Source: an uncultured Acidobacteriota bacterium
Lineage (GTDB): Bacteria; Acidobacteriota; Thermoanaerobaculia; Multivoradales; UBA5704
Length of the DNA stretch: 64,000 bases
Direction of reading: 5' to 3'
NCBI GenBank assembly: GCA_963761805.1
Contig: CAVXIV010000017.1
Location: 8,667 to 72,666, forward strand
The notes beneath the pieces were generated by a model, which saw nothing but the letters and a program-made list of their open reading frames with translations, was not told the origin of the DNA and did no database searches. Both the position numbers and the translations under genes were made by a program. Below are positions 1 through 64,000 of this stretch, piece after piece. Positions within the stretch are counted from its first letter, which is position 1. Each line of letters begins with the position of its first letter.

Positions 1-3000
1 CCTCCTTCGTGCTGATCGACGCCCTGCCGCTCTCTCCCAACGGCAAGGTAGACAGGCAGCGGCTGCCCGCGCCCGATAGCACGCGTCCGGAGGCTGGACC
101 TGTGCTCGTCGCGCCGCGAAACTCCATCGAGACCAGACTGGCGGAGATCTGGAGAGAGCTGTTGGGGCTCGAGCGGATCGGCGTGGAGGACGACTTCTTC
201 GAGCTCGGCGGCCATTCCCTGCTCGCTACCCAAGCCGTGTCGCGAGTCCGGGAGGCGTTCGGAGTGGAGCTGCCTCTGCGCACCTTCTTCGAAGGACCGA
301 CCGTGGCCGCCGTCGCGGGAGAAGTGGAGTCTTTGCGCCTTTGGGGCGGAGCGGACATACCCCCGATCGTGCCGGTGCCCCGGGAAGGCCCGCTGCCGCT
401 CTCCTTCGCCCAGGAGCGGCTCTGGTTCCTGCACCGCCTTGATGTCAGGACGTTGGCCTACAACGAATCGGCTGCCTTTCGCGCTGAAGGCCCCCTGGAC
501 GCCTCCGCCTTGCAGTGGAGCTTGGACGAGGTGCTCCGACGCCATGAGAGCCTGCGCACTACATTTCCGGAGGTGGAGGGGCAAGCGGTTCAGGCAATCC
601 AGCCTTCATTCCCTTTTGAGATCCCGTGGATCGATCTGCGAGAGCTTTCCCCTGCCGTGCGGGACGCGGAAGCCCGGAGACTGGCGCTCGGGCAGGCGCT
701 ACGCCCCTTCGACCTGACCCGTGGACCGCTCGTGCGGGGAATGTTGGTGTGCTTGAGGGACCTAGAGCATGTGGTGCTCTTCTTCTTCCATCACATCGCT
801 TTCGACGGCTGGTCGACAGGAATTTTCCTCCGCGAGCTGTCAGTCCTGTACAGATCCCGGATTGCGAGGACGCCTTCGCCGCTGCCGCCACTTGCTATTC
901 AGTACGCCGATTTCGCTTTCTGGCAGCGGCAGTGGCTGCGGGGAGAATTCCTAGAGCGGCAACTCGCCTATTGGCGGGAGAGGCTGACGGGTATCGGCGT
1001 GCTAGGCTTGGCCCTGGACCGCCCCCGGCCGGTTCTCCCCGTAGCACCCAGCGGTCATCGTTTTGTCACTATCCCGCCTGTTCAGGCGGAGAAGTTGCGG
1101 GTATTCGGCCGTAGCCGTAGCGCCACCCTGTTTATGACTCTCCTCGCGGGTTTCCAGGCATTGCTCCACCGCTACACAGGACAGGGCGACATCGCCGTCG
1201 GCTCGCCCATAGCCAACCGCAATCGTGGCGAAGTAGAGAAGTTGATCGGGTTTTTCGTCAATATGCTGGTCTTGCGCACCAATCTGGCCGGCGATCCGGG
1301 TTTTGGAGACCTCCTGGACCGGGTGCGCCAGGTCTCGCTCGGCGCGTATGCCCACCAGAACCTGCCCTTCGAGAAGCTGGTCGAGGAGCTCCGGCCCGAC
1401 CGCAACCTACGGCACACTCCCTTGTTCCAGGTCAGCTTCCAGCTGCTCAACGTCCCCGCTTCCTCTCTGAACCTGCCGCGGCTCTCGCTTCATCCCTTCG
1501 ATTTTATGGCCCGCTCGGCGAAGTTCGACCTCGACCTCGCGATGACGGACGACGCGGGGCAACTGCACGGCGTACTCGACTATGACGCCGATCTCTTTGA
1601 CGCCGTCACGATCGAGCGGCTGGTTGTCCACTATGAGATGCTGCTGTCCGCGGCCCTGGCAAAGCCGGAGCAGCCGATCTGGGAGCTGCCGCTGCTCTCC
1701 CCGGCAGAGCGTCACCAGACGATCACCGAGTGGAACGATACGATGGAGCCGCCGGCGGGCGAGGCGCTCGTTCACGAGCTCCTGGCAGTCCAGGCGGAGC
1801 GGGTGCCGGAGCTGCCGGCTGTCGTCCATGGGGGGGAGACGCTGACCCACGGCGAGCTGGCAGCCCGCTCCGATCGCCTTGCCGCTCACCTGAGGTCTCT
1901 CGGCGCTGGCCCCGACGTCCTTGTGGCCCTCTTCCTCGAGCGCTCGGCCGATCTGGTGGTGGCCCTGCTCGCGGTCTTAAAAGCGGGCGGTGCCTACCTG
2001 CCGCTCGAAACCTCCCTGCCGCGCCCGCGGCTGTCGTTCATGCTCGACGACTCGCGCGCCCCCATCCTGCTTACCCGGATGCGGCTGCTGTCGGCCCTCC
2101 CGGAACACTCTCCCCGTGTCGTCTGCCTCGACGATCTCCCAGAGAGCACCGGAGACTGTCCGGCCCTGCGACCGGCCGCCGACAACCTCGCCTACGTCCT
2201 CTACACCTCAGGCTCGACTGGCCAACCCAAGGGGGTGGCGGTAACCCACCGGGGGCTCGCGAACTACCTGCTCTGGGCAGCGGACGCCTATCCGGGAGGG
2301 GGAGCCCCGGTCCACTCGCCGTTCAGCTTCGACCTGACGGTGACCAGCCTCTTCCTACCGTTGCTCGCTGGCCGCTGCGTCGAACTGGTGCCCGAGGAGG
2401 AGGGAGTCGAGGGGCTGGCCGCGGTGCTCGTTAAGGGCGGTTGCGGGCTGGTCAAGCTCACGCCCGCGCACCTGGACATCCTGCAGCGGCTGCTGCCGCC
2501 CGAGCGGGTCCCGGGATGCGCGAGCGCGTTCGTCATCGGCGGCGAGCCACTTTCCGGTGAGCAACTCACATTCTGGCGTCTCCACGCTCCGGGGCTGCGC
2601 TTGGTTAATGAGTACGGGCCGACGGAGACAGTGGTGGGGTGCTGTGTCTACGAGATTCCTGCGGCGGGTCCTCCGGCTGGGCCGATGTCCATCGGGCGCC
2701 CGATCGCCAACACCCGGCTCCTGCTCCTGGACCCGCGGCTGCACCCGGTCCCGATCGGGGTACCTGGGGAACTTTATATCGGCGGCGCGGGCGTCTGCCG
2801 CGGGTATTTCCACCAGCCAGGTCTGACTGCGGAGAAGTTCATCCCCGATCCGTTCGCGGCTCCGGAGAACGCGGGAGCACGCCTCTACAAGACGGGAGAC
2901 CAGGCCCGCCAACTACCCAGCGGTGAGATCGTCTACATGGGCCGCCTGGACCACCAGGTGAAGGTGCGCGGGTTCCGCATCGAACTAGGGGAGATCGAAG

Positions 3001-4388
3001 CGGTCCTCGGCCAGTGCCCGGGTGTGCGCGAGGCCGTGGTGGTGGCGCACGGCGAGGGTGCCGGGCGGAGCTTGGCGGCCTACGTGGTGCCCTCCCCCGA
3101 GAGCGGGCTGGAGATCGCCGCCCTCCGGGAAGCCCTGCGCTCGAAGCTGCCGGAGCACATGATACCTTCGGCCTTCGTCACCTTGGAGCGCCTGCCTTTG
3201 ACGCCCAACGGCAAGCTCGACCGCAAGGTCCTGCCCGCGCTCGGCGCGGTGGAGGGAGGCGGCGTGGTGGCGCCGCGCAATCTGTTGGAGCTCGCGCTCG
3301 TACAGCTCTGGGAGGAGGTGCTGGAGCGAGGTCCGGTCGGCGTGACCGATGACTTCTTCGAACTCGGCGGCCACTCGCTACTGGCCGTTCGGCTTCTGGC
3401 CTTGGTGCGCCGCCGCTTTGGCCGCGACCTCGCCTTGGCCGACCTGTTCCGCGGCGCCACGGTGGAGCGCTTGGCGCAGTTGTTGCAAGTCGGCACCGGA
3501 CCCGTCGCCCGCCACCCCCTGGTCGCCGTGCGCCCCACCGGTGATGAACCGCCCTTCTTCTGGGTCCATCCGGTGGGGGGCAATGTCCTCTGCTACGCCG
3601 AGCTGGCCCGGAGCCTCGGCGCCGATATGCCGTTCTATGCTTTCCAGAGCCCGGCCCGCGACCCGGGGGCACCGTCTTCGATCGAAGCGATGGCCGAGCT
3701 GTATCTCGGCGAGTTGTTGGCTGCGCAGCCAACAGGCCCGTATCGCCTCGGTGGCTGGTCGATGGGGGGGCTTCTCGCCTTCGAGATGGCCGGGCGCTTG
3801 GTCCGGCAGGGCCATCATGTGGAGATGCTCGCCCTGCTCGATGCCTATCCAACGCCGGCCGTGGTGGGCGATGCTCCGCCCGAAAGACGCGACGAGGCTG
3901 GGTGGGTGATGTCATTCGCAGAGGATCTGGCCCGGACTCTGGGGCGCTCCCTCCCGGTCCCGGCTGAGCGGCTCCGCGAGGTGGAGGACTCTCTGGGTCA
4001 TCTCTTCGGGACGTTGCAGGAGGCGGGGCTCCTCCCCGCCGGTCTGGACCTCGACGAAGCCCGCCACCTTTACGGGATCTTCCGGGCTAACGCCGAGGCG
4101 CTCGCCGCCTACCGGCCGGCTCCCTACCCGGGTCGCATTGCACTGGTCCGTGCCGATCGCGGTCCGGCGGTCCGGCGGCACGACCTCGCGCAGGCCTGGG
4201 ATCTCCTGGCTGTGGGCGGCATCGATATCTTCGATGTCGCCGCTGACCATTACGAGATCCTCCGCGCTCCTCACGTCGAAGCCATCGCCCGCTTTCTCCG
4301 CCAACGTCTCGCGGCGCCGGAGCCCGCTCTCCAAGGAGGTGACGCGTGCAGCTCGCCGAGCTCACAGCTCGTGTCCCCGAGCGCCTGA
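1..4388 (+). CDS. NRPS, 5'-truncated by window: end of A, then T-C-A-T-TE; last A domain predicted Asn
   Basis: PNGKVDR A10 motif, GGHSL T domains, HHIAFDG C domain, YTSGSTG/YGPTE A motifs, GWSMGG TE; specificity code read by eye as DLTKIGEVG (Asn-like). Confidence 0.95.
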   Translation, partial: SFVLIDALPLSPNGKVDRQRLPAPDSTRPEAGPVLVAPRNSIETRLAEIWRELLGLERIGVEDDFFELGGHSLLATQAVSRVREAFGVELPLRTFFEGPTVAAVAGEVESLRLWGGADIPPIVPVPREGPLPLSFAQERLWFLHRLDVRTLAYNESAAFRAEGPLDASALQWSLDEVLRRHESLRTTFPEVEGQAVQAIQPSFPFEIPWIDLRELSPAVRDAEARRLALGQALRPFDLTRGPLVRGMLVCLRDLEHVVLFFFHHIAFDGWSTGIFLRELSVLYRSRIARTPSPLPPLAIQYADFAFWQRQWLRGEFLERQLAYWRERLTGIGVLGLALDRPRPVLPVAPSGHRFVTIPPVQAEKLRVFGRSRSATLFMTLLAGFQALLHRYTGQGDIAVGSPIANRNRGEVEKLIGFFVNMLVLRTNLAGDPGFGDLLDRVRQVSLGAYAHQNLPFEKLVEELRPDRNLRHTPLFQVSFQLLNVPASSLNLPRLSLHPFDFMARSAKFDLDLAMTDDAGQLHGVLDYDADLFDAVTIERLVVHYEMLLSAALAKPEQPIWELPLLSPAERHQTITEWNDTMEPPAGEALVHELLAVQAERVPELPAVVHGGETLTHGELAARSDRLAAHLRSLGAGPDVLVALFLERSADLVVALLAVLKAGGAYLPLETSLPRPRLSFMLDDSRAPILLTRMRLLSALPEHSPRVVCLDDLPESTGDCPALRPAADNLAYVLYTSGSTGQPKGVAVTHRGLANYLLWAADAYPGGGAPVHSPFSFDLTVTSLFLPLLAGRCVELVPEEEGVEGLAAVLVKGGCGLVKLTPAHLDILQRLLPPERVPGCASAFVIGGEPLSGEQLTFWRLHAPGLRLVNEYGPTETVVGCCVYEIPAAGPPAGPMSIGRPIANTRLLLLDPRLHPVPIGVPGELYIGGAGVCRGYFHQPGLTAEKFIPDPFAAPENAGARLYKTGDQARQLPSGEIVYMGRLDHQVKVRGFRIELGEIEAVLGQCPGVREAVVVAHGEGAGRSLAAYVVPSPESGLEIAALREALRSKLPEHMIPSAFVTLERLPLTPNGKLDRKVLPALGAVEGGGVVAPRNLLELALVQLWEEVLERGPVGVTDDFFELGGHSLLAVRLLALVRRRFGRDLALADLFRGATVERLAQLLQVGTGPVARHPLVAVRPTGDEPPFFWVHPVGGNVLCYAELARSLGADMPFYAFQSPARDPGAPSSIEAMAELYLGELLAAQPTGPYRLGGWSMGGLLAFEMAGRLVRQGHHVEMLALLDAYPTPAVVGDAPPERRDEAGWVMSFAEDLARTLGRSLPVPAERLREVEDSLGHLFGTLQEAGLLPAGLDLDEARHLYGIFRANAEALAAYRPAPYPGRIALVRADRGPAVRRHDLAQAWDLLAVGGIDIFDVAADHYEILRAPHVEAIARFLRQRLAAPEPALQGGDACSSPSSQLVSPSA

Positions 4389-7300
4389 GAGGGCTTTCTC
4401 CCCGGCAGCTCGAGCTGCTCAAGCGCGAGCTGCGGGGGCGGGGGGACGACCTCGCGAGCCTGCGGCTCCTGCGCTGCCTGGAGCCGCCGCGCGAGCTGCC
4501 TCTCTCCGCCGGACAGCGGAGGCTCTGGGTGGCGGACCGTCTGCGCCCCGGGGGGACCGCCTACAACCTCTGGCTCGCGTTCCGCCTCTTTGGCCCGCTG
4601 GAGATCGGATGCCTCGAACAAGCCGTCCTGGCGGTGGCGCGGCGCCACGAGGTGCTGCGGACGAGCTTCGCCGCGAGGGAGCCCGAGCCGGTCCAGATCG
4701 TCCATCGGGAGCTGCGTCCGGGCTGGGCGCTGGTCGACCTGAGCGGTCTTCCGGACGCGGTCCGGGAGGAGGTCCTGCTCCGGCTGGGCCGCGAGCAGAT
4801 CGCCCGGCCGTTTGACCTGGAGCGCGGTCCCCTGCTGCGCGGTGTCGTGCTCCGCCTGGCGGCTGGCGAGCACGCGGTGCTCGCCACCATCCACCACATC
4901 GTGTTCGACGGCTGGTCGGCGGGTCTCTTTCTGCGGGAGGTCGGGGCGCTCTACACCGCGCTCCTGCGGGGCGTGCCACCCCGCCTCCCGGAGCTGCCGG
5001 TCCAGTATGGAGACTTCGCCCTGTGGCAGCGGCGGAGCGCCGGCGAGGAGGGCTTGCGGACGCAGGCCGCGTACTGGCGGGAGGCCCTGCACGAGGCGCC
5101 GCGGGCGCTGCGCCTGCCCACCGACCGCTCCCTGGAGATCACCCACCAGCCCGCGGGTGCCTCGGTGCGCGTCTCTCTGGAGCCGGAGCTCGCGCGGGCC
5201 CTCCGCGAGTTCGCGCGGCGGCAGGGCGTGACCGTGTTCACCGTCCTCGCCGCCGGGTTCGGCGTGCTGCTGGGCCGCCTCGCGGAGCAGGACGACATCC
5301 TCCTTGGCACCCCGGTCTCGTTGCGTGACCGGAGGGAGCTGGAAGGGCTGATCGGTCTTCTCGTCAACACGCTCGTCCTCCGCCTCCGGCTGCAGGCCGC
5401 AACGGCTTTCCGCCGGCTCCTGGACGAGGTCCGGGACACCATCCTGGGAGCCCACGCCCACCAGGAGGTGCCCTTCGAAGAGGTCTTGGCCGAGGTCTTC
5501 GGCGACCGCTCGGCGTTCCCGGTGCAGGTGCTCTTCGGGCTGCTGAGCCTGCCGGGGAAGCCCCTGGAGATCCCGGGCCTCCGCTCACTCGGCATCGATC
5601 TGGAGATGGCGGAGGCCCCTTTTCCCCTGGCGCTGAACCTCGAAGACCGCGGTGAGGGGATCGCGGGCCGCATCGACTACCGCATCGCTCTCTTCGACCG
5701 GACCACGATCCACCGTCTCGCCCGTCAGTTGCAGACCCTGCTGCAAGGCGCCGTGACCGCGCCGGACCGGCTCCTGGGCGATCTCCCGCTCCTCTCCGCC
5801 GGCGAGCGCCACCAGGTGCTCCAGGAGTGGGCTCGGACGGGCGAGGAGCTGCCGGAGGGGGGCCTCGTCCTCTCTCTGGTGGATGCCTGGGCCGCCGCCT
5901 CGCCGGACGCGGTGGCCGTCGCCTCCGGCGAGAGGTCCCTGACGTACCGGGAGCTCGCGGCGGCTTCAGAGAGTTGGGCGCGCACGCTGCAGCGCCGCGG
6001 TGTCGGACCAGAGGTGGTCGTCGGGATCTGTGCCGATCCTTGCCCGGAGCTGATCGTAGGGCTGCTGGCCGTCCTGAGGGCGGGAGGCGCCTATCTCCCG
6101 CTGGAGACGAGCTGGCCACGGCCGCGGCTGGCGGCCATGCTCGAAGAGACGCGGGTCCCTCTGCTGCTGACCGTCCGGGGGCTCGCCGAAGGGCTGGCGC
6201 CGGCGGGGAGCACGGTTCTCGACCTCGCGCATCCGCCGCGGCGGGAGGCGTCGGCTCTCCAGCCGCCGCAGATCGAGCAGGACACCCTGGCCTACGTGAT
6301 CTACACCTCGGGCTCGACCGGACGGCCCAAGGGTGTGCAGCTCACCCATGGTGGGCTATGCAATCTCGTCCGGGAGCAGATCAGCCTCTTCGGCGTCCGG
6401 CCGGGAGACCGGGTCCTGCAATGCGCGCCGCTCTGTTTCGACGCTTCGGTCTCGGAGATCTTCATGGCGCTCGCCGCGGGCGCCGAGCTCCACCTGGAGC
6501 CGCGCGAGGCGCTGCTGCCGGGCGGGGAGCTGGCGGACGCGCTCAGCTGCCGGGCGATCTCGGTCCTCACCTTGCCGCCGTCCCTCCTCTCGGCCCTCCC
6601 GGCCTTGGAGTTCCCGGAGCTGAGGGTGCTGATCGTCGCCGGGGAGGTCTGTCCTCCCGACCTGATCGAGACCTGGGGAAGGGGACGCCGGCTGTTCAAC
6701 GCCTACGGGCCGACCGAGGCCACCGTCTGCGCCACCTCCGCAGCCTGTGAGCCCGGCTGTGGACGGGCTCCGATCGGCCGGCCGCTCGCCAACACGCGCG
6801 CCTACGTGCTGACCGCGGACCTCCGGCCCGTGCCTCCTGGGGCCGTCGGCGAGCTCTGGCTGGGAGGCGTCGCGCTCGCCCGCGGCTACTTCGGCCGGCC
6901 CGATCTGACCGCGGAACGCTTCGTGCCCGATCCCGTGGGGGACCTCCCGGGGGGCCGTCTCTATCGAACCGGCGACCTCGCCAGGTTTCTAGCGGACGGC
7001 CGTCTCGAGTGCCTGGGGCGCCGCGATCACCAGGTGAAGATCCGCGGAGTCCGCATCGAGCCGGGAGAGATCGAGGCGGTCCTGCGCCGCCACCCTGCGG
7101 TGGTGGAGGCTGCCGTCCTGGTCGACGGGAGGGCAGACCGGGATCGCACGCTGGTTGCGTACGTGGCCGCCGGCGGCCGGGAGACCTCGCCCGGAGATCT
7201 GCGCGGCTTCGTCGCGGCGGTGCTGCCGGCGGCCATGGTGCCCTCCGTGGTCGTGGTGCTCGCTGCGCTTCCGCGTACGGCCCAGGGGAAGGTCGATCGC

Positions 7301-10300
7301 GCCGCGCTGGCCCAGATAAGGCCGGAGGCCACCGCCGCCACGAGCCGCGGCGAGGCTCCGCGCACCGTCCTCGAAGGTCTGCTGCTGGAGCTCTGGGCCG
7401 AGACCCTCCAGCAGACCGGCCTCGGCGTCGACGACGACTTCTTCGCCCGCGGCGGCGATTCGATCGCCAGCATCCAGATCGCGGCCCGCGCCCGCAAGCG
7501 CGGCCTCGCGCTGGAGCCGAGCCGGATCTTCACAGCCCCGACCGTCCGCGTCCTGGCCGCCGCTCTGGAGGCGGAGAGGATCGCCCTCGGCCTCCCTGCG
7601 CGTCCGGAGGACCCGCGGGCCGTGCAGGAGCCGGCGGAGACGGTCTTCCCCCTGACGCCGGCGCAACACGGGATGCTCTTCTTCCACCTGTTCTCCCCCG
7701 CGTCGCGCGCCTACTTCCTGCAAGCTGCCTGCGCCATCCAAGGCAGCCTCGACGCCGGCGCCCTGCGGCGCACCTGGGAGGTGCTGCTCGCGAGGCACCC
7801 CGCTCTGCGGGCATCGTTCGTGTGGGACGGAGCAGCGGCGCCGTCGCTGCGGGTCCCACGCGACGTCGAGCTCCCCTGGCGGGAAGAGGACTGGCGCGGC
7901 CTCTCTGCTGAGAGCCAGCGCGCGGCCTGGGAGCGGCTCCTCCAGGAAGACCGCGAGCAGGGCATGGATCTCTCGCGGGCGCCGGTGATGCGCTGGGCTC
8001 TCGTCCGCTGCGGCGAGCGCTCCTGGCGTTTTCTGTGGACCTGGCATCACATCCTCCTCGACGGCTGGAGCGTCAACGTGCTGACCCGGGAGGGGCTCCG
8101 CCTGTATCAGGACTTCCGCCGCGGGGAGGAGCCGGATCTCGGCCCGGCCCCCTCCTATGCGGCCTATTTCACTTGGCTGCGGCGCCAGGACCGCGCTCGC
8201 GCGGAGGATTTCTGGCGCGGGCTGTGCGCCGAGACGCCCCCTGCCGGCCGCCTACCGCTGGATCTCGGCCAAGCCGCGAGCCCCCCCGCAATGCAGCACG
8301 TCCGCAGCGTCCACGCCCGGGTGCCGTCCGAGGCGCTGCGCGCCTTCGCCGCCGCCCACGGCCTCACCCTGAGCACTCTCGTGCAGGCGGCCTGGGGCTT
8401 GCTGCTGAGCCGGTGCGCGGGGACGGACGGCGTCCTGTTCGGGATCACCACCTCCGGGAGACCGGCGGCCGTACCGGACATCGAGGACCTAGTCGGGCTC
8501 TTCATCAATACGCTCCCCTTGAGCCTGCGCCTGCCGGTCCGGGTGCCGGTGCTCCGCTGGCTCCTCGACATCCGGGATCGCGTCCTAGCCGCGCGCGAGC
8601 ACGAGCACTGGCCGTTGCCCCTCATCCAGGAGTGGATGGGGGTGACGGGACCCCAGCCGCTCTGCGAGAGCATCGTTATCTTCCAGAGCCACCCCGCGCG
8701 GATCGAGCCGCCTGGCGGCGGCGCCGGCTTCGAGGTCAGCGAGGTCCAGAGCTTCAACCACACCAGCCATCCCCTCGTCCTCCTCGCCGTGCCCGGCCGT
8801 GACCTGTTGCTTGAGATCGCTTGGGATCCCGGGCGCTTCGACGCCGCGACCGTGCGGCGCCTGCAAACGCACCTGCACAGCTCCCTGGAGGCCCTGATCT
8901 CCGATCCCGAGGCCCATCTCGACGGCGTCGACGCGCTGCCGCCCGCCGAACGCCAGCAGCTTCTGTGCGAATGGAACGACACGGCGGGGGACAGCGAGCC
9001 TCTCCTCATCCCGCAGCGGTTCGGAAGAGTGGCAGCCGCACGCCCCGAGGCCATGGCGGTCGAAGGCGATGGCCAGGGTCTGACCTATGGCGAGCTGAGC
9101 TGGCGGGTGAGCCGTCTGGCCCGCCGACTGCGCCGCCTCGGCGTCGGGCCGGAGGCGCGGGTGGGAGTCCTCCTCGACAGAGACCCGGACCTGGTGGTGG
9201 CCCTGCTGGCGGTGATCGCGGCGGGTGGAGCTTACGTGCCCCTCGATCCTGCCGATCCGGCACACCGGACCGCGGCGGTCCTGGAGGACAGTGAGGCGTC
9301 CCTTCTGCTGACCAGGGAGCCCTTCGCCGATCACGCTCCAAGCGGGCGCTGGAAGATTCTCCGACTGGCCGCCGAGCCGCCGCTTCACGAGGAAGACCCC
9401 ACTCTCCCCGCGCTCGCCGGGCCGGACCACCTGGCCTGTGTGATCTATACCTCGGGGACCGGCGGGGCGCCGAAAGGAGTCATGGTGCGGAACGGCTCGC
9501 TCGCCCGCTACATCGAAGCGGCGGCGGACCGTTTCGGGATTGGGCCGGCCGACCGCGTCCTGCAATTCGCCCGCATCGGCTTCGACACCAGCGCGGAAGA
9601 GATCCTCACCTGTCTGACGCGGGGTGCGACCCTGGTGTTGCGGCGGGATCATCTGGCGGAAGCGGCGCCGGCTTTCACCCGTTTCTGCGAGGAGCGGGAG
9701 ATCACGGTCCTGGACCTCCCGACCGCCTACTGGAGCGCCTTGACGGAGGGGCCCGGTCTTGCAGCGGCCCGCGTGCCCTCCTCGTTGCGCCTGGTGGTGA
9801 TCGGCGGCGAGCGGGCCTCGCGGGAGGCGTTGCACCGCTGGCGTGCCTGGACCGGAGGGAGCGTACGGCTGATCAACACCTACGGCCCGACGGAGGCCAC
9901 GATCGTCACCTCCTGGTGGGAGCTCCCACCGGGGGACGATCCGGTGCCGGAGGTGCCGATCGGCCGGCCCGTGCCCGGAGCCCGGATCCATCTGCTGGAC
10001 GGCCGGATGCACCCCGTGCCGGCCGGCACCCCGGGCGAGGTGCACATCGCGGGCGCGGGTCTGGCGCGGGGCTATCTGGGCCGTCCGGAGCTCACCGCCG
10101 AGCGATTCATTCCCGATCCATTCGCGAACGGGCCCGGAGAGCGGCTCTACCGGACCGGGGACCTGGCGCGCCGACGGATGGACGGAGCCCTGGAGTTCCT
10201 GGCGCGTCTGGACCGGCAGGTCAAGATCCGCGGCGTGCGCGTCGAGCCGGAAGAGGTGGAGGCCGCTCTCCTGGCGCTGCCTGGAGTCCACCAAGCCGTG

Positions 10301-13255
10301 GTGGCGGCCCACGGCGAGGGGGCGGATCTCCACTTGGTGGCCTACCTGGTGCCGCAGGGCGGCGGCCTCGCTCTCGACCGCCTCCGCGATCTCCTCCGCG
10401 AGCGGCTGCCCGCGCCGATGCTGCCATCGGCCTTCCAGGTCCTGGAGCGGCTGCCGCTGACGCCCAACGGCAAGATCGACCGTCAGGCCCTGGCCGCGCC
10501 AACCGTCCGGGAGCCCGCAGCCGCGGCGCCCCCTCGCACACCGGTGGAAGAGGTGGTCACGCAGATCTGGGCGGAGGTCTTGGGCCGGGAGGACGTGGGG
10601 GTCCAGTACGATTTCTTCGCCGCCGGCGGCCACTCCCTGCGGGCGATGCAGGTCGTCTCGCGCCTGCGCCAAGCCTTCGGCGTCGAGCTGACCGTCCGGG
10701 AGCTGTTCGAGCATCCGACGGTCGCGGGTCTGGCGGCGCGGGTGGAGGAGGCCTTACGGCAGGGACTGACCGCCTCTCTCCCGCCGCTGGTGCGGGCGGA
10801 GCCGCACGGGGCGGCGCGGCCGCTGTCGTACGCGCAGCAAGGCTTCTGGTTCCTCGACCGGCTCCAGCCTGGCGGGATCGCTTACAACGTGCCGATGAAC
10901 GCGCGGCTCCCCGGGCCTGTCGACGGGGCGGCCCTGGACGCCGCTCTCCGTGAGATCGTGCGGCGTCACGAGATCCTGCGCACCCGCTATGAGGAGGTGG
11001 ACGGCGTCCCCGTTCAGGTGGTCGGACCGGCCGAGGGCTGGCCGGGCCTGATGGGCGTGGACCTGACCGCCCTGCCCGGCCGAGAGCGGCTGCCCGAGGC
11101 GTTGCGGCTGGCGCGGGAGGAGGCCGCGACGCCCTTCGACCTGCGACTCGGGCCGCTGTTCCGGGCTCGTTTGCTGCAGCTCGCACCCGAGGACCAGTGG
11201 CTCGTCGCGACGGTCCACCACATCGCCTGCGACGAATGGTCGGGCCGGATCCTGCTCCGGGAGCTGGCGGTGCTCTACGAGGCCTGCCACCGCGGGCACC
11301 CCTCGCCGCTGGCGGACCTGCCGGTGCAGTACGGCGACTATGCCGCCTGGCAGAGGAGCTGGATCCATGGCGAGCTCCTGGCCGGGCAACTGGCCTTCTG
11401 GCGCCGGCGTCTGACGGGGGCGCCGGCGGTGACGGCGCTGCCGGTGGACCGGCCCCGCCCGCCGGTGCAGACGTTCCGCGGCGCGCGGCGTCCGGTCAGC
11501 TTGGCGCATCGCGTGGCCGAGGGGCTCCGGGCCCTGGGGAGCCGGGAGGGCGCGACGCCGTTCATGGTCGGTCTGGCCCTGTTCCAGGCTCTTCTGCGGC
11601 GTTGGAGCGGAAGCTGCGACGTCAGCGTGGGCACGCCGGTTTCCGGGCGCCGTCTGGTGGAGGTGGAGGGGGTGATCGGATGTTTCCTCAATACGCTGGT
11701 CCTGCGGGTCCAGGGGGGAGAGGAGGCGAGCTTTCTGGACCTGCTCCGGCAGGTGCGGGAGCGGTGTCTGGAAGCCTACGCAAACCAGGACGTGCCGTTT
11801 GAGCATCTCGTCGAGGAGCTCGCGCCGCAGCGGAGCCTCAGCCATTCACCGCTCTTTCAAGTGATGTTCGTGCTGCTGCACGGAGACGCAGGGGCGGGCT
11901 CCGCCGCCGCGGATCCACCGATGCCGGCTCCAAGCGCGGCGAAGCTCGATCTGTCCCTGCTCCTGCTGGCTACCCGGTCGAGCCTTGCCGGGGAGCTGGA
12001 GTACAACACCGACCTGTTCGACGAGGCGACCGCCGTGCGCTGGTGCGCGGCTCTGGAACGTCTCGCCGAGGCCACTGCCGGCGAGCCGGAGCGCCCTCTG
12101 GCAGAGGTGGGTCCCTTGCCGGAGGGGCAGCGCCGCCAGCTCCTGGCGGACGGACCTCCGAGCGTGCCGGCGGCGGTGGCGACATGCATGGCGGTGACTC
12201 CGCGCGATCTGCTGGAGCTGGAGCTCACATGGCTTTGGGAGGATGTCTTGGAGCGCGGCCCGATCGGAGTGACCGACGACTTCTTCGCTCTCGGCGGCCA
12301 CTCCCTGCTGGCTGTCCGGCTCCTGGCGCTGGTGCGCCGCCGCTTTGGTCACGAGCTCTCCCTCGCCGACCTGTTCCGCGGCGCCACGGTGGAGCGCTTG
12401 GCCCACCTCCTGCGCACCGGCGCCGGAGGCGAGGCCCGCCGTCCCTTGGTAGCCGTCCGCCCGGCCGGGGATGAGCCCCCCCTTTTCTGGGCCCATCCGG
12501 TGGGAGGCAACGTTCTGTGCTACGCGGAGCTGGCGCGGGCCATGGATCCCGGGTTACCCGTCTACGCCTTCCAGAGCCCGGCCCGCGAGCCGGGGGCGCC
12601 GTCACGGATCGAGGAGATGGCCGAGCTGTACCTCGGCGAGCTGTTGGCGCTCCAGCCCCAAGGCCCCTATCGTCTCGGCGGCTGGTCGATGGGGGGGCTC
12701 ATCGCCTATGAGATGGCGGGGCGTCTGGTCCGGCAGGGCCGCACGGTGGAGATGCTCGCTCTGCTCGACACCCATCTCCCCTCGGCGGCGCGGCTCGATC
12801 CAGGGGACGAGGCGGCCTGGGTCGCCGGGTTCGCCCAGGACCTCGCCGGCACCCTCGGACGCTCTCTCCCGGTTTCAGCTCTGAGCCTGCGGACGGAGGA
12901 CCCTCTGAGCGTGCTGTTCGCGAGGTTGTGTGAAGCCGGGCTGGTGCCCGCCAGTCTGGGCCTCGACGAGATCCGTGAGCTCTACGGAATCTTCCGGGCC
13001 AACGCTGCGGCGCTGGCCGCCTACCAGCCGGCTCCCTACCCCGGCCGCATCTTCCTGGTCCAGGCCGGCGGCAGCTCCGCCGTCCCGCGGCGCGATCTCG
13101 CAGGCGCTTGGGCCCCCCTAACTGGCGGCGGCATCGAGAATCTGACGCTCGCCGCCGGCCATTACGAGATCCTCAAGGGGCCGGCGGTTACGCAGGTCGT
13201 CCGTTTTCTGGCCGGCCCGCTCGGCCGGCCGGCCCGCCTGCCCGCTCAGTCGTAG
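4346..13255 (+). CDS. NRPS C-A(Tyr)-T-C-A(basic aa)-T-C-T-TE
   Basis: GTG start after GGAGG; C motifs HHIVFDG, HHILLDG, HHIACDE; A codes by eye DASTVAAVC and DTEDIGTIV; T motifs GGDSI, GGHSL, GGHSL; TE GWSMGG. Confidence 0.95.
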   Translation: MQLAELTARVPERLRGLSPRQLELLKRELRGRGDDLASLRLLRCLEPPRELPLSAGQRRLWVADRLRPGGTAYNLWLAFRLFGPLEIGCLEQAVLAVARRHEVLRTSFAAREPEPVQIVHRELRPGWALVDLSGLPDAVREEVLLRLGREQIARPFDLERGPLLRGVVLRLAAGEHAVLATIHHIVFDGWSAGLFLREVGALYTALLRGVPPRLPELPVQYGDFALWQRRSAGEEGLRTQAAYWREALHEAPRALRLPTDRSLEITHQPAGASVRVSLEPELARALREFARRQGVTVFTVLAAGFGVLLGRLAEQDDILLGTPVSLRDRRELEGLIGLLVNTLVLRLRLQAATAFRRLLDEVRDTILGAHAHQEVPFEEVLAEVFGDRSAFPVQVLFGLLSLPGKPLEIPGLRSLGIDLEMAEAPFPLALNLEDRGEGIAGRIDYRIALFDRTTIHRLARQLQTLLQGAVTAPDRLLGDLPLLSAGERHQVLQEWARTGEELPEGGLVLSLVDAWAAASPDAVAVASGERSLTYRELAAASESWARTLQRRGVGPEVVVGICADPCPELIVGLLAVLRAGGAYLPLETSWPRPRLAAMLEETRVPLLLTVRGLAEGLAPAGSTVLDLAHPPRREASALQPPQIEQDTLAYVIYTSGSTGRPKGVQLTHGGLCNLVREQISLFGVRPGDRVLQCAPLCFDASVSEIFMALAAGAELHLEPREALLPGGELADALSCRAISVLTLPPSLLSALPALEFPELRVLIVAGEVCPPDLIETWGRGRRLFNAYGPTEATVCATSAACEPGCGRAPIGRPLANTRAYVLTADLRPVPPGAVGELWLGGVALARGYFGRPDLTAERFVPDPVGDLPGGRLYRTGDLARFLADGRLECLGRRDHQVKIRGVRIEPGEIEAVLRRHPAVVEAAVLVDGRADRDRTLVAYVAAGGRETSPGDLRGFVAAVLPAAMVPSVVVVLAALPRTAQGKVDRAALAQIRPEATAATSRGEAPRTVLEGLLLELWAETLQQTGLGVDDDFFARGGDSIASIQIAARARKRGLALEPSRIFTAPTVRVLAAALEAERIALGLPARPEDPRAVQEPAETVFPLTPAQHGMLFFHLFSPASRAYFLQAACAIQGSLDAGALRRTWEVLLARHPALRASFVWDGAAAPSLRVPRDVELPWREEDWRGLSAESQRAAWERLLQEDREQGMDLSRAPVMRWALVRCGERSWRFLWTWHHILLDGWSVNVLTREGLRLYQDFRRGEEPDLGPAPSYAAYFTWLRRQDRARAEDFWRGLCAETPPAGRLPLDLGQAASPPAMQHVRSVHARVPSEALRAFAAAHGLTLSTLVQAAWGLLLSRCAGTDGVLFGITTSGRPAAVPDIEDLVGLFINTLPLSLRLPVRVPVLRWLLDIRDRVLAAREHEHWPLPLIQEWMGVTGPQPLCESIVIFQSHPARIEPPGGGAGFEVSEVQSFNHTSHPLVLLAVPGRDLLLEIAWDPGRFDAATVRRLQTHLHSSLEALISDPEAHLDGVDALPPAERQQLLCEWNDTAGDSEPLLIPQRFGRVAAARPEAMAVEGDGQGLTYGELSWRVSRLARRLRRLGVGPEARVGVLLDRDPDLVVALLAVIAAGGAYVPLDPADPAHRTAAVLEDSEASLLLTREPFADHAPSGRWKILRLAAEPPLHEEDPTLPALAGPDHLACVIYTSGTGGAPKGVMVRNGSLARYIEAAADRFGIGPADRVLQFARIGFDTSAEEILTCLTRGATLVLRRDHLAEAAPAFTRFCEEREITVLDLPTAYWSALTEGPGLAAARVPSSLRLVVIGGERASREALHRWRAWTGGSVRLINTYGPTEATIVTSWWELPPGDDPVPEVPIGRPVPGARIHLLDGRMHPVPAGTPGEVHIAGAGLARGYLGRPELTAERFIPDPFANGPGERLYRTGDLARRRMDGALEFLARLDRQVKIRGVRVEPEEVEAALLALPGVHQAVVAAHGEGADLHLVAYLVPQGGGLALDRLRDLLRERLPAPMLPSAFQVLERLPLTPNGKIDRQALAAPTVREPAAAAPPRTPVEEVVTQIWAEVLGREDVGVQYDFFAAGGHSLRAMQVVSRLRQAFGVELTVRELFEHPTVAGLAARVEEALRQGLTASLPPLVRAEPHGAARPLSYAQQGFWFLDRLQPGGIAYNVPMNARLPGPVDGAALDAALREIVRRHEILRTRYEEVDGVPVQVVGPAEGWPGLMGVDLTALPGRERLPEALRLAREEAATPFDLRLGPLFRARLLQLAPEDQWLVATVHHIACDEWSGRILLRELAVLYEACHRGHPSPLADLPVQYGDYAAWQRSWIHGELLAGQLAFWRRRLTGAPAVTALPVDRPRPPVQTFRGARRPVSLAHRVAEGLRALGSREGATPFMVGLALFQALLRRWSGSCDVSVGTPVSGRRLVEVEGVIGCFLNTLVLRVQGGEEASFLDLLRQVRERCLEAYANQDVPFEHLVEELAPQRSLSHSPLFQVMFVLLHGDAGAGSAAADPPMPAPSAAKLDLSLLLLATRSSLAGELEYNTDLFDEATAVRWCAALERLAEATAGEPERPLAEVGPLPEGQRRQLLADGPPSVPAAVATCMAVTPRDLLELELTWLWEDVLERGPIGVTDDFFALGGHSLLAVRLLALVRRRFGHELSLADLFRGATVERLAHLLRTGAGGEARRPLVAVRPAGDEPPLFWAHPVGGNVLCYAELARAMDPGLPVYAFQSPAREPGAPSRIEEMAELYLGELLALQPQGPYRLGGWSMGGLIAYEMAGRLVRQGRTVEMLALLDTHLPSAARLDPGDEAAWVAGFAQDLAGTLGRSLPVSALSLRTEDPLSVLFARLCEAGLVPASLGLDEIRELYGIFRANAAALAAYQPAPYPGRIFLVQAGGSSAVPRRDLAGAWAPLTGGGIENLTLAAGHYEILKGPAVTQVVRFLAGPLGRPARLPAQS

Positions 13256-13528
13256 CGGAACGCGATTATCGGGTCGATCCGCGTCGCGCGCCGCGCCGGG
13301 AAGTAGCTGGCGGCCAGCGATCACCGCGAGGAACAGCGAGATCACTACGAAGATCAGCGGATCGGCCGCCTTGACCTCGAACAGCAGGCTCCCGAGGAAT
13401 CGGGTGAGGAGCAGGGCGGTCACGATCCCGATGCCGACTCCGATCAGCGCGAGCTTAGCCGCGGCCAATCACCAGGCCGATCACGCTGTCGGCCGTCGCG
13501 CCGAGCGAGGTCGCTGAACGGCCGCCCC
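13246..13528 (-). pseudogene. Degenerate duplicate of the ADOP permease 3' end
   Basis: 13246-13507 aligns with 15653-15918 with small indels; 13508-13528 matches about 16408-16428. Confidence 0.9.
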
Positions 13529-13564
13529 GCCCAGCAGACCGCATATCCTCTGGACTCGATACAT

Positions 13565-13840
13565 GAGCAAACCAGGCTGCGGCTTTGCCAAAATCTCCGC
13601 TCAGACGTCGTCCGACCGTCCTCACTACTCCCTTCATCCACCTTGATCTAGTGAACCCAGTTGCGGATCGTCTGCCGTCGGCTCAAACTCTGGCTTACGC
13701 GATAGCTCCTCCGGCGTGCGATCCGCACGGAGGAACTCTACCATCTACTGACGAAACTCTTGGGGTAGGGAGCTCGGTGTTAGGCATCTTGGCCCCTTTC
13801 TCCATAAGGATCATGTCCACTCAGCCGGGTCACCCCAGTC
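13565..13840 (-). mobile_element. IS3-family orfA remnant with probable terminal repeat
   Basis: Minus strand from ATG at 13787 reads, across frameshifts and stops, MPNT..PYPQEFRQ..EFEPT..TIRNWV..DEG..DGRTTSER..AKAAAWFA. Confidence 0.7.
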
Positions 13841-13860
13841 ACGAGCGACCGACCGATCTC

Positions 13861-13890
13861 TTGACAATCGCCCTGTATCAGCTGTAAAAA
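13861..13890 (+). promoter_or_regulatory. Possible sigma70 promoter for the precursor gene
   Basis: TTGACA-18 nt-TAAAAA upstream of an AGGAGG RBS at 13915-13920. Confidence 0.35.
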
Positions 13891-13926
13891 GAACTCTGTA
13901 TCTGGTGCCTAATCAGGAGGAACGCC

Positions 13927-14106
13927 ATGAAGAAGAAGACTGCGACCAGAAACACTCTCTCCATTAAGAGGGAGACAATCAGAACACTTTCGGACTCCGA
14001 GGCGAAGCTGGCGGCAGCCGGCATGGCAAGCTCATGCCCAATTGCTAGCTGCGACCCTCAGACGGATCCTAATTGCGGAGAAACCGGCCTCCCACCGACG
14101 ACCTAG
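13927..14106 (+). CDS. Putative lanthipeptide precursor, 59 aa (absent from ORF track)
   Basis: AGGAGG RBS; MKKKTATRNTLSIKRETIRTLSDSEAKLAAAG|MASSCPIASCDPQTDPNCGETGLPPTT; LxxxRETIRxL leader, Ser/Thr/Cys-rich core, directly upstream of LanC-like gene. Confidence 0.8.
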   Translation: MKKKTATRNTLSIKRETIRTLSDSEAKLAAAGMASSCPIASCDPQTDPNCGETGLPPTT

Positions 14107-14139
14107 TTACCGAGAAACAAAGCCTTACCTTGGTGGCCG

Positions 14140-15264
14140 ATGGACCGGCAAGGTAAGGCTTACGTTGTCCTCACTCAAGTCAGCATCTCCCCCTTGGCCT
14201 CCCACCACAACTCCACGCCTCTTGAGTGGGTCGAGACCGGCGCATGGCCGCAGAGCAAGCGTTCTCCAGGACTAGCAAACAGTTGGCAGGGCGCCGCATG
14301 GGTCGTTTTCAAACGGGAGCGGGCCGGCCATCCGATTCCGGATCGGATCGGCGAGAAGATCGCTCGTCGTCTCAATTCCGAGATGACCCTACCCGTTCCG
14401 AGAGGATACTGCGGCTTTTTCATCGGCTGCGCAGCGGAACCCCTGCTTGCAGCGTACGCCGCTCGCCTGGGACTCGTGGAGATCGCGCTCGTGCGGCGCT
14501 CCTGGACGCGTCTGAGCGACATTTTTCGGCACAGCCGGCAGTGGGACCTGAATCTCGGAGCCGCCGGCGCTCTCCTTGCCTGCTCGGAAATAGAAGAGGT
14601 GCTTCCTGGCATCGTTCCCCGTGCCCTAGCAAAACGTCTGGCAGCCCGCGTCCTGATGGCGATGGACCTATTGTTCCGGCCTGGAACGGCAGGTTGGTTC
14701 ACCGGCATGGCTCATGGCTTGGCGGGGGCGATGTTGGCGATCGAAAGCGGCGTGAGCCGGAGGTATGTTCAGCTGCAGCATAAGGCGTGCCAACGATACA
14801 TCGATGCTCTGGTTGGCGCGGCGACCAGCACCCGTAATGGGGAGCTCTTCTGGCCCCAGGTTTCTGGAGCGACCGAATTCGGCATGCAGTCGTGGTGCCA
14901 CGGGACCCCTGGCGTCGTCTTGGCTCTCCTCGCTCTCCATCGCTTGACGGGAGAGGCGGCCTACATCGAGCTCGCACTAAGCGGCCTCGCGGGTATGGAG
15001 CTGTTGGTTGACGGAGCGACGAGCCCGACGCTCTGCTGCGGCCGGACCGGCTTCGGTCACATTTTTCTCGAAGGGTTTCGCCTTACAGGGGAGCGGAGGT
15101 GGCTCCATGCAGCCCGCCAAGCGGCGCAGACGATCTCACCCCAGTTTCGCCCTCACCAGCTGAGTCTGTACAAAGGTACGCTCGGAGTGGCCTACCTGGA
15201 GCAGCGCTTGGCAGAGCCCTTCGCCTATCCCATGCCAGGGCTCGGCGCGCTGAGTGCTGAATAG
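14140..15264 (+). CDS. LanC-like lanthionine synthetase (cyclase) protein
   Basis: GMAHGLAG, SWCHGTPG, LCCGRTG and LYKGTLG motifs. Confidence 0.85.
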   Translation: MDRQGKAYVVLTQVSISPLASHHNSTPLEWVETGAWPQSKRSPGLANSWQGAAWVVFKRERAGHPIPDRIGEKIARRLNSEMTLPVPRGYCGFFIGCAAEPLLAAYAARLGLVEIALVRRSWTRLSDIFRHSRQWDLNLGAAGALLACSEIEEVLPGIVPRALAKRLAARVLMAMDLLFRPGTAGWFTGMAHGLAGAMLAIESGVSRRYVQLQHKACQRYIDALVGAATSTRNGELFWPQVSGATEFGMQSWCHGTPGVVLALLALHRLTGEAAYIELALSGLAGMELLVDGATSPTLCCGRTGFGHIFLEGFRLTGERRWLHAARQAAQTISPQFRPHQLSLYKGTLGVAYLEQRLAEPFAYPMPGLGALSAE

Positions 15265-15590
15265 CGACGGCTCGCGCAGACGATAACGAAGTCATCAGCG
15301 CAAGAGACTATCTGCCCCAGCCGTTCGGACACCAGCGTCACGAAGAAGCTCTCGCCCAGAGCGTTGTCGAAGCAGTCGCCGACCGAGCCCATCGAGGGAC
15401 AGACCCCGGCTTGGCGACCGCGTTGATCGAAGGCGATGGAGGTATACTGCGTGCCCTGATCGGAGTGAGGGATCACTTCCGATGGCCGGCGCTGCTCCAA
15501 CACCATGTTTAAGGCCGCGACCACCAACTCGGTCCTCAGGTGAGTCGCCATGAACCAGCTGACGACTCACGGCTCCAGACATCCAAGATC
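15265..15590 (-). mobile_element. IS3-family orfB (rve integrase core) remnant
   Basis: ELVVAALNMVL..IPHSDQGTQYTS..SMGSVGDCFDNALGESFF. Confidence 0.85.
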
Positions 15591-15652
15591 ATGTCCCGCA
15601 GCCCGACCTCGCACGCGCCTGGGCCCCCCTGGCTGGCGGCGGCATCGTCCGA

Positions 15653-18091
15653 TCAGTCGTAGCGGAACGCGATCATCGGGTCGATCCGCGTCGCGCGCCG
15701 CGCCGGGAAGTAGCTGGCGGCCAGCGCGATCGCCGTGAGGAACAGCGAGATCACTACGAAGGTCAGCGGATCGGCCGCCTTGACCTCGAATAGCAGACCC
15801 CCAAGGAATCGGGTGAGGAGCAGGGCAGCCACGATCCCGATGCCGACCCCGATCAGCGCGAGCTTGATGCCGCGGCCGATCACCAGGCCAATCACGCTGT
15901 CGGCCGTGGCGCCGAGCGCGATCCGTATCCCCATCTCACGCTGCCGCTGGGAGACTCCGTACGAGATCACGCCATAGATGCCGGCCGCCGCCAGCACCAG
16001 GGCGATGAGAGAGAGAAAGCCGATCAGCATCGCGCTGAATTGAGGCTGGCCGAACGCTTGATTGACCCACTCCTGCATCGTCTTGAGATCCGAAATCGGC
16101 TGGTCCGGATCGATGCCTCGTATCTTCGACCGGACCGCTTGGATCAGGCTGTCCGGCTGGACCGCCGGCGAGGACCGCAGAGTGACGAACATCGAGCGGC
16201 TCGGGACCTGCGGAACGGGGAAGTAGACCTGCTCGCGCGCCTCCCTTTCCAGACCACTCTGCTTAACGTGGCGGACGACGCCGACGACTTGCGTCCACTC
16301 TCCCTTCGACAGCCGCAGCCGTTTGCCGATGGGATCCTCGTCCGGCCAGGCATGCCGGGCGAGCGCCTCGTCGACGATCGCCACCCGCTGGGAGGCCGCG
16401 GCATCCAGGTCGCTGAACGGCCGCCCCTTGACTAGGCGGATGCTCATCGCCTTGAAGTAGCTCGGCGTGATCGACCGTGTGTCGGCATCGACGCTGAGTC
16501 GGCCGGAGGGATGACTCCGGGACTCCAAGTCAATGGTGCCGGACTCATGCGTATCGCTCATGGGCAGACGCGATACGGCGCCGGCCGCGCTTACGCCTGG
16601 AATGGCTTGCAGGTCCGTCACCAGCCGCGTGAAGAACGCCGCCCGCTGGTGGTCGTGCGGATATTTCGCGTTCGGCAGATTAAGCCGCATCGTTAGGACG
16701 TTCGCGGCGGAGAAGCCGGGATCGGCTCTCTGCATCCGCAGGAAGCTTTGGCCGAGCAGGGCGGCTCCGATGAGGAGGACGAGCGCCAGAGAGACCTCGC
16801 TGACCACGAAGACGCCCTGCAGGAAACGTGTCCGCGTACCCGCGCCGCCGCTGCGGCTCCCCTCTTTCAAGGTTTCGGTGAGGGAGGACGACGACGCCTG
16901 GAGCGCCGGCGCTAGGCCGAAGAAGAGACCGACGATCAGGGAGAGGCCGAGCGTGAAGAGCAGGACGCGGCCATCGACCGTGATCTCGCTTAGGCGGGGG
17001 ACGGTGCCCGGGCTGAGCGCGACGAACAGACGGACGCACCAGACGGCAATGAGGAGGCCGAACGCACCTCCGATGAGGGAGAGGATGACGCTCTCGGTCA
17101 ACAACTGCCGGATGAGACGGAGCCGGCCGGCTCCGAGGGACTTGCGAATCGCGATCTCCCGTGTGCGCGCCGTGGCACGCGCCAGGAGCAGGTTCGCGAC
17201 ATTGACGCAGGCGATGAGGAGCACGAAGGCGACAGCCCCGGCTAGCACGAACACCACGGTGCGCACCCCCTGCACGATCTGCTTCTGGAAGGGAACGATG
17301 CTCAGGCCCCAGCCGGTGCTCCGGTAGTTGATCGGGTACTCCCCCTCCAGACGCGCGGCGAGCCCGTTGAGCTCGGCCTGTACCTGCTCCGGTCGGACGC
17401 CGGGCTTCAAGCGGGCGAGAAGGCGCAGAAAATGGGCCCCTCGCTCCTCCTTGGCCAGGTCGGTGGCGATCGGGTGCCAGACCTGAACCTTTCCGAACTT
17501 TTCGTCGGGGGCCAGGAATTCAAAGCCGGGGGGGAGAATCCCGATGACCTGGTATTGCTGATGATCCAGCCGCAGATTCCTGCCGAGGATTCCCGGATCC
17601 CCACCGAAACTGCTCTGCCAGTACTCATGCTGAAGGACCACCACCTTGCGGCTGTTCGGCAGGTCCTCCTCCGGCAGGAACAGGCGCCCCTGGGCGGTCT
17701 CGACGCCGAGGAGCGGGAAGAAGTCCGCGGAGGCATAGCCCGCGCGGATCTGCTCCGGCTCGCCGTCGCCGGTCAGGTTCTCGTTGCCGGAGGTGACGGC
17801 GGCGAGCTTCTCGATACCCTTGATCTGTTGCTGCACATCGAGCAACTCGGGACCCGAAAACCAGAATTCGGGCAACCCCATGGCCTGGAAATGGGTCCAG
17901 AGGACCATCAACCGACCAGGGTTTTTGTAGGGCAGGGGGCGCAACAGGATGCTGTTGGCGACGCTGAAGATCGCCGAGTTTGCACCGATGCCGAGGGCCA
18001 GGGTGAAAATCGCGATCATCGTGATACTGTAGCTCTTGCCTAGCATTTTCAAGCCGAAGCGGACGTCCTGGAGTAGATCTTTCAAGCTCAT
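15653..18091 (-). CDS. ADOP-family (MacB/FtsX duplicated) ABC permease
   Basis: LALGIGANSAIFS, LLIACVNVANLLLARA, REIAIRKSLGA, REMGIRIALGA, PARRATRIDP. Confidence 0.95.
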   Translation of the reverse strand: MSLKDLLQDVRFGLKMLGKSYSITMIAIFTLALGIGANSAIFSVANSILLRPLPYKNPGRLMVLWTHFQAMGLPEFWFSGPELLDVQQQIKGIEKLAAVTSGNENLTGDGEPEQIRAGYASADFFPLLGVETAQGRLFLPEEDLPNSRKVVVLQHEYWQSSFGGDPGILGRNLRLDHQQYQVIGILPPGFEFLAPDEKFGKVQVWHPIATDLAKEERGAHFLRLLARLKPGVRPEQVQAELNGLAARLEGEYPINYRSTGWGLSIVPFQKQIVQGVRTVVFVLAGAVAFVLLIACVNVANLLLARATARTREIAIRKSLGAGRLRLIRQLLTESVILSLIGGAFGLLIAVWCVRLFVALSPGTVPRLSEITVDGRVLLFTLGLSLIVGLFFGLAPALQASSSSLTETLKEGSRSGGAGTRTRFLQGVFVVSEVSLALVLLIGAALLGQSFLRMQRADPGFSAANVLTMRLNLPNAKYPHDHQRAAFFTRLVTDLQAIPGVSAAGAVSRLPMSDTHESGTIDLESRSHPSGRLSVDADTRSITPSYFKAMSIRLVKGRPFSDLDAAASQRVAIVDEALARHAWPDEDPIGKRLRLSKGEWTQVVGVVRHVKQSGLEREAREQVYFPVPQVPSRSMFVTLRSSPAVQPDSLIQAVRSKIRGIDPDQPISDLKTMQEWVNQAFGQPQFSAMLIGFLSLIALVLAAAGIYGVISYGVSQRQREMGIRIALGATADSVIGLVIGRGIKLALIGVGIGIVAALLLTRFLGGLLFEVKAADPLTFVVISLFLTAIALAASYFPARRATRIDPMIAFRYD

Positions 18092-18162
18092 GCAGGGCTT
18101 TCCTTCTGTTGTTGCAATAGGCGGATGAGCGGTGCCCGCTTTGGCGTGGCACCGCCGGTGGC

Positions 18163-19428
18163 TCAGCGCGCGCCCTTGGTGTGAGAGGCAATTGCCTCCA
18201 GCGACTCCACAGCCTGCCGCCGGACATCGGGAATCGGGTGCTCGCGCGCGAGCTTCAGGAGCGCCTCGGCCCCGGCGCCGTCCGGAAGGTTGCCGAGCGC
18301 TTCGACCGCCGTTCTCTGGACCTCCCTATCGAGGTCCTGGTTGGCGATCTCGACGAGGATGGACAGCGACGAGCCGGCGGGCCACCGCCCGAGCTCTTCG
18401 GTCGCCACCCTCCGGACTTCGACGGGCGAGCCTTCCCGTGCCGCGCGGATCAAATCGTCCAGGGCGGCGGGGCTTCGGTGCCGCGCCAGTCCTTGGACCG
18501 CTTCCTGGCGTACGCGCAGAGAGCGGGCGGTGCGCGCCGCCTCCGCCAGTGCGATACGGGAAGCCTTGGACTCGTGTCTCCCAAGGCCGGACGCAGCCTC
18601 CGCCCGGACCTCTTCGGCGTCCTGACCGCGTAGGATGCTCAGGAGGAATGGGACCACCCGAGAAGACGTCGTATGGACACTGATGGCTTCAACCAGGTCG
18701 GCCTTGACACCGGCGTCGCCTACTACACTGAACAACCTTTCCAGGAGATCCAGGCTCTCAGTGTCTGCGGCTTTGCCTAGCCACACTATGCGACGGTAGC
18801 CGAGGTTAATGGGGAGCTCGACGTTGGACACCTGGATTGACTCGAGTGCTACGCCGCGCACGGGCACGGCCAGGAGCACGGCAACCGTCTTGTGCAGTTG
18901 TCCTGGCTTAGGGGCTCGGCTATCGGTGAGATCCTCAATCTCATTTAAAGCGCTGATGGTGCCAATCCATTGGTTTGAATCCATCGGTCGATCGATCGAA
19001 TAGCCGATCCAAGCACCCGCAGGGCTGCTGCAAGAAACTTGAAGGCCCCAGCTCCAGCGATTCGCCAACGTACCTGACGGATCGGGCGAGCGCAGGGTCG
19101 AGGCGGCATTAAGAGCAGCGGCTAGTGGAGTTCGCGACACCGAGGACGGCGATACTTTGCGGGGAGTCGCTGCGATCAACCCGACCGATCCAACCTGGGG
19201 CTCAAAGTCCGGGTAGTCCGCTGAGAGCCGAGCTCCTCCCCTAGCTTGCGGCACTTGGCTGTAGATTCCCGCTAGATTGTTAGAGCGCGCCACCGGGACC
19301 AGGAAAATCGCGTTGATCAGGGTGAAAACGGTCGTGCTGATGCCAATCCCAAGCCTTAGGGAGAGGACGGCGACTCGGGTGAGCCCGATTCTCTTTCGAA
19401 GCAGGTGGAAGGCTAGGTACGGTTGCAT
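18163..19428 (-). CDS. HEAT-repeat protein with a degenerate ADOP-like N-terminus
   Basis: C-terminal VRxxAxxxLG HEAT repeats; N-terminal LSLRLGIGISTTVFTLINAIFL..YPDF. Confidence 0.7.
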   Translation of the reverse strand: MQPYLAFHLLRKRIGLTRVAVLSLRLGIGISTTVFTLINAIFLVPVARSNNLAGIYSQVPQARGGARLSADYPDFEPQVGSVGLIAATPRKVSPSSVSRTPLAAALNAASTLRSPDPSGTLANRWSWGLQVSCSSPAGAWIGYSIDRPMDSNQWIGTISALNEIEDLTDSRAPKPGQLHKTVAVLLAVPVRGVALESIQVSNVELPINLGYRRIVWLGKAADTESLDLLERLFSVVGDAGVKADLVEAISVHTTSSRVVPFLLSILRGQDAEEVRAEAASGLGRHESKASRIALAEAARTARSLRVRQEAVQGLARHRSPAALDDLIRAAREGSPVEVRRVATEELGRWPAGSSLSILVEIANQDLDREVQRTAVEALGNLPDGAGAEALLKLAREHPIPDVRRQAVESLEAIASHTKGAR

Positions 19429-20044
19429 AGCTAGACTCCTGTTCGCCAGCAGCCCAAGGATTACTCTAACACTGCTTGGGAGCACATGGAAGAGCGTTGG
19501 GTAAGTTCCTGAGCTTACCGTTTCTTCACGCCGTCCCAACTGGTAGGCCCCGGGGAGGAACTTCTAACCGAGCCACCCCGCGGCCTCCGTGCAGACGGTG
19601 CAAAGCAGGGGCTGCACTTCTACCGCTGGTGCGGACACCGGACCAGAATTCTCCGCGCGGCTCGATCTGGCGGGCTACTGCTGGCCAGACGCGGCAGCTT
19701 CACCGAAGCCACTTGTCACGAGCCGACCGCTGGAGGCGAGTAGTCGCTCAACACAGGCGGCATGCCGTTCGGGTTCTCCAGCAGGTCCAAGGCAGTTTCG
19801 AGGCCCGCGAGTTGGCGCGCCGGGTCGTGCGGCCGGTCCAGCGGTAGCCATGGCTCAAGGGGACGCGGACACATCGCCGGGAGACTGGAGGTCTACACCT
19901 CGGCCGTCATCGCCGGTCTCCACCTACCCGTGCAGGATACCCGGTTGCCGGGCAGGCAGCGTCGATCCGGCCAGCCTCACCGAGGCCGGCTGTCTTCGAG
20001 GATCCTACACTTGGCTGGGGCGCCGTCGCGGCGGGCGGCGTGGA

Positions 20045-20933
20045 GATCCCACACCGTTCCCGGCACCCATCAGACGATTGTCGAACGGCAAGAGGCCAAC
20101 GCTCCTCCAGGCGCAGAGTGCCAGCCAACGAGTGGACGCGTGGGCTCAGGCTCGGCCGCCCGAGCTTTGGCAGAAAGTCGCGGTTCGTTCCGGCACCAAG
20201 GGAGAATTGCGCGTAGAGGCCTTGCACGGCTCTGTGTGGTTGTGGGACGGCAGAGAGCCGAAGGCCAGCGACTGGCACGTCGTGGCGATCCGGGAGTTGG
20301 CTTCTCCCAAGACGATCAAGTATGTCCTGAGCAATGCCCCTGTGGACACCTCGCTGGAGCGGTTGGTGCAAATGCAGAGGCAGCGGTTTTGGATTGAGCG
20401 TTCGTTCGAAGATGGCAAGAGCGCGAGCGGTCTGGCCGACTACCAGGTGCGGGGTTGGCGCGTGGCACCATCACATGGCCTTGGTCCTGATGGCGATGCT
20501 GTTCATGCTGGAGGGGAAGTTCTCCCACAAGGAGAGCTATCCGTTGCTGAGTTGTGCGGACATCGAAGCTCTGTTGGCTCGCCTCTTACCCAGGCGGGAC
20601 GTGACGGTCGATGAAGTCGTTCGCCAGATGGAAGTCCGGCACGCGGCTCGCCAGAGGGCGATCGAGTCCGCTTATCGACGACAACGACTCGCCGACGCCG
20701 GGTAGGGTGCTCCAACGGCGTCTTGGCCTCAAGTGGCATCTCAACAGGAGTCGCAGTCGAGCCCGCCATGCCACGGGTCGAGATTTCTCTGTCTCTGCGG
20801 CGGACGCGCAAGAGGTCGATTCGACTCACCAATGGAGATCTTGACCAGCGAGGCGAGCAGCGCGCGGCTTTACCCTGAGCTACGACGAGCACTTCGAGCA
20901 GCAGAGTCAATCTAACAAAGTAAAGTAGAATTA
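20045..20933 (+). mobile_element. IS701-family transposase remnant (C-terminal, frameshifted)
   Basis: KYVLSNAP..QRFWIERSFEDGKSASGLADYQVRGW / WHHHMALVLMAMLF; ends approximate. Confidence 0.8.
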
Positions 20934-21005
20934 GGGGTACGCCCATCCAGCCCGGTGCCGGCGGTCGGCGCGGAGTAAGCAGCCGCCGGCGAGGGCCTGC
21001 CGTTT

Positions 21006-23024
21006 CTACAGGGCGGGTGGTTGCAACACGACCACCCGCCGCCCCCAGAGATCTACCAGCGTCGAAACCAGCTCCTGGCGCCTGGTCTCGCCTTGGATAC
21101 CCTGGCTGTCCATCAGCTCCGCGATCGATCGCCGGTGATCGGCGGCGAGCAGGAGAAGGAAGAGATCCTCGGCGATCTCGACTTTCGATTCGCAGAAGAA
21201 ATCGTTGGCGGTGCTCTCGATGAAGTAGCGCATTTTCGAGATGCCGTTCATCCCTTCGTCGCGCCGCACCAGCTTACGGTTCTGGCGCAGGCTCGGCGCC
21301 AAGGCCCCATAGGCGGGATCCGCGGGGGAGAGCGCCCCTTTGCAGACCAGGTAGTCGCCCAGCACCAGATAGGTCAGCCCGGTCGTGAGATAACAGGCGA
21401 TCGCGTCCTCGGCCGAATCCACGATCGGTTCGGCGTTGTTGTTGAAGGACGTATTGAGCAGCATCGGAACGCCCGTCCGTTTGGAAAACTCGTCGAGCAG
21501 ATCCCAGTACCGGGGATTGTCCTGGCGCGACACGGTATGCGCGCGCGCCGTGCCATCCACGTGGGTGATCGCGCCGAGCTCGGCCCGCCACGCTTCCCGA
21601 ACGCCGAGCACGAAAATCATGAACGGAAACTCGGTGTTGCCCGGCACGGTCTCGAAAAAGTCGCTCACCCTCTCTTCAATCACCGAGGGAGCGAAGGGGC
21701 GGTATCCTTCCCGCTTCTTGATCATCCGGTTGATGCGGTCCTTGTTGTCGGGCGGACGGGGATCGGCCAGGATGCTGCGGTTGCCCAGGGCACGAGGACC
21801 AAACTCCGAGCGCCCCTGCACCCAACCGACCACTGCGCCCTCGGTCAGCAGACCGGCGGTCCGCTCGGCGATCCGCTCCACCTTCTCGAAGGACACCAGA
21901 CCTTCCCAGGATTCCAGGATCCTGCCGATCTCGTCCGGCGCCGGCAGATCGGAGCCGAGATAAACGTGGGTCATCGGCGAAGAGGGCCGGCCGTGACCCT
22001 CGTCGTGGAGTACTTTCCAGACGGCGCCCAGGGCGGTCCCCGCATCGTGCGCCGCCGGCTGCACGAACATCCTCTTGAACAGGCCGGAATACAGGATCCT
22101 GCCGTTCATGCTGCAATTGTGGGCCACGCCTCCGGCAAGGCAGAGGTTCTCTTCTCCGGTCGCATCCCGGAAGTGATGCATGATGTGAAGGGCGATCTCT
22201 TCCAGCGCGGCCTGCAAGCCGGCGGCGAAATCCTTGTGCACCTGGGTGAAAGGCTCCCCCTTGCGGCGCGCCTTCGCCAGCACTCCCGCCTGCTGAAGGT
22301 AATTCAACTGCTCGGCGAACGGAGCAAGCTCGTAGTTGCCGCCTGGCAACAGCTTGTAGCAGCGCCGGAACAAGCTCTCGTAGACTTTCGGATCGCCCAG
22401 GGGAGCGAGCCCCATCACCTTGTATTCGTCGAAGCGGGAGTAGCCCAGGATCTTGATGAGAATGGTGTACCAGTTGCCCAGCGACTGGACGTCCGGGACC
22501 TCCCGGATCGGCTTGAGCTCGCCGCCGGCCGCTTGCAGCACCATGCCGCACAGGCCGTCGCCGCTGCCGTCGAGGGTCATGACGAGTGCCCGGTCGTAAC
22601 CCGACGCGTAATACGCGCTGACGGCGTGGGCTATATGGTGATGGCAGAACTGGATGCGCTGGGTAACGTCCACCTGGAATTCCTCTTCCAGAAGAGCGCC
22701 AAGAGCGATACGGGCCGGCTGCGATTGTGCACTTGGTATCCCCAGCGCGAGGCGGAGCTGGTACATATCCAGCGCCCGCTCAGAAAAATTGAACACTACT
22801 CGGTCGACCTCACCCAGGCCGATGCCCGCCGTGTCCAGGCAGAAGCGGATCGCTTGCAAGGGGAAGAAGTTCGAGTGCTTGACGCGGTTGAGCCGCTCTT
22901 CCTCAATGGCCGCGACAATTTCATGATCCCTGACGAGGACCGCCGCGCCGTCGTGCTGCTCAAAGTTCGGCCCCGCATCCTCGAATTCCCGCACCTTACT
23001 ACCATGTATGCCGAGAAGATACAT
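21006..23024 (-). CDS. Carbamoyltransferase, CmcH/NodU/TobZ family
   Basis: HDGAAVL..EEERLNRVKH, HHHIAHA, EYKVMGLA, LAGGVAHN, EFGPRALGNRS, REGYRPFAP, LNTSFN. Confidence 0.95.
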   Translation of the reverse strand: MYLLGIHGSKVREFEDAGPNFEQHDGAAVLVRDHEIVAAIEEERLNRVKHSNFFPLQAIRFCLDTAGIGLGEVDRVVFNFSERALDMYQLRLALGIPSAQSQPARIALGALLEEEFQVDVTQRIQFCHHHIAHAVSAYYASGYDRALVMTLDGSGDGLCGMVLQAAGGELKPIREVPDVQSLGNWYTILIKILGYSRFDEYKVMGLAPLGDPKVYESLFRRCYKLLPGGNYELAPFAEQLNYLQQAGVLAKARRKGEPFTQVHKDFAAGLQAALEEIALHIMHHFRDATGEENLCLAGGVAHNCSMNGRILYSGLFKRMFVQPAAHDAGTALGAVWKVLHDEGHGRPSSPMTHVYLGSDLPAPDEIGRILESWEGLVSFEKVERIAERTAGLLTEGAVVGWVQGRSEFGPRALGNRSILADPRPPDNKDRINRMIKKREGYRPFAPSVIEERVSDFFETVPGNTEFPFMIFVLGVREAWRAELGAITHVDGTARAHTVSRQDNPRYWDLLDEFSKRTGVPMLLNTSFNNNAEPIVDSAEDAIACYLTTGLTYLVLGDYLVCKGALSPADPAYGALAPSLRQNRKLVRRDEGMNGISKMRYFIESTANDFFCESKVEIAEDLFLLLLAADHRRSIAELMDSQGIQGETRRQELVSTLVDLWGRRVVVLQPPAL

Positions 23025-23358
23025 CTTCCACGTCCTCCATTGACAGCCTCGTGGCCTCCAGAATCATCATCAATATATTAGCTCCGAAAAACAGTGCGAC
23101 GGATGAATATTAAATATTACTTATAGAACAGCTAAAGCTGATTGGCTATTTAGTAATCATCTGGGCCGTCTGATCGCATGGAAGGATGTCTCCTAGGCTC
23201 TTGTTGCCGTAAGCGCTTAGTTACAGGCAAATTATAGCGAATGACGTAGGACTGTCTAGACTGGGATTGTACGCAACTTGTACGCGGTTGGTCTCGCCCG
23301 TGCAATCGGGAGATCACCTGGGTCTCTAGTGGACATTTCTAGACTATAAATTGCGTCC

Positions 23359-23484
23359 ATGAGGGCCGCAATCAAGCTGACGGATGCTGAGTATACGGAA
23401 CTGAGTCGTCGTGCAGCGAGTCGGACGGGACGTGCCGAGGATGCACGCCGCGCTCGTGTCATCTTGCTTCTGGGCGAGGGATGA
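23359..23484 (+). mobile_element. IS630-family transposase N-terminal remnant
   Basis: MRAAIKLTDAEYTELSRRAASRTGRAEDARRARVILLLGEG*. Confidence 0.65.
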
Positions 23485-23831
23485 CCGGCCATCCAAGCGC
23501 TGGACCGACTTCAGCTCTATCTGGACCCGGAGATGGCCGGGCCGCTGGCCGATCGCCTCGTCGGCGGCCCCGAGATCCCTCTGTCCGAGGTTCCGGGCCT
23601 GCCGGGCGGCAGGGACGAGGCCGTCCGCCTGCTTGCTCGCCGCGGCCATGCCTACATCGCCGTGGACCTCACCACCCCCGAGGTCGCCGCGCCGGCCTTT
23701 TGGTGGTGCGGGTCGTCGCCCCCGGGCTCTACTCGAATCCGCCGGCGGCGTTCCCGTACCTGGGTGGCGAGCGCTTGGCGGCGGCCCTGGAAGGGCGGGA
23801 GCCCTGCCTGTTGCTGTTGCCGTACGGCTGA
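23484..23831 (+). pseudogene. C-terminal remnant of a YcaO-family protein
   Basis: LQLYLDP..AVDLTTPEV../VVRVVAPGLYSNPPAAFPYLGGERL..LLLPYG, one frameshift. Confidence 0.6.
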
Positions 23832-23957
23832 AACTATCCCGCCGCCCGCGCGTGACTGTCCTTCCATTCCTTCAAGCAGTACCTCGGTCGGCTCGTCTCC
23901 TTTTCACTCATCGTGTTCTCCTTCGGATCAGAACGCATGAGTTCCGTCCTCCTGCTC

Positions 23958-24896
23958 TTATGAGACGCCGAGGCACCACTGGAGGACGGCCATGGCGCTC
24001 GTCATCTTGTGGTACGCCTGCCGAAAGGCGATGCTCTGCGGGCCGTCGAGGACCTCGTTGAGCACCTCGTACCCCCGCATGGCCGGCAGGTCGTGGAGAA
24101 AGACCGTGCTGCCGTTGGGCTTCGAGACTTCGGCCATGACCGCCGGCGTCACGGTATAGGGGCGGAACTTGGGGAGCCAGTCCTCGGCCCTCTGGACCCC
24201 CATCGTCAGCCAGCGGGTGGTGTAGACTGCGTCCGCCCCCTGCCGGGGGAGCCGGCCCATGTCGTGGTGCTGCTCGATCTGTGAGCCGCTCGCCGCAGCG
24301 ATGGCTTGAGCTTCTGCGACAAAATCCGTCGGCAGCCCGTACCCCTCGGGAGTTACCAGGGTCAGCCGCATGCCAGGGATCCGCGCTATGGCCAGGGTGA
24401 TCGCCGAGGCAGAGCTGTTTCCCTCCCCGATGTAGAGCACGTGCAGGCCTTCGAGACGGCCAAAGCGCTCCCGTAGGGTGGCGAGGTCTGCCAGCGACTG
24501 GGTCGGATGCTCGTTCGCGCTCATCGCGTTGATCACCGCCATGAGGTCCTGCGAGGCGAACTGGAGCATTTCCTCGATCGCGTCGTTGGTGCGGATGACG
24601 AGGGCGTCCAGGTAGTTGGCCAGCACTCTCGCGGTATCCGGCACCGTCTCTCCTGTCACGATCTGCAGGTCGTTGGGGCCGTAGGCGATGACCTGGGCAC
24701 CTAGTTTCATCGCCCCGACGGTGAACGACGTCCGGGTACGCGTGGAGGTCTTGCGGAAGTAGATGCCGACGATGCGGCCGGCTAGGGGGCGCCGCCCCTC
24801 CCTTCGCCCTGCGGCGATGGCGACGGCGTCCTCGACCAGCGACAGGAGAGTCTCGCCCTCAAGGTCGGATATAGAGAGCAGGTGCTTCACCGGCAT
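23958..24896 (-). CDS. Ornithine carbamoyltransferase-family protein, possibly VioL-like diaminopropionate carbamoyltransferase
   Basis: KTSTRTR and HPTQ motifs; HDLP instead of the usual HCLP; directly downstream of sbnB. Confidence 0.85.
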   Translation of the reverse strand: MPVKHLLSISDLEGETLLSLVEDAVAIAAGRREGRRPLAGRIVGIYFRKTSTRTRTSFTVGAMKLGAQVIAYGPNDLQIVTGETVPDTARVLANYLDALVIRTNDAIEEMLQFASQDLMAVINAMSANEHPTQSLADLATLRERFGRLEGLHVLYIGEGNSSASAITLAIARIPGMRLTLVTPEGYGLPTDFVAEAQAIAAASGSQIEQHHDMGRLPRQGADAVYTTRWLTMGVQRAEDWLPKFRPYTVTPAVMAEVSKPNGSTVFLHDLPAMRGYEVLNEVLDGPQSIAFRQAYHKMTSAMAVLQWCLGVS

Positions 24897-24916
24897 GTGG
24901 CCTCCTCGGACATGGA

Positions 24917-25936
24917 TCAGGACCGTGCGGTCGGCAGGAACGAGGGGATGTGGGTGCCGAGGCGGGCCGCACGGGCCAGCTCCGCGATCCGCTGGCCGAC
25001 CGCGATATCGAGAACGCCGAGGCCGAAGGGGCTGAAGACTGCGGCCGCGCCGTCCCGCCGCGGCGGCTCCGCTCCCCGCAGGATGTCGGCCAGAGTGCAG
25101 CGGATGAAGCCGCGTCCGCCGGTCGCCTGCTCCGCCAGGTGCAGAGAGGTCTGGGCGCGGCAGACGTGGTCCGGGTCGTCGACGACGTTGTCGCAGGCCA
25201 GGATCGCCTCCGGCGCGAGGTCCCGTAGCGACAGGTGCAGGACGACCGCTCCCGGCCGGCAGGCCGAGAGATCGCCGACATGAGGGCGGATGGCGGTGGT
25301 GGCGAACGAGATCAGCGGACAGGCGGCCAGCACCTCCTCGCTGCTAGCTGCCGTCCCGGCCTCGATCTCCGCGCCCAGGGAATCGCGGAGGCTCGCCGCG
25401 AAACGGCGGGCCCGCTCAAGATCGAGATCGAACAGCAGGAACCGGCGAGCCCCCGGGAGCGCGGCGAGCAGGAAGCGCGCGACCTCTAAGTTGATCACGC
25501 CGGTGCCGATCAGGCCGATCCGCTCGGGCACTGCGCCCTCCAGCAGCACCCGCGCGGCCAGCGCGGCGCTCGCGGCGGTGCGGCGGGCGCTGATCACCGA
25601 ACCTTCAAGGATCACCTCGGGCCGGCCGGTCTCGCAGGAGTTGAGGATCAGCACCGCCGAGGCGCGCTCCATGCCGCGCCCGACATTGGCCGGGAACGAG
25701 GCGATCCACTTTATTCCGGCGACGTCGAAGCCGTCGCCGAGAAAGGCCGGCAGCGCGATGATCCGGTTGCTCTCGTCGCCGGGGAAGCGCAGGAAGGTCG
25801 AATGCGGCAGGGAGCTCGCCCCGTTGCGATGGGCCACGTAGGCCCGGGCGACGAGGGCAATCAGCTCGGGCTCGCGGGCCGTGAGCAGCGACGTCACGTC
25901 GTTCCCGCTCAGGACTAGAAGAGTGCCGTCTTGCAT
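24917..25936 (-). CDS. sbnB: 2,3-diaminopropionate biosynthesis protein SbnB
   Basis: LPHSTFLRFP..NRIIALPAFLG..GIKWIASFPAN..ERASA..LHLSLRDL..FSPFGLGVLD. Confidence 0.92.
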   Translation of the reverse strand: MQDGTLLVLSGNDVTSLLTAREPELIALVARAYVAHRNGASSLPHSTFLRFPGDESNRIIALPAFLGDGFDVAGIKWIASFPANVGRGMERASAVLILNSCETGRPEVILEGSVISARRTAASAALAARVLLEGAVPERIGLIGTGVINLEVARFLLAALPGARRFLLFDLDLERARRFAASLRDSLGAEIEAGTAASSEEVLAACPLISFATTAIRPHVGDLSACRPGAVVLHLSLRDLAPEAILACDNVVDDPDHVCRAQTSLHLAEQATGGRGFIRCTLADILRGAEPPRRDGAAAVFSPFGLGVLDIAVGQRIAELARAARLGTHIPSFLPTARS

Positions 25937-26224
25937 GACGTCCTTTCCAGAGGCTCGAGGGTCCGCTCCTGGAGCTTCTCGACCATGGCGAGCACGCCCC
26001 CCGAGGAGCCGCCATCCTCTTGACAACCGGAACAGCGACGGCGGCCGGCGGATTGGTAGTTGCCATTGCGCTATTACTTCTCGGCTATTAATATAATATA
26101 TAGAGAGTCGAATTGTCGACTCATAGGCAAGAAGGCATGGACCACATGAAGGCTAGCAAAGCAGGTTCTATCCTGGACGACCTTTACTCTGGTAGCTAAC
26201 CTCCGTCCGCTCCTCGCCGGGCGC

Positions 26225-27088
26225 GTGGATCGTCCGGCCAAGCGGATCCTGGAGCACGCCTTGAGCTCGGGAATCCTTTTCCCCGGCGGGGTGGTGGTCG
26301 AGTCGAGCTCCGGCAACATGGGGATCGGCCTCGCCCAGGCCTGCCGCTACCACGGCCTGCGCTTCATCTGCGTCGTGGACCCGAAGACCACCGAGGCGAA
26401 CCTTCGGGTCCTGCGGGCGTACGGGGCCGAGATCGACCTCGTCTCCGAGCCGCACCCCGGGACGGGAGAGTTCCTCCAGGCACGGATCGAGCGCGTCCAG
26501 GAGCTCCTGCGCGTCATTCCAGGAGCTTTCTGGCCGAACCAGTACGCCAACTTGAGGAATTCGGCCTCCCACTATCACACCACGCTGCACGAGGTGGCGG
26601 CGGCCTTGGGCGGGAAGGTCGATTTCGTGTTCGTGCCGACGAGCACCGGCGGCACCTTGCGCGGCTGCTGCGAGTATGTCCGCGATCATGGGATGGCGAC
26701 CCGCGTCATCGCCGTCGATGCCTTCGCCAGCATGATCTTCAGCGACACCCGGGCGCCGCGGATGATCCCCGGCCTGGGAGCCGGCCTGCGGCCGCCGCTC
26801 TGCGATCCGTCCCTGGTCGATAATTGCGTGCACGTCAGCGATCTCGATTGTGTCGCCGGCTGCTGCCGGCTGATAGAGCGCAAGGCGATCCTCGCCGGTG
26901 GCTCTTCGGGAGGCGTGCTGGCGGCGGTCGAGGGTTTCGCCGGGAGGATCCCCACCGGCGCCGCGGTCGTCGCTCCCCTGCCCGACTGGGGCGAGCGCTA
27001 CCTGGACACCGTGTTCTCGGACGATTGGGTGCTTTCGCCCTTCGGCGATGTCCGCTCCCTCTGGCTCCAGGCGGGGAAACGGTCCTGA
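26225..27088 (+). pseudogene. sbnA: SbnA (PLP cysteine-synthase-like), 5'-truncated
   Basis: ESSSGNMG, WPNQYAN, STGGT, IPGLGAG, GGSSG, PDWGERYLDT; N-terminus and the PLP Lys before DRPA are missing. Confidence 0.85.
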
Positions 27089-27089
27089 G

Positions 27090-28756
27090 ATGAAGTTGCT
27101 GAGGTTCCTGATGCTCTACTCACGCGGTGCCGTGATCGCCGCGATCCTCGCGGGGATCGTCAGCGGGATCGGCAGCACGGCGTTGCTGGCTCTGATCAAC
27201 GCCTCGTTGAGGGCGCAGGGTCTCTCGGGCCCGGCCCTGGCCTGGGCATTTCTCGGGTTCTGCCTGGTGGTGCCGGTCAGCCGGGTCGCCTCCGAGCTGT
27301 TGCTGGCGCAACTCGGCCAGGGGACGGTCCTGGACCTGCGGGTCCGCCTGAGCCGGCGCATCCTGGGCGTCCCGCAGCGCACCCTGGGGAGCTGGGGTCA
27401 CACCGGCTGCTCACCCTGCTGACCCAGGACGTGCCGGCGATCAGCAATGTCGTGGTCCTCATCCCTGTCCTCTGCATCAACGTCTCCGTGATCCTGGGTT
27501 GCCTGGTCTACCTGGGCTGGCTGTCCTGGCAGGTGCTGCTGGCGGTCCTGCTGTTCATGGCCCTCGGCATCGCACCTACCAGTGGCCGGTGTCGCGGGCG
27601 ATCCGGCATCTCAACGCGGCGCGCGAGCAGGACGATCAGCTGATGAGCCACCTCCGCGGCTGACCGCGGGGAGCAAGGAGCTGAAGCTGCACCGCGAGCG
27701 CCGGGAGGCTTTCCTGTCGCGGGTGCTGGGGGGGACGGCGCAACGGGTCTGGAAGCACAACATCGACGGCCTGCGCATCTACACCCTCGCCTCGAGCTGG
27801 GGGCAACTCCTGGTCTTCGTGGCGGTCGGCCTCGTCCTCTTTGTGCTGCCCTTGATCCAACCCACCGGCCGCACCCTGCTCACCGGCTACGTCATGGTGC
27901 TGCTCTACCTCATGGGGCCGCTGCAGATGGTGATGAACTCGCTGCCCACGGTCGGCCGGGCCGGCGTCTCCATCCGCCGGGTCGAGGAGATGGGGGAGGA
28001 GCTCGCCTCCTACGCTGAGGACGAGCCGAAAGCGGCCGTCTCGCGGCCGGACCCGCGTGGAGCAGCCTGTCCCTGCGCGGGGTGACGCACGGCTACCGGC
28101 GTGAGGGGGAGGAGAGCTCGTTCGTCCTCGGACCGATCGATCTCACGTTCCAACCGGGCGAGCTGGTCTTCATCGCGGGGGGCAACGGCAGCGGCAAGAC
28201 CACGCTCGCGAAGCTGATCACCGGGCTGTACATCCCGGACTCCGGAGAGATCCTCTTCAACGGCCGGAAGGTGGATGACGAGAGCCGCGACGCCTACCGG
28301 CAGCAGTTCTCCGCGGTCTTCTCGGACTTCTACCTTTTCGGTTCCCTCCTGGGCCTCGATGCCCCGGACCTCGACGTGGCGGTCCGGGAGTACCTTGAGC
28401 GCCTGCAGCTCTCCCACAAGGTGCGGGTGGTGAACGGCGAGCTCTCCACCACCGAGCTCTCGCAGGGCCAGCGCAAACGTCTGGCGCTGCTGACCGCCTA
28501 TCTGGAAGACCGGCCGATCTACCTCTTCGACGAGTGGGCGGCGGACCAGGACCCGGTGTTCCGCGAGTTTTTCTATTACGACATTCTGCCGGCGCTGAAG
28601 TCGAAGGGCAAGCTGGTGCTCGCGATCAGTCACGACGACCGTTACTCCGGCCTCGGAGACCGCCTGATCAAGCTGACCTACGGCCAAGTGGAGCGCAATG
28701 CCTCCCCTTCGCAGGAAGAGGGGGAGCTCTGGAGAGCGGCGGAGAGAGCGTCCTGA
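27090..28756 (+). pseudogene. Cyclic-peptide export ABC transporter (SyrD/PvdE/YojI type), multiple frameshifts
   Basis: TM segments, KELKLH, GGNGSGKTT, LSQGQRKRLAL, FDEWAADQDP spread over four ORFs. Confidence 0.9.
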
Positions 28757-29016
28757 AGAGGCAGAACCGATGCAACGACTGAGCGATCTGAGCAGCCCAA
28801 GTCTGGAAATTCGGCAGGAAGATTTGGCGCGGGTGCGCTACCTCCGCGATCTGAGCAACATCGATCAGATCCCGGCCGCGGAGCGGGAGCTCCTCGAAAA
28901 GGTTGCCGAAAATACGTTTTCCGCGCCAACGACTACTACCTGCGGCTGATCGACTGGTCCGATCCGCACGATCCGATCCGGGCCATCGTCATCCCGCGAA
29001 GCGAAGAGCTTAACTG

Positions 29017-30734
29017 GTTCCTGTCCAGAAATGGTCTTTTTCCGCGCGGCCTCCTGCGGCATTGAAGCTCATGCTGGATGATTCTGGGAGCTTCGTGGGG
29101 ACTGGGGGGCGGATGTAAAGCGGCCCACGGGATCTTGGGCTCTCTACGAACAGGCGAAGCTCATTCCGCTGCTGTCAGCGGCCCAAAGGCAATGGAAGGG
29201 GCTGCGAGCTCAGCTCAGCAGGTGACGGGCAAAGACCAAGAGGTTGAAGCTGAGGATCGAGCCCCAGACATAGCTCTGGAACGACGACCATGATTTCCAG
29301 GTGCAGCGATCCAGCCCGAAGATCCGTTTCAGAAAAGAGATGTTGCCTTCGATCCCGGCACGAAAGTCCCGCAGCCGCTTGAACACCCAACTGCTTTTGA
29401 CCATGTCGCTGATCTCCAATCCCCGCCCCTTGGAGAACGCGACATCTTGGACCCCGGCGGCTTTGAGGTCGCTCAAGTTCATCTTGGAGGCAAAGCCACC
29501 ATCGAAAACGATCTGCCGGGGAGGGCGAGAGAAAATCTCGACTTGCCGATCTACCATCGTCTTGGCCAAGGTAGAGTCCGCAGGATTCCCTTCCAGCACC
29601 TTGCAATCGAGGATCATGGAGGACGCTCCGCCGGTCAGGCAGATCTTGTGGCCGTACAGGGTTTCACGATTGTCTTTGCGAATAATGTCGGTATGCTCCT
29701 CAAAGATCGAAACGATCTTCTCGCCCGCCGGAACGCTCTGGCCTTCCAACACGCGACGTTGGGTCTGATCCATGACCCGCAGCGTCAAAGGAAGGAAGCG
29801 GTCCAGGTCGGCTGCAACTCCCGCCGTCGCGAGGGCTTCCCGCAAACCCAGGGTGTTGAGAACCTCCGCATTGCCCAAGAGCTCGCGAGTGGCCAGCCCG
29901 CACCGGTAGACTTCACCAGTGACCCCGAGCAGATCTCGGTAAGCCCGTTGCCGATCCGCCGCTTTCTTGGCATTGAAAATTTCCTTACGCCGCCGCTTTG
30001 CCCGCCGCGTTCGATTCCCGAAAACCACTTGGGTGGGACCGAGTAAATCGCGGGCTCGACCCAGAAGCCGGGTCAGGACTCGCACGCAGTCCCACAGCAG
30101 CTCGGAGTCCATCGGCTCATGGATATTGGATTCCACCACGGTGCAATCGGTGCGCACGGTCCGTCCGGTCTCCACCTTCGCCGCCTGCGCGGCACCGACG
30201 AACACGCGATTGATCGCCTCCAGGGTGGCCGGCTGGAGGGACTTGAGATTCGCGTTGAGCGATGATTTCGTCGGCACCTTGTCCGTGATACCCAAGCGGC
30301 AGAAGGTCCGATAGCTGCGCGAGTCCGCGAGATGGAAAGCCAACTCCCGGTAGCTGAAGCCATTCATCTGCTTGACCACCAGAATCCGCAGAACTTGATC
30401 GGCGCTCAGCCCTCCAGCACCGTGGACCGCCGTCGCCGAATGGGTGACGCCTCGCAGATCTTGCAAGACCAACTCTGCGACCATAGGATTGTCGTCGAGC
30501 ACGCGAGACATGGCCTCCAGCTCTTGGGCATGGTCAAGATCGAGCCAGGTCTCCCGCAGGCTGTACTGGGGTTTGCGAGCTTCGCGCATTCGGACTGGCC
30601 TCTCTTTCTGGCTAAGTTTTCTCGAATCAAAGGTTTGGCGACCCCGATTCTAGAGACTCAGTTCAGAAAAAGCCAGCCCGAATGCGTGTTTAAACCCTTC
30701 TTCTACAGACACTTACAGCCCCTAGGACAGGAAC
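29017..30734 (-). mobile_element. Complete IS (ISNCY/IS5-like) with 10-bp IRs and 6-bp TSD
   Basis: IR GTTCCTGTCC/GGACAGGAAC; TAACTG duplicated at 29011-29016 and 30735-30740. Confidence 0.92.
29210..30589 (-). CDS. DDE transposase (ISNCY/IS5-like)
   Basis: RTDCTVVESNIHEP, KIVSIFEEHTDII, DGGFAS, FRAGIEGNISFLKR. Confidence 0.92.
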   Translation of the reverse strand: MREARKPQYSLRETWLDLDHAQELEAMSRVLDDNPMVAELVLQDLRGVTHSATAVHGAGGLSADQVLRILVVKQMNGFSYRELAFHLADSRSYRTFCRLGITDKVPTKSSLNANLKSLQPATLEAINRVFVGAAQAAKVETGRTVRTDCTVVESNIHEPMDSELLWDCVRVLTRLLGRARDLLGPTQVVFGNRTRRAKRRRKEIFNAKKAADRQRAYRDLLGVTGEVYRCGLATRELLGNAEVLNTLGLREALATAGVAADLDRFLPLTLRVMDQTQRRVLEGQSVPAGEKIVSIFEEHTDIIRKDNRETLYGHKICLTGGASSMILDCKVLEGNPADSTLAKTMVDRQVEIFSRPPRQIVFDGGFASKMNLSDLKAAGVQDVAFSKGRGLEISDMVKSSWVFKRLRDFRAGIEGNISFLKRIFGLDRCTWKSWSSFQSYVWGSILSFNLLVFARHLLS

Positions 30735-30871
30735 TAACTGGGGGGAGCTCGATGCCAGCCACGAGAACGCCTATACGGTGGCGCGAGGGGGCCAGCACAA
30801 GTACCGCGACACGGTGCTGCTGCTGTGCAACGAGGTCTGCGGCGCCTATTACCGCTACTGCTTCCTCAAGC

Positions 30872-30919
30872 GGCTCTTTCAAGGCAGCAACGCGGGTTCG
30901 AATCCCGCTGGGGATACCA
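30872..30919 (+). other. att site: tRNA-Glu(TTC) 3' half with CCA, no 5' half
   Basis: GGCTCTTTCAAGGCAGCAACGCGGGTTCGAATCCCGCTGGGGATACCA. Confidence 0.85.
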
Positions 30920-31184
30920 TTTAGAATCAGTAACTTACGCTGATTCCCCTCTCCCTCGGAACCCGCCGCACACAATAGGCGCACAATACGGCTCTCACGG
31001 GATCGCTCCCGCTGAGGCTCTCCGGACTTTCCGCGTTCCCTTCGGTTTCCCTGGAAAAGACGACCGGCGCCGCGTGGCGCCGGGTTCAACCTCCGTTTCC
31101 CGTGAGGGAGCGGACCAACAGACGGCCCGGCGGGGTGCTTGCCACACGTCCGCCGGACCTGACCCGGACAGGAGGACACACCCC

Positions 31185-31685
31185 ATGCCCGAGCTAACCC
31201 CGCAGTCTACAACGCCCGCCGAAGCGCTCTCGCCCACCCCGCCGCCCACGGAGCCCCCCGCCGACGATCCGCCGGAGGCACCGCCCGCCATCCCGCCGAT
31301 CATCGATCCCGCCCACTTCGAGGACTATCCCGCCTTCCGGGAGACGTTTCTGCTGTACTTCTCCGATCCGGAGGCCAGCGCCACCCTCCGGTCCCTGGGA
31401 AGCCTGCTGTACGCCCTGGTGCTGGAGTACTGGCAGCACTGGCCCGACCAGCCCGAAGGACTCCTCCGGGCATCTCTGCGCGCCGCCGTGGCCGATCTGC
31501 GGCACGTCCAGGGATTCCTCACGGAATGGGCCGGTCCGACCACAGACCACGGGACGCCTCACGGCGAGCACCTTGCCAAGGTCGGGGGCGGCGTGGCCCG
31601 GGACCTGGAAGTCTTGGCGGATCGCCTGGAGTCGGAGCTGGGGCCGTGGCGGGGGGAGATCGAACCTCCCACGGAGAGGGGATGA
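31185..31685 (+). CDS. Hypothetical protein with Pro-rich N-terminus
   Basis: GGAGG RBS before ATG at 31185; 166 aa. Confidence 0.7.
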   Translation: MPELTPQSTTPAEALSPTPPPTEPPADDPPEAPPAIPPIIDPAHFEDYPAFRETFLLYFSDPEASATLRSLGSLLYALVLEYWQHWPDQPEGLLRASLRAAVADLRHVQGFLTEWAGPTTDHGTPHGEHLAKVGGGVARDLEVLADRLESELGPWRGEIEPPTERG

Positions 31686-31689
31686 AGCC

Positions 31690-32235
31690 ATGGCTTGGCC
31701 GAAGATGGAAAGCAGGTACGCCCCCACCCTGAGCTACACCGTCCCTGCCTCCCGCGATCAGGCGGAGCGCTGGGGAGCCGCCGCGTCGGCCCTGGGAGGG
31801 CGGTCTATCGGGACGTGGTTGGCCGAGACGGCGGACGCATCGCTCCGGAATCTGACGACGGCCGGCCGGACTCCGCCCCTCCCGTGGTTCTGGGATCGCG
31901 TCCGGGTGCTCGTGACGGACACCAGCACCCGGCCCGAGACCACGCGGGAAATGGAGCTGCACGGCGAGAAGTCAGGGCCGTTCGGCATCTTCAGGGGGGA
32001 TAGCAGCGGGCCGGGTTCCCCCGGCTGTGGCCTGCATTCCCTGGTCCATCTCCCCACCCGGCGCATCCTGGCAACGCTCCCCGTCCGGAAGTCCTGCAAG
32101 GCGCTGGCGTCGGAGCTGGCGGTGCTGCGCGTCGATTGGCAGGAGACGGACCCGGAAAAGGTTCTGGGGAGCGCTCCGGATCGGGAGGCGGTGCAGGAAG
32201 TCATCCGGCTGTTCAAGACGCTCACGCGCACGTAG
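31690..32235 (+). CDS. Hypothetical protein, possible RHH-like N-terminus
   Basis: Starts 4 nt after the upstream stop; AAASALGGRSIGTWLAE; GC hairpin at 32245-32274 follows. Confidence 0.65.
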   Translation: MAWPKMESRYAPTLSYTVPASRDQAERWGAAASALGGRSIGTWLAETADASLRNLTTAGRTPPLPWFWDRVRVLVTDTSTRPETTREMELHGEKSGPFGIFRGDSSGPGSPGCGLHSLVHLPTRRILATLPVRKSCKALASELAVLRVDWQETDPEKVLGSAPDREAVQEVIRLFKTLTRT

Positions 32236-32477
32236 TTTAGGGAAGGGGCGGCCGGCCTCGACGGGGGCCGCCCCATCCTCCCCGGCGCGCGGGTTCCGAG
32301 TTGCGACCGCCAGCACCGCGCATAAGGAGCAACCCCCTACCAGGTGAAAGGAAGTTGAGCGCCTCCAGAGGGACGGATGGACGGCCCGCAACGCCAGGTG
32401 GGGAAACGGCCGAGAGCGGGCGGTATAAGCGATGGCGGGAGTCGCTTTGCTTCTGGAGGGCACGGGGTACGCGTCCA

Positions 32478-32749
32478 GACGCCCGCTGAAAGCCTATCGG
32501 GCCTCCCCGTTCCCTTCCCCCTTGCTTCAACTGCCAGGGCGCAGAATGGCGCTGAGCGCCTCGATGTAGGGGGGGGCTATGCCGGTGATGGCGCCGGGGG
32601 GCGAGGAGTAGATGACGCCCGCTGAAAGCCTATCGGGCCTCCCCGTTCCCTTCCCCCTTGCTTCAACTGCCAGGGCGCAGAATGGCGCTGAGCGCCTCGA
32701 TGTAGGGGGGGGCTATGCCGGTGATGGCGCCGGGGGGCGAGGAGTAGAT
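32478..32749. repeat. Tandem duplication, 2 x 136 bp
   Basis: GACGCCCGCTGAAAGCC...GGAGTAGAT at 32478-32613 and 32614-32749. Confidence 0.95.
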
Positions 32750-32803
32750 AGCGCCTCTCTGTACCGGCCCCCACGGAAACAACCGTCCTCCGGAGAGGGC
32801 ATC

Positions 32804-33322
32804 TCATCCTTCTCCCCTGGTAGGGCGGAAGCCACGGTAAACCCATCGGAGAGCCGCGCCGAGCAGGTAGACGGCCGTGACTGGGACGGCCCACAGGAGG
32901 ACAGCTTTGAGTACAAACCACCGTTGCTCACTCGCGTGGTGCTCCCGCAGCTTCGCTTCGAAGATCTCCTTGGGCAACGCCTTTGTACCAGGAGGTTGTA
33001 GCGTATCTAAAACAGCTTGGAAGTGCGAATCCCCGGTTGGGTTCGTCGGGTACAGGTTCCAGGCAAACCCAATGACGACCGGCAGATAAATGAGGCTGAG
33101 CACGATCCAGAGTCGCTTCCATCCGCTGGGAGCGAGGGAGAGTTTCGGTAGCCCCCGCAACGCCAGCACAAAGCCGACCGTCGCCAGCGCCACCGCCGCG
33201 AGCTCGGCGGGCCTCCCGCTCCTGATGCCTTCCGGGGAGAATGGCGGGTAGAACGCCACCACCAGAACAGCGACCGCGGCGGCGGCGAGAACGATGCGTT
33301 GAGGAGTGTTCGGAGTGCTCAT
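32804..33322 (-). CDS. Hypothetical membrane protein (about 4 TM)
   Basis: Hydrophobic segments; GAGG RBS. Confidence 0.7.
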   Translation of the reverse strand: MSTPNTPQRIVLAAAAVAVLVVAFYPPFSPEGIRSGRPAELAAVALATVGFVLALRGLPKLSLAPSGWKRLWIVLSLIYLPVVIGFAWNLYPTNPTGDSHFQAVLDTLQPPGTKALPKEIFEAKLREHHASEQRWFVLKAVLLWAVPVTAVYLLGAALRWVYRGFRPTRGEG

Positions 33323-33457
33323 TTCCTCCCTCTAAAGAGTTTGTCTCCCATGGTAACCCCCGGTGGGGTGGCCGTCCATGGCACCCGCGCGAGCGAAGAT
33401 CTCCGTCACTTCTCAGAGTGAGACGCGATGAGGCGTGCCAAGGCGTAGAATGGCGGC

Positions 33458-33760
33458 ATGAATTACGCCCAAATGCATCTGCGGAGCGCCGTTGCCGCTC
33501 TTGTCACAGAGGAAGGACGAATCAAGGAGCGGCTGTGCTCCGCAGCCCGGAGCCTCCTCGACGGCGAGATGAATAATTTCGACCAGATTCCCCCGGGACT
33601 TCAGGCGGACTACAAGACGCTGTGCCAGGAGCTTACCGCTGTGCAACATCCGAAGCTGGGATCCATTGAGGCAACCGTCAATGGTTTGTCGGATTGGGAG
33701 GCGAGCAACCTCGCGGGGCGAATTCTGGCTCTCTTTGAGAAGTGGCTGGAGTCTCCCTAA
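33458..33760 (+). CDS. Hypothetical protein, 100 aa
   Basis: ATG ORF with globular-like composition. Confidence 0.6.
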   Translation: MNYAQMHLRSAVAALVTEEGRIKERLCSAARSLLDGEMNNFDQIPPGLQADYKTLCQELTAVQHPKLGSIEATVNGLSDWEASNLAGRILALFEKWLESP

Positions 33761-34318
33761 CGCACCCCCCGACTGTCCAGGAAGGGGGGCCGCAGGACAG
33801 CACATCCCTCGCGCAGGTCCACAACGTCGTCCCCTATCGAGATCGCCCCTCCTGGCGCGTCTGGACGCGTAATTCAGGGATATAAGAGGCGGGGTGACGG
33901 GGACACAGAATCCGAGCGTGGAGACAATTGCTCCGTACCATGCGAGGAAGGGGATAGGTGGATTCACGCTCCTATTCTATCCCCCCTTGAGGCCCTTGAC
34001 AGACTCCGGTGGACGTATAGATACTCAAAGCACGGCTTCCCAGCCGATGCCTGGGCCTAGGGGCTCGCGGTTCGATATACCTAGGCAGCCCCACCGGAGG
34101 CTCAATCTCCGGATGCCTCCTCTTCAGGGGCTCGTTTCACGCTGAAGAGCGACCCCGGACACCGAAACCGGAGGGCCAACCGGCAGGCCTCAAAATGACC
34201 GGTGGTCTGTGGGACGCCAAAGACTCCCAAAGAAGTAGTAAGCGGGCCGTGAATCGGCCCTAACTCTGAGACCTCCTCCCGCTTGCGGGTGGGCTCATGG
34301 CATCCAATGGGAGTTGTT

Positions 34319-34522
34319 ATGTATCAGCATAACGTCTTCGATATAAAGAATTTCTGCCTAACCCATAAGATCTCTCGCTCATTTCTCTACAAGCTGATCG
34401 GAGAGGGAAACGGCCCCCGGCTGATGAAGCTCGGCCGGCGCACCCTCATCAGTGCTGAATCGGCGGCCGAGTGGCGGGCTCGAATGGAGGAGAGGACGTT
34501 CAGCGCCGGAGAGGGCGCATGA
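34319..34522 (+). CDS. AlpA/MerR-like excisionase
   Basis: FCLTHKISRSFLYKLIGEGNGPRLMKLGRRTLIS..AEWR. Confidence 0.85.
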   Translation: MYQHNVFDIKNFCLTHKISRSFLYKLIGEGNGPRLMKLGRRTLISAESAAEWRARMEERTFSAGEGA

Positions 34523-34967
34523 GGACTCTCCGAGCACGAGAGGCACAAAGGACCCCGGGTCAAGCACAGCTCTCGCCCGCTGCCGTGAGGCACCAAAAGA
34601 GCGACGTAGAGGCCGGCTGAAAGAGCGCCTCAAGACTCTGCGAAGAAGGTGACGCCCCGGGCGCCTACGGCAGCGAAAAAAATCCTGGCAACGGGCCGGT
34701 AGTTGATCCGGTACAGGAATACGTCCAGGTCCAGACGGCGGAGGGAGCAATCCCACCAGACGCAGGGAGCTGCCAAGAAACGAACAGGTCGAGGGCCTCT
34801 CTTCCGGGAGGGGAGAGGTAAAGCGGTCTGGGAGGGCAAAGGCCGTACCTGTTCGCCGGGGAGACGGGGCTCCATGTCCCGGCCCAGGCCCGCCGCCGAG
34901 GGAATCCTCCCCCTATGGAAGCTTGCCCGTCCAGACGACCGAGGAGAGGAGATTTTGAGAGGGGCCG

Positions 34968-36296
34968 TCAGGGTACAGCCGCCGGAATCGGCGAGCCTCC
35001 TGCCCGGAAAGCGAGCACATGTCCCGACTCGGCCACTTGGCCGAAGCGAGGTCCGTATTGGCGGGCCTCTTCCGCCCGCCAAGAGTCCGCGAGGTGGCTA
35101 TAGTGCCGGACGGTCATCCGGGTGTCCGCGTGCCCGAGCTGCGCAGCCAGAGCCGGGAGGGAGCCTCCCCCCATGAGGTAGTGGCTCGCGTAGGTGTGCC
35201 TCAAGATGTGGAAGGAAACGCCGGGCTCGATCCTGGCAACCTCGCATGCCGTCTGCATCCGCCTGTCTTGGTGGCCCGCTCCCCACGGAAGGCCGTCCGC
35301 TCGGAGGAACATGCTCCCGGAGTCCGGCCGGCCCGTTGTGAGGCTGTCAAGGAACGAAGCGGCCTCTTCGGTCAGGTAGACGTGCCGGGCCTTGCCGCCC
35401 TTGCTCTCGCGGACGTGAACGGCCCGAGAGTCGGGGAGATAGTCTCCCGTCCGGAGGGAGAGCAACTCGCCGTAGCGGCAACCGGTCAGAAGGGCGGCCC
35501 TCACGAGGCGCCGGAAATCGGGTTCGCAGGCGTTTAGGAGCCGCGTTGCTTGGTCTTGGTCCAGGTAGGAGATCTTCGCCGCGTCCGCCCCTTTGAACGG
35601 CTTCACCCGGCGCCACGCTTCATCGGAGGGCACCCGACCCTCGGAGTAGGCGAAATTCAGCGCTGCCTTGAGGATGGTGAGATCCCGGTTGGCCGTGGCC
35701 TTTCGCTTCCGCTCCCCCTCCGGGCCGTCGATCTCTCGCCATTGTTGGGAAGCGCCGGGAGCCGAGCGGAGCCGCGCCGGGGTTTTCGCGATCCCCTGGT
35801 GCCATTCGCGAATCTGCCGGGCCGTGAGGGAGGCGACCTGCCATTTCCCTAGGGCGGGGAGGATGTGGGCCTCGACTACATACCGCGTCGTGCTGAGGGC
35901 CTTCCGGTGCGCCGCGTACCAGTTCATGTAATCGGCCATGCAATCCGTGACGGTGTAGGAATCGGGCTCCTTCGGCGCGATCCCCTTCGCCTTGCGCTCC
36001 TGGGAGTCGCACCACGCCTGCGCCTTCTCCAGGGCTTGCCGGTAGCTGAAGACCGCCTCTCCGTCCGCAGGGACGCGGTCATCCGCGGTTCCGAGAGTCG
36101 AGATCTGATAGCTCTCGCCCCCCACGTAGAGCCGGACGACCCAAGTCCCGAAGTTCTGGGCTCCGACGTGTGGCCGATAGCCGATGTACCGGCCGGCCGC
36201 GATGAACCGCCAGTAGGGGACGGAGTTGCGCTTTGGCTTCAGGCGACGGCGGGCGGTGGGGGTGGAGAGGTCAAACTCGCGGCGTGAGTGCGGCAT
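34968..36296 (-). CDS. Tyrosine recombinase/integrase
   Basis: TGCRYGEL, SKGGK, FHILRHTYASH, LGHAD, HYSH. Confidence 0.95.
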   Translation of the reverse strand: MPHSRREFDLSTPTARRRLKPKRNSVPYWRFIAAGRYIGYRPHVGAQNFGTWVVRLYVGGESYQISTLGTADDRVPADGEAVFSYRQALEKAQAWCDSQERKAKGIAPKEPDSYTVTDCMADYMNWYAAHRKALSTTRYVVEAHILPALGKWQVASLTARQIREWHQGIAKTPARLRSAPGASQQWREIDGPEGERKRKATANRDLTILKAALNFAYSEGRVPSDEAWRRVKPFKGADAAKISYLDQDQATRLLNACEPDFRRLVRAALLTGCRYGELLSLRTGDYLPDSRAVHVRESKGGKARHVYLTEEAASFLDSLTTGRPDSGSMFLRADGLPWGAGHQDRRMQTACEVARIEPGVSFHILRHTYASHYLMGGGSLPALAAQLGHADTRMTVRHYSHLADSWRAEEARQYGPRFGQVAESGHVLAFRAGGSPIPAAVP

Positions 36297-36445
36297 GGGG
36301 CGGCTCCCTTAGTCTCACTTGACACACAATACACACACAACATACAGTGCCGGACAGAGGGAGTCAACCCCGGACACACCGAGACAAACTTCTAGAAGAC
36401 AAAGAGTTACGGTGGACGCGTGAGGACATCGATGAACACTGTAGG

Positions 36446-36491
36446 GGCTCTTTCAAGGCAGCAACGCGGGTTCGAATCCCGCTGGGGATAC
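36446..36491 (+). other. att site: second tRNA-Glu 3'-half copy, no CCA
   Basis: Identical to 30872-30917. Confidence 0.85.
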
Positions 36492-36572
36492 TCGCCGCTA
36501 CCTACACTCGCCCGCTTCCTCTTGGCCTGTTATGCTTCGCCTCCTTTTGCCAGCACTTTTTCGAGGACTTGA

Positions 36573-39215
36573 ATGAAGCTTTCGCTCCTGCAAAGGCTCG
36601 CCCTCTTCGCGAGGTATCGCTACCGTACGGTTTTCGTCTCTTTTGTGGTCCTGGTCGCCGTCTCGATCCTGCTCATCTCGCGCCTCAGCTTCGACACGGA
36701 TATGTTGAGCCTCCTGCCGAAGGAGGACCCGGCGGTGCGTACCTACGTGCAGACGCTCCAGGACTTCGGCAGCAGCACCTATGTGCTCGTGGCGATCCGC
36801 ATCCCGGAAGGCGCGGTCGTCGATCCGTATGAGACCCTGGCGGACCGGCTCGCCGCGCGGCTGGCGCGGCTGCCCGAGCTGAAGAGCGTGCAGCACAAGA
36901 TCGGGGAGCCCCAGGAGCTGCTGGAAACCTTCTATCCGAAGGCGCTGCTCTTCCTCGACGACAACGGCCGCGGGCAGATCGAGGAGCGGCTCTCCGACGC
37001 GGGCATCGAGCGGCGGGTGGGCGAGCTCCGGCGCCAGCTCACGACCCCTCAGGGCCTGGCCGCCAAGGAGCTGCTCAGGCTGGATCCCCTGGGATTGTCC
37101 GACGTCTTCCTGGGGCGCCTGCAGTCCTCCCGCGGCAGCCTCAGGGTCGACTGGACGAGCGGCTACTACCTGTCGCGCGATCACCGCCTGCTGCTGATCC
37201 TGGCCGAGCCCGTGCGGCCGCCTCAGGACATCGATTTCGTGGAGCGCCTGGCGGCTCAGGTGGACCGCGCCGTCGAGGAGGCGAGAGGAGGGTGGGAAGA
37301 GATCGCCGGACCGGGTTCGAAGGCGCCGGAGGTGGTCGTCGGCGGTCCTCACCTTACAGCCCTGGGCGACGCCGCCCTGATCCGGCAGGACATGCTCCTC
37401 AACCTCGGCACCGCGGTTCCCAGCGTGCTGCTGTTCTTCTGGTTCACCTTCCGGCGTCCAGGGACCCTGATGTACGCGCTGCTGCCGATGATCGCCGGCC
37501 TGGCGCTCACTTTCGCCTTCGCCGAGCTGACGATCGGGTCGCTCAGCTCGGCGACGAGCGTCGTGGCGGCGCTGCTGGCCGGCCTGGGCATCGACTTCGT
37601 GATCGTCTCCTACGGGCGGTACATCGAGGAACGGCAGAAAGGGGCGACGCTGGAAGAGGCGCTACTCGCCATGGCGGGTTCCAACGGCCGCGCCGTGCTG
37701 GTCGGGGCGGTCACCACGACCGTCACCTTCTGGGCGTTCATCTTCACCCGTTTTACCGGCCTTCGCCAGATGGGGCTGCTCACCGGCACCGGCATCCTCT
37801 TCTGCGTGCTCTCCGTGTTCCTGCTGCTGCCCGCCATGCTGGCCTGGGGCGAGGACCACCATAGCCGGCGGAAGACCCAGCCCAAGCTTTATCTCCATAG
37901 CTTCGGCTCCGAGGGCCTGATGCGCCTCTCGCTGCGCCATCCCTGGGTCACGTGCCTCGTCGGGATCGCGATCACCCTGGCTTCCCTGGCGCTGGCCGTC
38001 AACATCGAGTTCGACGAGAGCATGAAGACGATGCGGCCCAAGGGGAACCGGGGCATCGACGTGGCCGCGGAGGTCGGCAAGGAGTTCGGCTCCGGATTCG
38101 ACTCCATGATGGTGATCCTCACCGGGAAAACGCCCGAAGAGGTCATCGAGCTGTCCGGGCGGGCGGCGCATGGAGCGCAGCGCATGGTCGACACCGGCAC
38201 GCTCTACGGGTTCAGCGGCGTGACCTCCCTGATTCCGCCGCCTTCCCAACAGCAGGAAGCGCTCGCCTGGATCGAACGGGAAAAGAGCGACACCCTCGAT
38301 CTGGCGCGGATCCGCGCGACGTTCGCCCGCGTCACGGCCGCGGAAGGGCTGCGCGCCGAAGGATTCACCGAAGGGCTCGATCTTCTGGCCAGCGCCGTCG
38401 GTCTCCAGGATCCGATCGGACCCGAGAGCTTTCAGGAGAGCCCGCAGACCCGGCTCCTCCTGGAGCGCTACATGCGCAAGACCGGCCAGGGTTGGAAAGC
38501 CGCCGTCTACCTCTATCCGCTGGACAACCGCTGGCGCCGCGAGCCGCCCCCGGACGCCCTCCATCTGGTCGACAAGCTCGGTCCGCAGGCGGCCTTGTCG
38601 GGAACCAACGTGGTCAACCAGCGGGTTCGCGCCCTGGTGCTGAAAGATGCCTGGGTCGCCGGGTTGATCGGGGTCGTCCTGGTCGCGGCGCTCATCTGGA
38701 TGGATTTCCGCAGCTTCCCCCGTATGCTGGCCTCTCTGGCTCCCTTGACGGTGGGGCTCATCTGGATGGTGGGCGCCATGGTGCTGGTGAAGACGCCGAT
38801 GAACTTCATCAACATCTTCGTGACGACCATGATCATCGGCATCGGCGTCGATTACGGAGTCCACATCCTGCACCGTTTCCGGGAGGTGCAGGATCTCCCG
38901 CGCGCCGAGTTCGAGCAAGGCATCGTCGAGACCGGCAAGGCGGTGGTGGCGGCGTCGGTCTCCACCATCTTCGGCTTCGGCTCGATCATGTTCTCGCACT
39001 ATCCAGGGCTGGTATCCACGGGGAAGGTGGCGATCCTGGGAGCTATCACCACCTGTCTCGTCGCCATCACCCTTGTGCCCGCCGTCCTGAGTTGGCGCTA
39101 CGAACAGCGGCGGAAGAGGATTCCGCTGGACCAGGCGGCGCAGATGAGAGCGCTGCGGCATGGCGGTGGCGTCAGCGACTTCGAGCCCGCGCGCTGGGAC
39201 GAGCCGTCGAGCTGA
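36573..39215 (+). CDS. MMPL/RND-family exporter
   Basis: Two TM bundles with GLGIDF and GIGVDYG. Confidence 0.92.
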   Translation: MKLSLLQRLALFARYRYRTVFVSFVVLVAVSILLISRLSFDTDMLSLLPKEDPAVRTYVQTLQDFGSSTYVLVAIRIPEGAVVDPYETLADRLAARLARLPELKSVQHKIGEPQELLETFYPKALLFLDDNGRGQIEERLSDAGIERRVGELRRQLTTPQGLAAKELLRLDPLGLSDVFLGRLQSSRGSLRVDWTSGYYLSRDHRLLLILAEPVRPPQDIDFVERLAAQVDRAVEEARGGWEEIAGPGSKAPEVVVGGPHLTALGDAALIRQDMLLNLGTAVPSVLLFFWFTFRRPGTLMYALLPMIAGLALTFAFAELTIGSLSSATSVVAALLAGLGIDFVIVSYGRYIEERQKGATLEEALLAMAGSNGRAVLVGAVTTTVTFWAFIFTRFTGLRQMGLLTGTGILFCVLSVFLLLPAMLAWGEDHHSRRKTQPKLYLHSFGSEGLMRLSLRHPWVTCLVGIAITLASLALAVNIEFDESMKTMRPKGNRGIDVAAEVGKEFGSGFDSMMVILTGKTPEEVIELSGRAAHGAQRMVDTGTLYGFSGVTSLIPPPSQQQEALAWIEREKSDTLDLARIRATFARVTAAEGLRAEGFTEGLDLLASAVGLQDPIGPESFQESPQTRLLLERYMRKTGQGWKAAVYLYPLDNRWRREPPPDALHLVDKLGPQAALSGTNVVNQRVRALVLKDAWVAGLIGVVLVAALIWMDFRSFPRMLASLAPLTVGLIWMVGAMVLVKTPMNFINIFVTTMIIGIGVDYGVHILHRFREVQDLPRAEFEQGIVETGKAVVAASVSTIFGFGSIMFSHYPGLVSTGKVAILGAITTCLVAITLVPAVLSWRYEQRRKRIPLDQAAQMRALRHGGGVSDFEPARWDEPSS

Positions 39216-39340
39216 GGGATCTGCTGATTCTCGCCATCGCCAAGTCTCACGATCTCGGAATCGCCACCAGGAACGCCGCCCATTTCCGCGGTTTCGGCGT
39301 CCCGGTGTACGACCCTTTCAACGATATTCAGTTCCTCTGA
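39216..39340 (+). pseudogene. PIN-domain (VapC) toxin C-terminal remnant
   Basis: DLLILAIAKSHDLGIATRNAAHFRGFGVPVYDPF. Confidence 0.75.
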
Positions 39341-39451
39341 GCGTTGCACCAGGCTCGCCGCGGCTGCCTCCTACTGCGTCGCGAATCGGATCAGTCCAGG
39401 TTCGTTGCGTGAACCCCATACCCGGCCGCCGTGGAGGTGGCCGGGATTCCT

Positions 39452-39829
39452 TTAATTGTGGCTCCAAGCGATCCAGTCGAGCGAGACATTGACGTCCAGA
39501 TTGATGGGCGTACCATCGTCACAACGCTTGTGCTGGACTTGGAAGTTTGTCGTCGTCTTCTTCAGTACATTGAAGTAGGTGCATTGGGAAATCGGCGAGT
39601 AGCCAGCGGTGTTGGTCGGCTGTACTACCACTGAATACTTGTCCGTCGGCATAGGAACGGAAAACGTAACGACGATACCCGCGCTCCCCGCTGTAAAGGG
39701 GGCAGTCCCAGCTCGATAGCCCACAACCTGCTGCGCCTGCACTGACGCCAAGCTGATTGCGAGGACCATGATCACCACGAAGGAACTGGCGATGGCGAAG
39801 TGCCGTCGGCAACCACGAAAGTTAGCCAT
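39452..39829 (-). CDS. Small secreted beta-rich protein
   Basis: AGGAG RBS; signal peptide ending VQA; beta-strand pattern. Confidence 0.7.
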   Translation of the reverse strand: MANFRGCRRHFAIASSFVVIMVLAISLASVQAQQVVGYRAGTAPFTAGSAGIVVTFSVPMPTDKYSVVVQPTNTAGYSPISQCTYFNVLKKTTTNFQVQHKRCDDGTPINLDVNVSLDWIAWSHN

Positions 39830-40160
39830 AATCTTCTCCTCATGTTTGATTGCAAGGGCCTCCTCCGCTATTGGATGCCGTAATGCTCGTGACATTCTCC
39901 AGGCGGTTGAGTTACCCTCCATCGTTTGCAACATCCGCAGCCCCACACGGGCTCGTCCGTTTCTGCCCTGGGCAGATCCCGGATGCGCCGCAATTGTTTA
40001 GTGCCGTCCCCAATCTACTCAAGGTTGTTATTCAGATATGCCGTAACACTCATCAATTCTTTCATTTTTTCTGTAACAATCCCCCTGTCAGCTTCGCCAG
40101 TTCAAGCATCACTCGCACTAAACCCACTCCCGCGATCCGGGATCAGACCGGAGCGGAGGA

Positions 40161-41643
40161 GTGAAAAGGATGCCGATGCTCAACGAGAGGCCGGGCCCAC
40201 CTGACGAGCCGCTGCTCTGGTTCAACGGCGTCGACGGCCGGGGGGGCGGCTATCTGACGCCTCCCTTGCCGGCGCGGCATTTCGCCGACCTCGCCCGCGG
40301 CGTCCCGGTCGACCTGGCGCGCGTCCGCGAGCTTCAGGCCTGGGTGGCGCGCGGCGAGGGCAAGGCGCGGCGAGGTCTCAAGGAAGGCCTCGATCCCTGC
40401 AAGCTCGACGAGGCTGGATGGGGCGTGATCTTTCCCGGCTCGACGGACTCCGCGGCCCTGCGGGAGGCCCTCGCCCCGTTGCTCGACCTGCGGCGGGCCC
40501 AGGCCGGGAAGCGGCAGGCCCGCTTCTTCCGCGAATTCGCGGGCGAGGACGGTTACCGCGAAGGCGAGAGCAAGGTCGCCTTCCTCGCCCGCCACGGCGC
40601 CGGACCCGGACCGGCCGATCCGGAGAAGGTGCCCTACTACCTCCTGCTGGTCGGCGATCCGGAGGCGATCCCCTTCTCGTTCCAGTACCAGCTCGACGTC
40701 CAGTACGCCGTCGGCCGCCTGTGCTTCGACGATCTCGAAGACTACCGCCGCTACGCCGAGAGCGTGGTCGCGGCCGAGAGCGGCGGCAACGGACGGCGTC
40801 CGCGCGCCTGCTTCTTCGCCCCCGCCAATCCGGGAGACCGGGCGACCGAAGCGATCAGCGATCACCTGGCGCGGCCGGTGGCGGCGGGGGTGATGCGCGA
40901 TCAGCCCGGCTGGGAGGTCGAGACCGCGTTCGGGGAGGAGGCGACCCGCGGCCGGCTCGGCGGCATGCTCGACGAGGCGCCGGCCTTCCTCTTCACCGCC
41001 TGTCACGGCCTGGGCTTTCCGGCGGGCGATCCGTGGCAGAGAGAGCGGCAGGGCTCCCTGGTCTGCCAGGACTGGCCCGGCCCGGACGCCGGCCGCATCG
41101 CCCGCGAGCACTACTTCGCGGCCGAGGACGTGGGAGAGCAGGTCGCGCGTCCACGGCCTCGTCGCCTTCTGCTTCGCCTGCTACGGCGCCGGCACGCCGC
41201 GCTGGGACGACTTCACCCGCAAGGACCAGGGAGCGCGCCGTGAACTGGCGCCGGCGGCCTTCCTGGGCCGCCTGCCGCAGCGGCTGCTCAGCCATCCGGG
41301 AGGCGGGGCGCTGGCGGTCATCGGCCACGTGGAGCGGGCCTGGGGCTTCTCGCTGATCTGGCCCGGCGCCGGACCGCAGACCGGCGCCTTCGACAGCGCC
41401 CTGCGGCGTCTGCTCGCCGGGCAGCCGGTGGGCTGGGCGATGGAGATCTTCAACCAGAGGTATGCCGAGCTGGCCTCCGACCTGGCGGCGGAGGTGGAGG
41501 CCCTGGAGTTCGGCAAGAAGCTCGACGAAAAGGCGCTCGCCAACCTCTGGACCGCCACCCACGACGCCCGCAACTACACGATCGTCGGCGATCCCGCCGT
41601 GCGGGTCGCCGTTTCCGCAACCCCATGTGGAGGTGCAACGTGA
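40161..41643 (+). pseudogene. Clan CD (caspase/C25-like) peptidase, frameshifted near 41145
   Basis: YLLLVGDP..IPF, AVGRL, FTACHG (His), FACYGAG (Cys), IGHVERAW, VGDPAVR. Confidence 0.75.
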
Positions 41644-42866
41644 AAATTGATCGATTCTCTTCGGCGTCCACCCGGGCCGCCGCGGTCCTGCTGGCCGGCC
41701 TCCTCTCCTGGCGGCAGGCCTTCCCGCCGCCGGTGACAAACATCTCAATGGAGTGTGAATGGAACGGATGACTCCTGAAAGGTTAGCCCAGGAGGTCGCC
41801 TTGCAGGTCAGGGCGGTCAAAAAGAGGTTCGACGCGAACCGCCGCGCCTTGCGCCCGGTGAGAGGGCCCGGGCGCAAGCGGCCTCTCTCCGGCCAGGACG
41901 TGACCGGCCTCGTCGCCCGCACCGGGGAGGATCTCGACCAGGCGCTCGAGCGGGTCGGGGAGCCGGGCCTGGACGCTCTACGCGCCTGGGTGGCGGAGGA
42001 GTTCAGGCGCATCCAGGGAGAGCTGGCGCCGCCGGCGGGCCAGACCGCCGTCTCGTTTCCCGGCCTTTCCACCCCCCGCCCTGTCGCCGTGTTCGCCAGC
42101 CTGGGAGCCTCCCGCTGCTCGCGGGCTCGAAGCCGCGCTCCTCTCAGCAGGCCGCCGTCCCCGCCGAGAAGACGGACAGTTCCTGGATCAGTTGGGGGAG
42201 GTGGTCAGCCGCATCTTGTTCCTCGCCGACCGTAAGGATCTCGAAGTGGATCTCTGGGTCGGCAGCACGCCGGCGACAGAAAGTCGCTTCACGTTCAGCT
42301 TCTGGCCGAAGGCCAAGATCAAAGGGGCTACGCCGGCGTGAAAGCCGAAACGATCAGAACCAACAGCAAAACAGACCATGTCCTGCGCGGCCTCTATTCC
42401 TATAAGGCGACTTTGGGCTCGGGGCGGGTGACGCACTGGATCAAATATCCCGTTCCGCCTGGCGCTCCGGACGGCCAAGTCCGAGCGACGGCTGGACCTG
42501 GTGAAAGACAGCGGCTTCTTCTGCTGCTGCTTCAAGACAGCTCTGCGCTCATGTCGAAGACAAAACAGAGTGCCGCCCCTGAGCCGGGGCGCGCCGGCCC
42601 CGCCGCCGCTGGATCGTCCTGGCCGGCGCGGGACTGGGCTGGGCCTTGGCGCAACTCGCCGGCGCGTTGCTCGACGGCGAGCTGCAGACCTTGCGGTTCC
42701 TCTTCCTTTCGCTGTCAGCCCTCGCCGGCGGTCTGGCCGCCCTTGGCGCCTGGAAATGGTTCGCCAGGGCCGGGGACGCCGTCCGCGGGCGGCGTCTGCG
42801 GGCGGCTCTTCGTCGCGCTCGCGGTCGGCATGACCCTGCTGTTCGGGCTGTATCTGGGTTTCGCGA

Positions 42867-44261
42867 GTGCGGATCGACTACGGTGATCGGAGCATCGCCT
42901 ATCTCGTGGGTACGTCGCGGTCCGGGACTCTGCGAGTGCTCCGAGGACGACGACGACGCCAGTGCATCCAGAAATTAGGACTCAGCCCGGAGCTGATCCG
43001 GCCCTGTTGGAACAACCGCTGGGTCGTCGAGCTCTCCCTGGTGCTCTCCTACCTCCTGACCCTGGGGAGCGCCGGGACGATCGCGGGACTGCTAATGATC
43101 CAGGCGAAACCACCGGTCCCAGGGGGGCCGGCGGGCTACCTCGACTTCGACGTCTGGATCGATCAGAGGTCCGAAGGCGTCTACCGCGCCAAGGTCTGGA
43201 GCGGCGCTGCGGGTTTCGAGGCCACGGAGATCTTCTCTCTCCCGCCCGCGCTCGTCAGTGGAGAGTTTCGCCCCTCCGGAGGGGGGACTCCCCGGGGTGG
43301 GGCATCCGCGAGCGGCGACAGCCCGGAGCGGGCCGGGGACGAGCTGTTCCGCGCGGTCTTCCAGGGCGAGCTGCTGAAGGCTTTCCAGGGATGTCTCGCC
43401 AAGGCCGAGGGCGGTCCAGGGCTGCGCATCCGCCTGCGTCTCAACGACGTCCCCCACTTGGCGGATCTGCCCTGGGAGTACCTGTACGACGCCGAGGGCC
43501 GGGGCTTCCTGGCGCTCTCCGGCCGCACCCCGGTGATTCGCTATCTGGAGCTGAGCGAGGGCCTGGGTACGCTGCTGGTCGAGCCGCCGCTACGGGTGCT
43601 CGCCGTGATCTCGACCCCGCGGGGCTACCGGGAGCTCGCCGAAGCGGACGAGGAATGGCGGCGGCTCGTCGCGGTCCTGAAACCGCTTCGCGCGAGCGGC
43701 CTGATCGAGCTCGAACGATTGGAGCGCCCCACCTGCGGAGCCCTGGAGGCGCGGCTGCGCGCCGGCCCGCCGATTCACGTCCTCCATTTCGTCGGCCACG
43801 GCGGTTTCAGCGAGCTGCGGGGGGAGGGCGTGCTGGTGTTCGAGGACGAGGACGGCAACGGCGTCCCGGTGGGAGGGCAGAGCCTCGCCTACCTCCTCCA
43901 GGACCACCCGTCGCTGCGCCTGGCCGTGCTCAACGCCTGCAACGGCGCCCGCTCCTCGCGCGAAGACGCCTTCGCCGGCACCGCCCAGACGCTCGTCCAG
44001 CACGGCGTGCCGGCGGTGATCGCCATGCGGTCGGAAGTCATGGACGAGACGGCCTGCGGCTTCGCCGAGAAGTTCTACCGGGGGCTCGCCGCCGGCCTGC
44101 CGGTCGACGCCTGCGTCGGCGAGGTGCGCCGGGCCCTCGCCGCCGAGCGCAACCCGGAATGGGGCACGCCGGTGCTCTATCTCCGGGCCACCGACGGGCG
44201 TCTCTTCGCGCTCGAAGGCGCGGATCAGGGCGGGAAGGCCGAATCAGCCGCTCACGGATGA
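42867..44261 (+). CDS. CHAT-domain protein (start uncertain)
   Basis: LPWEYL, VLHFVGHG, VLNACNG, VPAVIAM, EWGTPVLY. Confidence 0.9.
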   Translation: MRIDYGDRSIAYLVGTSRSGTLRVLRGRRRRQCIQKLGLSPELIRPCWNNRWVVELSLVLSYLLTLGSAGTIAGLLMIQAKPPVPGGPAGYLDFDVWIDQRSEGVYRAKVWSGAAGFEATEIFSLPPALVSGEFRPSGGGTPRGGASASGDSPERAGDELFRAVFQGELLKAFQGCLAKAEGGPGLRIRLRLNDVPHLADLPWEYLYDAEGRGFLALSGRTPVIRYLELSEGLGTLLVEPPLRVLAVISTPRGYRELAEADEEWRRLVAVLKPLRASGLIELERLERPTCGALEARLRAGPPIHVLHFVGHGGFSELRGEGVLVFEDEDGNGVPVGGQSLAYLLQDHPSLRLAVLNACNGARSSREDAFAGTAQTLVQHGVPAVIAMRSEVMDETACGFAEKFYRGLAAGLPVDACVGEVRRALAAERNPEWGTPVLYLRATDGRLFALEGADQGGKAESAAHG

Positions 44262-44662
44262 GCGTGATCGTATCCGGCGGGCTCCGGCGCGCCGGTGAAA
44301 GTCCCCTGGCCCTGCCAGAAGGCTTTGGCGTCCTCCTCCATGCGGGCAAGCCGCCTGTAGTAATCCGGGAATTCGTTGAGGTGGGCGAGGGCGATCTTGC
44401 CGGTGAGGAGCAGGTCGTCGCCGGTGACGTCCGTGGCTGGATCGCGCCGGCCGTGCTCCAGCTCCACCTCCATCCCGCGGCGGAGCTCTTCGAGCCCGAT
44501 ACGGGTCCAGTCAACTCCCAGCTCTTCCCCGATCTTGCGCGCCTTGCGGGGGCCGACCCCCTTCCGGGGCGCTTCGCGATGCGTGAAGACGTAGATCGCC
44601 GCGCCGACAGCGGTAGCGCCGCCCGCGAGGCCGGCGATCCGGGCTGCGATGTGCTTTTTCAT
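44252..44662 (-). CDS. DUF5661-like protein
   Basis: GMEVELEHG..TGKIALAHLNEFPDYYRRL. Confidence 0.85.
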   Translation of the reverse strand: MKKHIAARIAGLAGGATAVGAAIYVFTHREAPRKGVGPRKARKIGEELGVDWTRIGLEELRRGMEVELEHGRRDPATDVTGDDLLLTGKIALAHLNEFPDYYRRLARMEEDAKAFWQGQGTFTGAPEPAGYDHAHP

Positions 44663-44864
44663 GTTGCACCTCCTCTGGGCCACACGGTATCCCCGCCCGC
44701 GCCGTAAGGGGACCGTCCCGGAGGGCGGGAAACGGACGCGCCACCGGGTGGCCGGTCTCCGCGCGCTGCCGGCTCCCCTCTTTCGGCGCGATGTCTCCCC
44801 ACCCCGCCGGGCGTTCCAAGCCGGTGCGATCGATGCGACAAAGAAGGGAGGAACGGAGGTACCT

Positions 44865-45521
44865 ATGCTCTTCAAAAATCGCCAGGAAGCGGCCCGGCGT
44901 CTGGCGGCAAGGCTGTCCGGATACCGTGGTGTCAACCCTCTCATCCTCGCCATCCCGCGCGGCGCGGTGGAGATGGGCCGGATCCTCGCCGAGGAGCTGG
45001 ACGGCGAGTTGGACGTGGCGCTGGTGCGCAAGATCGGCGCTCCCGGCAATCCGGAGCTCGCGATCGGCTCGGTGGCGGAGAACGGCGAGGTCATGGTTTC
45101 TTCCTGGGTCGAAGAGACCGGCATCGCGGACTCCTGGATCGAGCAGGAGGCCCGGCGGCAGCTCGCGATCCTCAAGGAGCGCCGGCGGCGTTATACGCCG
45201 GACCGCCTGGCCGCCGATCCGGCGGGGCGTGTGGTCATCGTGCTCGACGACGGCGTCGCCACCGGCTCCACCATGCTCGCCGCCCTGGAGCAGGCGCGGA
45301 CGCAAGGACCCCGCAAGCTCATCGCCGCCATGGCGGTGGCTTCCCCGCAGACCGTGGCCAAGCTGGCCCTGATCGCCGACGAGGTGGCCTTCCTGGCGTC
45401 GCCGGAGCCGTTCATCGCGGTGAGCCGCTTCTTCGAGGACTTCTCCCAGGTCGGCGACGACGAGGTGATCGCGATCCTGGAGGCGGAACACGACCGCGTC
45501 GCGGACCTCGTCTCATTCTGA
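44865..45521 (+). CDS. Phosphoribosyltransferase
   Basis: LAIPRG, RKIGAPGNPELAIG, VLDDGVATGST. Confidence 0.92.
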   Translation: MLFKNRQEAARRLAARLSGYRGVNPLILAIPRGAVEMGRILAEELDGELDVALVRKIGAPGNPELAIGSVAENGEVMVSSWVEETGIADSWIEQEARRQLAILKERRRRYTPDRLAADPAGRVVIVLDDGVATGSTMLAALEQARTQGPRKLIAAMAVASPQTVAKLALIADEVAFLASPEPFIAVSRFFEDFSQVGDDEVIAILEAEHDRVADLVSF

Positions 45522-45680
45522 GCCCGGTCTCAGGCCGCCGACGACGCCGAGGATCTCCTCCCGGGGAGAGCCGGTGCGGACCGCGTCCTCACACCCGCTG
45601 AAGCCGGGGTGCACGCCGGGGGTGAGGCCCTGCCGCTCGGCGATCCGCGGGAGCAGGGAGGTGAGTTGCTCGCGCTCTGC

Positions 45681-46790
45681 CTACGCCTGTCCCTCGAACA
45701 ACGCCTCCGTCTCCAGCGTCCGCGGGCCCTCCTCCGTGCAGACCGCATACTTGCCCGGATACATCGACACCCCGGCGTACTCCCCCTTGCGGTTCAGGAT
45801 ATAGAAGCTCAGCCCGAACTTCGGCCGCCCGCGCTCGTTGAGCAGGCGCTTTTCGACCGTGTTCGCGGCCACGCGCCGGAGGGCCTCCATGCCGGCGTCC
45901 TTGGGGTGCATGCCGCGGCGCATCGACTCCACGATCAGGAAGGACGACAGGTTGTAGAGGTTCGCCTCGCCCCGCCCGGTCGATCCCGCTGCCCCGATCT
46001 CGCCGTCCACGTACAGGCCGGCGCCGAGGATGGGGGAGTCGCCCACGCGGCCCGGGATCTTCCAGGCCAGGCCGCTCGTGGTGGTCACGCCGCAGATCTC
46101 CCCCTTGGCGTTGACGCCGTCGCAGTTGATCGTCCCCCACAGGTGCTCGGGGCGGATCAGTCCCTCGCGCGCCATCTGGAGCGCCGCCTCCAGCCCGGCC
46201 GCGGAGCGTTTCGCGGGATCCAGATAGTGATCCGGATCGATGCGCCGCTTCCATTCCAGCCACTGCCGGCGGGACTTCTCCGTGTTGAGGTCGTCCTCGA
46301 TGGCGAAGCCCATGTTGCGCGCGAAGTCCTGGGCCCCCTTGCCGACCAGCAGGTGGTGGTCGGTGGTTTTGAGCACCGCCTTGGCGACCAGGGACGGCGT
46401 GCGCACCCCTTCGAGCGACGCCACCGCCCCGGCCTGCTTGCGGGGTCCGTGCATGCACGACGAGTCGAGCTGCACGACGCCGTCCGCGTTGGGCAGTCCG
46501 CCGAAGCCGACGCTGTCCTCCTCCGGATCGAGCTCCAGGATGTTCACCCCGGCGACCAGGGCGTCGAGCACGTCCGACCCTTGCGTCATCATCGTGAACG
46601 CCTTCTGCACGCCCGTCACGTCGCCGCCGTTCTTGAATTCGTTGCCGTTGGCCGACGCCACCACGACGGGTTTGACCCCCTTCACGATTACGGCGGGAGC
46701 CTGTCCGAACAGCGTGCGCGGAGCCGCCGCGGCCAGCCCGGCCGTGGCGCCCGCGAGGAGGAAGTCCCTGCGGTTCAAGGTCTTTTTCAT
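45681..46790 (-). CDS. Tat-exported glycosylasparaginase (Ntn hydrolase)
   Basis: NRRDFL Tat motif, SVGFGGLP, GTIN, TTSGL..KIPGRVGDSP. Confidence 0.92.
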   Translation of the reverse strand: MKKTLNRRDFLLAGATAGLAAAAPRTLFGQAPAVIVKGVKPVVVASANGNEFKNGGDVTGVQKAFTMMTQGSDVLDALVAGVNILELDPEEDSVGFGGLPNADGVVQLDSSCMHGPRKQAGAVASLEGVRTPSLVAKAVLKTTDHHLLVGKGAQDFARNMGFAIEDDLNTEKSRRQWLEWKRRIDPDHYLDPAKRSAAGLEAALQMAREGLIRPEHLWGTINCDGVNAKGEICGVTTTSGLAWKIPGRVGDSPILGAGLYVDGEIGAAGSTGRGEANLYNLSSFLIVESMRRGMHPKDAGMEALRRVAANTVEKRLLNERGRPKFGLSFYILNRKGEYAGVSMYPGKYAVCTEEGPRTLETEALFEGQA

Positions 46791-46848
46791 GGTGGGTGGA
46801 GCATGGCACAGGGCCATGCCCCGGCCCAAGAGACGGCGGCGGTTTCGT

Positions 46849-47301
46849 TCAGTTCACGAACTTGTAGCCGGTCTTTCCGTTCCCGCAGAGGAGACACGCA
46901 TCAGGCTGGGTGTCGTCGAAGCGTCGCCACCACTCGCCTTGACAGATGGTGTTGCCAAACGCGTCCACATAGCGGAAGTGGCCGAGTTGTCCCGCCGGGA
47001 CTGGGCACTTCCCGGTATCCGGGCAATCGACGCACAGCCGGTCGCCGCTTTTGAACGCCCCGCAGTTCCCCTGAGTGATCTGGGAGATCCTATAGACACA
47101 GTAGACCTGGCCGGCGGGAGGCGGGTCGATGATGCCGTCTCCATCCTCATCCACGCCTTCGCCGTCGGTGAAGACCGTCTCCTCTTCCTCCCCCACGGGG
47201 TCCACAGGATCCCCGTCCTGTATCGCCATCGCGGCAGGGGCGAACAGCAGGCACCCCAGAATGAACGCACAGAACAGGGTCCGACTCGCTTGGGTCCGCA
47301 T
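46849..47301 (-). CDS. Secreted Cys-rich protein with acidic N-terminal region
   Basis: Signal peptide ending AMA; D/E-rich stretch; 8 Cys in mature part. Confidence 0.75.
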   Translation of the reverse strand: MRTQASRTLFCAFILGCLLFAPAAMAIQDGDPVDPVGEEEETVFTDGEGVDEDGDGIIDPPPAGQVYCVYRISQITQGNCGAFKSGDRLCVDCPDTGKCPVPAGQLGHFRYVDAFGNTICQGEWWRRFDDTQPDACLLCGNGKTGYKFVN

Positions 47302-47434
47302 CGTCGACCTCCCTTGGCTTCAGGATTTCCTCTAAGTTGAGGGTGTCCTCTACTAGAACGGTGCCAAAGATGCGGCTGGCGAGACAGAGACAGGAGGGGT
47401 GGTCTAAGAAGGAGGGGAGTGGCTTGGTGGTCTT

Positions 47435-47597
47435 CGCACCCCGCCAGGGGTGCCGGGACGTAGCCCAGGCCTTCAGGCCTGGGGACGGAGCGATCCCCAT
47501 ATCCATTGCTCCCCGGAGGGGTGCGGGGAGTTGAGGCGCGCGCCTCCCGTCCCAGGATTGAAATCCTGGGCCAGGTCCCCGAGCCCCTGGCGGGGCA
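47435..47597. repeat. REP/REPIN-like nested inverted repeat
   Basis: CCCCGCCAGGGG...CCCCTGGCGGGG enclosing two CCCAGG-n8-CCTGGG hairpins. Confidence 0.7.
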
Positions 47598-47673
47598 GCA
47601 AAAATCGTGTCGGCTCCAGGTTCTCCTTTTCCGCTACTCATGCTATTTAAGCGTCTTGACGCGAAGAGTCATC

Positions 47674-49571
47674 ATGAGAAGACTGATGCGATTTCCTCCC
47701 TCACGCTTCGCTTGGGCCGCCTCCTGGATCGCCCTGCTTCTCTTCCTTCTCGTCCTGGCCGGGCTCGCGGGTCAGACCCCCACGGCCAGAGTGGACTTCG
47801 CGCTGACCTTCAAGCAGGCGACGGCCGCCAAAAGGACCGGCTCGCTCCGCCTGAAACCCCTGTCTTCATAAGAGTACGGAGCGAGTTTTGGCCATCGACG
47901 GCCAATCCTCGATCCAGACCGAGCTTCCGGCCAATACCGTCTGGGAAGCCGCCGCCGAGCTGTCGGGCTACTGGGCGCCCCACGAGACGGTCTGGGTCGG
48001 TCCGGCGGGAACAAGCTCCCAGCGCCCGATCGTCCTGTGGCCGGCGGCGGAGATCGAGGGCTCCCTGCGCCTGAAGGAGCCGTCCGAAAAGCTTCCGAAA
48101 GAGATGACGGTCACGCTCGAATCGCCACCGGGTCCCGCCGCGAAGCGCGAGATCCCGAAAGGTCAGGCTTCCTGTCCGGTCGATGAAAAAGGCGTGTTCC
48201 GCTGCGCCCTGCCGGCCGCGCCGCTCGACGTGGCCTTCCGCGCCGCCGGTTTCATTCCGCAATATCGGTGGGGACTGGCTCCTCGCCAGGGACAAGCCCT
48301 CAAGGTCGGCGTCATCGAGCTGAAAAAGGGCGCCTCCCTGAAGGGCTGGGTCGAGGTGGAGGACGGCCCGATCGCGGCCGGCCAGTGCATCGCCCGGATT
48401 TCTCCAATCGTGGCCGGAGGAGGCGATCCCGCCCTGAAGGAGCGCCTCCGCAGGCCCGCCGCCGAGGCGCGGGTGGGGCCGGACGGTTTCCTCCAGCTCT
48501 CAGGCATCGCGCCCGGCAGCTATTAGCTCGAAGTAGAGCAGCCCGGCTACGCCACCGCGCGCATCTTCCCCGTCGACGTCTGGCCGGGAGCGGAGACAGC
48601 GCTGAAACAATCGGTCGTCCTGAAGCGGCCTGTCCGCATCGAGCTGACACTCTCGCCCGCCGCCGACTGGCTGGACAAGCCATGGAGGGTCAAGGTACGC
48701 CGGGCGGCGGACGCGAGCGCGGGATACGAGCGCAAGCCCGTCCACGACGGCCCGGTGGACGCCGAGGGCCGCGTCAGCATCGCGGGCCAGGGGCCCGGGC
48801 GGTTTCTGGTCACGGTCGCGGATTCCCGCGGGGACGGGCTGCTCTCCGAGGAACTGGACGTCACGGGACCGGCGGACGCGCGCAGGGAGATCGAAATCCG
48901 TCTCGTCACGGTCGAGGGGGGCGTGACCCTGGGGCGGGATCCGTTGGCGGCCACGCTTTTCTTCGGCAAGGAGAGAGGGGCGGTCTCGGTGAAGATGGAA
49001 TCGGACGAGGACGGCCACGGTAGTGGCCCAGCCGCTCCAGCCCCCCGTCGGCTTCGCCTCTTCGGCGCGCGCCGGGGTGGACGGCGGTTTCGAGATCGAG
49101 ATCCCCGCCCGGACGGACCGGGTACAACTCGTCGTTAGCCCTCCGGGATACTCCCTCAAGACGTTCCAACTGGAGGCCGACGGGTCGCAGGTGATCCTGA
49201 ATGTCCCTCAGGACGGCGGCACGCTGGAGTTTTCCCTGCCCTACAAGGCCGAAGAGGCACGCGAGGAGGATCTCGCCTATGTCGTCTTCCAGAACGGGCT
49301 GCCGCTCCACCGGCCTCAGCTCCAGTCCTGGGCAAGGGGCCATGGCGGCCAGTACTCGGACGCCACGGGTGCGGACTTCCAGATCCCCCAACTGGCGCCC
49401 GGCGACTATCGGGTCTGCGTGGTGAGGCGGTCGGCCTTCACGGATTGGGCGCTCTCCGGATGGCGGGAGGGGATGGCGGAGTGCATGGCGGGTCCCCTGG
49501 CCAGCGGGGGCACGCTGCGGTTGAACGTGGCTCGGCCGGCGGATACGGGCGGCCTCGGCGGCACGCCCTGA
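47674..49571 (+). pseudogene. Carboxypeptidase-regulatory-like domain secreted protein, fragmented
   Basis: Beta-sandwich repeats (GASLKGWV, GIAPGSY*LEVEQPGY, LAPGDYRVC); in-frame TAG at 48524 and frameshifts. Confidence 0.7.
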
Positions 49572-49673
49572 AAGGCCGAAATCTGACTCGATGCTCTGCT
49601 GGGCAGAGAGGCTTGTCGCCGATTTTTCTCTGAGGCCGACGGCTGTTCTCTGTCCAGTTCTTGAGGCTCTTCT

Positions 49674-49913
49674 TCAGGGCTTGCCGGTGCCGCACACCCA
49701 GTAGAAACCGGGCTGCCACGCTACCGGCTCGCAGAAGCAGTAGCCGCGCTCGCCGGTGGACCAGAAGCAGTTGAACATATCCCCGGCGGGGCTGCAGGGT
49801 AGCCCCTCGGAGGCGTCGCAGTAGCCCGCTCCCTCTGCCACCGGAGGTGCCGAGATCCAACAGACGAGGCCCAGAGCGGTGATCAGCACTGATAGCAAAA
49901 TTCCGCGCTTCAT
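49674..49913 (-). CDS. Small secreted 6-Cys peptide
   Basis: GGAGG RBS; signal peptide; 6 Cys in about 50-aa mature part. Confidence 0.75.
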   Translation of the reverse strand: MKRGILLSVLITALGLVCWISAPPVAEGAGYCDASEGLPCSPAGDMFNCFWSTGERGYCFCEPVAWQPGFYWVCGTGKP

Positions 49914-50472
49914 CGAAGACCTCCTTGGGATTTTCGGGGATAGTCCCTACTCCTGAAGGTGCCGACGGGGGAAAGGCCGGGACACCAGAGGAACCGGAGG
50001 CCCGCCTGCGCGGGCTGGCGACGGGCCGGCCCAGACGTGTCGACTCGGAAGGTTTGCGCCTGAACGCCGAGCGTTGGAGCCGCTCCCGCCAGTCTCGGCG
50101 CGCCTTCCGCCACCGCGGACGGATGGCGCCGCTCGGGTTCACGGACAACGTAGACCGCTGAAGCGACTCACGTAGCCTCTCCCTGGACAGCCGTGACGGC
50201 TGGCCGTCCTCCCGGCGAGAAAATTCTCGGTATTTCAAGCTTGATGCGCGGTGTCTTGAACTTCATGCGCGGCATATCAAGCTTGCGGTAGAAGGCATGC
50301 GCGGTATTTCTCGGAATCCTTGCGGCATCTGGCAGGTGGCTGGCGGTACAATTCTCTGGCGGATTCAATCTCACGCCTGCCGGCGCGCCCCATACGACCG
50401 GAGGGCAGAAGCGATCGAGGCTCGACCCCATGCCGGTGCGGGGTCGAGCCTCTCGTTACGACGCGGCGGGCG

Positions 50473-51711
50473 TCACTGCTCCTTGGGCTGCGGGGACGCC
50501 TCCGCGGGGAGGATTCCGAGCAGCCACGAGAAGTCCTGGCTCTGCCACGGCGGCTGCGCGGCGGGCGACTGGCCGGTCGCGGGGTCGCCCGGGAACGGTC
50601 CGAAGTTGGGGTTCTCCTGCGGCGGGGTCTGCGAGCTGTCGAACCGCGCGTAGGAGTGGCAGGTGATGCACGACGCCTGCTGGGCGGGAACCTCGGCGTT
50701 GAACTCGACGAAGGAGTTTCCGAGCGGCGTCGTGTTCGAGTTGACGAAGTCGTTCTGGACGCCCACCAGGCGGTAGTTCCGGAAGGCGGGCGCGAGCTTG
50801 GCCTGGTCCATCAGCGCGGCGAGGGCCGGGGTGATCTGCGTCGGCTGGCCGGTGCTCTGCGGAGGGTTCGAGCCCCACGGATCCGAGCAGGAGTTGTAGA
50901 GATCGGGCTTGCAGCGGTTGGGGTTCGTGGCGGTGAACTGCGGCTCGAAGGTCGCCCACAGCCAGTTCGGGAAGAGCTTCGACGAGATGTGGATGCCGGT
51001 CAGTGCGTAGCAAACCCCATTGATCGTCTCGGTATAGATCTCCGACGACGGTTTGCTGCAATCGAAGCCGGCAGGGCTCAGCGCGTTGACGGGCACCCAG
51101 TCCGCTTTGATCTCGACCGCCGCCGTCGGGAAGGCGATCGTTGCGCCGCTCTTCACATAGGCGGCCTGCTGGGTGAGCGTGAGGAGCGAATGACCGGGCG
51201 CCGGTTGCTGGATATAGCCGACCTCGGATTCGTTCACGAAGACCTCTTCGCAGAATTGCGCACCCGGGGCGAGGTTCGTGGGCACGAACGGAACCAGCGA
51301 CGGTGCGTTCGACCGGGCGCTCGCGACGGTCGTCATGGCACTGCAATCGCCCGACAGACCGTTGGCCAGATTTTCCTTGAGATGGCTCACATGCAGCCGC
51401 CGCTGCTTGGCGGCCGCCGCTTCGCCGCAGCTCCCAGGGTTCTGCAGGCAACTCTGCTCCGTCCAGTTTTCGAAGGTGAGCGGATGGGGAGAGCCGGCCG
51501 CCGGACAGTTGGCGGCGACGAAGAGCTGCCACGCGGTCTCCTCGAGCGTGGCCGCCGGCGCGGTCGGGAAGGCGCAGGCGTCGGCCACCGCCGCCGGGGG
51601 CGTAGGCGTCGGCGCTGGGGACGGGGGTGTCGGGTCTTGGCCGCACCCGGAGAAAGACAGGGCTGCGAGGCCGACGAGGGCGAGGACCACTACATTTCGG
51701 CACGGTCTCAT
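50473..51711 (-). CDS. Lipoprotein with C-terminal c-type heme motif
   Basis: Lipobox-like FSGC; SCITCH. Confidence 0.8.
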   Translation of the reverse strand: MRPCRNVVVLALVGLAALSFSGCGQDPTPPSPAPTPTPPAAVADACAFPTAPAATLEETAWQLFVAANCPAAGSPHPLTFENWTEQSCLQNPGSCGEAAAAKQRRLHVSHLKENLANGLSGDCSAMTTVASARSNAPSLVPFVPTNLAPGAQFCEEVFVNESEVGYIQQPAPGHSLLTLTQQAAYVKSGATIAFPTAAVEIKADWVPVNALSPAGFDCSKPSSEIYTETINGVCYALTGIHISSKLFPNWLWATFEPQFTATNPNRCKPDLYNSCSDPWGSNPPQSTGQPTQITPALAALMDQAKLAPAFRNYRLVGVQNDFVNSNTTPLGNSFVEFNAEVPAQQASCITCHSYARFDSSQTPPQENPNFGPFPGDPATGQSPAAQPPWQSQDFSWLLGILPAEASPQPKEQ

Positions 51712-52266
51712 TCGCGATCTCCTCCGAAGGGTAAACGCGGCTCAAGGAGCCGCGGGAACGCCTTTAGCGACCTACTGTTGGCCCGATCGACCGGAAGCCA
51801 CGAAACTACCGAATTGGAATCGCACCAATATAGGCGGGAGTCAGATGCGGAGTCAAGGCGAAAAAGCGAAAGCAAGGACTTCAGAGGGCGATCATTTATC
51901 CCCCCGCACGCTCGCCTCGATCGTGTGAAAGAGGGGGGACGTGTCTCCATCTTCTTCCCAGCCGTACGTGTTCTCGCCCCAGTCCCGCTGGAACGGCGTG
52001 GCGGGTACCAGGTATAGGTGATCTTCAACTGGGCCTGCTTGCCGCTGGCCATGTCGCTAGCCACGAGGATGGGACCGGGTGTTAGCCACGAGGATGGGAC
52101 CACCCGGGTTGATGTTCTCACAGCTGCTCGATAGTTCGCTGACCTCCCTGCTTGCGTAGACGTTGGTGGGTCCCTCACCGGCTGGGGTGTTGGGCTGGAG
52201 GTGGGCGGGGGTGGAGGGCGGGGGACGCCCACCGGAGGCCCGACACCCTGAAAGAAGGCCGCATCG

Positions 52267-53027
52267 TCACGATCGCTCCTTCTTCAGGCTGGGCTTCTGG
52301 CGCCGACGGTAGGACTCCCCGTCGAGGACGAGCTCGTAAGCAGCATTGGTGAGGCGGTCGATGGCGCTTTGCGCGCGCAGGGGATCGACATCGTCGACAG
52401 CCACTCCTCGGGCGCTCGGTTGGAGGTGACGACGGTGGAGCGTCGCTGATGCCGTTCGACGAGGACCTCGTAGATGTCGCGGCTCTCCGTCGCGTCCAGG
52501 GTGTCGAGCCCGAAATCGTCGAGGACCAACAGATCCGCCGCAATGAGGCGACGCATCTCGCGCTCGGTGCTGTGGTCGAGTCGCGAGGCGCGCAGCTGTT
52601 TGAGCATGTCCTCGGTGCGCACGAAAAGGACACTGTAGCCGCGGCGGCAAGCGACGTGTCCAAGCCCCGAAGCCAGGTGGGTTTTACCGACCCCGACCGG
52701 ACCGAGGATCAAGACGTTGTGGTGAGCCTCGATGAAGCGTGTGGAGGCGAGCTCGGCGAGGAGCTGGCGATCCAGCGTGACCTTGGCCGTCTCGTCCCAG
52801 GCCTCCAGGTTGAGGGCTGGATCCAAGCGCGCCTTATGGGCTCGCCGGCTCGCCGCGATGTGGTTGCGCCGTTCGCACTCTTCGGCCAAGACCAGCTCGA
52901 GGAAGTCTTGGTAGGGCATGGCCCGTTCCCGCGCCAGCCGCAGGTGCTCGGGGAGGGTTTCGGTCATCGGCGAGAGCTTGAGCCGTCGCAATGCAGTGCG
53001 TAGATCCAGCGAGAGGATCTCACTCAT
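52267..53027 (-). pseudogene. istB: IstB ATPase, frameshifted near C-terminus
   Basis: GPVGVGKTH, LLVLDDFG, VTSNR, AIDRL in a second frame. Confidence 0.9.
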
Positions 53028-54574
53028 GATCGCCTCCACGGACCAGCCGATACTCGCTGGCCTGGCGAAGGAACCTCAGCTGCTGAGAGGTGGCCTCTCC
53101 AGGCTGCGGCCGCGCCGGCAGAGGAGTTTGCTCGACCGCCTGCTCGACCATCCGAGCCACTCGCATGACATCGATGACATCGATTTCGAGCGCGCGAGCA
53201 CACGCCTGCTCGACCGTGGCTACCGCGTAGCGACGCACCAGGCCGAGCAGCCGATAGACGTGCCGCAGGCGCGTCCAGGGCTGAGGGCCGGCCAGCAGGC
53301 GCTCGGCATAAGTACCGATGGCAGGGCCGGCGTCGCGGGCCTGCGCCAGCAAGGCCTGCTGATCGCGGCAGGCCAGTTCGCGCACCCGGGGTGGATAATC
53401 CGCCGCATCGGTGCTGCGCTGGCCTGGGCCAACGCGCGGGTGAACCTTGATCAGCTGTCCGCGGTGATAGATCCGCACCAGGTCTCGACCATTGCGCACC
53501 TGGACGCGCTCGCCAACGTACTCGGTCGGCACGGAGTACAATGCCTTGGCCACCACGACGTGATGATCGCGCTGCACCCGCACCTCGCTCCAGGCCGCCA
53601 CCTCGTAAGGCTCCTCGGGAGCCGGCAGCAGTAGCTCCTGCTCATCGTGCGCAAAGTGCTCCGCGGGGCCGCCGACGGGTCGTGCCGTGAATCCGCTCCC
53701 CGGCAGTCACCCGGCACCACCGCTCGGCTGCCGCTTGCGCCTCAGCCAGCGTGGTAAACACCTCGCCCGCGAACAAGGACGTCTGGACGTATTGCACTGC
53801 GCGCTCGACCCGGCCTTTATCCTGCGGATGACGAACCCGCGCCACGAAGCCGCGGGCTTGCGCGTACTCGACAAAGGACGCATTCAGACGCGGCGCGTCC
53901 CGATCCGCCATCGTCACGATCGCCTTCAGGTTGTCTGGGACCAGGACCCGAAAGACGCCGCCGAAGAACCTCCACGCCGCCTCGCAACCGGCCACCACGT
54001 CGGCCACGCTCTGGCGGTAGGTCAGCCACACGAACATGTGGTGGCTCACCACCACCGTCAGCACCAAGCCCCACACCCGCCGCCGCCGACCGTCTTCACA
54101 GATCCAGCCCATCGCGCCGAAATCCAGCTGCAGCTCCTCGCCGGGCTTGCCATCGAACACCCGCACCGTCACCCGACGACCGCCGAAACCAAGCTCACGG
54201 ACCGCATACCGGTGCAAGGTCCGATACGGCACCATCACGCCCGTGTGACGAGCCAGCAACTCCTGCACTTTGCTCAGAGGGACCTGTTTCCCTAGCCAGC
54301 CGGCCAAGAGCTCCCGGTGCTCGGCGCACTTCTGCCACGAACCGCCTCGAACCCCAGGACCCTGCGCACGCACTCGCCCGATCACCTCGCCGAGGGCGGC
54401 GTCCTGTGCCTCCTCGCCGACCTTACAACCCACCTGCTGGGCTGCCTTGACGTACCGGCTGACCGTCTTGCGATCCAGACCGGTCCGCCGCGAGATCGAC
54501 CGCAGCGACTCGCCCCGCGACCATAGACGTACCACTTCCCTGACTTCGACCACATGGACCTCCCGGTAGGACAC
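53020..54574 (-). pseudogene. istA: IstA transposase, split
   Basis: PGEELQLDFG, VPDNLKA, KGRVER, YSVP. Confidence 0.9.
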
Positions 54575-55377
54575 CGTGCACCTCCTGCTTCTCGCAAGAG
54601 GGCCGGCCTACCACATGGGTGGTCCCATAGGTGGCTAAACCTGGTCCCTAGCTCTGGCTAAAACCCCGCCCCGGATGGGGGCATCCGCGTGGCTAATGAC
54701 ACTGGCCATTACCGCGGCGGCCTTCCGCGCCCATTCCTGGGCGATCTCGCGAGTCGTTTTTTGCAGCCGTCACAAGCGCCATAAGACCCCGACAGCGCGC
54801 CCGTGAAATTCAGATTCTTCTTCTGGTTGGAGGGCTTGGCGAGAACCGCTTTGAAGGCCTTGAAGATAGGCATTATATTGAAGATTTGCGAACTTAAATC
54901 TTTTCTGTGCGCGTTGAATGATGACCGACCGGCGTGGTGCGGGCGCCGGAGAGCGTGGAGAGGGTGAGGCGAGCTCGGGTTGCACAGGCATTGCCGGCGC
55001 GGCGGCGGGGCCGGGTACCGGACGGGCTCCGGTCGCCCTCTGGACATGCGCGGCGAGGGGCCGGGTCCCTGGAGGAGCCGGCCGTGCCTGCGCGGTAGTG
55101 CAGAGGGCCGTCTGGACATGCGCCGCCCGAGGCACTTCGGTCGGGGAGGTCCGCGGCGCCACCTTGGCCTGCACGGCGGCGAGGGCCACGACGACGTGAG
55201 GTGCTGGCCGGCGCGCCGAAGGCCCTCCGCTCATCGGCCTACCCCATCTCCGCGACTGACTCCGGTAACGATGGCGATCCTTGGGTGGCGAGGCGGTCGA
55301 ATCATGCTGGGCTCCAGGGCAGGCGAGCTCGCACTTTAGTCCAGCTTGGGAATCGCGGAAGCGGCCGGGGCATCGCG

Positions 55378-55477
55378 GCGGCAGCTGTTCTCGGCCCCAC
55401 TCCTTGATGCTCTTCTCCAGCAGGTCGAGCGGCAGTTGGCCGTGCCCCAAGACGCGGTCGTGGAAGGCGCGCAGGTC
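55378..55477 (-). repeat. Duplicate of the DUF885 gene 3' end
   Basis: About 100 bp nearly identical to about 58993-59091. Confidence 0.9.
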
Positions 55478-55519
55478 CGTCCGCCTCACGTGGTTCAGTT
55501 GCCCGGATGCGTGCCACAG

Positions 55520-55869
55520 CTGCACGCCCGTATGCTATTTCCAAAATTCCAGCAAGCCTGGAACGGTTACGGTGGCGGGCAAGCCCAGTATGGACTTGCG
55601 TCCGGGGACGCTGAACAGTATCTTGAGACAAGCCGGGCTCAGATAGCAGTAGATCTTTATGCGGTATGCAGTGGTCGTCGAGAAAGCTGAGAACAACTGC
55701 AGTGCCTGTGTGCCCGACCTGCCGGGCTGCGTGGCTGCAGCCGAGACCAAGGAAGAACTCCTCGACCTGCGACCTGATCCGGGAGGCTATCGACTGCCAC
55801 CTCGAAGGCATGAGAGAAGCCGGCGAGGAGATCCCGGATCCGACGGTCATCGAGTATGTCGAGGTCTAG
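55520..55869 (+). pseudogene. hicAB toxin-antitoxin remnant
   Basis: TVTVAGKPSMDLRPGTLNSILRQAGL (HicA C-terminus); MRYAVVVEKAENN..VPDLPGCV..IREAI..HLEGM (HicB, frameshifted). Confidence 0.8.
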
Positions 55870-55996
55870 ATGAAGCAAGAGCAACGAATGACTCTCGTGG
55901 GCGCCTCAGCCCCAAGATGATGTTGGTGTCGAGGGGAGATCCGAATTCCTATTCGATGCCGAAAATGTTTGCCAACGCCGCCGGCGCGTGGGGCCC

Positions 55997-57367
55997 TTAA
56001 TTGCGCGGATCAAAGAGCGCTATCCTGTCCTTGCCATATTTCGTGCTCACTGTCAGGGTACGCGCCATTCCCTTGTGATCGGTTTGAAAAGAAATAAATG
56101 TAAACGTATCTTCCAATAAGAGCCGGCCATCGTGAAGCTGGACCAGTCGTGCTGAAAACCCGCCCTCGCGCGAAAACACTACATTCCCGTCATGTAGCGT
56201 GATATCATAAGTGCTATCAGATGTTCGATAAGCGCCCATTATAGGACTTAGCTCGGTTGGGTTGGGCAATGTGTCCATTAAGGGTAATCGGTGCGAGCTC
56301 AAATAGAGGGCGATCCGTGTGGCAAGTACATCTGGAGTCGGCATTCTCCCTCGGCTGTTCGAGAGAACAGCAATAAAAACATCTTCATCTGGCATCCACA
56401 AAATGTGATTTTCGAAACCATCCACCATGCCGCCATGCTCGATGACTTCGATCCCGTCAATATCATGAATTGCCCAGCCATAGCCATAAAAAGTGCTCTC
56501 ACCCGAAGGGAGTTTGAAGGCCTGGAAGGTGCGAAGGTAAAGATCTATCCTCAGGATCTCGCCTCTTTTCAAGATAGTATTCCAGCGCAAAAGATCGTCC
56601 ACAGTTGATAGAATTGATCCTGCTGAGAAGTAGAATTTTGGATCTCTATAGCTCGCCCAAGAAAAATCATGATCTCTCTTGAAATAACCAGCGGGAACCT
56701 GATCGCTGGCATTAGGCGCCGCACACCTCGTTTGAGACATTCCAAATCGCCTGAAGATATGGTCAGCCATAAAGGTGCAATACGGCAGGCCCGAGACGCG
56801 CTCAAGGATCACTCCTAGTAAGAAATAATTGGAGTCGCTGTACTCCCAAGCCTCGCCCGGGTTAAAGGAGAGGGGTAAGTCTCTTATAGTCTGGATAATG
56901 CTCTCTGGCGAGTACTCCGCTGCTTGGTAGCGAAACCGCTCAAGACTTGTATAATTTCGAAAGCCGGACGTGTGGGTCAATAGGTGCTCAACCGAAATCG
57001 AAGAAAGAAACCGGGGAAACTCAGGGAAGAACTTGGTTACGGGATCAGACAGGGATAGGACGCCATCTTGGACAAGCAATAGAATCCCCATTGCAGTAAA
57101 CTGCTTCGAGATAGACCCTAATCGAAAGACGGTATTCGGCTGGATGGGCGCCGCGCTCCCAATAGCCGATACACCATAGCCCTTTCTGAGAAGGGTCTCT
57201 CCTTCCTTGGCTACGATTACGGCTGCGCCTGGCTCATAGGCGGGATAGAGCGAGGCAACAAAACTATCTATAACCTGGCCGGTGATATTGGACGAGTCCA
57301 ATGCCGAGGCAGCCGAACTTCTGAGAAGGAATAAGAGCAGCCACACATACACGGCCCTGGCGCTCAT
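55997..57367 (-). CDS. Serine hydrolase, class C beta-lactamase family
   Basis: FRLGSISKQF (SxxK), LLTHTSG, YSD (YxN variant), HGG. Confidence 0.9.
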   Translation of the reverse strand: MSARAVYVWLLLFLLRSSAASALDSSNITGQVIDSFVASLYPAYEPGAAVIVAKEGETLLRKGYGVSAIGSAAPIQPNTVFRLGSISKQFTAMGILLLVQDGVLSLSDPVTKFFPEFPRFLSSISVEHLLTHTSGFRNYTSLERFRYQAAEYSPESIIQTIRDLPLSFNPGEAWEYSDSNYFLLGVILERVSGLPYCTFMADHIFRRFGMSQTRCAAPNASDQVPAGYFKRDHDFSWASYRDPKFYFSAGSILSTVDDLLRWNTILKRGEILRIDLYLRTFQAFKLPSGESTFYGYGWAIHDIDGIEVIEHGGMVDGFENHILWMPDEDVFIAVLSNSRGRMPTPDVLATRIALYLSSHRLPLMDTLPNPTELSPIMGAYRTSDSTYDITLHDGNVVFSREGGFSARLVQLHDGRLLLEDTFTFISFQTDHKGMARTLTVSTKYGKDRIALFDPRN

Positions 57368-57376
57368 TTGAGATAC

Positions 57377-58009
57377 CTAGAAAAAGTTGGGTGGATCATC
57401 GCCAATCTCCCACAGGCCTACCTTTGTGCGAGTGTCATCTTGGGGAGGAGCCTGGTCCGGTATTCTGGTGCCGTCGGGATGGGATTTCGGGTCAACGGCT
57501 GCCCGAATCTCACTAACCTGTTTGGTCAGATCTGCAGGAACATCTAAATTGTTTAGCCTTGCCAAGACATCGTCATGTATTTTCTGGGCTTTTTCGGGTG
57601 GCGCAACCTTACTCATTGCAATCATTCCCTCGATAGTAAGAAGCTGTTCTTGTATCTCATTTTTAGAGAGCCTATCTGATGAACTTCTTAGCGCTACCCC
57701 GATTACTGCGTTTCGTGCGCCTGACAATCTCCTGACTTCGGAAGGGTGATAAGCTGAACGCGAGTAATAAACTACCAATGGGTCGCCTTTGGGAATCTCA
57801 AAGCGGTAGCCGCCTGTTCTATTCGTTGTCGTATCACCAACGTATGCCCAACTCCCGGATCCCCTACCGTCTCTCGATATTTGAATCGTAACTCCTGACA
57901 ACGGAGAATTGTTCCAATCTGTCACTACTCCTTCGATAACGATATTCTGAGCCGCAAGTTTAGCCGACGCAACCAAAAAAAGAAAAATTGTCCACCTGAA
58001 CGGTTTCAA
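57377..58009 (-). CDS. Secreted carboxypeptidase-regulatory-like domain protein
   Basis: Signal peptide; IEGVVTD..PLSGVTI..GGYRF. Confidence 0.75.
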   Translation of the reverse strand: MKPFRWTIFLFLVASAKLAAQNIVIEGVVTDWNNSPLSGVTIQISRDGRGSGSWAYVGDTTTNRTGGYRFEIPKGDPLVVYYSRSAYHPSEVRRLSGARNAVIGVALRSSSDRLSKNEIQEQLLTIEGMIAMSKVAPPEKAQKIHDDVLARLNNLDVPADLTKQVSEIRAAVDPKSHPDGTRIPDQAPPQDDTRTKVGLWEIGDDPPNFF

Positions 58010-58641
58010 GGGTTCACCTCCAGAGCCAAGCGCCTAAGCCTATCTTGAGTTACATAAACGGAATCACCAGAAATACTTAAGACAAGTAGAATGCTTTGGG
58101 GATTTGTAATGATTGGAGTCTCGAACCTAAACGCGCACTCATTTGCTTCGCTTTCCGCGTATGCGTATGCACTCAGTGGAGTGAAAGTTTTTTTCTTGGG
58201 ATCAGCAAGAAACGCATAACCGTCAATTGCTGTGTAGACTCCGCACTGTATGCGCCCTTTGAAGGTTGAATTTTTTGAAATAATGTTTGTTTCAAAAACA
58301 ATTGCGGGAAAATGCTTGGCTTTCGTTTTTTGTGCTTCTCTTTCTGCTTCTCTGTCCAAACCCAAGCACAGATCGCGCAACCATCGGAATTCGTTTCTGG
58401 TTATTCCTTGATTGTCCGGAAATTCTATGCAACGCACAAAAGAGTTGAGCCGAACTTTCTCGGGAGCACTTGGGCCTGGGGTTTCGCCTTCCTGTGTTTG
58501 CTTCAACAAGTTGGGAGAGATGGTAATTGCGGCTACGAGAACGGTTGCAATTCCACCAATTAAGGCGGTCCAGATTGCAACGGACTTGCCGTCCGGAGAG
58601 TTTTCTGAGGCGCTGGCGCGCTTCCTCGCTGATATGGGCAT
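58006..58641 (-). CDS. Hypothetical single-TM protein (low GC)
   Basis: ALIGGIATVLVAAITI TM; overlaps the start of the next gene. Confidence 0.7.
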   Translation of the reverse strand: MPISARKRASASENSPDGKSVAIWTALIGGIATVLVAAITISPNLLKQTQEGETPGPSAPEKVRLNSFVRCIEFPDNQGITRNEFRWLRDLCLGLDREAEREAQKTKAKHFPAIVFETNIISKNSTFKGRIQCGVYTAIDGYAFLADPKKKTFTPLSAYAYAESEANECAFRFETPIITNPQSILLVLSISGDSVYVTQDRLRRLALEVNP

Positions 58642-58983
58642 CTTATCTCCCGCAAACGCTCTGGCTAAGATTTCTATTCTATCTAAATAGCCGTACCCCT
58701 GTCAACGCCTTGGCGGAGTCACGGCAACTGGCTAAGGCAACTGGCTAAGTCCATGCACTGATAGGCAACTAGCCAAGACTATGTACTGATTCGAACGCAC
58801 TGCCATTCCGTCCGCAAGGGGTAAACTTGCGGAGGACTGTGGGAGGTCGGAACTCTAGGTTTCCGGCAAGTTCGGCGCTACTGTTCCCCAAAGGTGCTAC
58901 AAGATCTGCTGGTACGATACGACGAATGTAGGCCCGCGAGGCTGTTACAGCAGGCCGTTGCCGGCGTCGCCGGTCGTTCGGGA

Positions 58984-64000: not shown

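Follow-up and report, generated by a model that had tools for sequence, protein, structure and literature searches.

A lanthipeptide-type precursor beside a stand-alone Cys-Cys-Cys cyclase in an acidobacterial genome with a single unlinked LanB

Class I lanthipeptide systems of the nisin type consist of a precursor (LanA), a LanB dehydratase and a LanC cyclase. In the stretch of DNA analysed here (64,000 nt from an uncultured Acidobacteriota bacterium, hereafter the window), a small precursor gene stands directly before a gene for a LanC-like protein, and the locus raises the question of which enzyme, if any, dehydrates the peptide. We scanned 43 ORFs of the window against Pfam, the NRPS ORFs at 3-4388 and 4346-13255 being read from their translations instead, and found no Lant_dehydr_N, Lant_dehydr_C, DUF4135, kinase, APH or RamC_N domain among the 43. 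This result bears out the proposal of the initial annotation that the precursor and the LanC-like gene are a genuine two-gene unit with no dehydratase in cis. Its heading, "no dehydratase", holds for these window ORFs and not for the genome, which encodes a LanB, two LanM, a LanKC and kinase-type enzymes.

The precursor and the adjoining cyclase

The precursor gene lies on the forward strand at 13927..14106 (59 aa; ATG at 13927, stop codon TAG at 14104-14106), and a direct reading of the sequence places a Shine-Dalgarno motif, AGGAGG, at 13914..13919 on the same strand, 7 nt 5' of the ATG. Residues 1-32 form a probable L1a-type leader with AAAG at its end (segment ...LSIKRETIRTLSDSEAKLAAAG), and the core of 27 aa, MASSCPIASCDPQTDPNCGETGLPPTT, contains 3 Cys and 7 Ser/Thr (3 Ser and 4 Thr). 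The ORF, its ribosome-binding site, the composition of leader and core and the 33-nt gap to a 374-aa gene are all as first described. The top NCBIfam match of the leader was NF038153, lant_leader_L1a ("class I lanthipeptide"), with an E value of 5.5e-4 and 20.0 bits, below the cut-off of 22, and in an alignment of 29 leaders it could be aligned with 28 others of the L1a type. A homologous leader was found directly 5' of a cyclase homologue in two of four metagenome loci (L018 and L020); their cyclases are 47-48% identical to the 374-aa window cyclase, and their leaders score 17.4 and 20.9 bits against NF038153, also below 22. A regular expression for the L1a leader recovered 47 ORFs in the genome, 44 of them with at least two Cys in the core, against 2 and 0 in a reversed-translation control. 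The NF038153 match, the homologous leaders in two of four loci and the excess of regular-expression matches over the control together indicate that the small ORF is beyond chance.

The initial annotation had proposed a neighbourhood analysis for a conserved layout of precursor plus LanC only. The precursor was present in L018 and L020, while in L019 none was found within 3.5 kb upstream or 1.3 kb downstream of the cyclase-family gene, and in L017 about 200 nt of sequence 5' of the cyclase homologue was available for the check. The L018 locus contains a bare precursor-cyclase pair, and the next genes encode a multihaem-like protein and a TetR regulator; with such neighbours, the two-gene form is the family's own layout, at least there. 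A search for precursor homologues in a collection of 5.8 billion proteins returned no candidate by shared word set, not even the precursor itself, which would fit its description as unannotated. No sigma-70-like promoter was found in a scan of 13400-15700, an Rfam search gave no match, and no tRNA was found in the window.

A stem-loop with a perfect 13-bp stem (14120..14161, forward strand) spans the region from the precursor stop to the first cyclase codons and holds the cyclase ATG in its loop. The 91-nt fold has a free energy of -33.4 kcal/mol (z -3.54), and none of 200 shuffled sequences was equally stable. Similar hairpins stand 3' of the precursor in L018 (z -3.3) and in a second precursor-LanC pair of the same genome, on contig C16 (z -4.1); at the pair on contig C2 the stem is 11 bp long and falls short of significance (z -1.3), and L020 has no comparable hairpin 3' of its precursor. 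The stem-loop is probably an attenuator or an mRNA-stabilising hairpin, like those that follow lanA genes.

The LanC-like gene occupies 14140..15264 on the forward strand and encodes 374 aa from an ATG at 14140, 33 nt after the precursor stop; the true start may be a TTG at 14194. Its product matches Pfam LANC_like (PF05147) with 68.9 bits (cut-off 23.2, E 3.8e-19), over profile positions 101-340 of 350 only. The motifs GMAHG at residue 189, WCHG at 252 and CCG at 299 provide the key residues D136, H192, C253, C299 and C300, with a Cys-Cys-Cys zinc site; we take the zinc ligands and the active-site His and Asp to correspond to the equivalent residues of NisC. Across 44 family members, H192, C253, C299 and C300 never vary, and D136 is kept in at least 90%.

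Could the protein be the severed C terminus of a larger synthetase? In an exhaustive search, 59 of the best 60 matches (E <= 2.6e-20) were stand-alone proteins of at most 410 aa, and the remaining one had 532 aa. The concern that homologs might always be C-terminal domains of LanM or LanL is thereby removed. In a phylogenetic tree, for which the genome's own WCYG/GLCHG LanCs rather than named reference LanCs served as the outgroup, the stand-alone proteins formed a clade of their own whose sister group (support 99) was made up of cyclase domains from kinase fusions some 785 aa long, among them a protein encoded on contig C3 of the same genome. Since the family is stand-alone and sister to kinase-fused cyclase domains, we rejected a truncated LanM or LanL. 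The best partial NCBIfam matches of the cyclase are LanM and LanL models, with scores of 60 bits for TIGR03897 (LanM; cut-off 304), 58.5 bits for NF038150 (cut-off 650) and 32 bits for NF038151 (cut-off 575), the latter two being LanKC/LanL models; DUF4135 is absent, as is any kinase or lyase region. Judged by these relationships, the window cyclase is a member of a family of stand-alone LanC proteins of about 350 aa in which the Cys-Cys-Cys zinc site is invariant. The canonical LanCs of the genome (WCYG/GLCHG) fell outside the clade that unites the window cyclase with the kinase-fused domains, and this grouping, together with the CCG site, places the protein apart from the class I Cys-Cys-His LanC lineage. 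The CCG motif had been read as a tie to ProcM-type cyclases, and that reading gives way here, because the sister group consists of kinase-fused, LanL-like domains and the motif also occurs in 70 of the 75 more distant matches of that kind examined.

Apparent import of the pair

We searched for relatives of the unit at several taxonomic depths. Representative genomes of 185,579 species yielded no close homologue of the cyclase; the 8 loci found were at most 34% identical, and partial. With the top 5-33 candidates per genome scored, no stand-alone family member was found in 40 other genomes of the genus, 400 of the class or 400 of the phylum; a match in one genome (G178) was a weak fragment of 62 aa. 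In a DNA comparison with the 40 genus genomes, none of the 150 matches listed (of 360) covered the precursor or the cyclase, and a search for an empty site of the insertion revealed, among the same 150 of 360, only NRPS, permease and IS DNA at the level of paralogues (65-81%). A look for expression found no RNA data set listed for the stretch, and small shares of it were present in only two soil-metagenome runs.

The composition and the borders of the segment are also unusual. The segment 13513-15592 has a GC content of 60.7%, lower than that of the genome (68.2%) and of the adjoining NRPS genes (72.3%), and the GC3 of the cyclase gene is 0.70 against a typical 0.85-0.95. An IS transposase fragment on the reverse strand (15225..15551), which corresponds to the C-terminal 108 aa of a protein with an rve integrase core, overlaps the 3' end of the cyclase gene by 40 nt; it matches Pfam rve with E 3.4e-8 over profile positions 44-102 of 102 only, and similar DNA (77-81% identical) occurs in two other genomes of the genus. 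The segment is bracketed by a direct repeat of about 430 bp. The left copy (13082..13512) comprises the 3' end of the NRPS gene and a 3' fragment of an ADOP/FtsX permease gene, the latter visible as a pseudogene on the reverse strand (13118-13468) whose translation resembles the C terminus of an 812-aa permease; the right copy (15593..15923) extends into the intact gene for that permease (15653..18091, reverse strand; Pfam MacB_PCD 1.6e-42, FtsX 2.2e-27). Repeat families D1-D4, in the left copy, are 87-97% identical to 15593-15923. With its low GC content, the IS fragment, the bracketing repeat and no counterpart found in the genus, the precursor-cyclase unit looks imported, probably through recombination at the permease 3' end together with the IS. 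The setting within an NRPS island beside an ADOP permease, which the initial annotation had pointed out, looks from the repeat and the GC content like an accident of insertion with no functional link, and the 812-aa permease is a neighbour of the pair whose membership in the system is putative at most.

The same evidence could be taken to mean that the unit is an inert passenger, cut out of a larger foreign cluster, brought in through recombination or by an IS and parted from its own dehydratase, which yields no mature product in this host. The deviating GC and GC3 values, the truncated transposase abutting the cyclase gene, the repeat and pseudogene that bracket the insert, the absence of coverage in the listed genus matches and the lack of a stand-alone relative in the class and phylum samples would all fit such a history. 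However, both ORFs are intact, all conserved catalytic residues, the perfect ribosome-binding site and a lanA-type hairpin are present, the same bare pair occurs in L018, and the leader resembles those of the system resident in the host. We regard this explanation as unlikely.

Dehydratases and L1a precursors in the genome, genus and phylum

A search of the genome for LanB, LanM and LanKC, as had been recommended, found all three types outside the window; the full inventory comprises one full-length LanB, two LanM, a LanKC, a kinase-LanC and an LxmK-like kinase. The sole LanB (1108 aa, with both Pfam domains) is encoded on contig C14 (G000:C14:426-429 kb) between an RNase II-like gene and a chorismate synthase gene, and its 20-kb locus contains no adjoining LanC and no L1a precursor. 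The precursors are elsewhere: NF038153 gave 26 matches in the genome at E <= 0.01, 22 of them above the cut-off. Five of the six LanC genes of stand-alone size without an adjoining kinase gene lie within 200 nt of an L1a precursor, the window pair included, and the called genes within about 7 kb on either side of the other four pairs include no dehydratase recognised by Pfam. The window pair is no lone oddity: the genome has five precursor-LanC pairs and 44 precursors with the same leader, this one counted among them.

Of 41 genus genomes, this one included, 36 match LanB strongly, and 8-22 L1a matches occur in 35 of them, the exception (G011) being 74% complete; none of the 5 genomes without a strong LanB match has an L1a match, and these contain 1-3 LanC-like matches against 5-16 in the rest. 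Synteny of RNB and LanB was retained in all 6 genus loci fetched, and these data indicate that the solitary LanB is conserved across the genus. A LanC-L1a-LanC cluster that also contains tailoring genes is common to two of the genomes (G006 and G002), and no dehydratase family was found among the 17 of its genes scanned of 28 called; in G006, a single contig, the nearest Lant_dehydr_N match is about 525 kb from the cluster. In the phylum sample of 400 other genomes, LanB was found in 44, and all 13 genomes with L1a were among those 44, counts that, like those for the genus, come from related genomes and are not independent. Eight of the 13 genomes have an L1a ORF at a distance of 1.7-7.3 kb from LanB, or 7 of 12 when the unpublished G209 is left aside.

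The co-occurrence of LanB with L1a leaders, together with the leader type of the precursor, favours the idea in the initial annotation that the pair borrows its dehydratase in trans. We think it slightly more likely than not that the peptide is dehydrated in trans by LanB and then cyclised by the protein encoded next to it, each Cys probably lying N-terminal to the residue it joins; the pair would be a working satellite of a dispersed system of class I type. Since the unit appears foreign to the host lineage, this reading assumes that the resident LanB is compatible with the imported leader.

Another enzyme might serve a functional unit in place of LanB, namely a kinase-type enzyme (the C3 kinase-LanC, or a Ser/Thr kinase with a lyase) or a LanM. 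Such a partner is conceivable because the cyclase is not class I by descent and is sister to kinase-fused domains, the C3 protein among them; its best partial NCBIfam matches are LanM and LanL, a Ser/Thr kinase gene lies about 750 nt downstream of the family member in L019, and enzymes of these kinds are present in the genome. Nevertheless, the C3 LanL-like protein (786 aa) aligns only with positions 189-809 of the 851 of the LanL model, at 166 bits against a cut-off of 650, so the lyase part is missing, and no L1a peptide was found in its 20-kb locus. Both LanM are paired with a leader type of their own, ..IRAWKDP.YR.., and L1a leaders track LanB in both the genus and the phylum samples. We consider a kinase-type or LanM partner quite unlikely. 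Two further candidates were rejected: the precursor upstream of a stand-alone DUF4135 protein on contig C23, a potential split-LanM partner, has a leader of the LanM type but no longer a core, so that the locus is a decayed class II cluster, and an L1a peptide on contig C10, 1.3 kb 5' of a LanM, was dismissed as a sign that LanM uses L1a leaders because that LanM is directly preceded by two precursors of its own type.

Ring pattern, proposed working and known systems

The Cys of the window core are spaced C-x3-S, C-x3-T and C-x2-T. In three precursors of the family, a Ser or Thr lies at +3 or +4 of all 11 Cys, against 36% of the 236 Cys in the 44 L1a cores, while a Ser or Thr at -2 to -5 accompanies 4 of the 11, against 88% overall. 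This pattern suggests that the rings probably have Cys N-terminal to its Ser/Thr partner, and from the spacing in the window core one would expect a series of small rings of this polarity. Such reversed small rings would explain why the precursor has its own non-class-I cyclase.

LanC-like proteins with other activities exist, and in a PDB search the family profile matched solved chains of the LanC fold, LanCL1, LanCL2 and GCR2 about as well as the LanM protein LicM2 (E 1e-22 to 1e-24) and NisC less well (5e-10). Still, the notion that no dehydration takes place, with the protein adding thiols to another electrophile or acting as a chaperone or in redox chemistry, or with the peptide forming disulfides only, is very improbable despite the odd number of Cys (3) in the core, given a lanthipeptide-type leader, a Ser/Thr at +3 or +4 of every Cys in the three family precursors, a zinc-site and acid/base set of lanthionine cyclases that is complete and invariant in the family, and nearest relatives that are cyclase domains of lanthipeptide synthetases.

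Under trans dehydration by the resident LanB, the strong ribosome-binding site would drive translation of the precursor, and the hairpin 3' of its stop would restrict read-through into the cyclase gene. The L1a-type leader would be recognised by the single LanB on contig C14, which would convert core Ser/Thr to Dha/Dhb, and the adjoining Cys-Cys-Cys cyclase would couple the three core Cys to the dehydrated positions. Cleavage at the AAAG/GG site, perhaps by the one C39-peptidase ABC exporter of the genome, would finally release the leader; a C39 peptidase occurs in all 41 genus genomes and is thus uninformative as a co-varying part of the hub. More tentatively, and with rather less confidence than in the trans dehydration of this one peptide, the genus may operate a hub-and-spoke network in which one solitary LanB dehydrates dozens of scattered precursors with the same leader, private cyclases of different origin set the ring topology, and the imported Cys-Cys-Cys family acts as a specialist for tandem small reversed rings, unlike the canonical LanCs.

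If the pair does rely on LanB in trans, the parts of a class I lanthipeptide pathway can lie apart on the chromosome, and mining based on LanB and LanC clusters would miss most products of such organisms (44 precursors against one LanB). It would also be a natural case of one dehydratase feeding several cyclases, which is a goal of combinatorial lanthipeptide engineering, and would point to a compact, uncharacterised cyclase family of about 350 aa whose zinc site has three Cys and whose cognate substrate is simple, the pair being easy to assay in E. coli for ring polarity and promiscuity. Searches of the full-text literature gave no account of precursor-LanC satellites that depend on an unlinked LanB, and none of this stand-alone Cys-Cys-Cys cyclase family.

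Several known systems resemble the unit in part. With class I systems of the nisin type it shares a leader followed by a Ser/Thr/Cys core, a separate zinc cyclase with a predicted LanC fold and a full-length LanB in the genome, and the top match of its leader, below the cut-off, is the class I L1a model. However, that LanB is solitary, conserved in the genus and on another contig, and is not encoded with precursor and cyclase as in a class I cluster; the cyclase is Cys-Cys-Cys instead of Cys-Cys-His and lies outside the clade of the genome's class I LanCs, and the core spacing suggests Cys N-terminal to its partner. In the class II prochlorosin system, one enzyme, ProcM, serves many dispersed precursors (PMC7268733; PMC11251773). 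Both cases have many precursors with one leader and hypervariable cores scattered far from the dehydratase, and a Cys-Cys-Cys zinc site, but the putative hub here is a LanB and not a LanM, no DUF4135 domain is involved, cyclisation would fall to several separate LanC genes beside individual precursors, and the leader is probably L1a, not Nif11/NHLP. The combination of a LanB with a Cys-Cys-Cys cyclase appears as "B-CCC" in a computational survey, among four undescribed combinations (PMC11251773). The survey's pairing of a LanB-type dehydratase with a CCC-type cyclase matches the present one, although the survey sought co-clustered genes (PMC11251773) and the LanB and cyclase are unlinked here. 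Stand-alone LanC genes are also described for Bacteroidales, where they are reported to lack catalytic residues and to occur in genomes that have no LanB (PMC10352776). Closest by sequence and tree are the cyclase domains of class IV (LanL)-like kinase fusions, proteins some 785 aa long; these domains have the same CCG motif, whereas the window protein and its family possess neither a kinase nor a lyase part.

The gene pair and its insertion site

The precursor ORF of 59 aa begins with an ATG at 13927, is preceded by an AGGAGG Shine-Dalgarno sequence (13914-13919) and ends with a TAG stop codon (14104-14106), and the 374-aa LanC-like ORF (14140-15264) starts 33 nt past this stop. The initial annotation had described a small ORF with a ribosome binding site beside a LanC gene, and the sequence agrees with this layout. 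The cyclase matched Pfam LANC_like at 68.9 bits (cut-off 23.2) and possesses the motifs GMAHG (residue 189), WCHG (252) and CCG (299). The absence of a dehydratase from the window, also proposed at that stage, held: Pfam searches of 43 window ORFs, with the two NRPS ORFs assessed outside this set by translation alone, revealed no lanthipeptide dehydratase, kinase or lyase. Between the two genes there is a perfect 13-bp stem (14120-14132 pairing with 14149-14161), with the cyclase ATG in its loop; the 91-nt fold gave a z of -3.5, and 0 of 200 shuffles were equally stable. No RNA run was found that contains this stretch.

The pair is flanked by a direct repeat of ~430 bp (87-97% identity). The left copy (13082-13512) covers the NRPS 3' end and a permease C-terminal pseudogene, and the right copy (15593-15923) runs into the 3' end of an intact 812-aa ADOP-type permease gene. 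The DNA between the repeats consists of ~400 nt of non-coding sequence, the precursor, the cyclase and the 108 C-terminal residues of an rve transposase, a fragment that overlaps the cyclase 3' end. The GC content was 60.7% in the insert, 68.2% in the genome and 72.3% in the adjacent NRPS, and the GC3 of the cyclase was 0.70, compared with typically 0.85-0.95 in host genes. We infer that a circular element recombined once with the permease 3' end and so delivered the insert, a scenario that would yield exactly this picture. Among the 150 of 360 DNA matches listed for 40 genus genomes, none represented an uninterrupted empty site. Downstream of the permease in window coordinates there are genes that would support the NRPS (carbamoyltransferase, OTCase-like, ornithine cyclodeaminase-like and PLP enzyme), and genes for a DDE transposase, a phage-type integrase and IstB lie farther on (together 18163-28756, 29210-30589, 34968-36296 and 52284-53039); overall, the stretch resembles an island rich in mobile elements.

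The foreign context of the family is provided by four metagenome loci (L017-L020), whose cyclases are 47-51% identical to the window cyclase. A homologous precursor was present at two of them, L018 and L020, as a 61-63-aa ORF directly upstream of the cyclase, with a Cys/Ser/Thr core and the same leader as the window precursor (...KLSFKRETVR.LSA.E....VGG). The upstream sequence of L017 spans just ~200 nt, and in L019 (5303-5890) no precursor-like ORF adjoins the family cyclase; downstream of this cyclase come a 192-aa gene and, after it, the N-terminal part of a Ser/Thr protein kinase. The next genes in L018 encode a multihaem-like protein and a TetR regulator, and no dehydratase was found among its neighbouring genes; gene calls in the neighbourhoods examined came from a GC3-based caller built for this analysis. 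A hairpin directly follows the precursor stop in L018 and in a precursor-LanC pair on contig C16 of the host genome; the 11-bp stem of the host pair on C2 did not reach significance (z -1.3), and no hairpin was found at this position in L020. An OmdA gene ('bacteriocin-protection, YdeI/OmpD-associated') lies directly 5' of the L020 precursor (L020 422-1366), and a second one (L031 7595-8203) lies ~1.2 kb from the C16 pair; these may be immunity genes. The scenario that the unit is an inert imported fragment agrees with the base composition and the IS scar, yet it seems rather unlikely given that both genes are intact, that the bare pair was found again in L018 and that the leader is of the type of the host system.

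Leader type and lanthipeptide genes of the host genome

The best NCBIfam match of the window leader was NF038153 (lant_leader_L1a, 'class I lanthipeptide') at 20 bits, below the 22-bit cut-off. Over the host genome, this model gave 26 matches at E <= 0.01, 22 of which exceed the cut-off, and a leader regex picked out 47 small ORFs, of which 44 contain two or more core Cys (2 and 0 in the reversed-sequence control). Several L1a precursors are arranged in tandem or divergently (G000:C1:4525-4972, C14:389793-390146, C23:714172-714646 and C14:34910-35626), far from lanthipeptide enzyme genes on their own contig.

The genome-wide profile search suggested by the initial annotation revealed that LanB, LanM and kinase-LanC genes exist outside the window. 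There were 11 LANC_like matches: two LanM, a RamC_N-kinase-LanC, a 786-aa kinase-LanC, a LanC beside an LxmK-like kinase and six stand-alone LanCs. An L1a precursor was located less than 200 nt from five of these six, on C17 (the window), C2, C16, C5 and C12, and none of the genes called within ~7 kb of the latter four pairs was identified as a dehydratase. The C2, C5 and C12 LanCs have the canonical WCYG/GLCHG motifs, and the window and C16 LanCs have CCG. The precursors of both LanM carry a different leader, ..IRAWKDP.YR...

A 626-aa protein with a DUF4135 (LanM dehydratase) domain alone is encoded on C23 (L029, G000:C23:107000-126999, 8994-11185, minus strand), adjoining an ABC transporter and a LanM-type leader ORF; because this ORF has no core, the locus is a decayed class II cluster. 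In L037 (G000:C19:240000-259999; genes 7128-8225 and 9091-10542), the LxmK-like (class V) kinase and its neighbour, a 483-aa stand-alone LanC, form an unusual pair. The kinase scored 104.9 bits against NF038156, below the cut-off of 315, and the best model for the LanC was the LanM cyclase part.

A solitary LanB and the core pattern

The host genome encodes exactly one LanB, a protein of 1108 aa on C14 with both Lant_dehydr_N and Lant_dehydr_C. It is flanked by an RNase II-like gene and chorismate synthase, with no adjoining LanC and no L1a ORF in its 20-kb locus. The RNB-LanB order was observed in all six genus loci fetched, and strong LanB matches (best E <= 1.3e-54) were found in 36 of 41 genus genomes. 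All but one of these 36 contain 8-22 L1a matches; G011, the exception, has a completeness of 74%. L1a matches were absent from the five genomes in which LanB was not strongly matched, and these five have 1-3 LanC-like matches versus 5-16 in the others. Of 400 other genomes of the phylum, 44 contained LanB and 13 contained L1a, each of the 13 being one of the 44. In eight of the 13 (7/12 without the unpublished G209), LanB and an L1a ORF are 1.7-7.3 kb apart, as in classical clusters. Because the genomes are related, the counts are not independent and indicate association rather than a probability. LanB homologues with 62-96% identity bore the source labels Thermoanaerobaculia or Acidobacteriota MAGs.

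In the genus genome G029 (L047, G029:C11:110556-115577), an L1a precursor (4695-4868, minus strand) is convergent with LanB at the very 3' end of that gene, a direct physical link of both. Two other genus genomes share a cluster (L107, G006:C1:1909500-1926500; L108, G002:C8:15500-30428) of halogenase-like, RPE65-like oxygenase, LanC, L1a precursor, LanC, methyltransferase and two AIM24 genes; 17 of the 28 genes called there were scanned, and none matched a dehydratase family. In the single-contig G006, the nearest Lant_dehydr_N match is ~525 kb from the LanC-L1a-LanC cluster.

We infer, for every catalytic step, a scheme in which LanB acts in trans: the shared leader would bring the precursor to the solitary LanB, which would dehydrate Ser/Thr of the core, and the neighbouring cyclase would close rings on the dehydrated core. 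The leader ends in AAAG or GG, and the host genome has one C39-peptidase ABC gene; such genes occur in 41/41 genus genomes, so there is no specific tie to the unit.

In the three family precursors, Ser/Thr occurs at +3 or +4 of 11/11 Cys (C-PIA-S, C-DPQ-T and C-GE-T in the window core) and at -2 to -5 for just 4/11, compared with 36% and 88%, respectively, of the 236 Cys in all 44 L1a cores; as L018 and L020 are closely related, the family pattern represents about two independent observations. This spacing suggests that the product would contain small rings in tandem, each with its Cys on the N-terminal side of the partner residue, which would make sense of a dedicated three-Cys cyclase that is not of the class I kind.

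The cyclase family and known systems

A word-indexed search found 17 cyclase relatives (47-69% identity, all 215-391 aa), and an exhaustive HMMER search yielded 2063 matches at E <= 1e-3. The best 60 of these (E <= 2.6e-20) align to ~residue 32 to 373 of the query, and 59 have at most 410 aa and one 532 aa; from ~E 1e-17 on, the matches are C-terminal domains of 760-900-aa proteins. H192, C253, C299 and C300 are invariant in 44 family members, so the Cys-Cys-Cys site defines the family. The initial annotation had noted that the CCG variant occurs in ProcM-type enzymes; as CCG was also present in 70 of 75 more distant matches examined, it does not point to a ProcM-type LanM.

In a FastTree phylogeny of 92 LanC domains (without named reference enzymes; local SH-like supports), the stand-alone family formed a single clade (support 89) of 32 rows, each shorter than 600 aa, which was sister (support 99) to a ~785-aa kinase-fusion clade that takes in the C3 kinase-LanC and the C16 LanC of the host genome. 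The host LanM domains and three WCYG/GLCHG LanCs fell outside both clades. The C3 kinase-LanC (L035, G000:C3:120500-140499, 8101-10461) and ~50 HMMER matches of 760-830 aa make up a widespread ~785-aa kinase-LanC class with a CCG zinc site. Alignment of this class to the LanL model begins at position 189, so the lyase part is not seen, and no L1a precursor was found near these genes. The cyclase ancestry and L019 hint that a kinase-type or LanM dehydratase acts in trans, but this is quite improbable, as the C3 enzyme has no lyase part and L1a peptides follow LanB.

Compared with solved structures, the family profile best matched LicM2, GCR2 and LanCL2/1 (E 1e-22 to 1e-24), with NisC at 5e-10. 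Chemistry independent of dehydration would agree with the LanCL-like matches but is at odds with the leader, the Cys-Ser/Thr pairing and the conserved cyclase residues, and we regard it as very improbable.

Section 3.2 of a computational survey (PMC11251773) places LanB with a Cys-Cys-Cys cyclase, the combination in the LanB-in-trans scheme, among undescribed combinations. Literature searches revealed no account of precursor-cyclase satellites around an unlinked LanB or of the present stand-alone Cys-Cys-Cys cyclase family. The unit is like class I in parts but differs in that LanB lies outside the cluster and the cyclase is of another lineage; it is like the prochlorosin system in layout but has no DUF4135 domain. 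For these reasons, it is a full member of neither.
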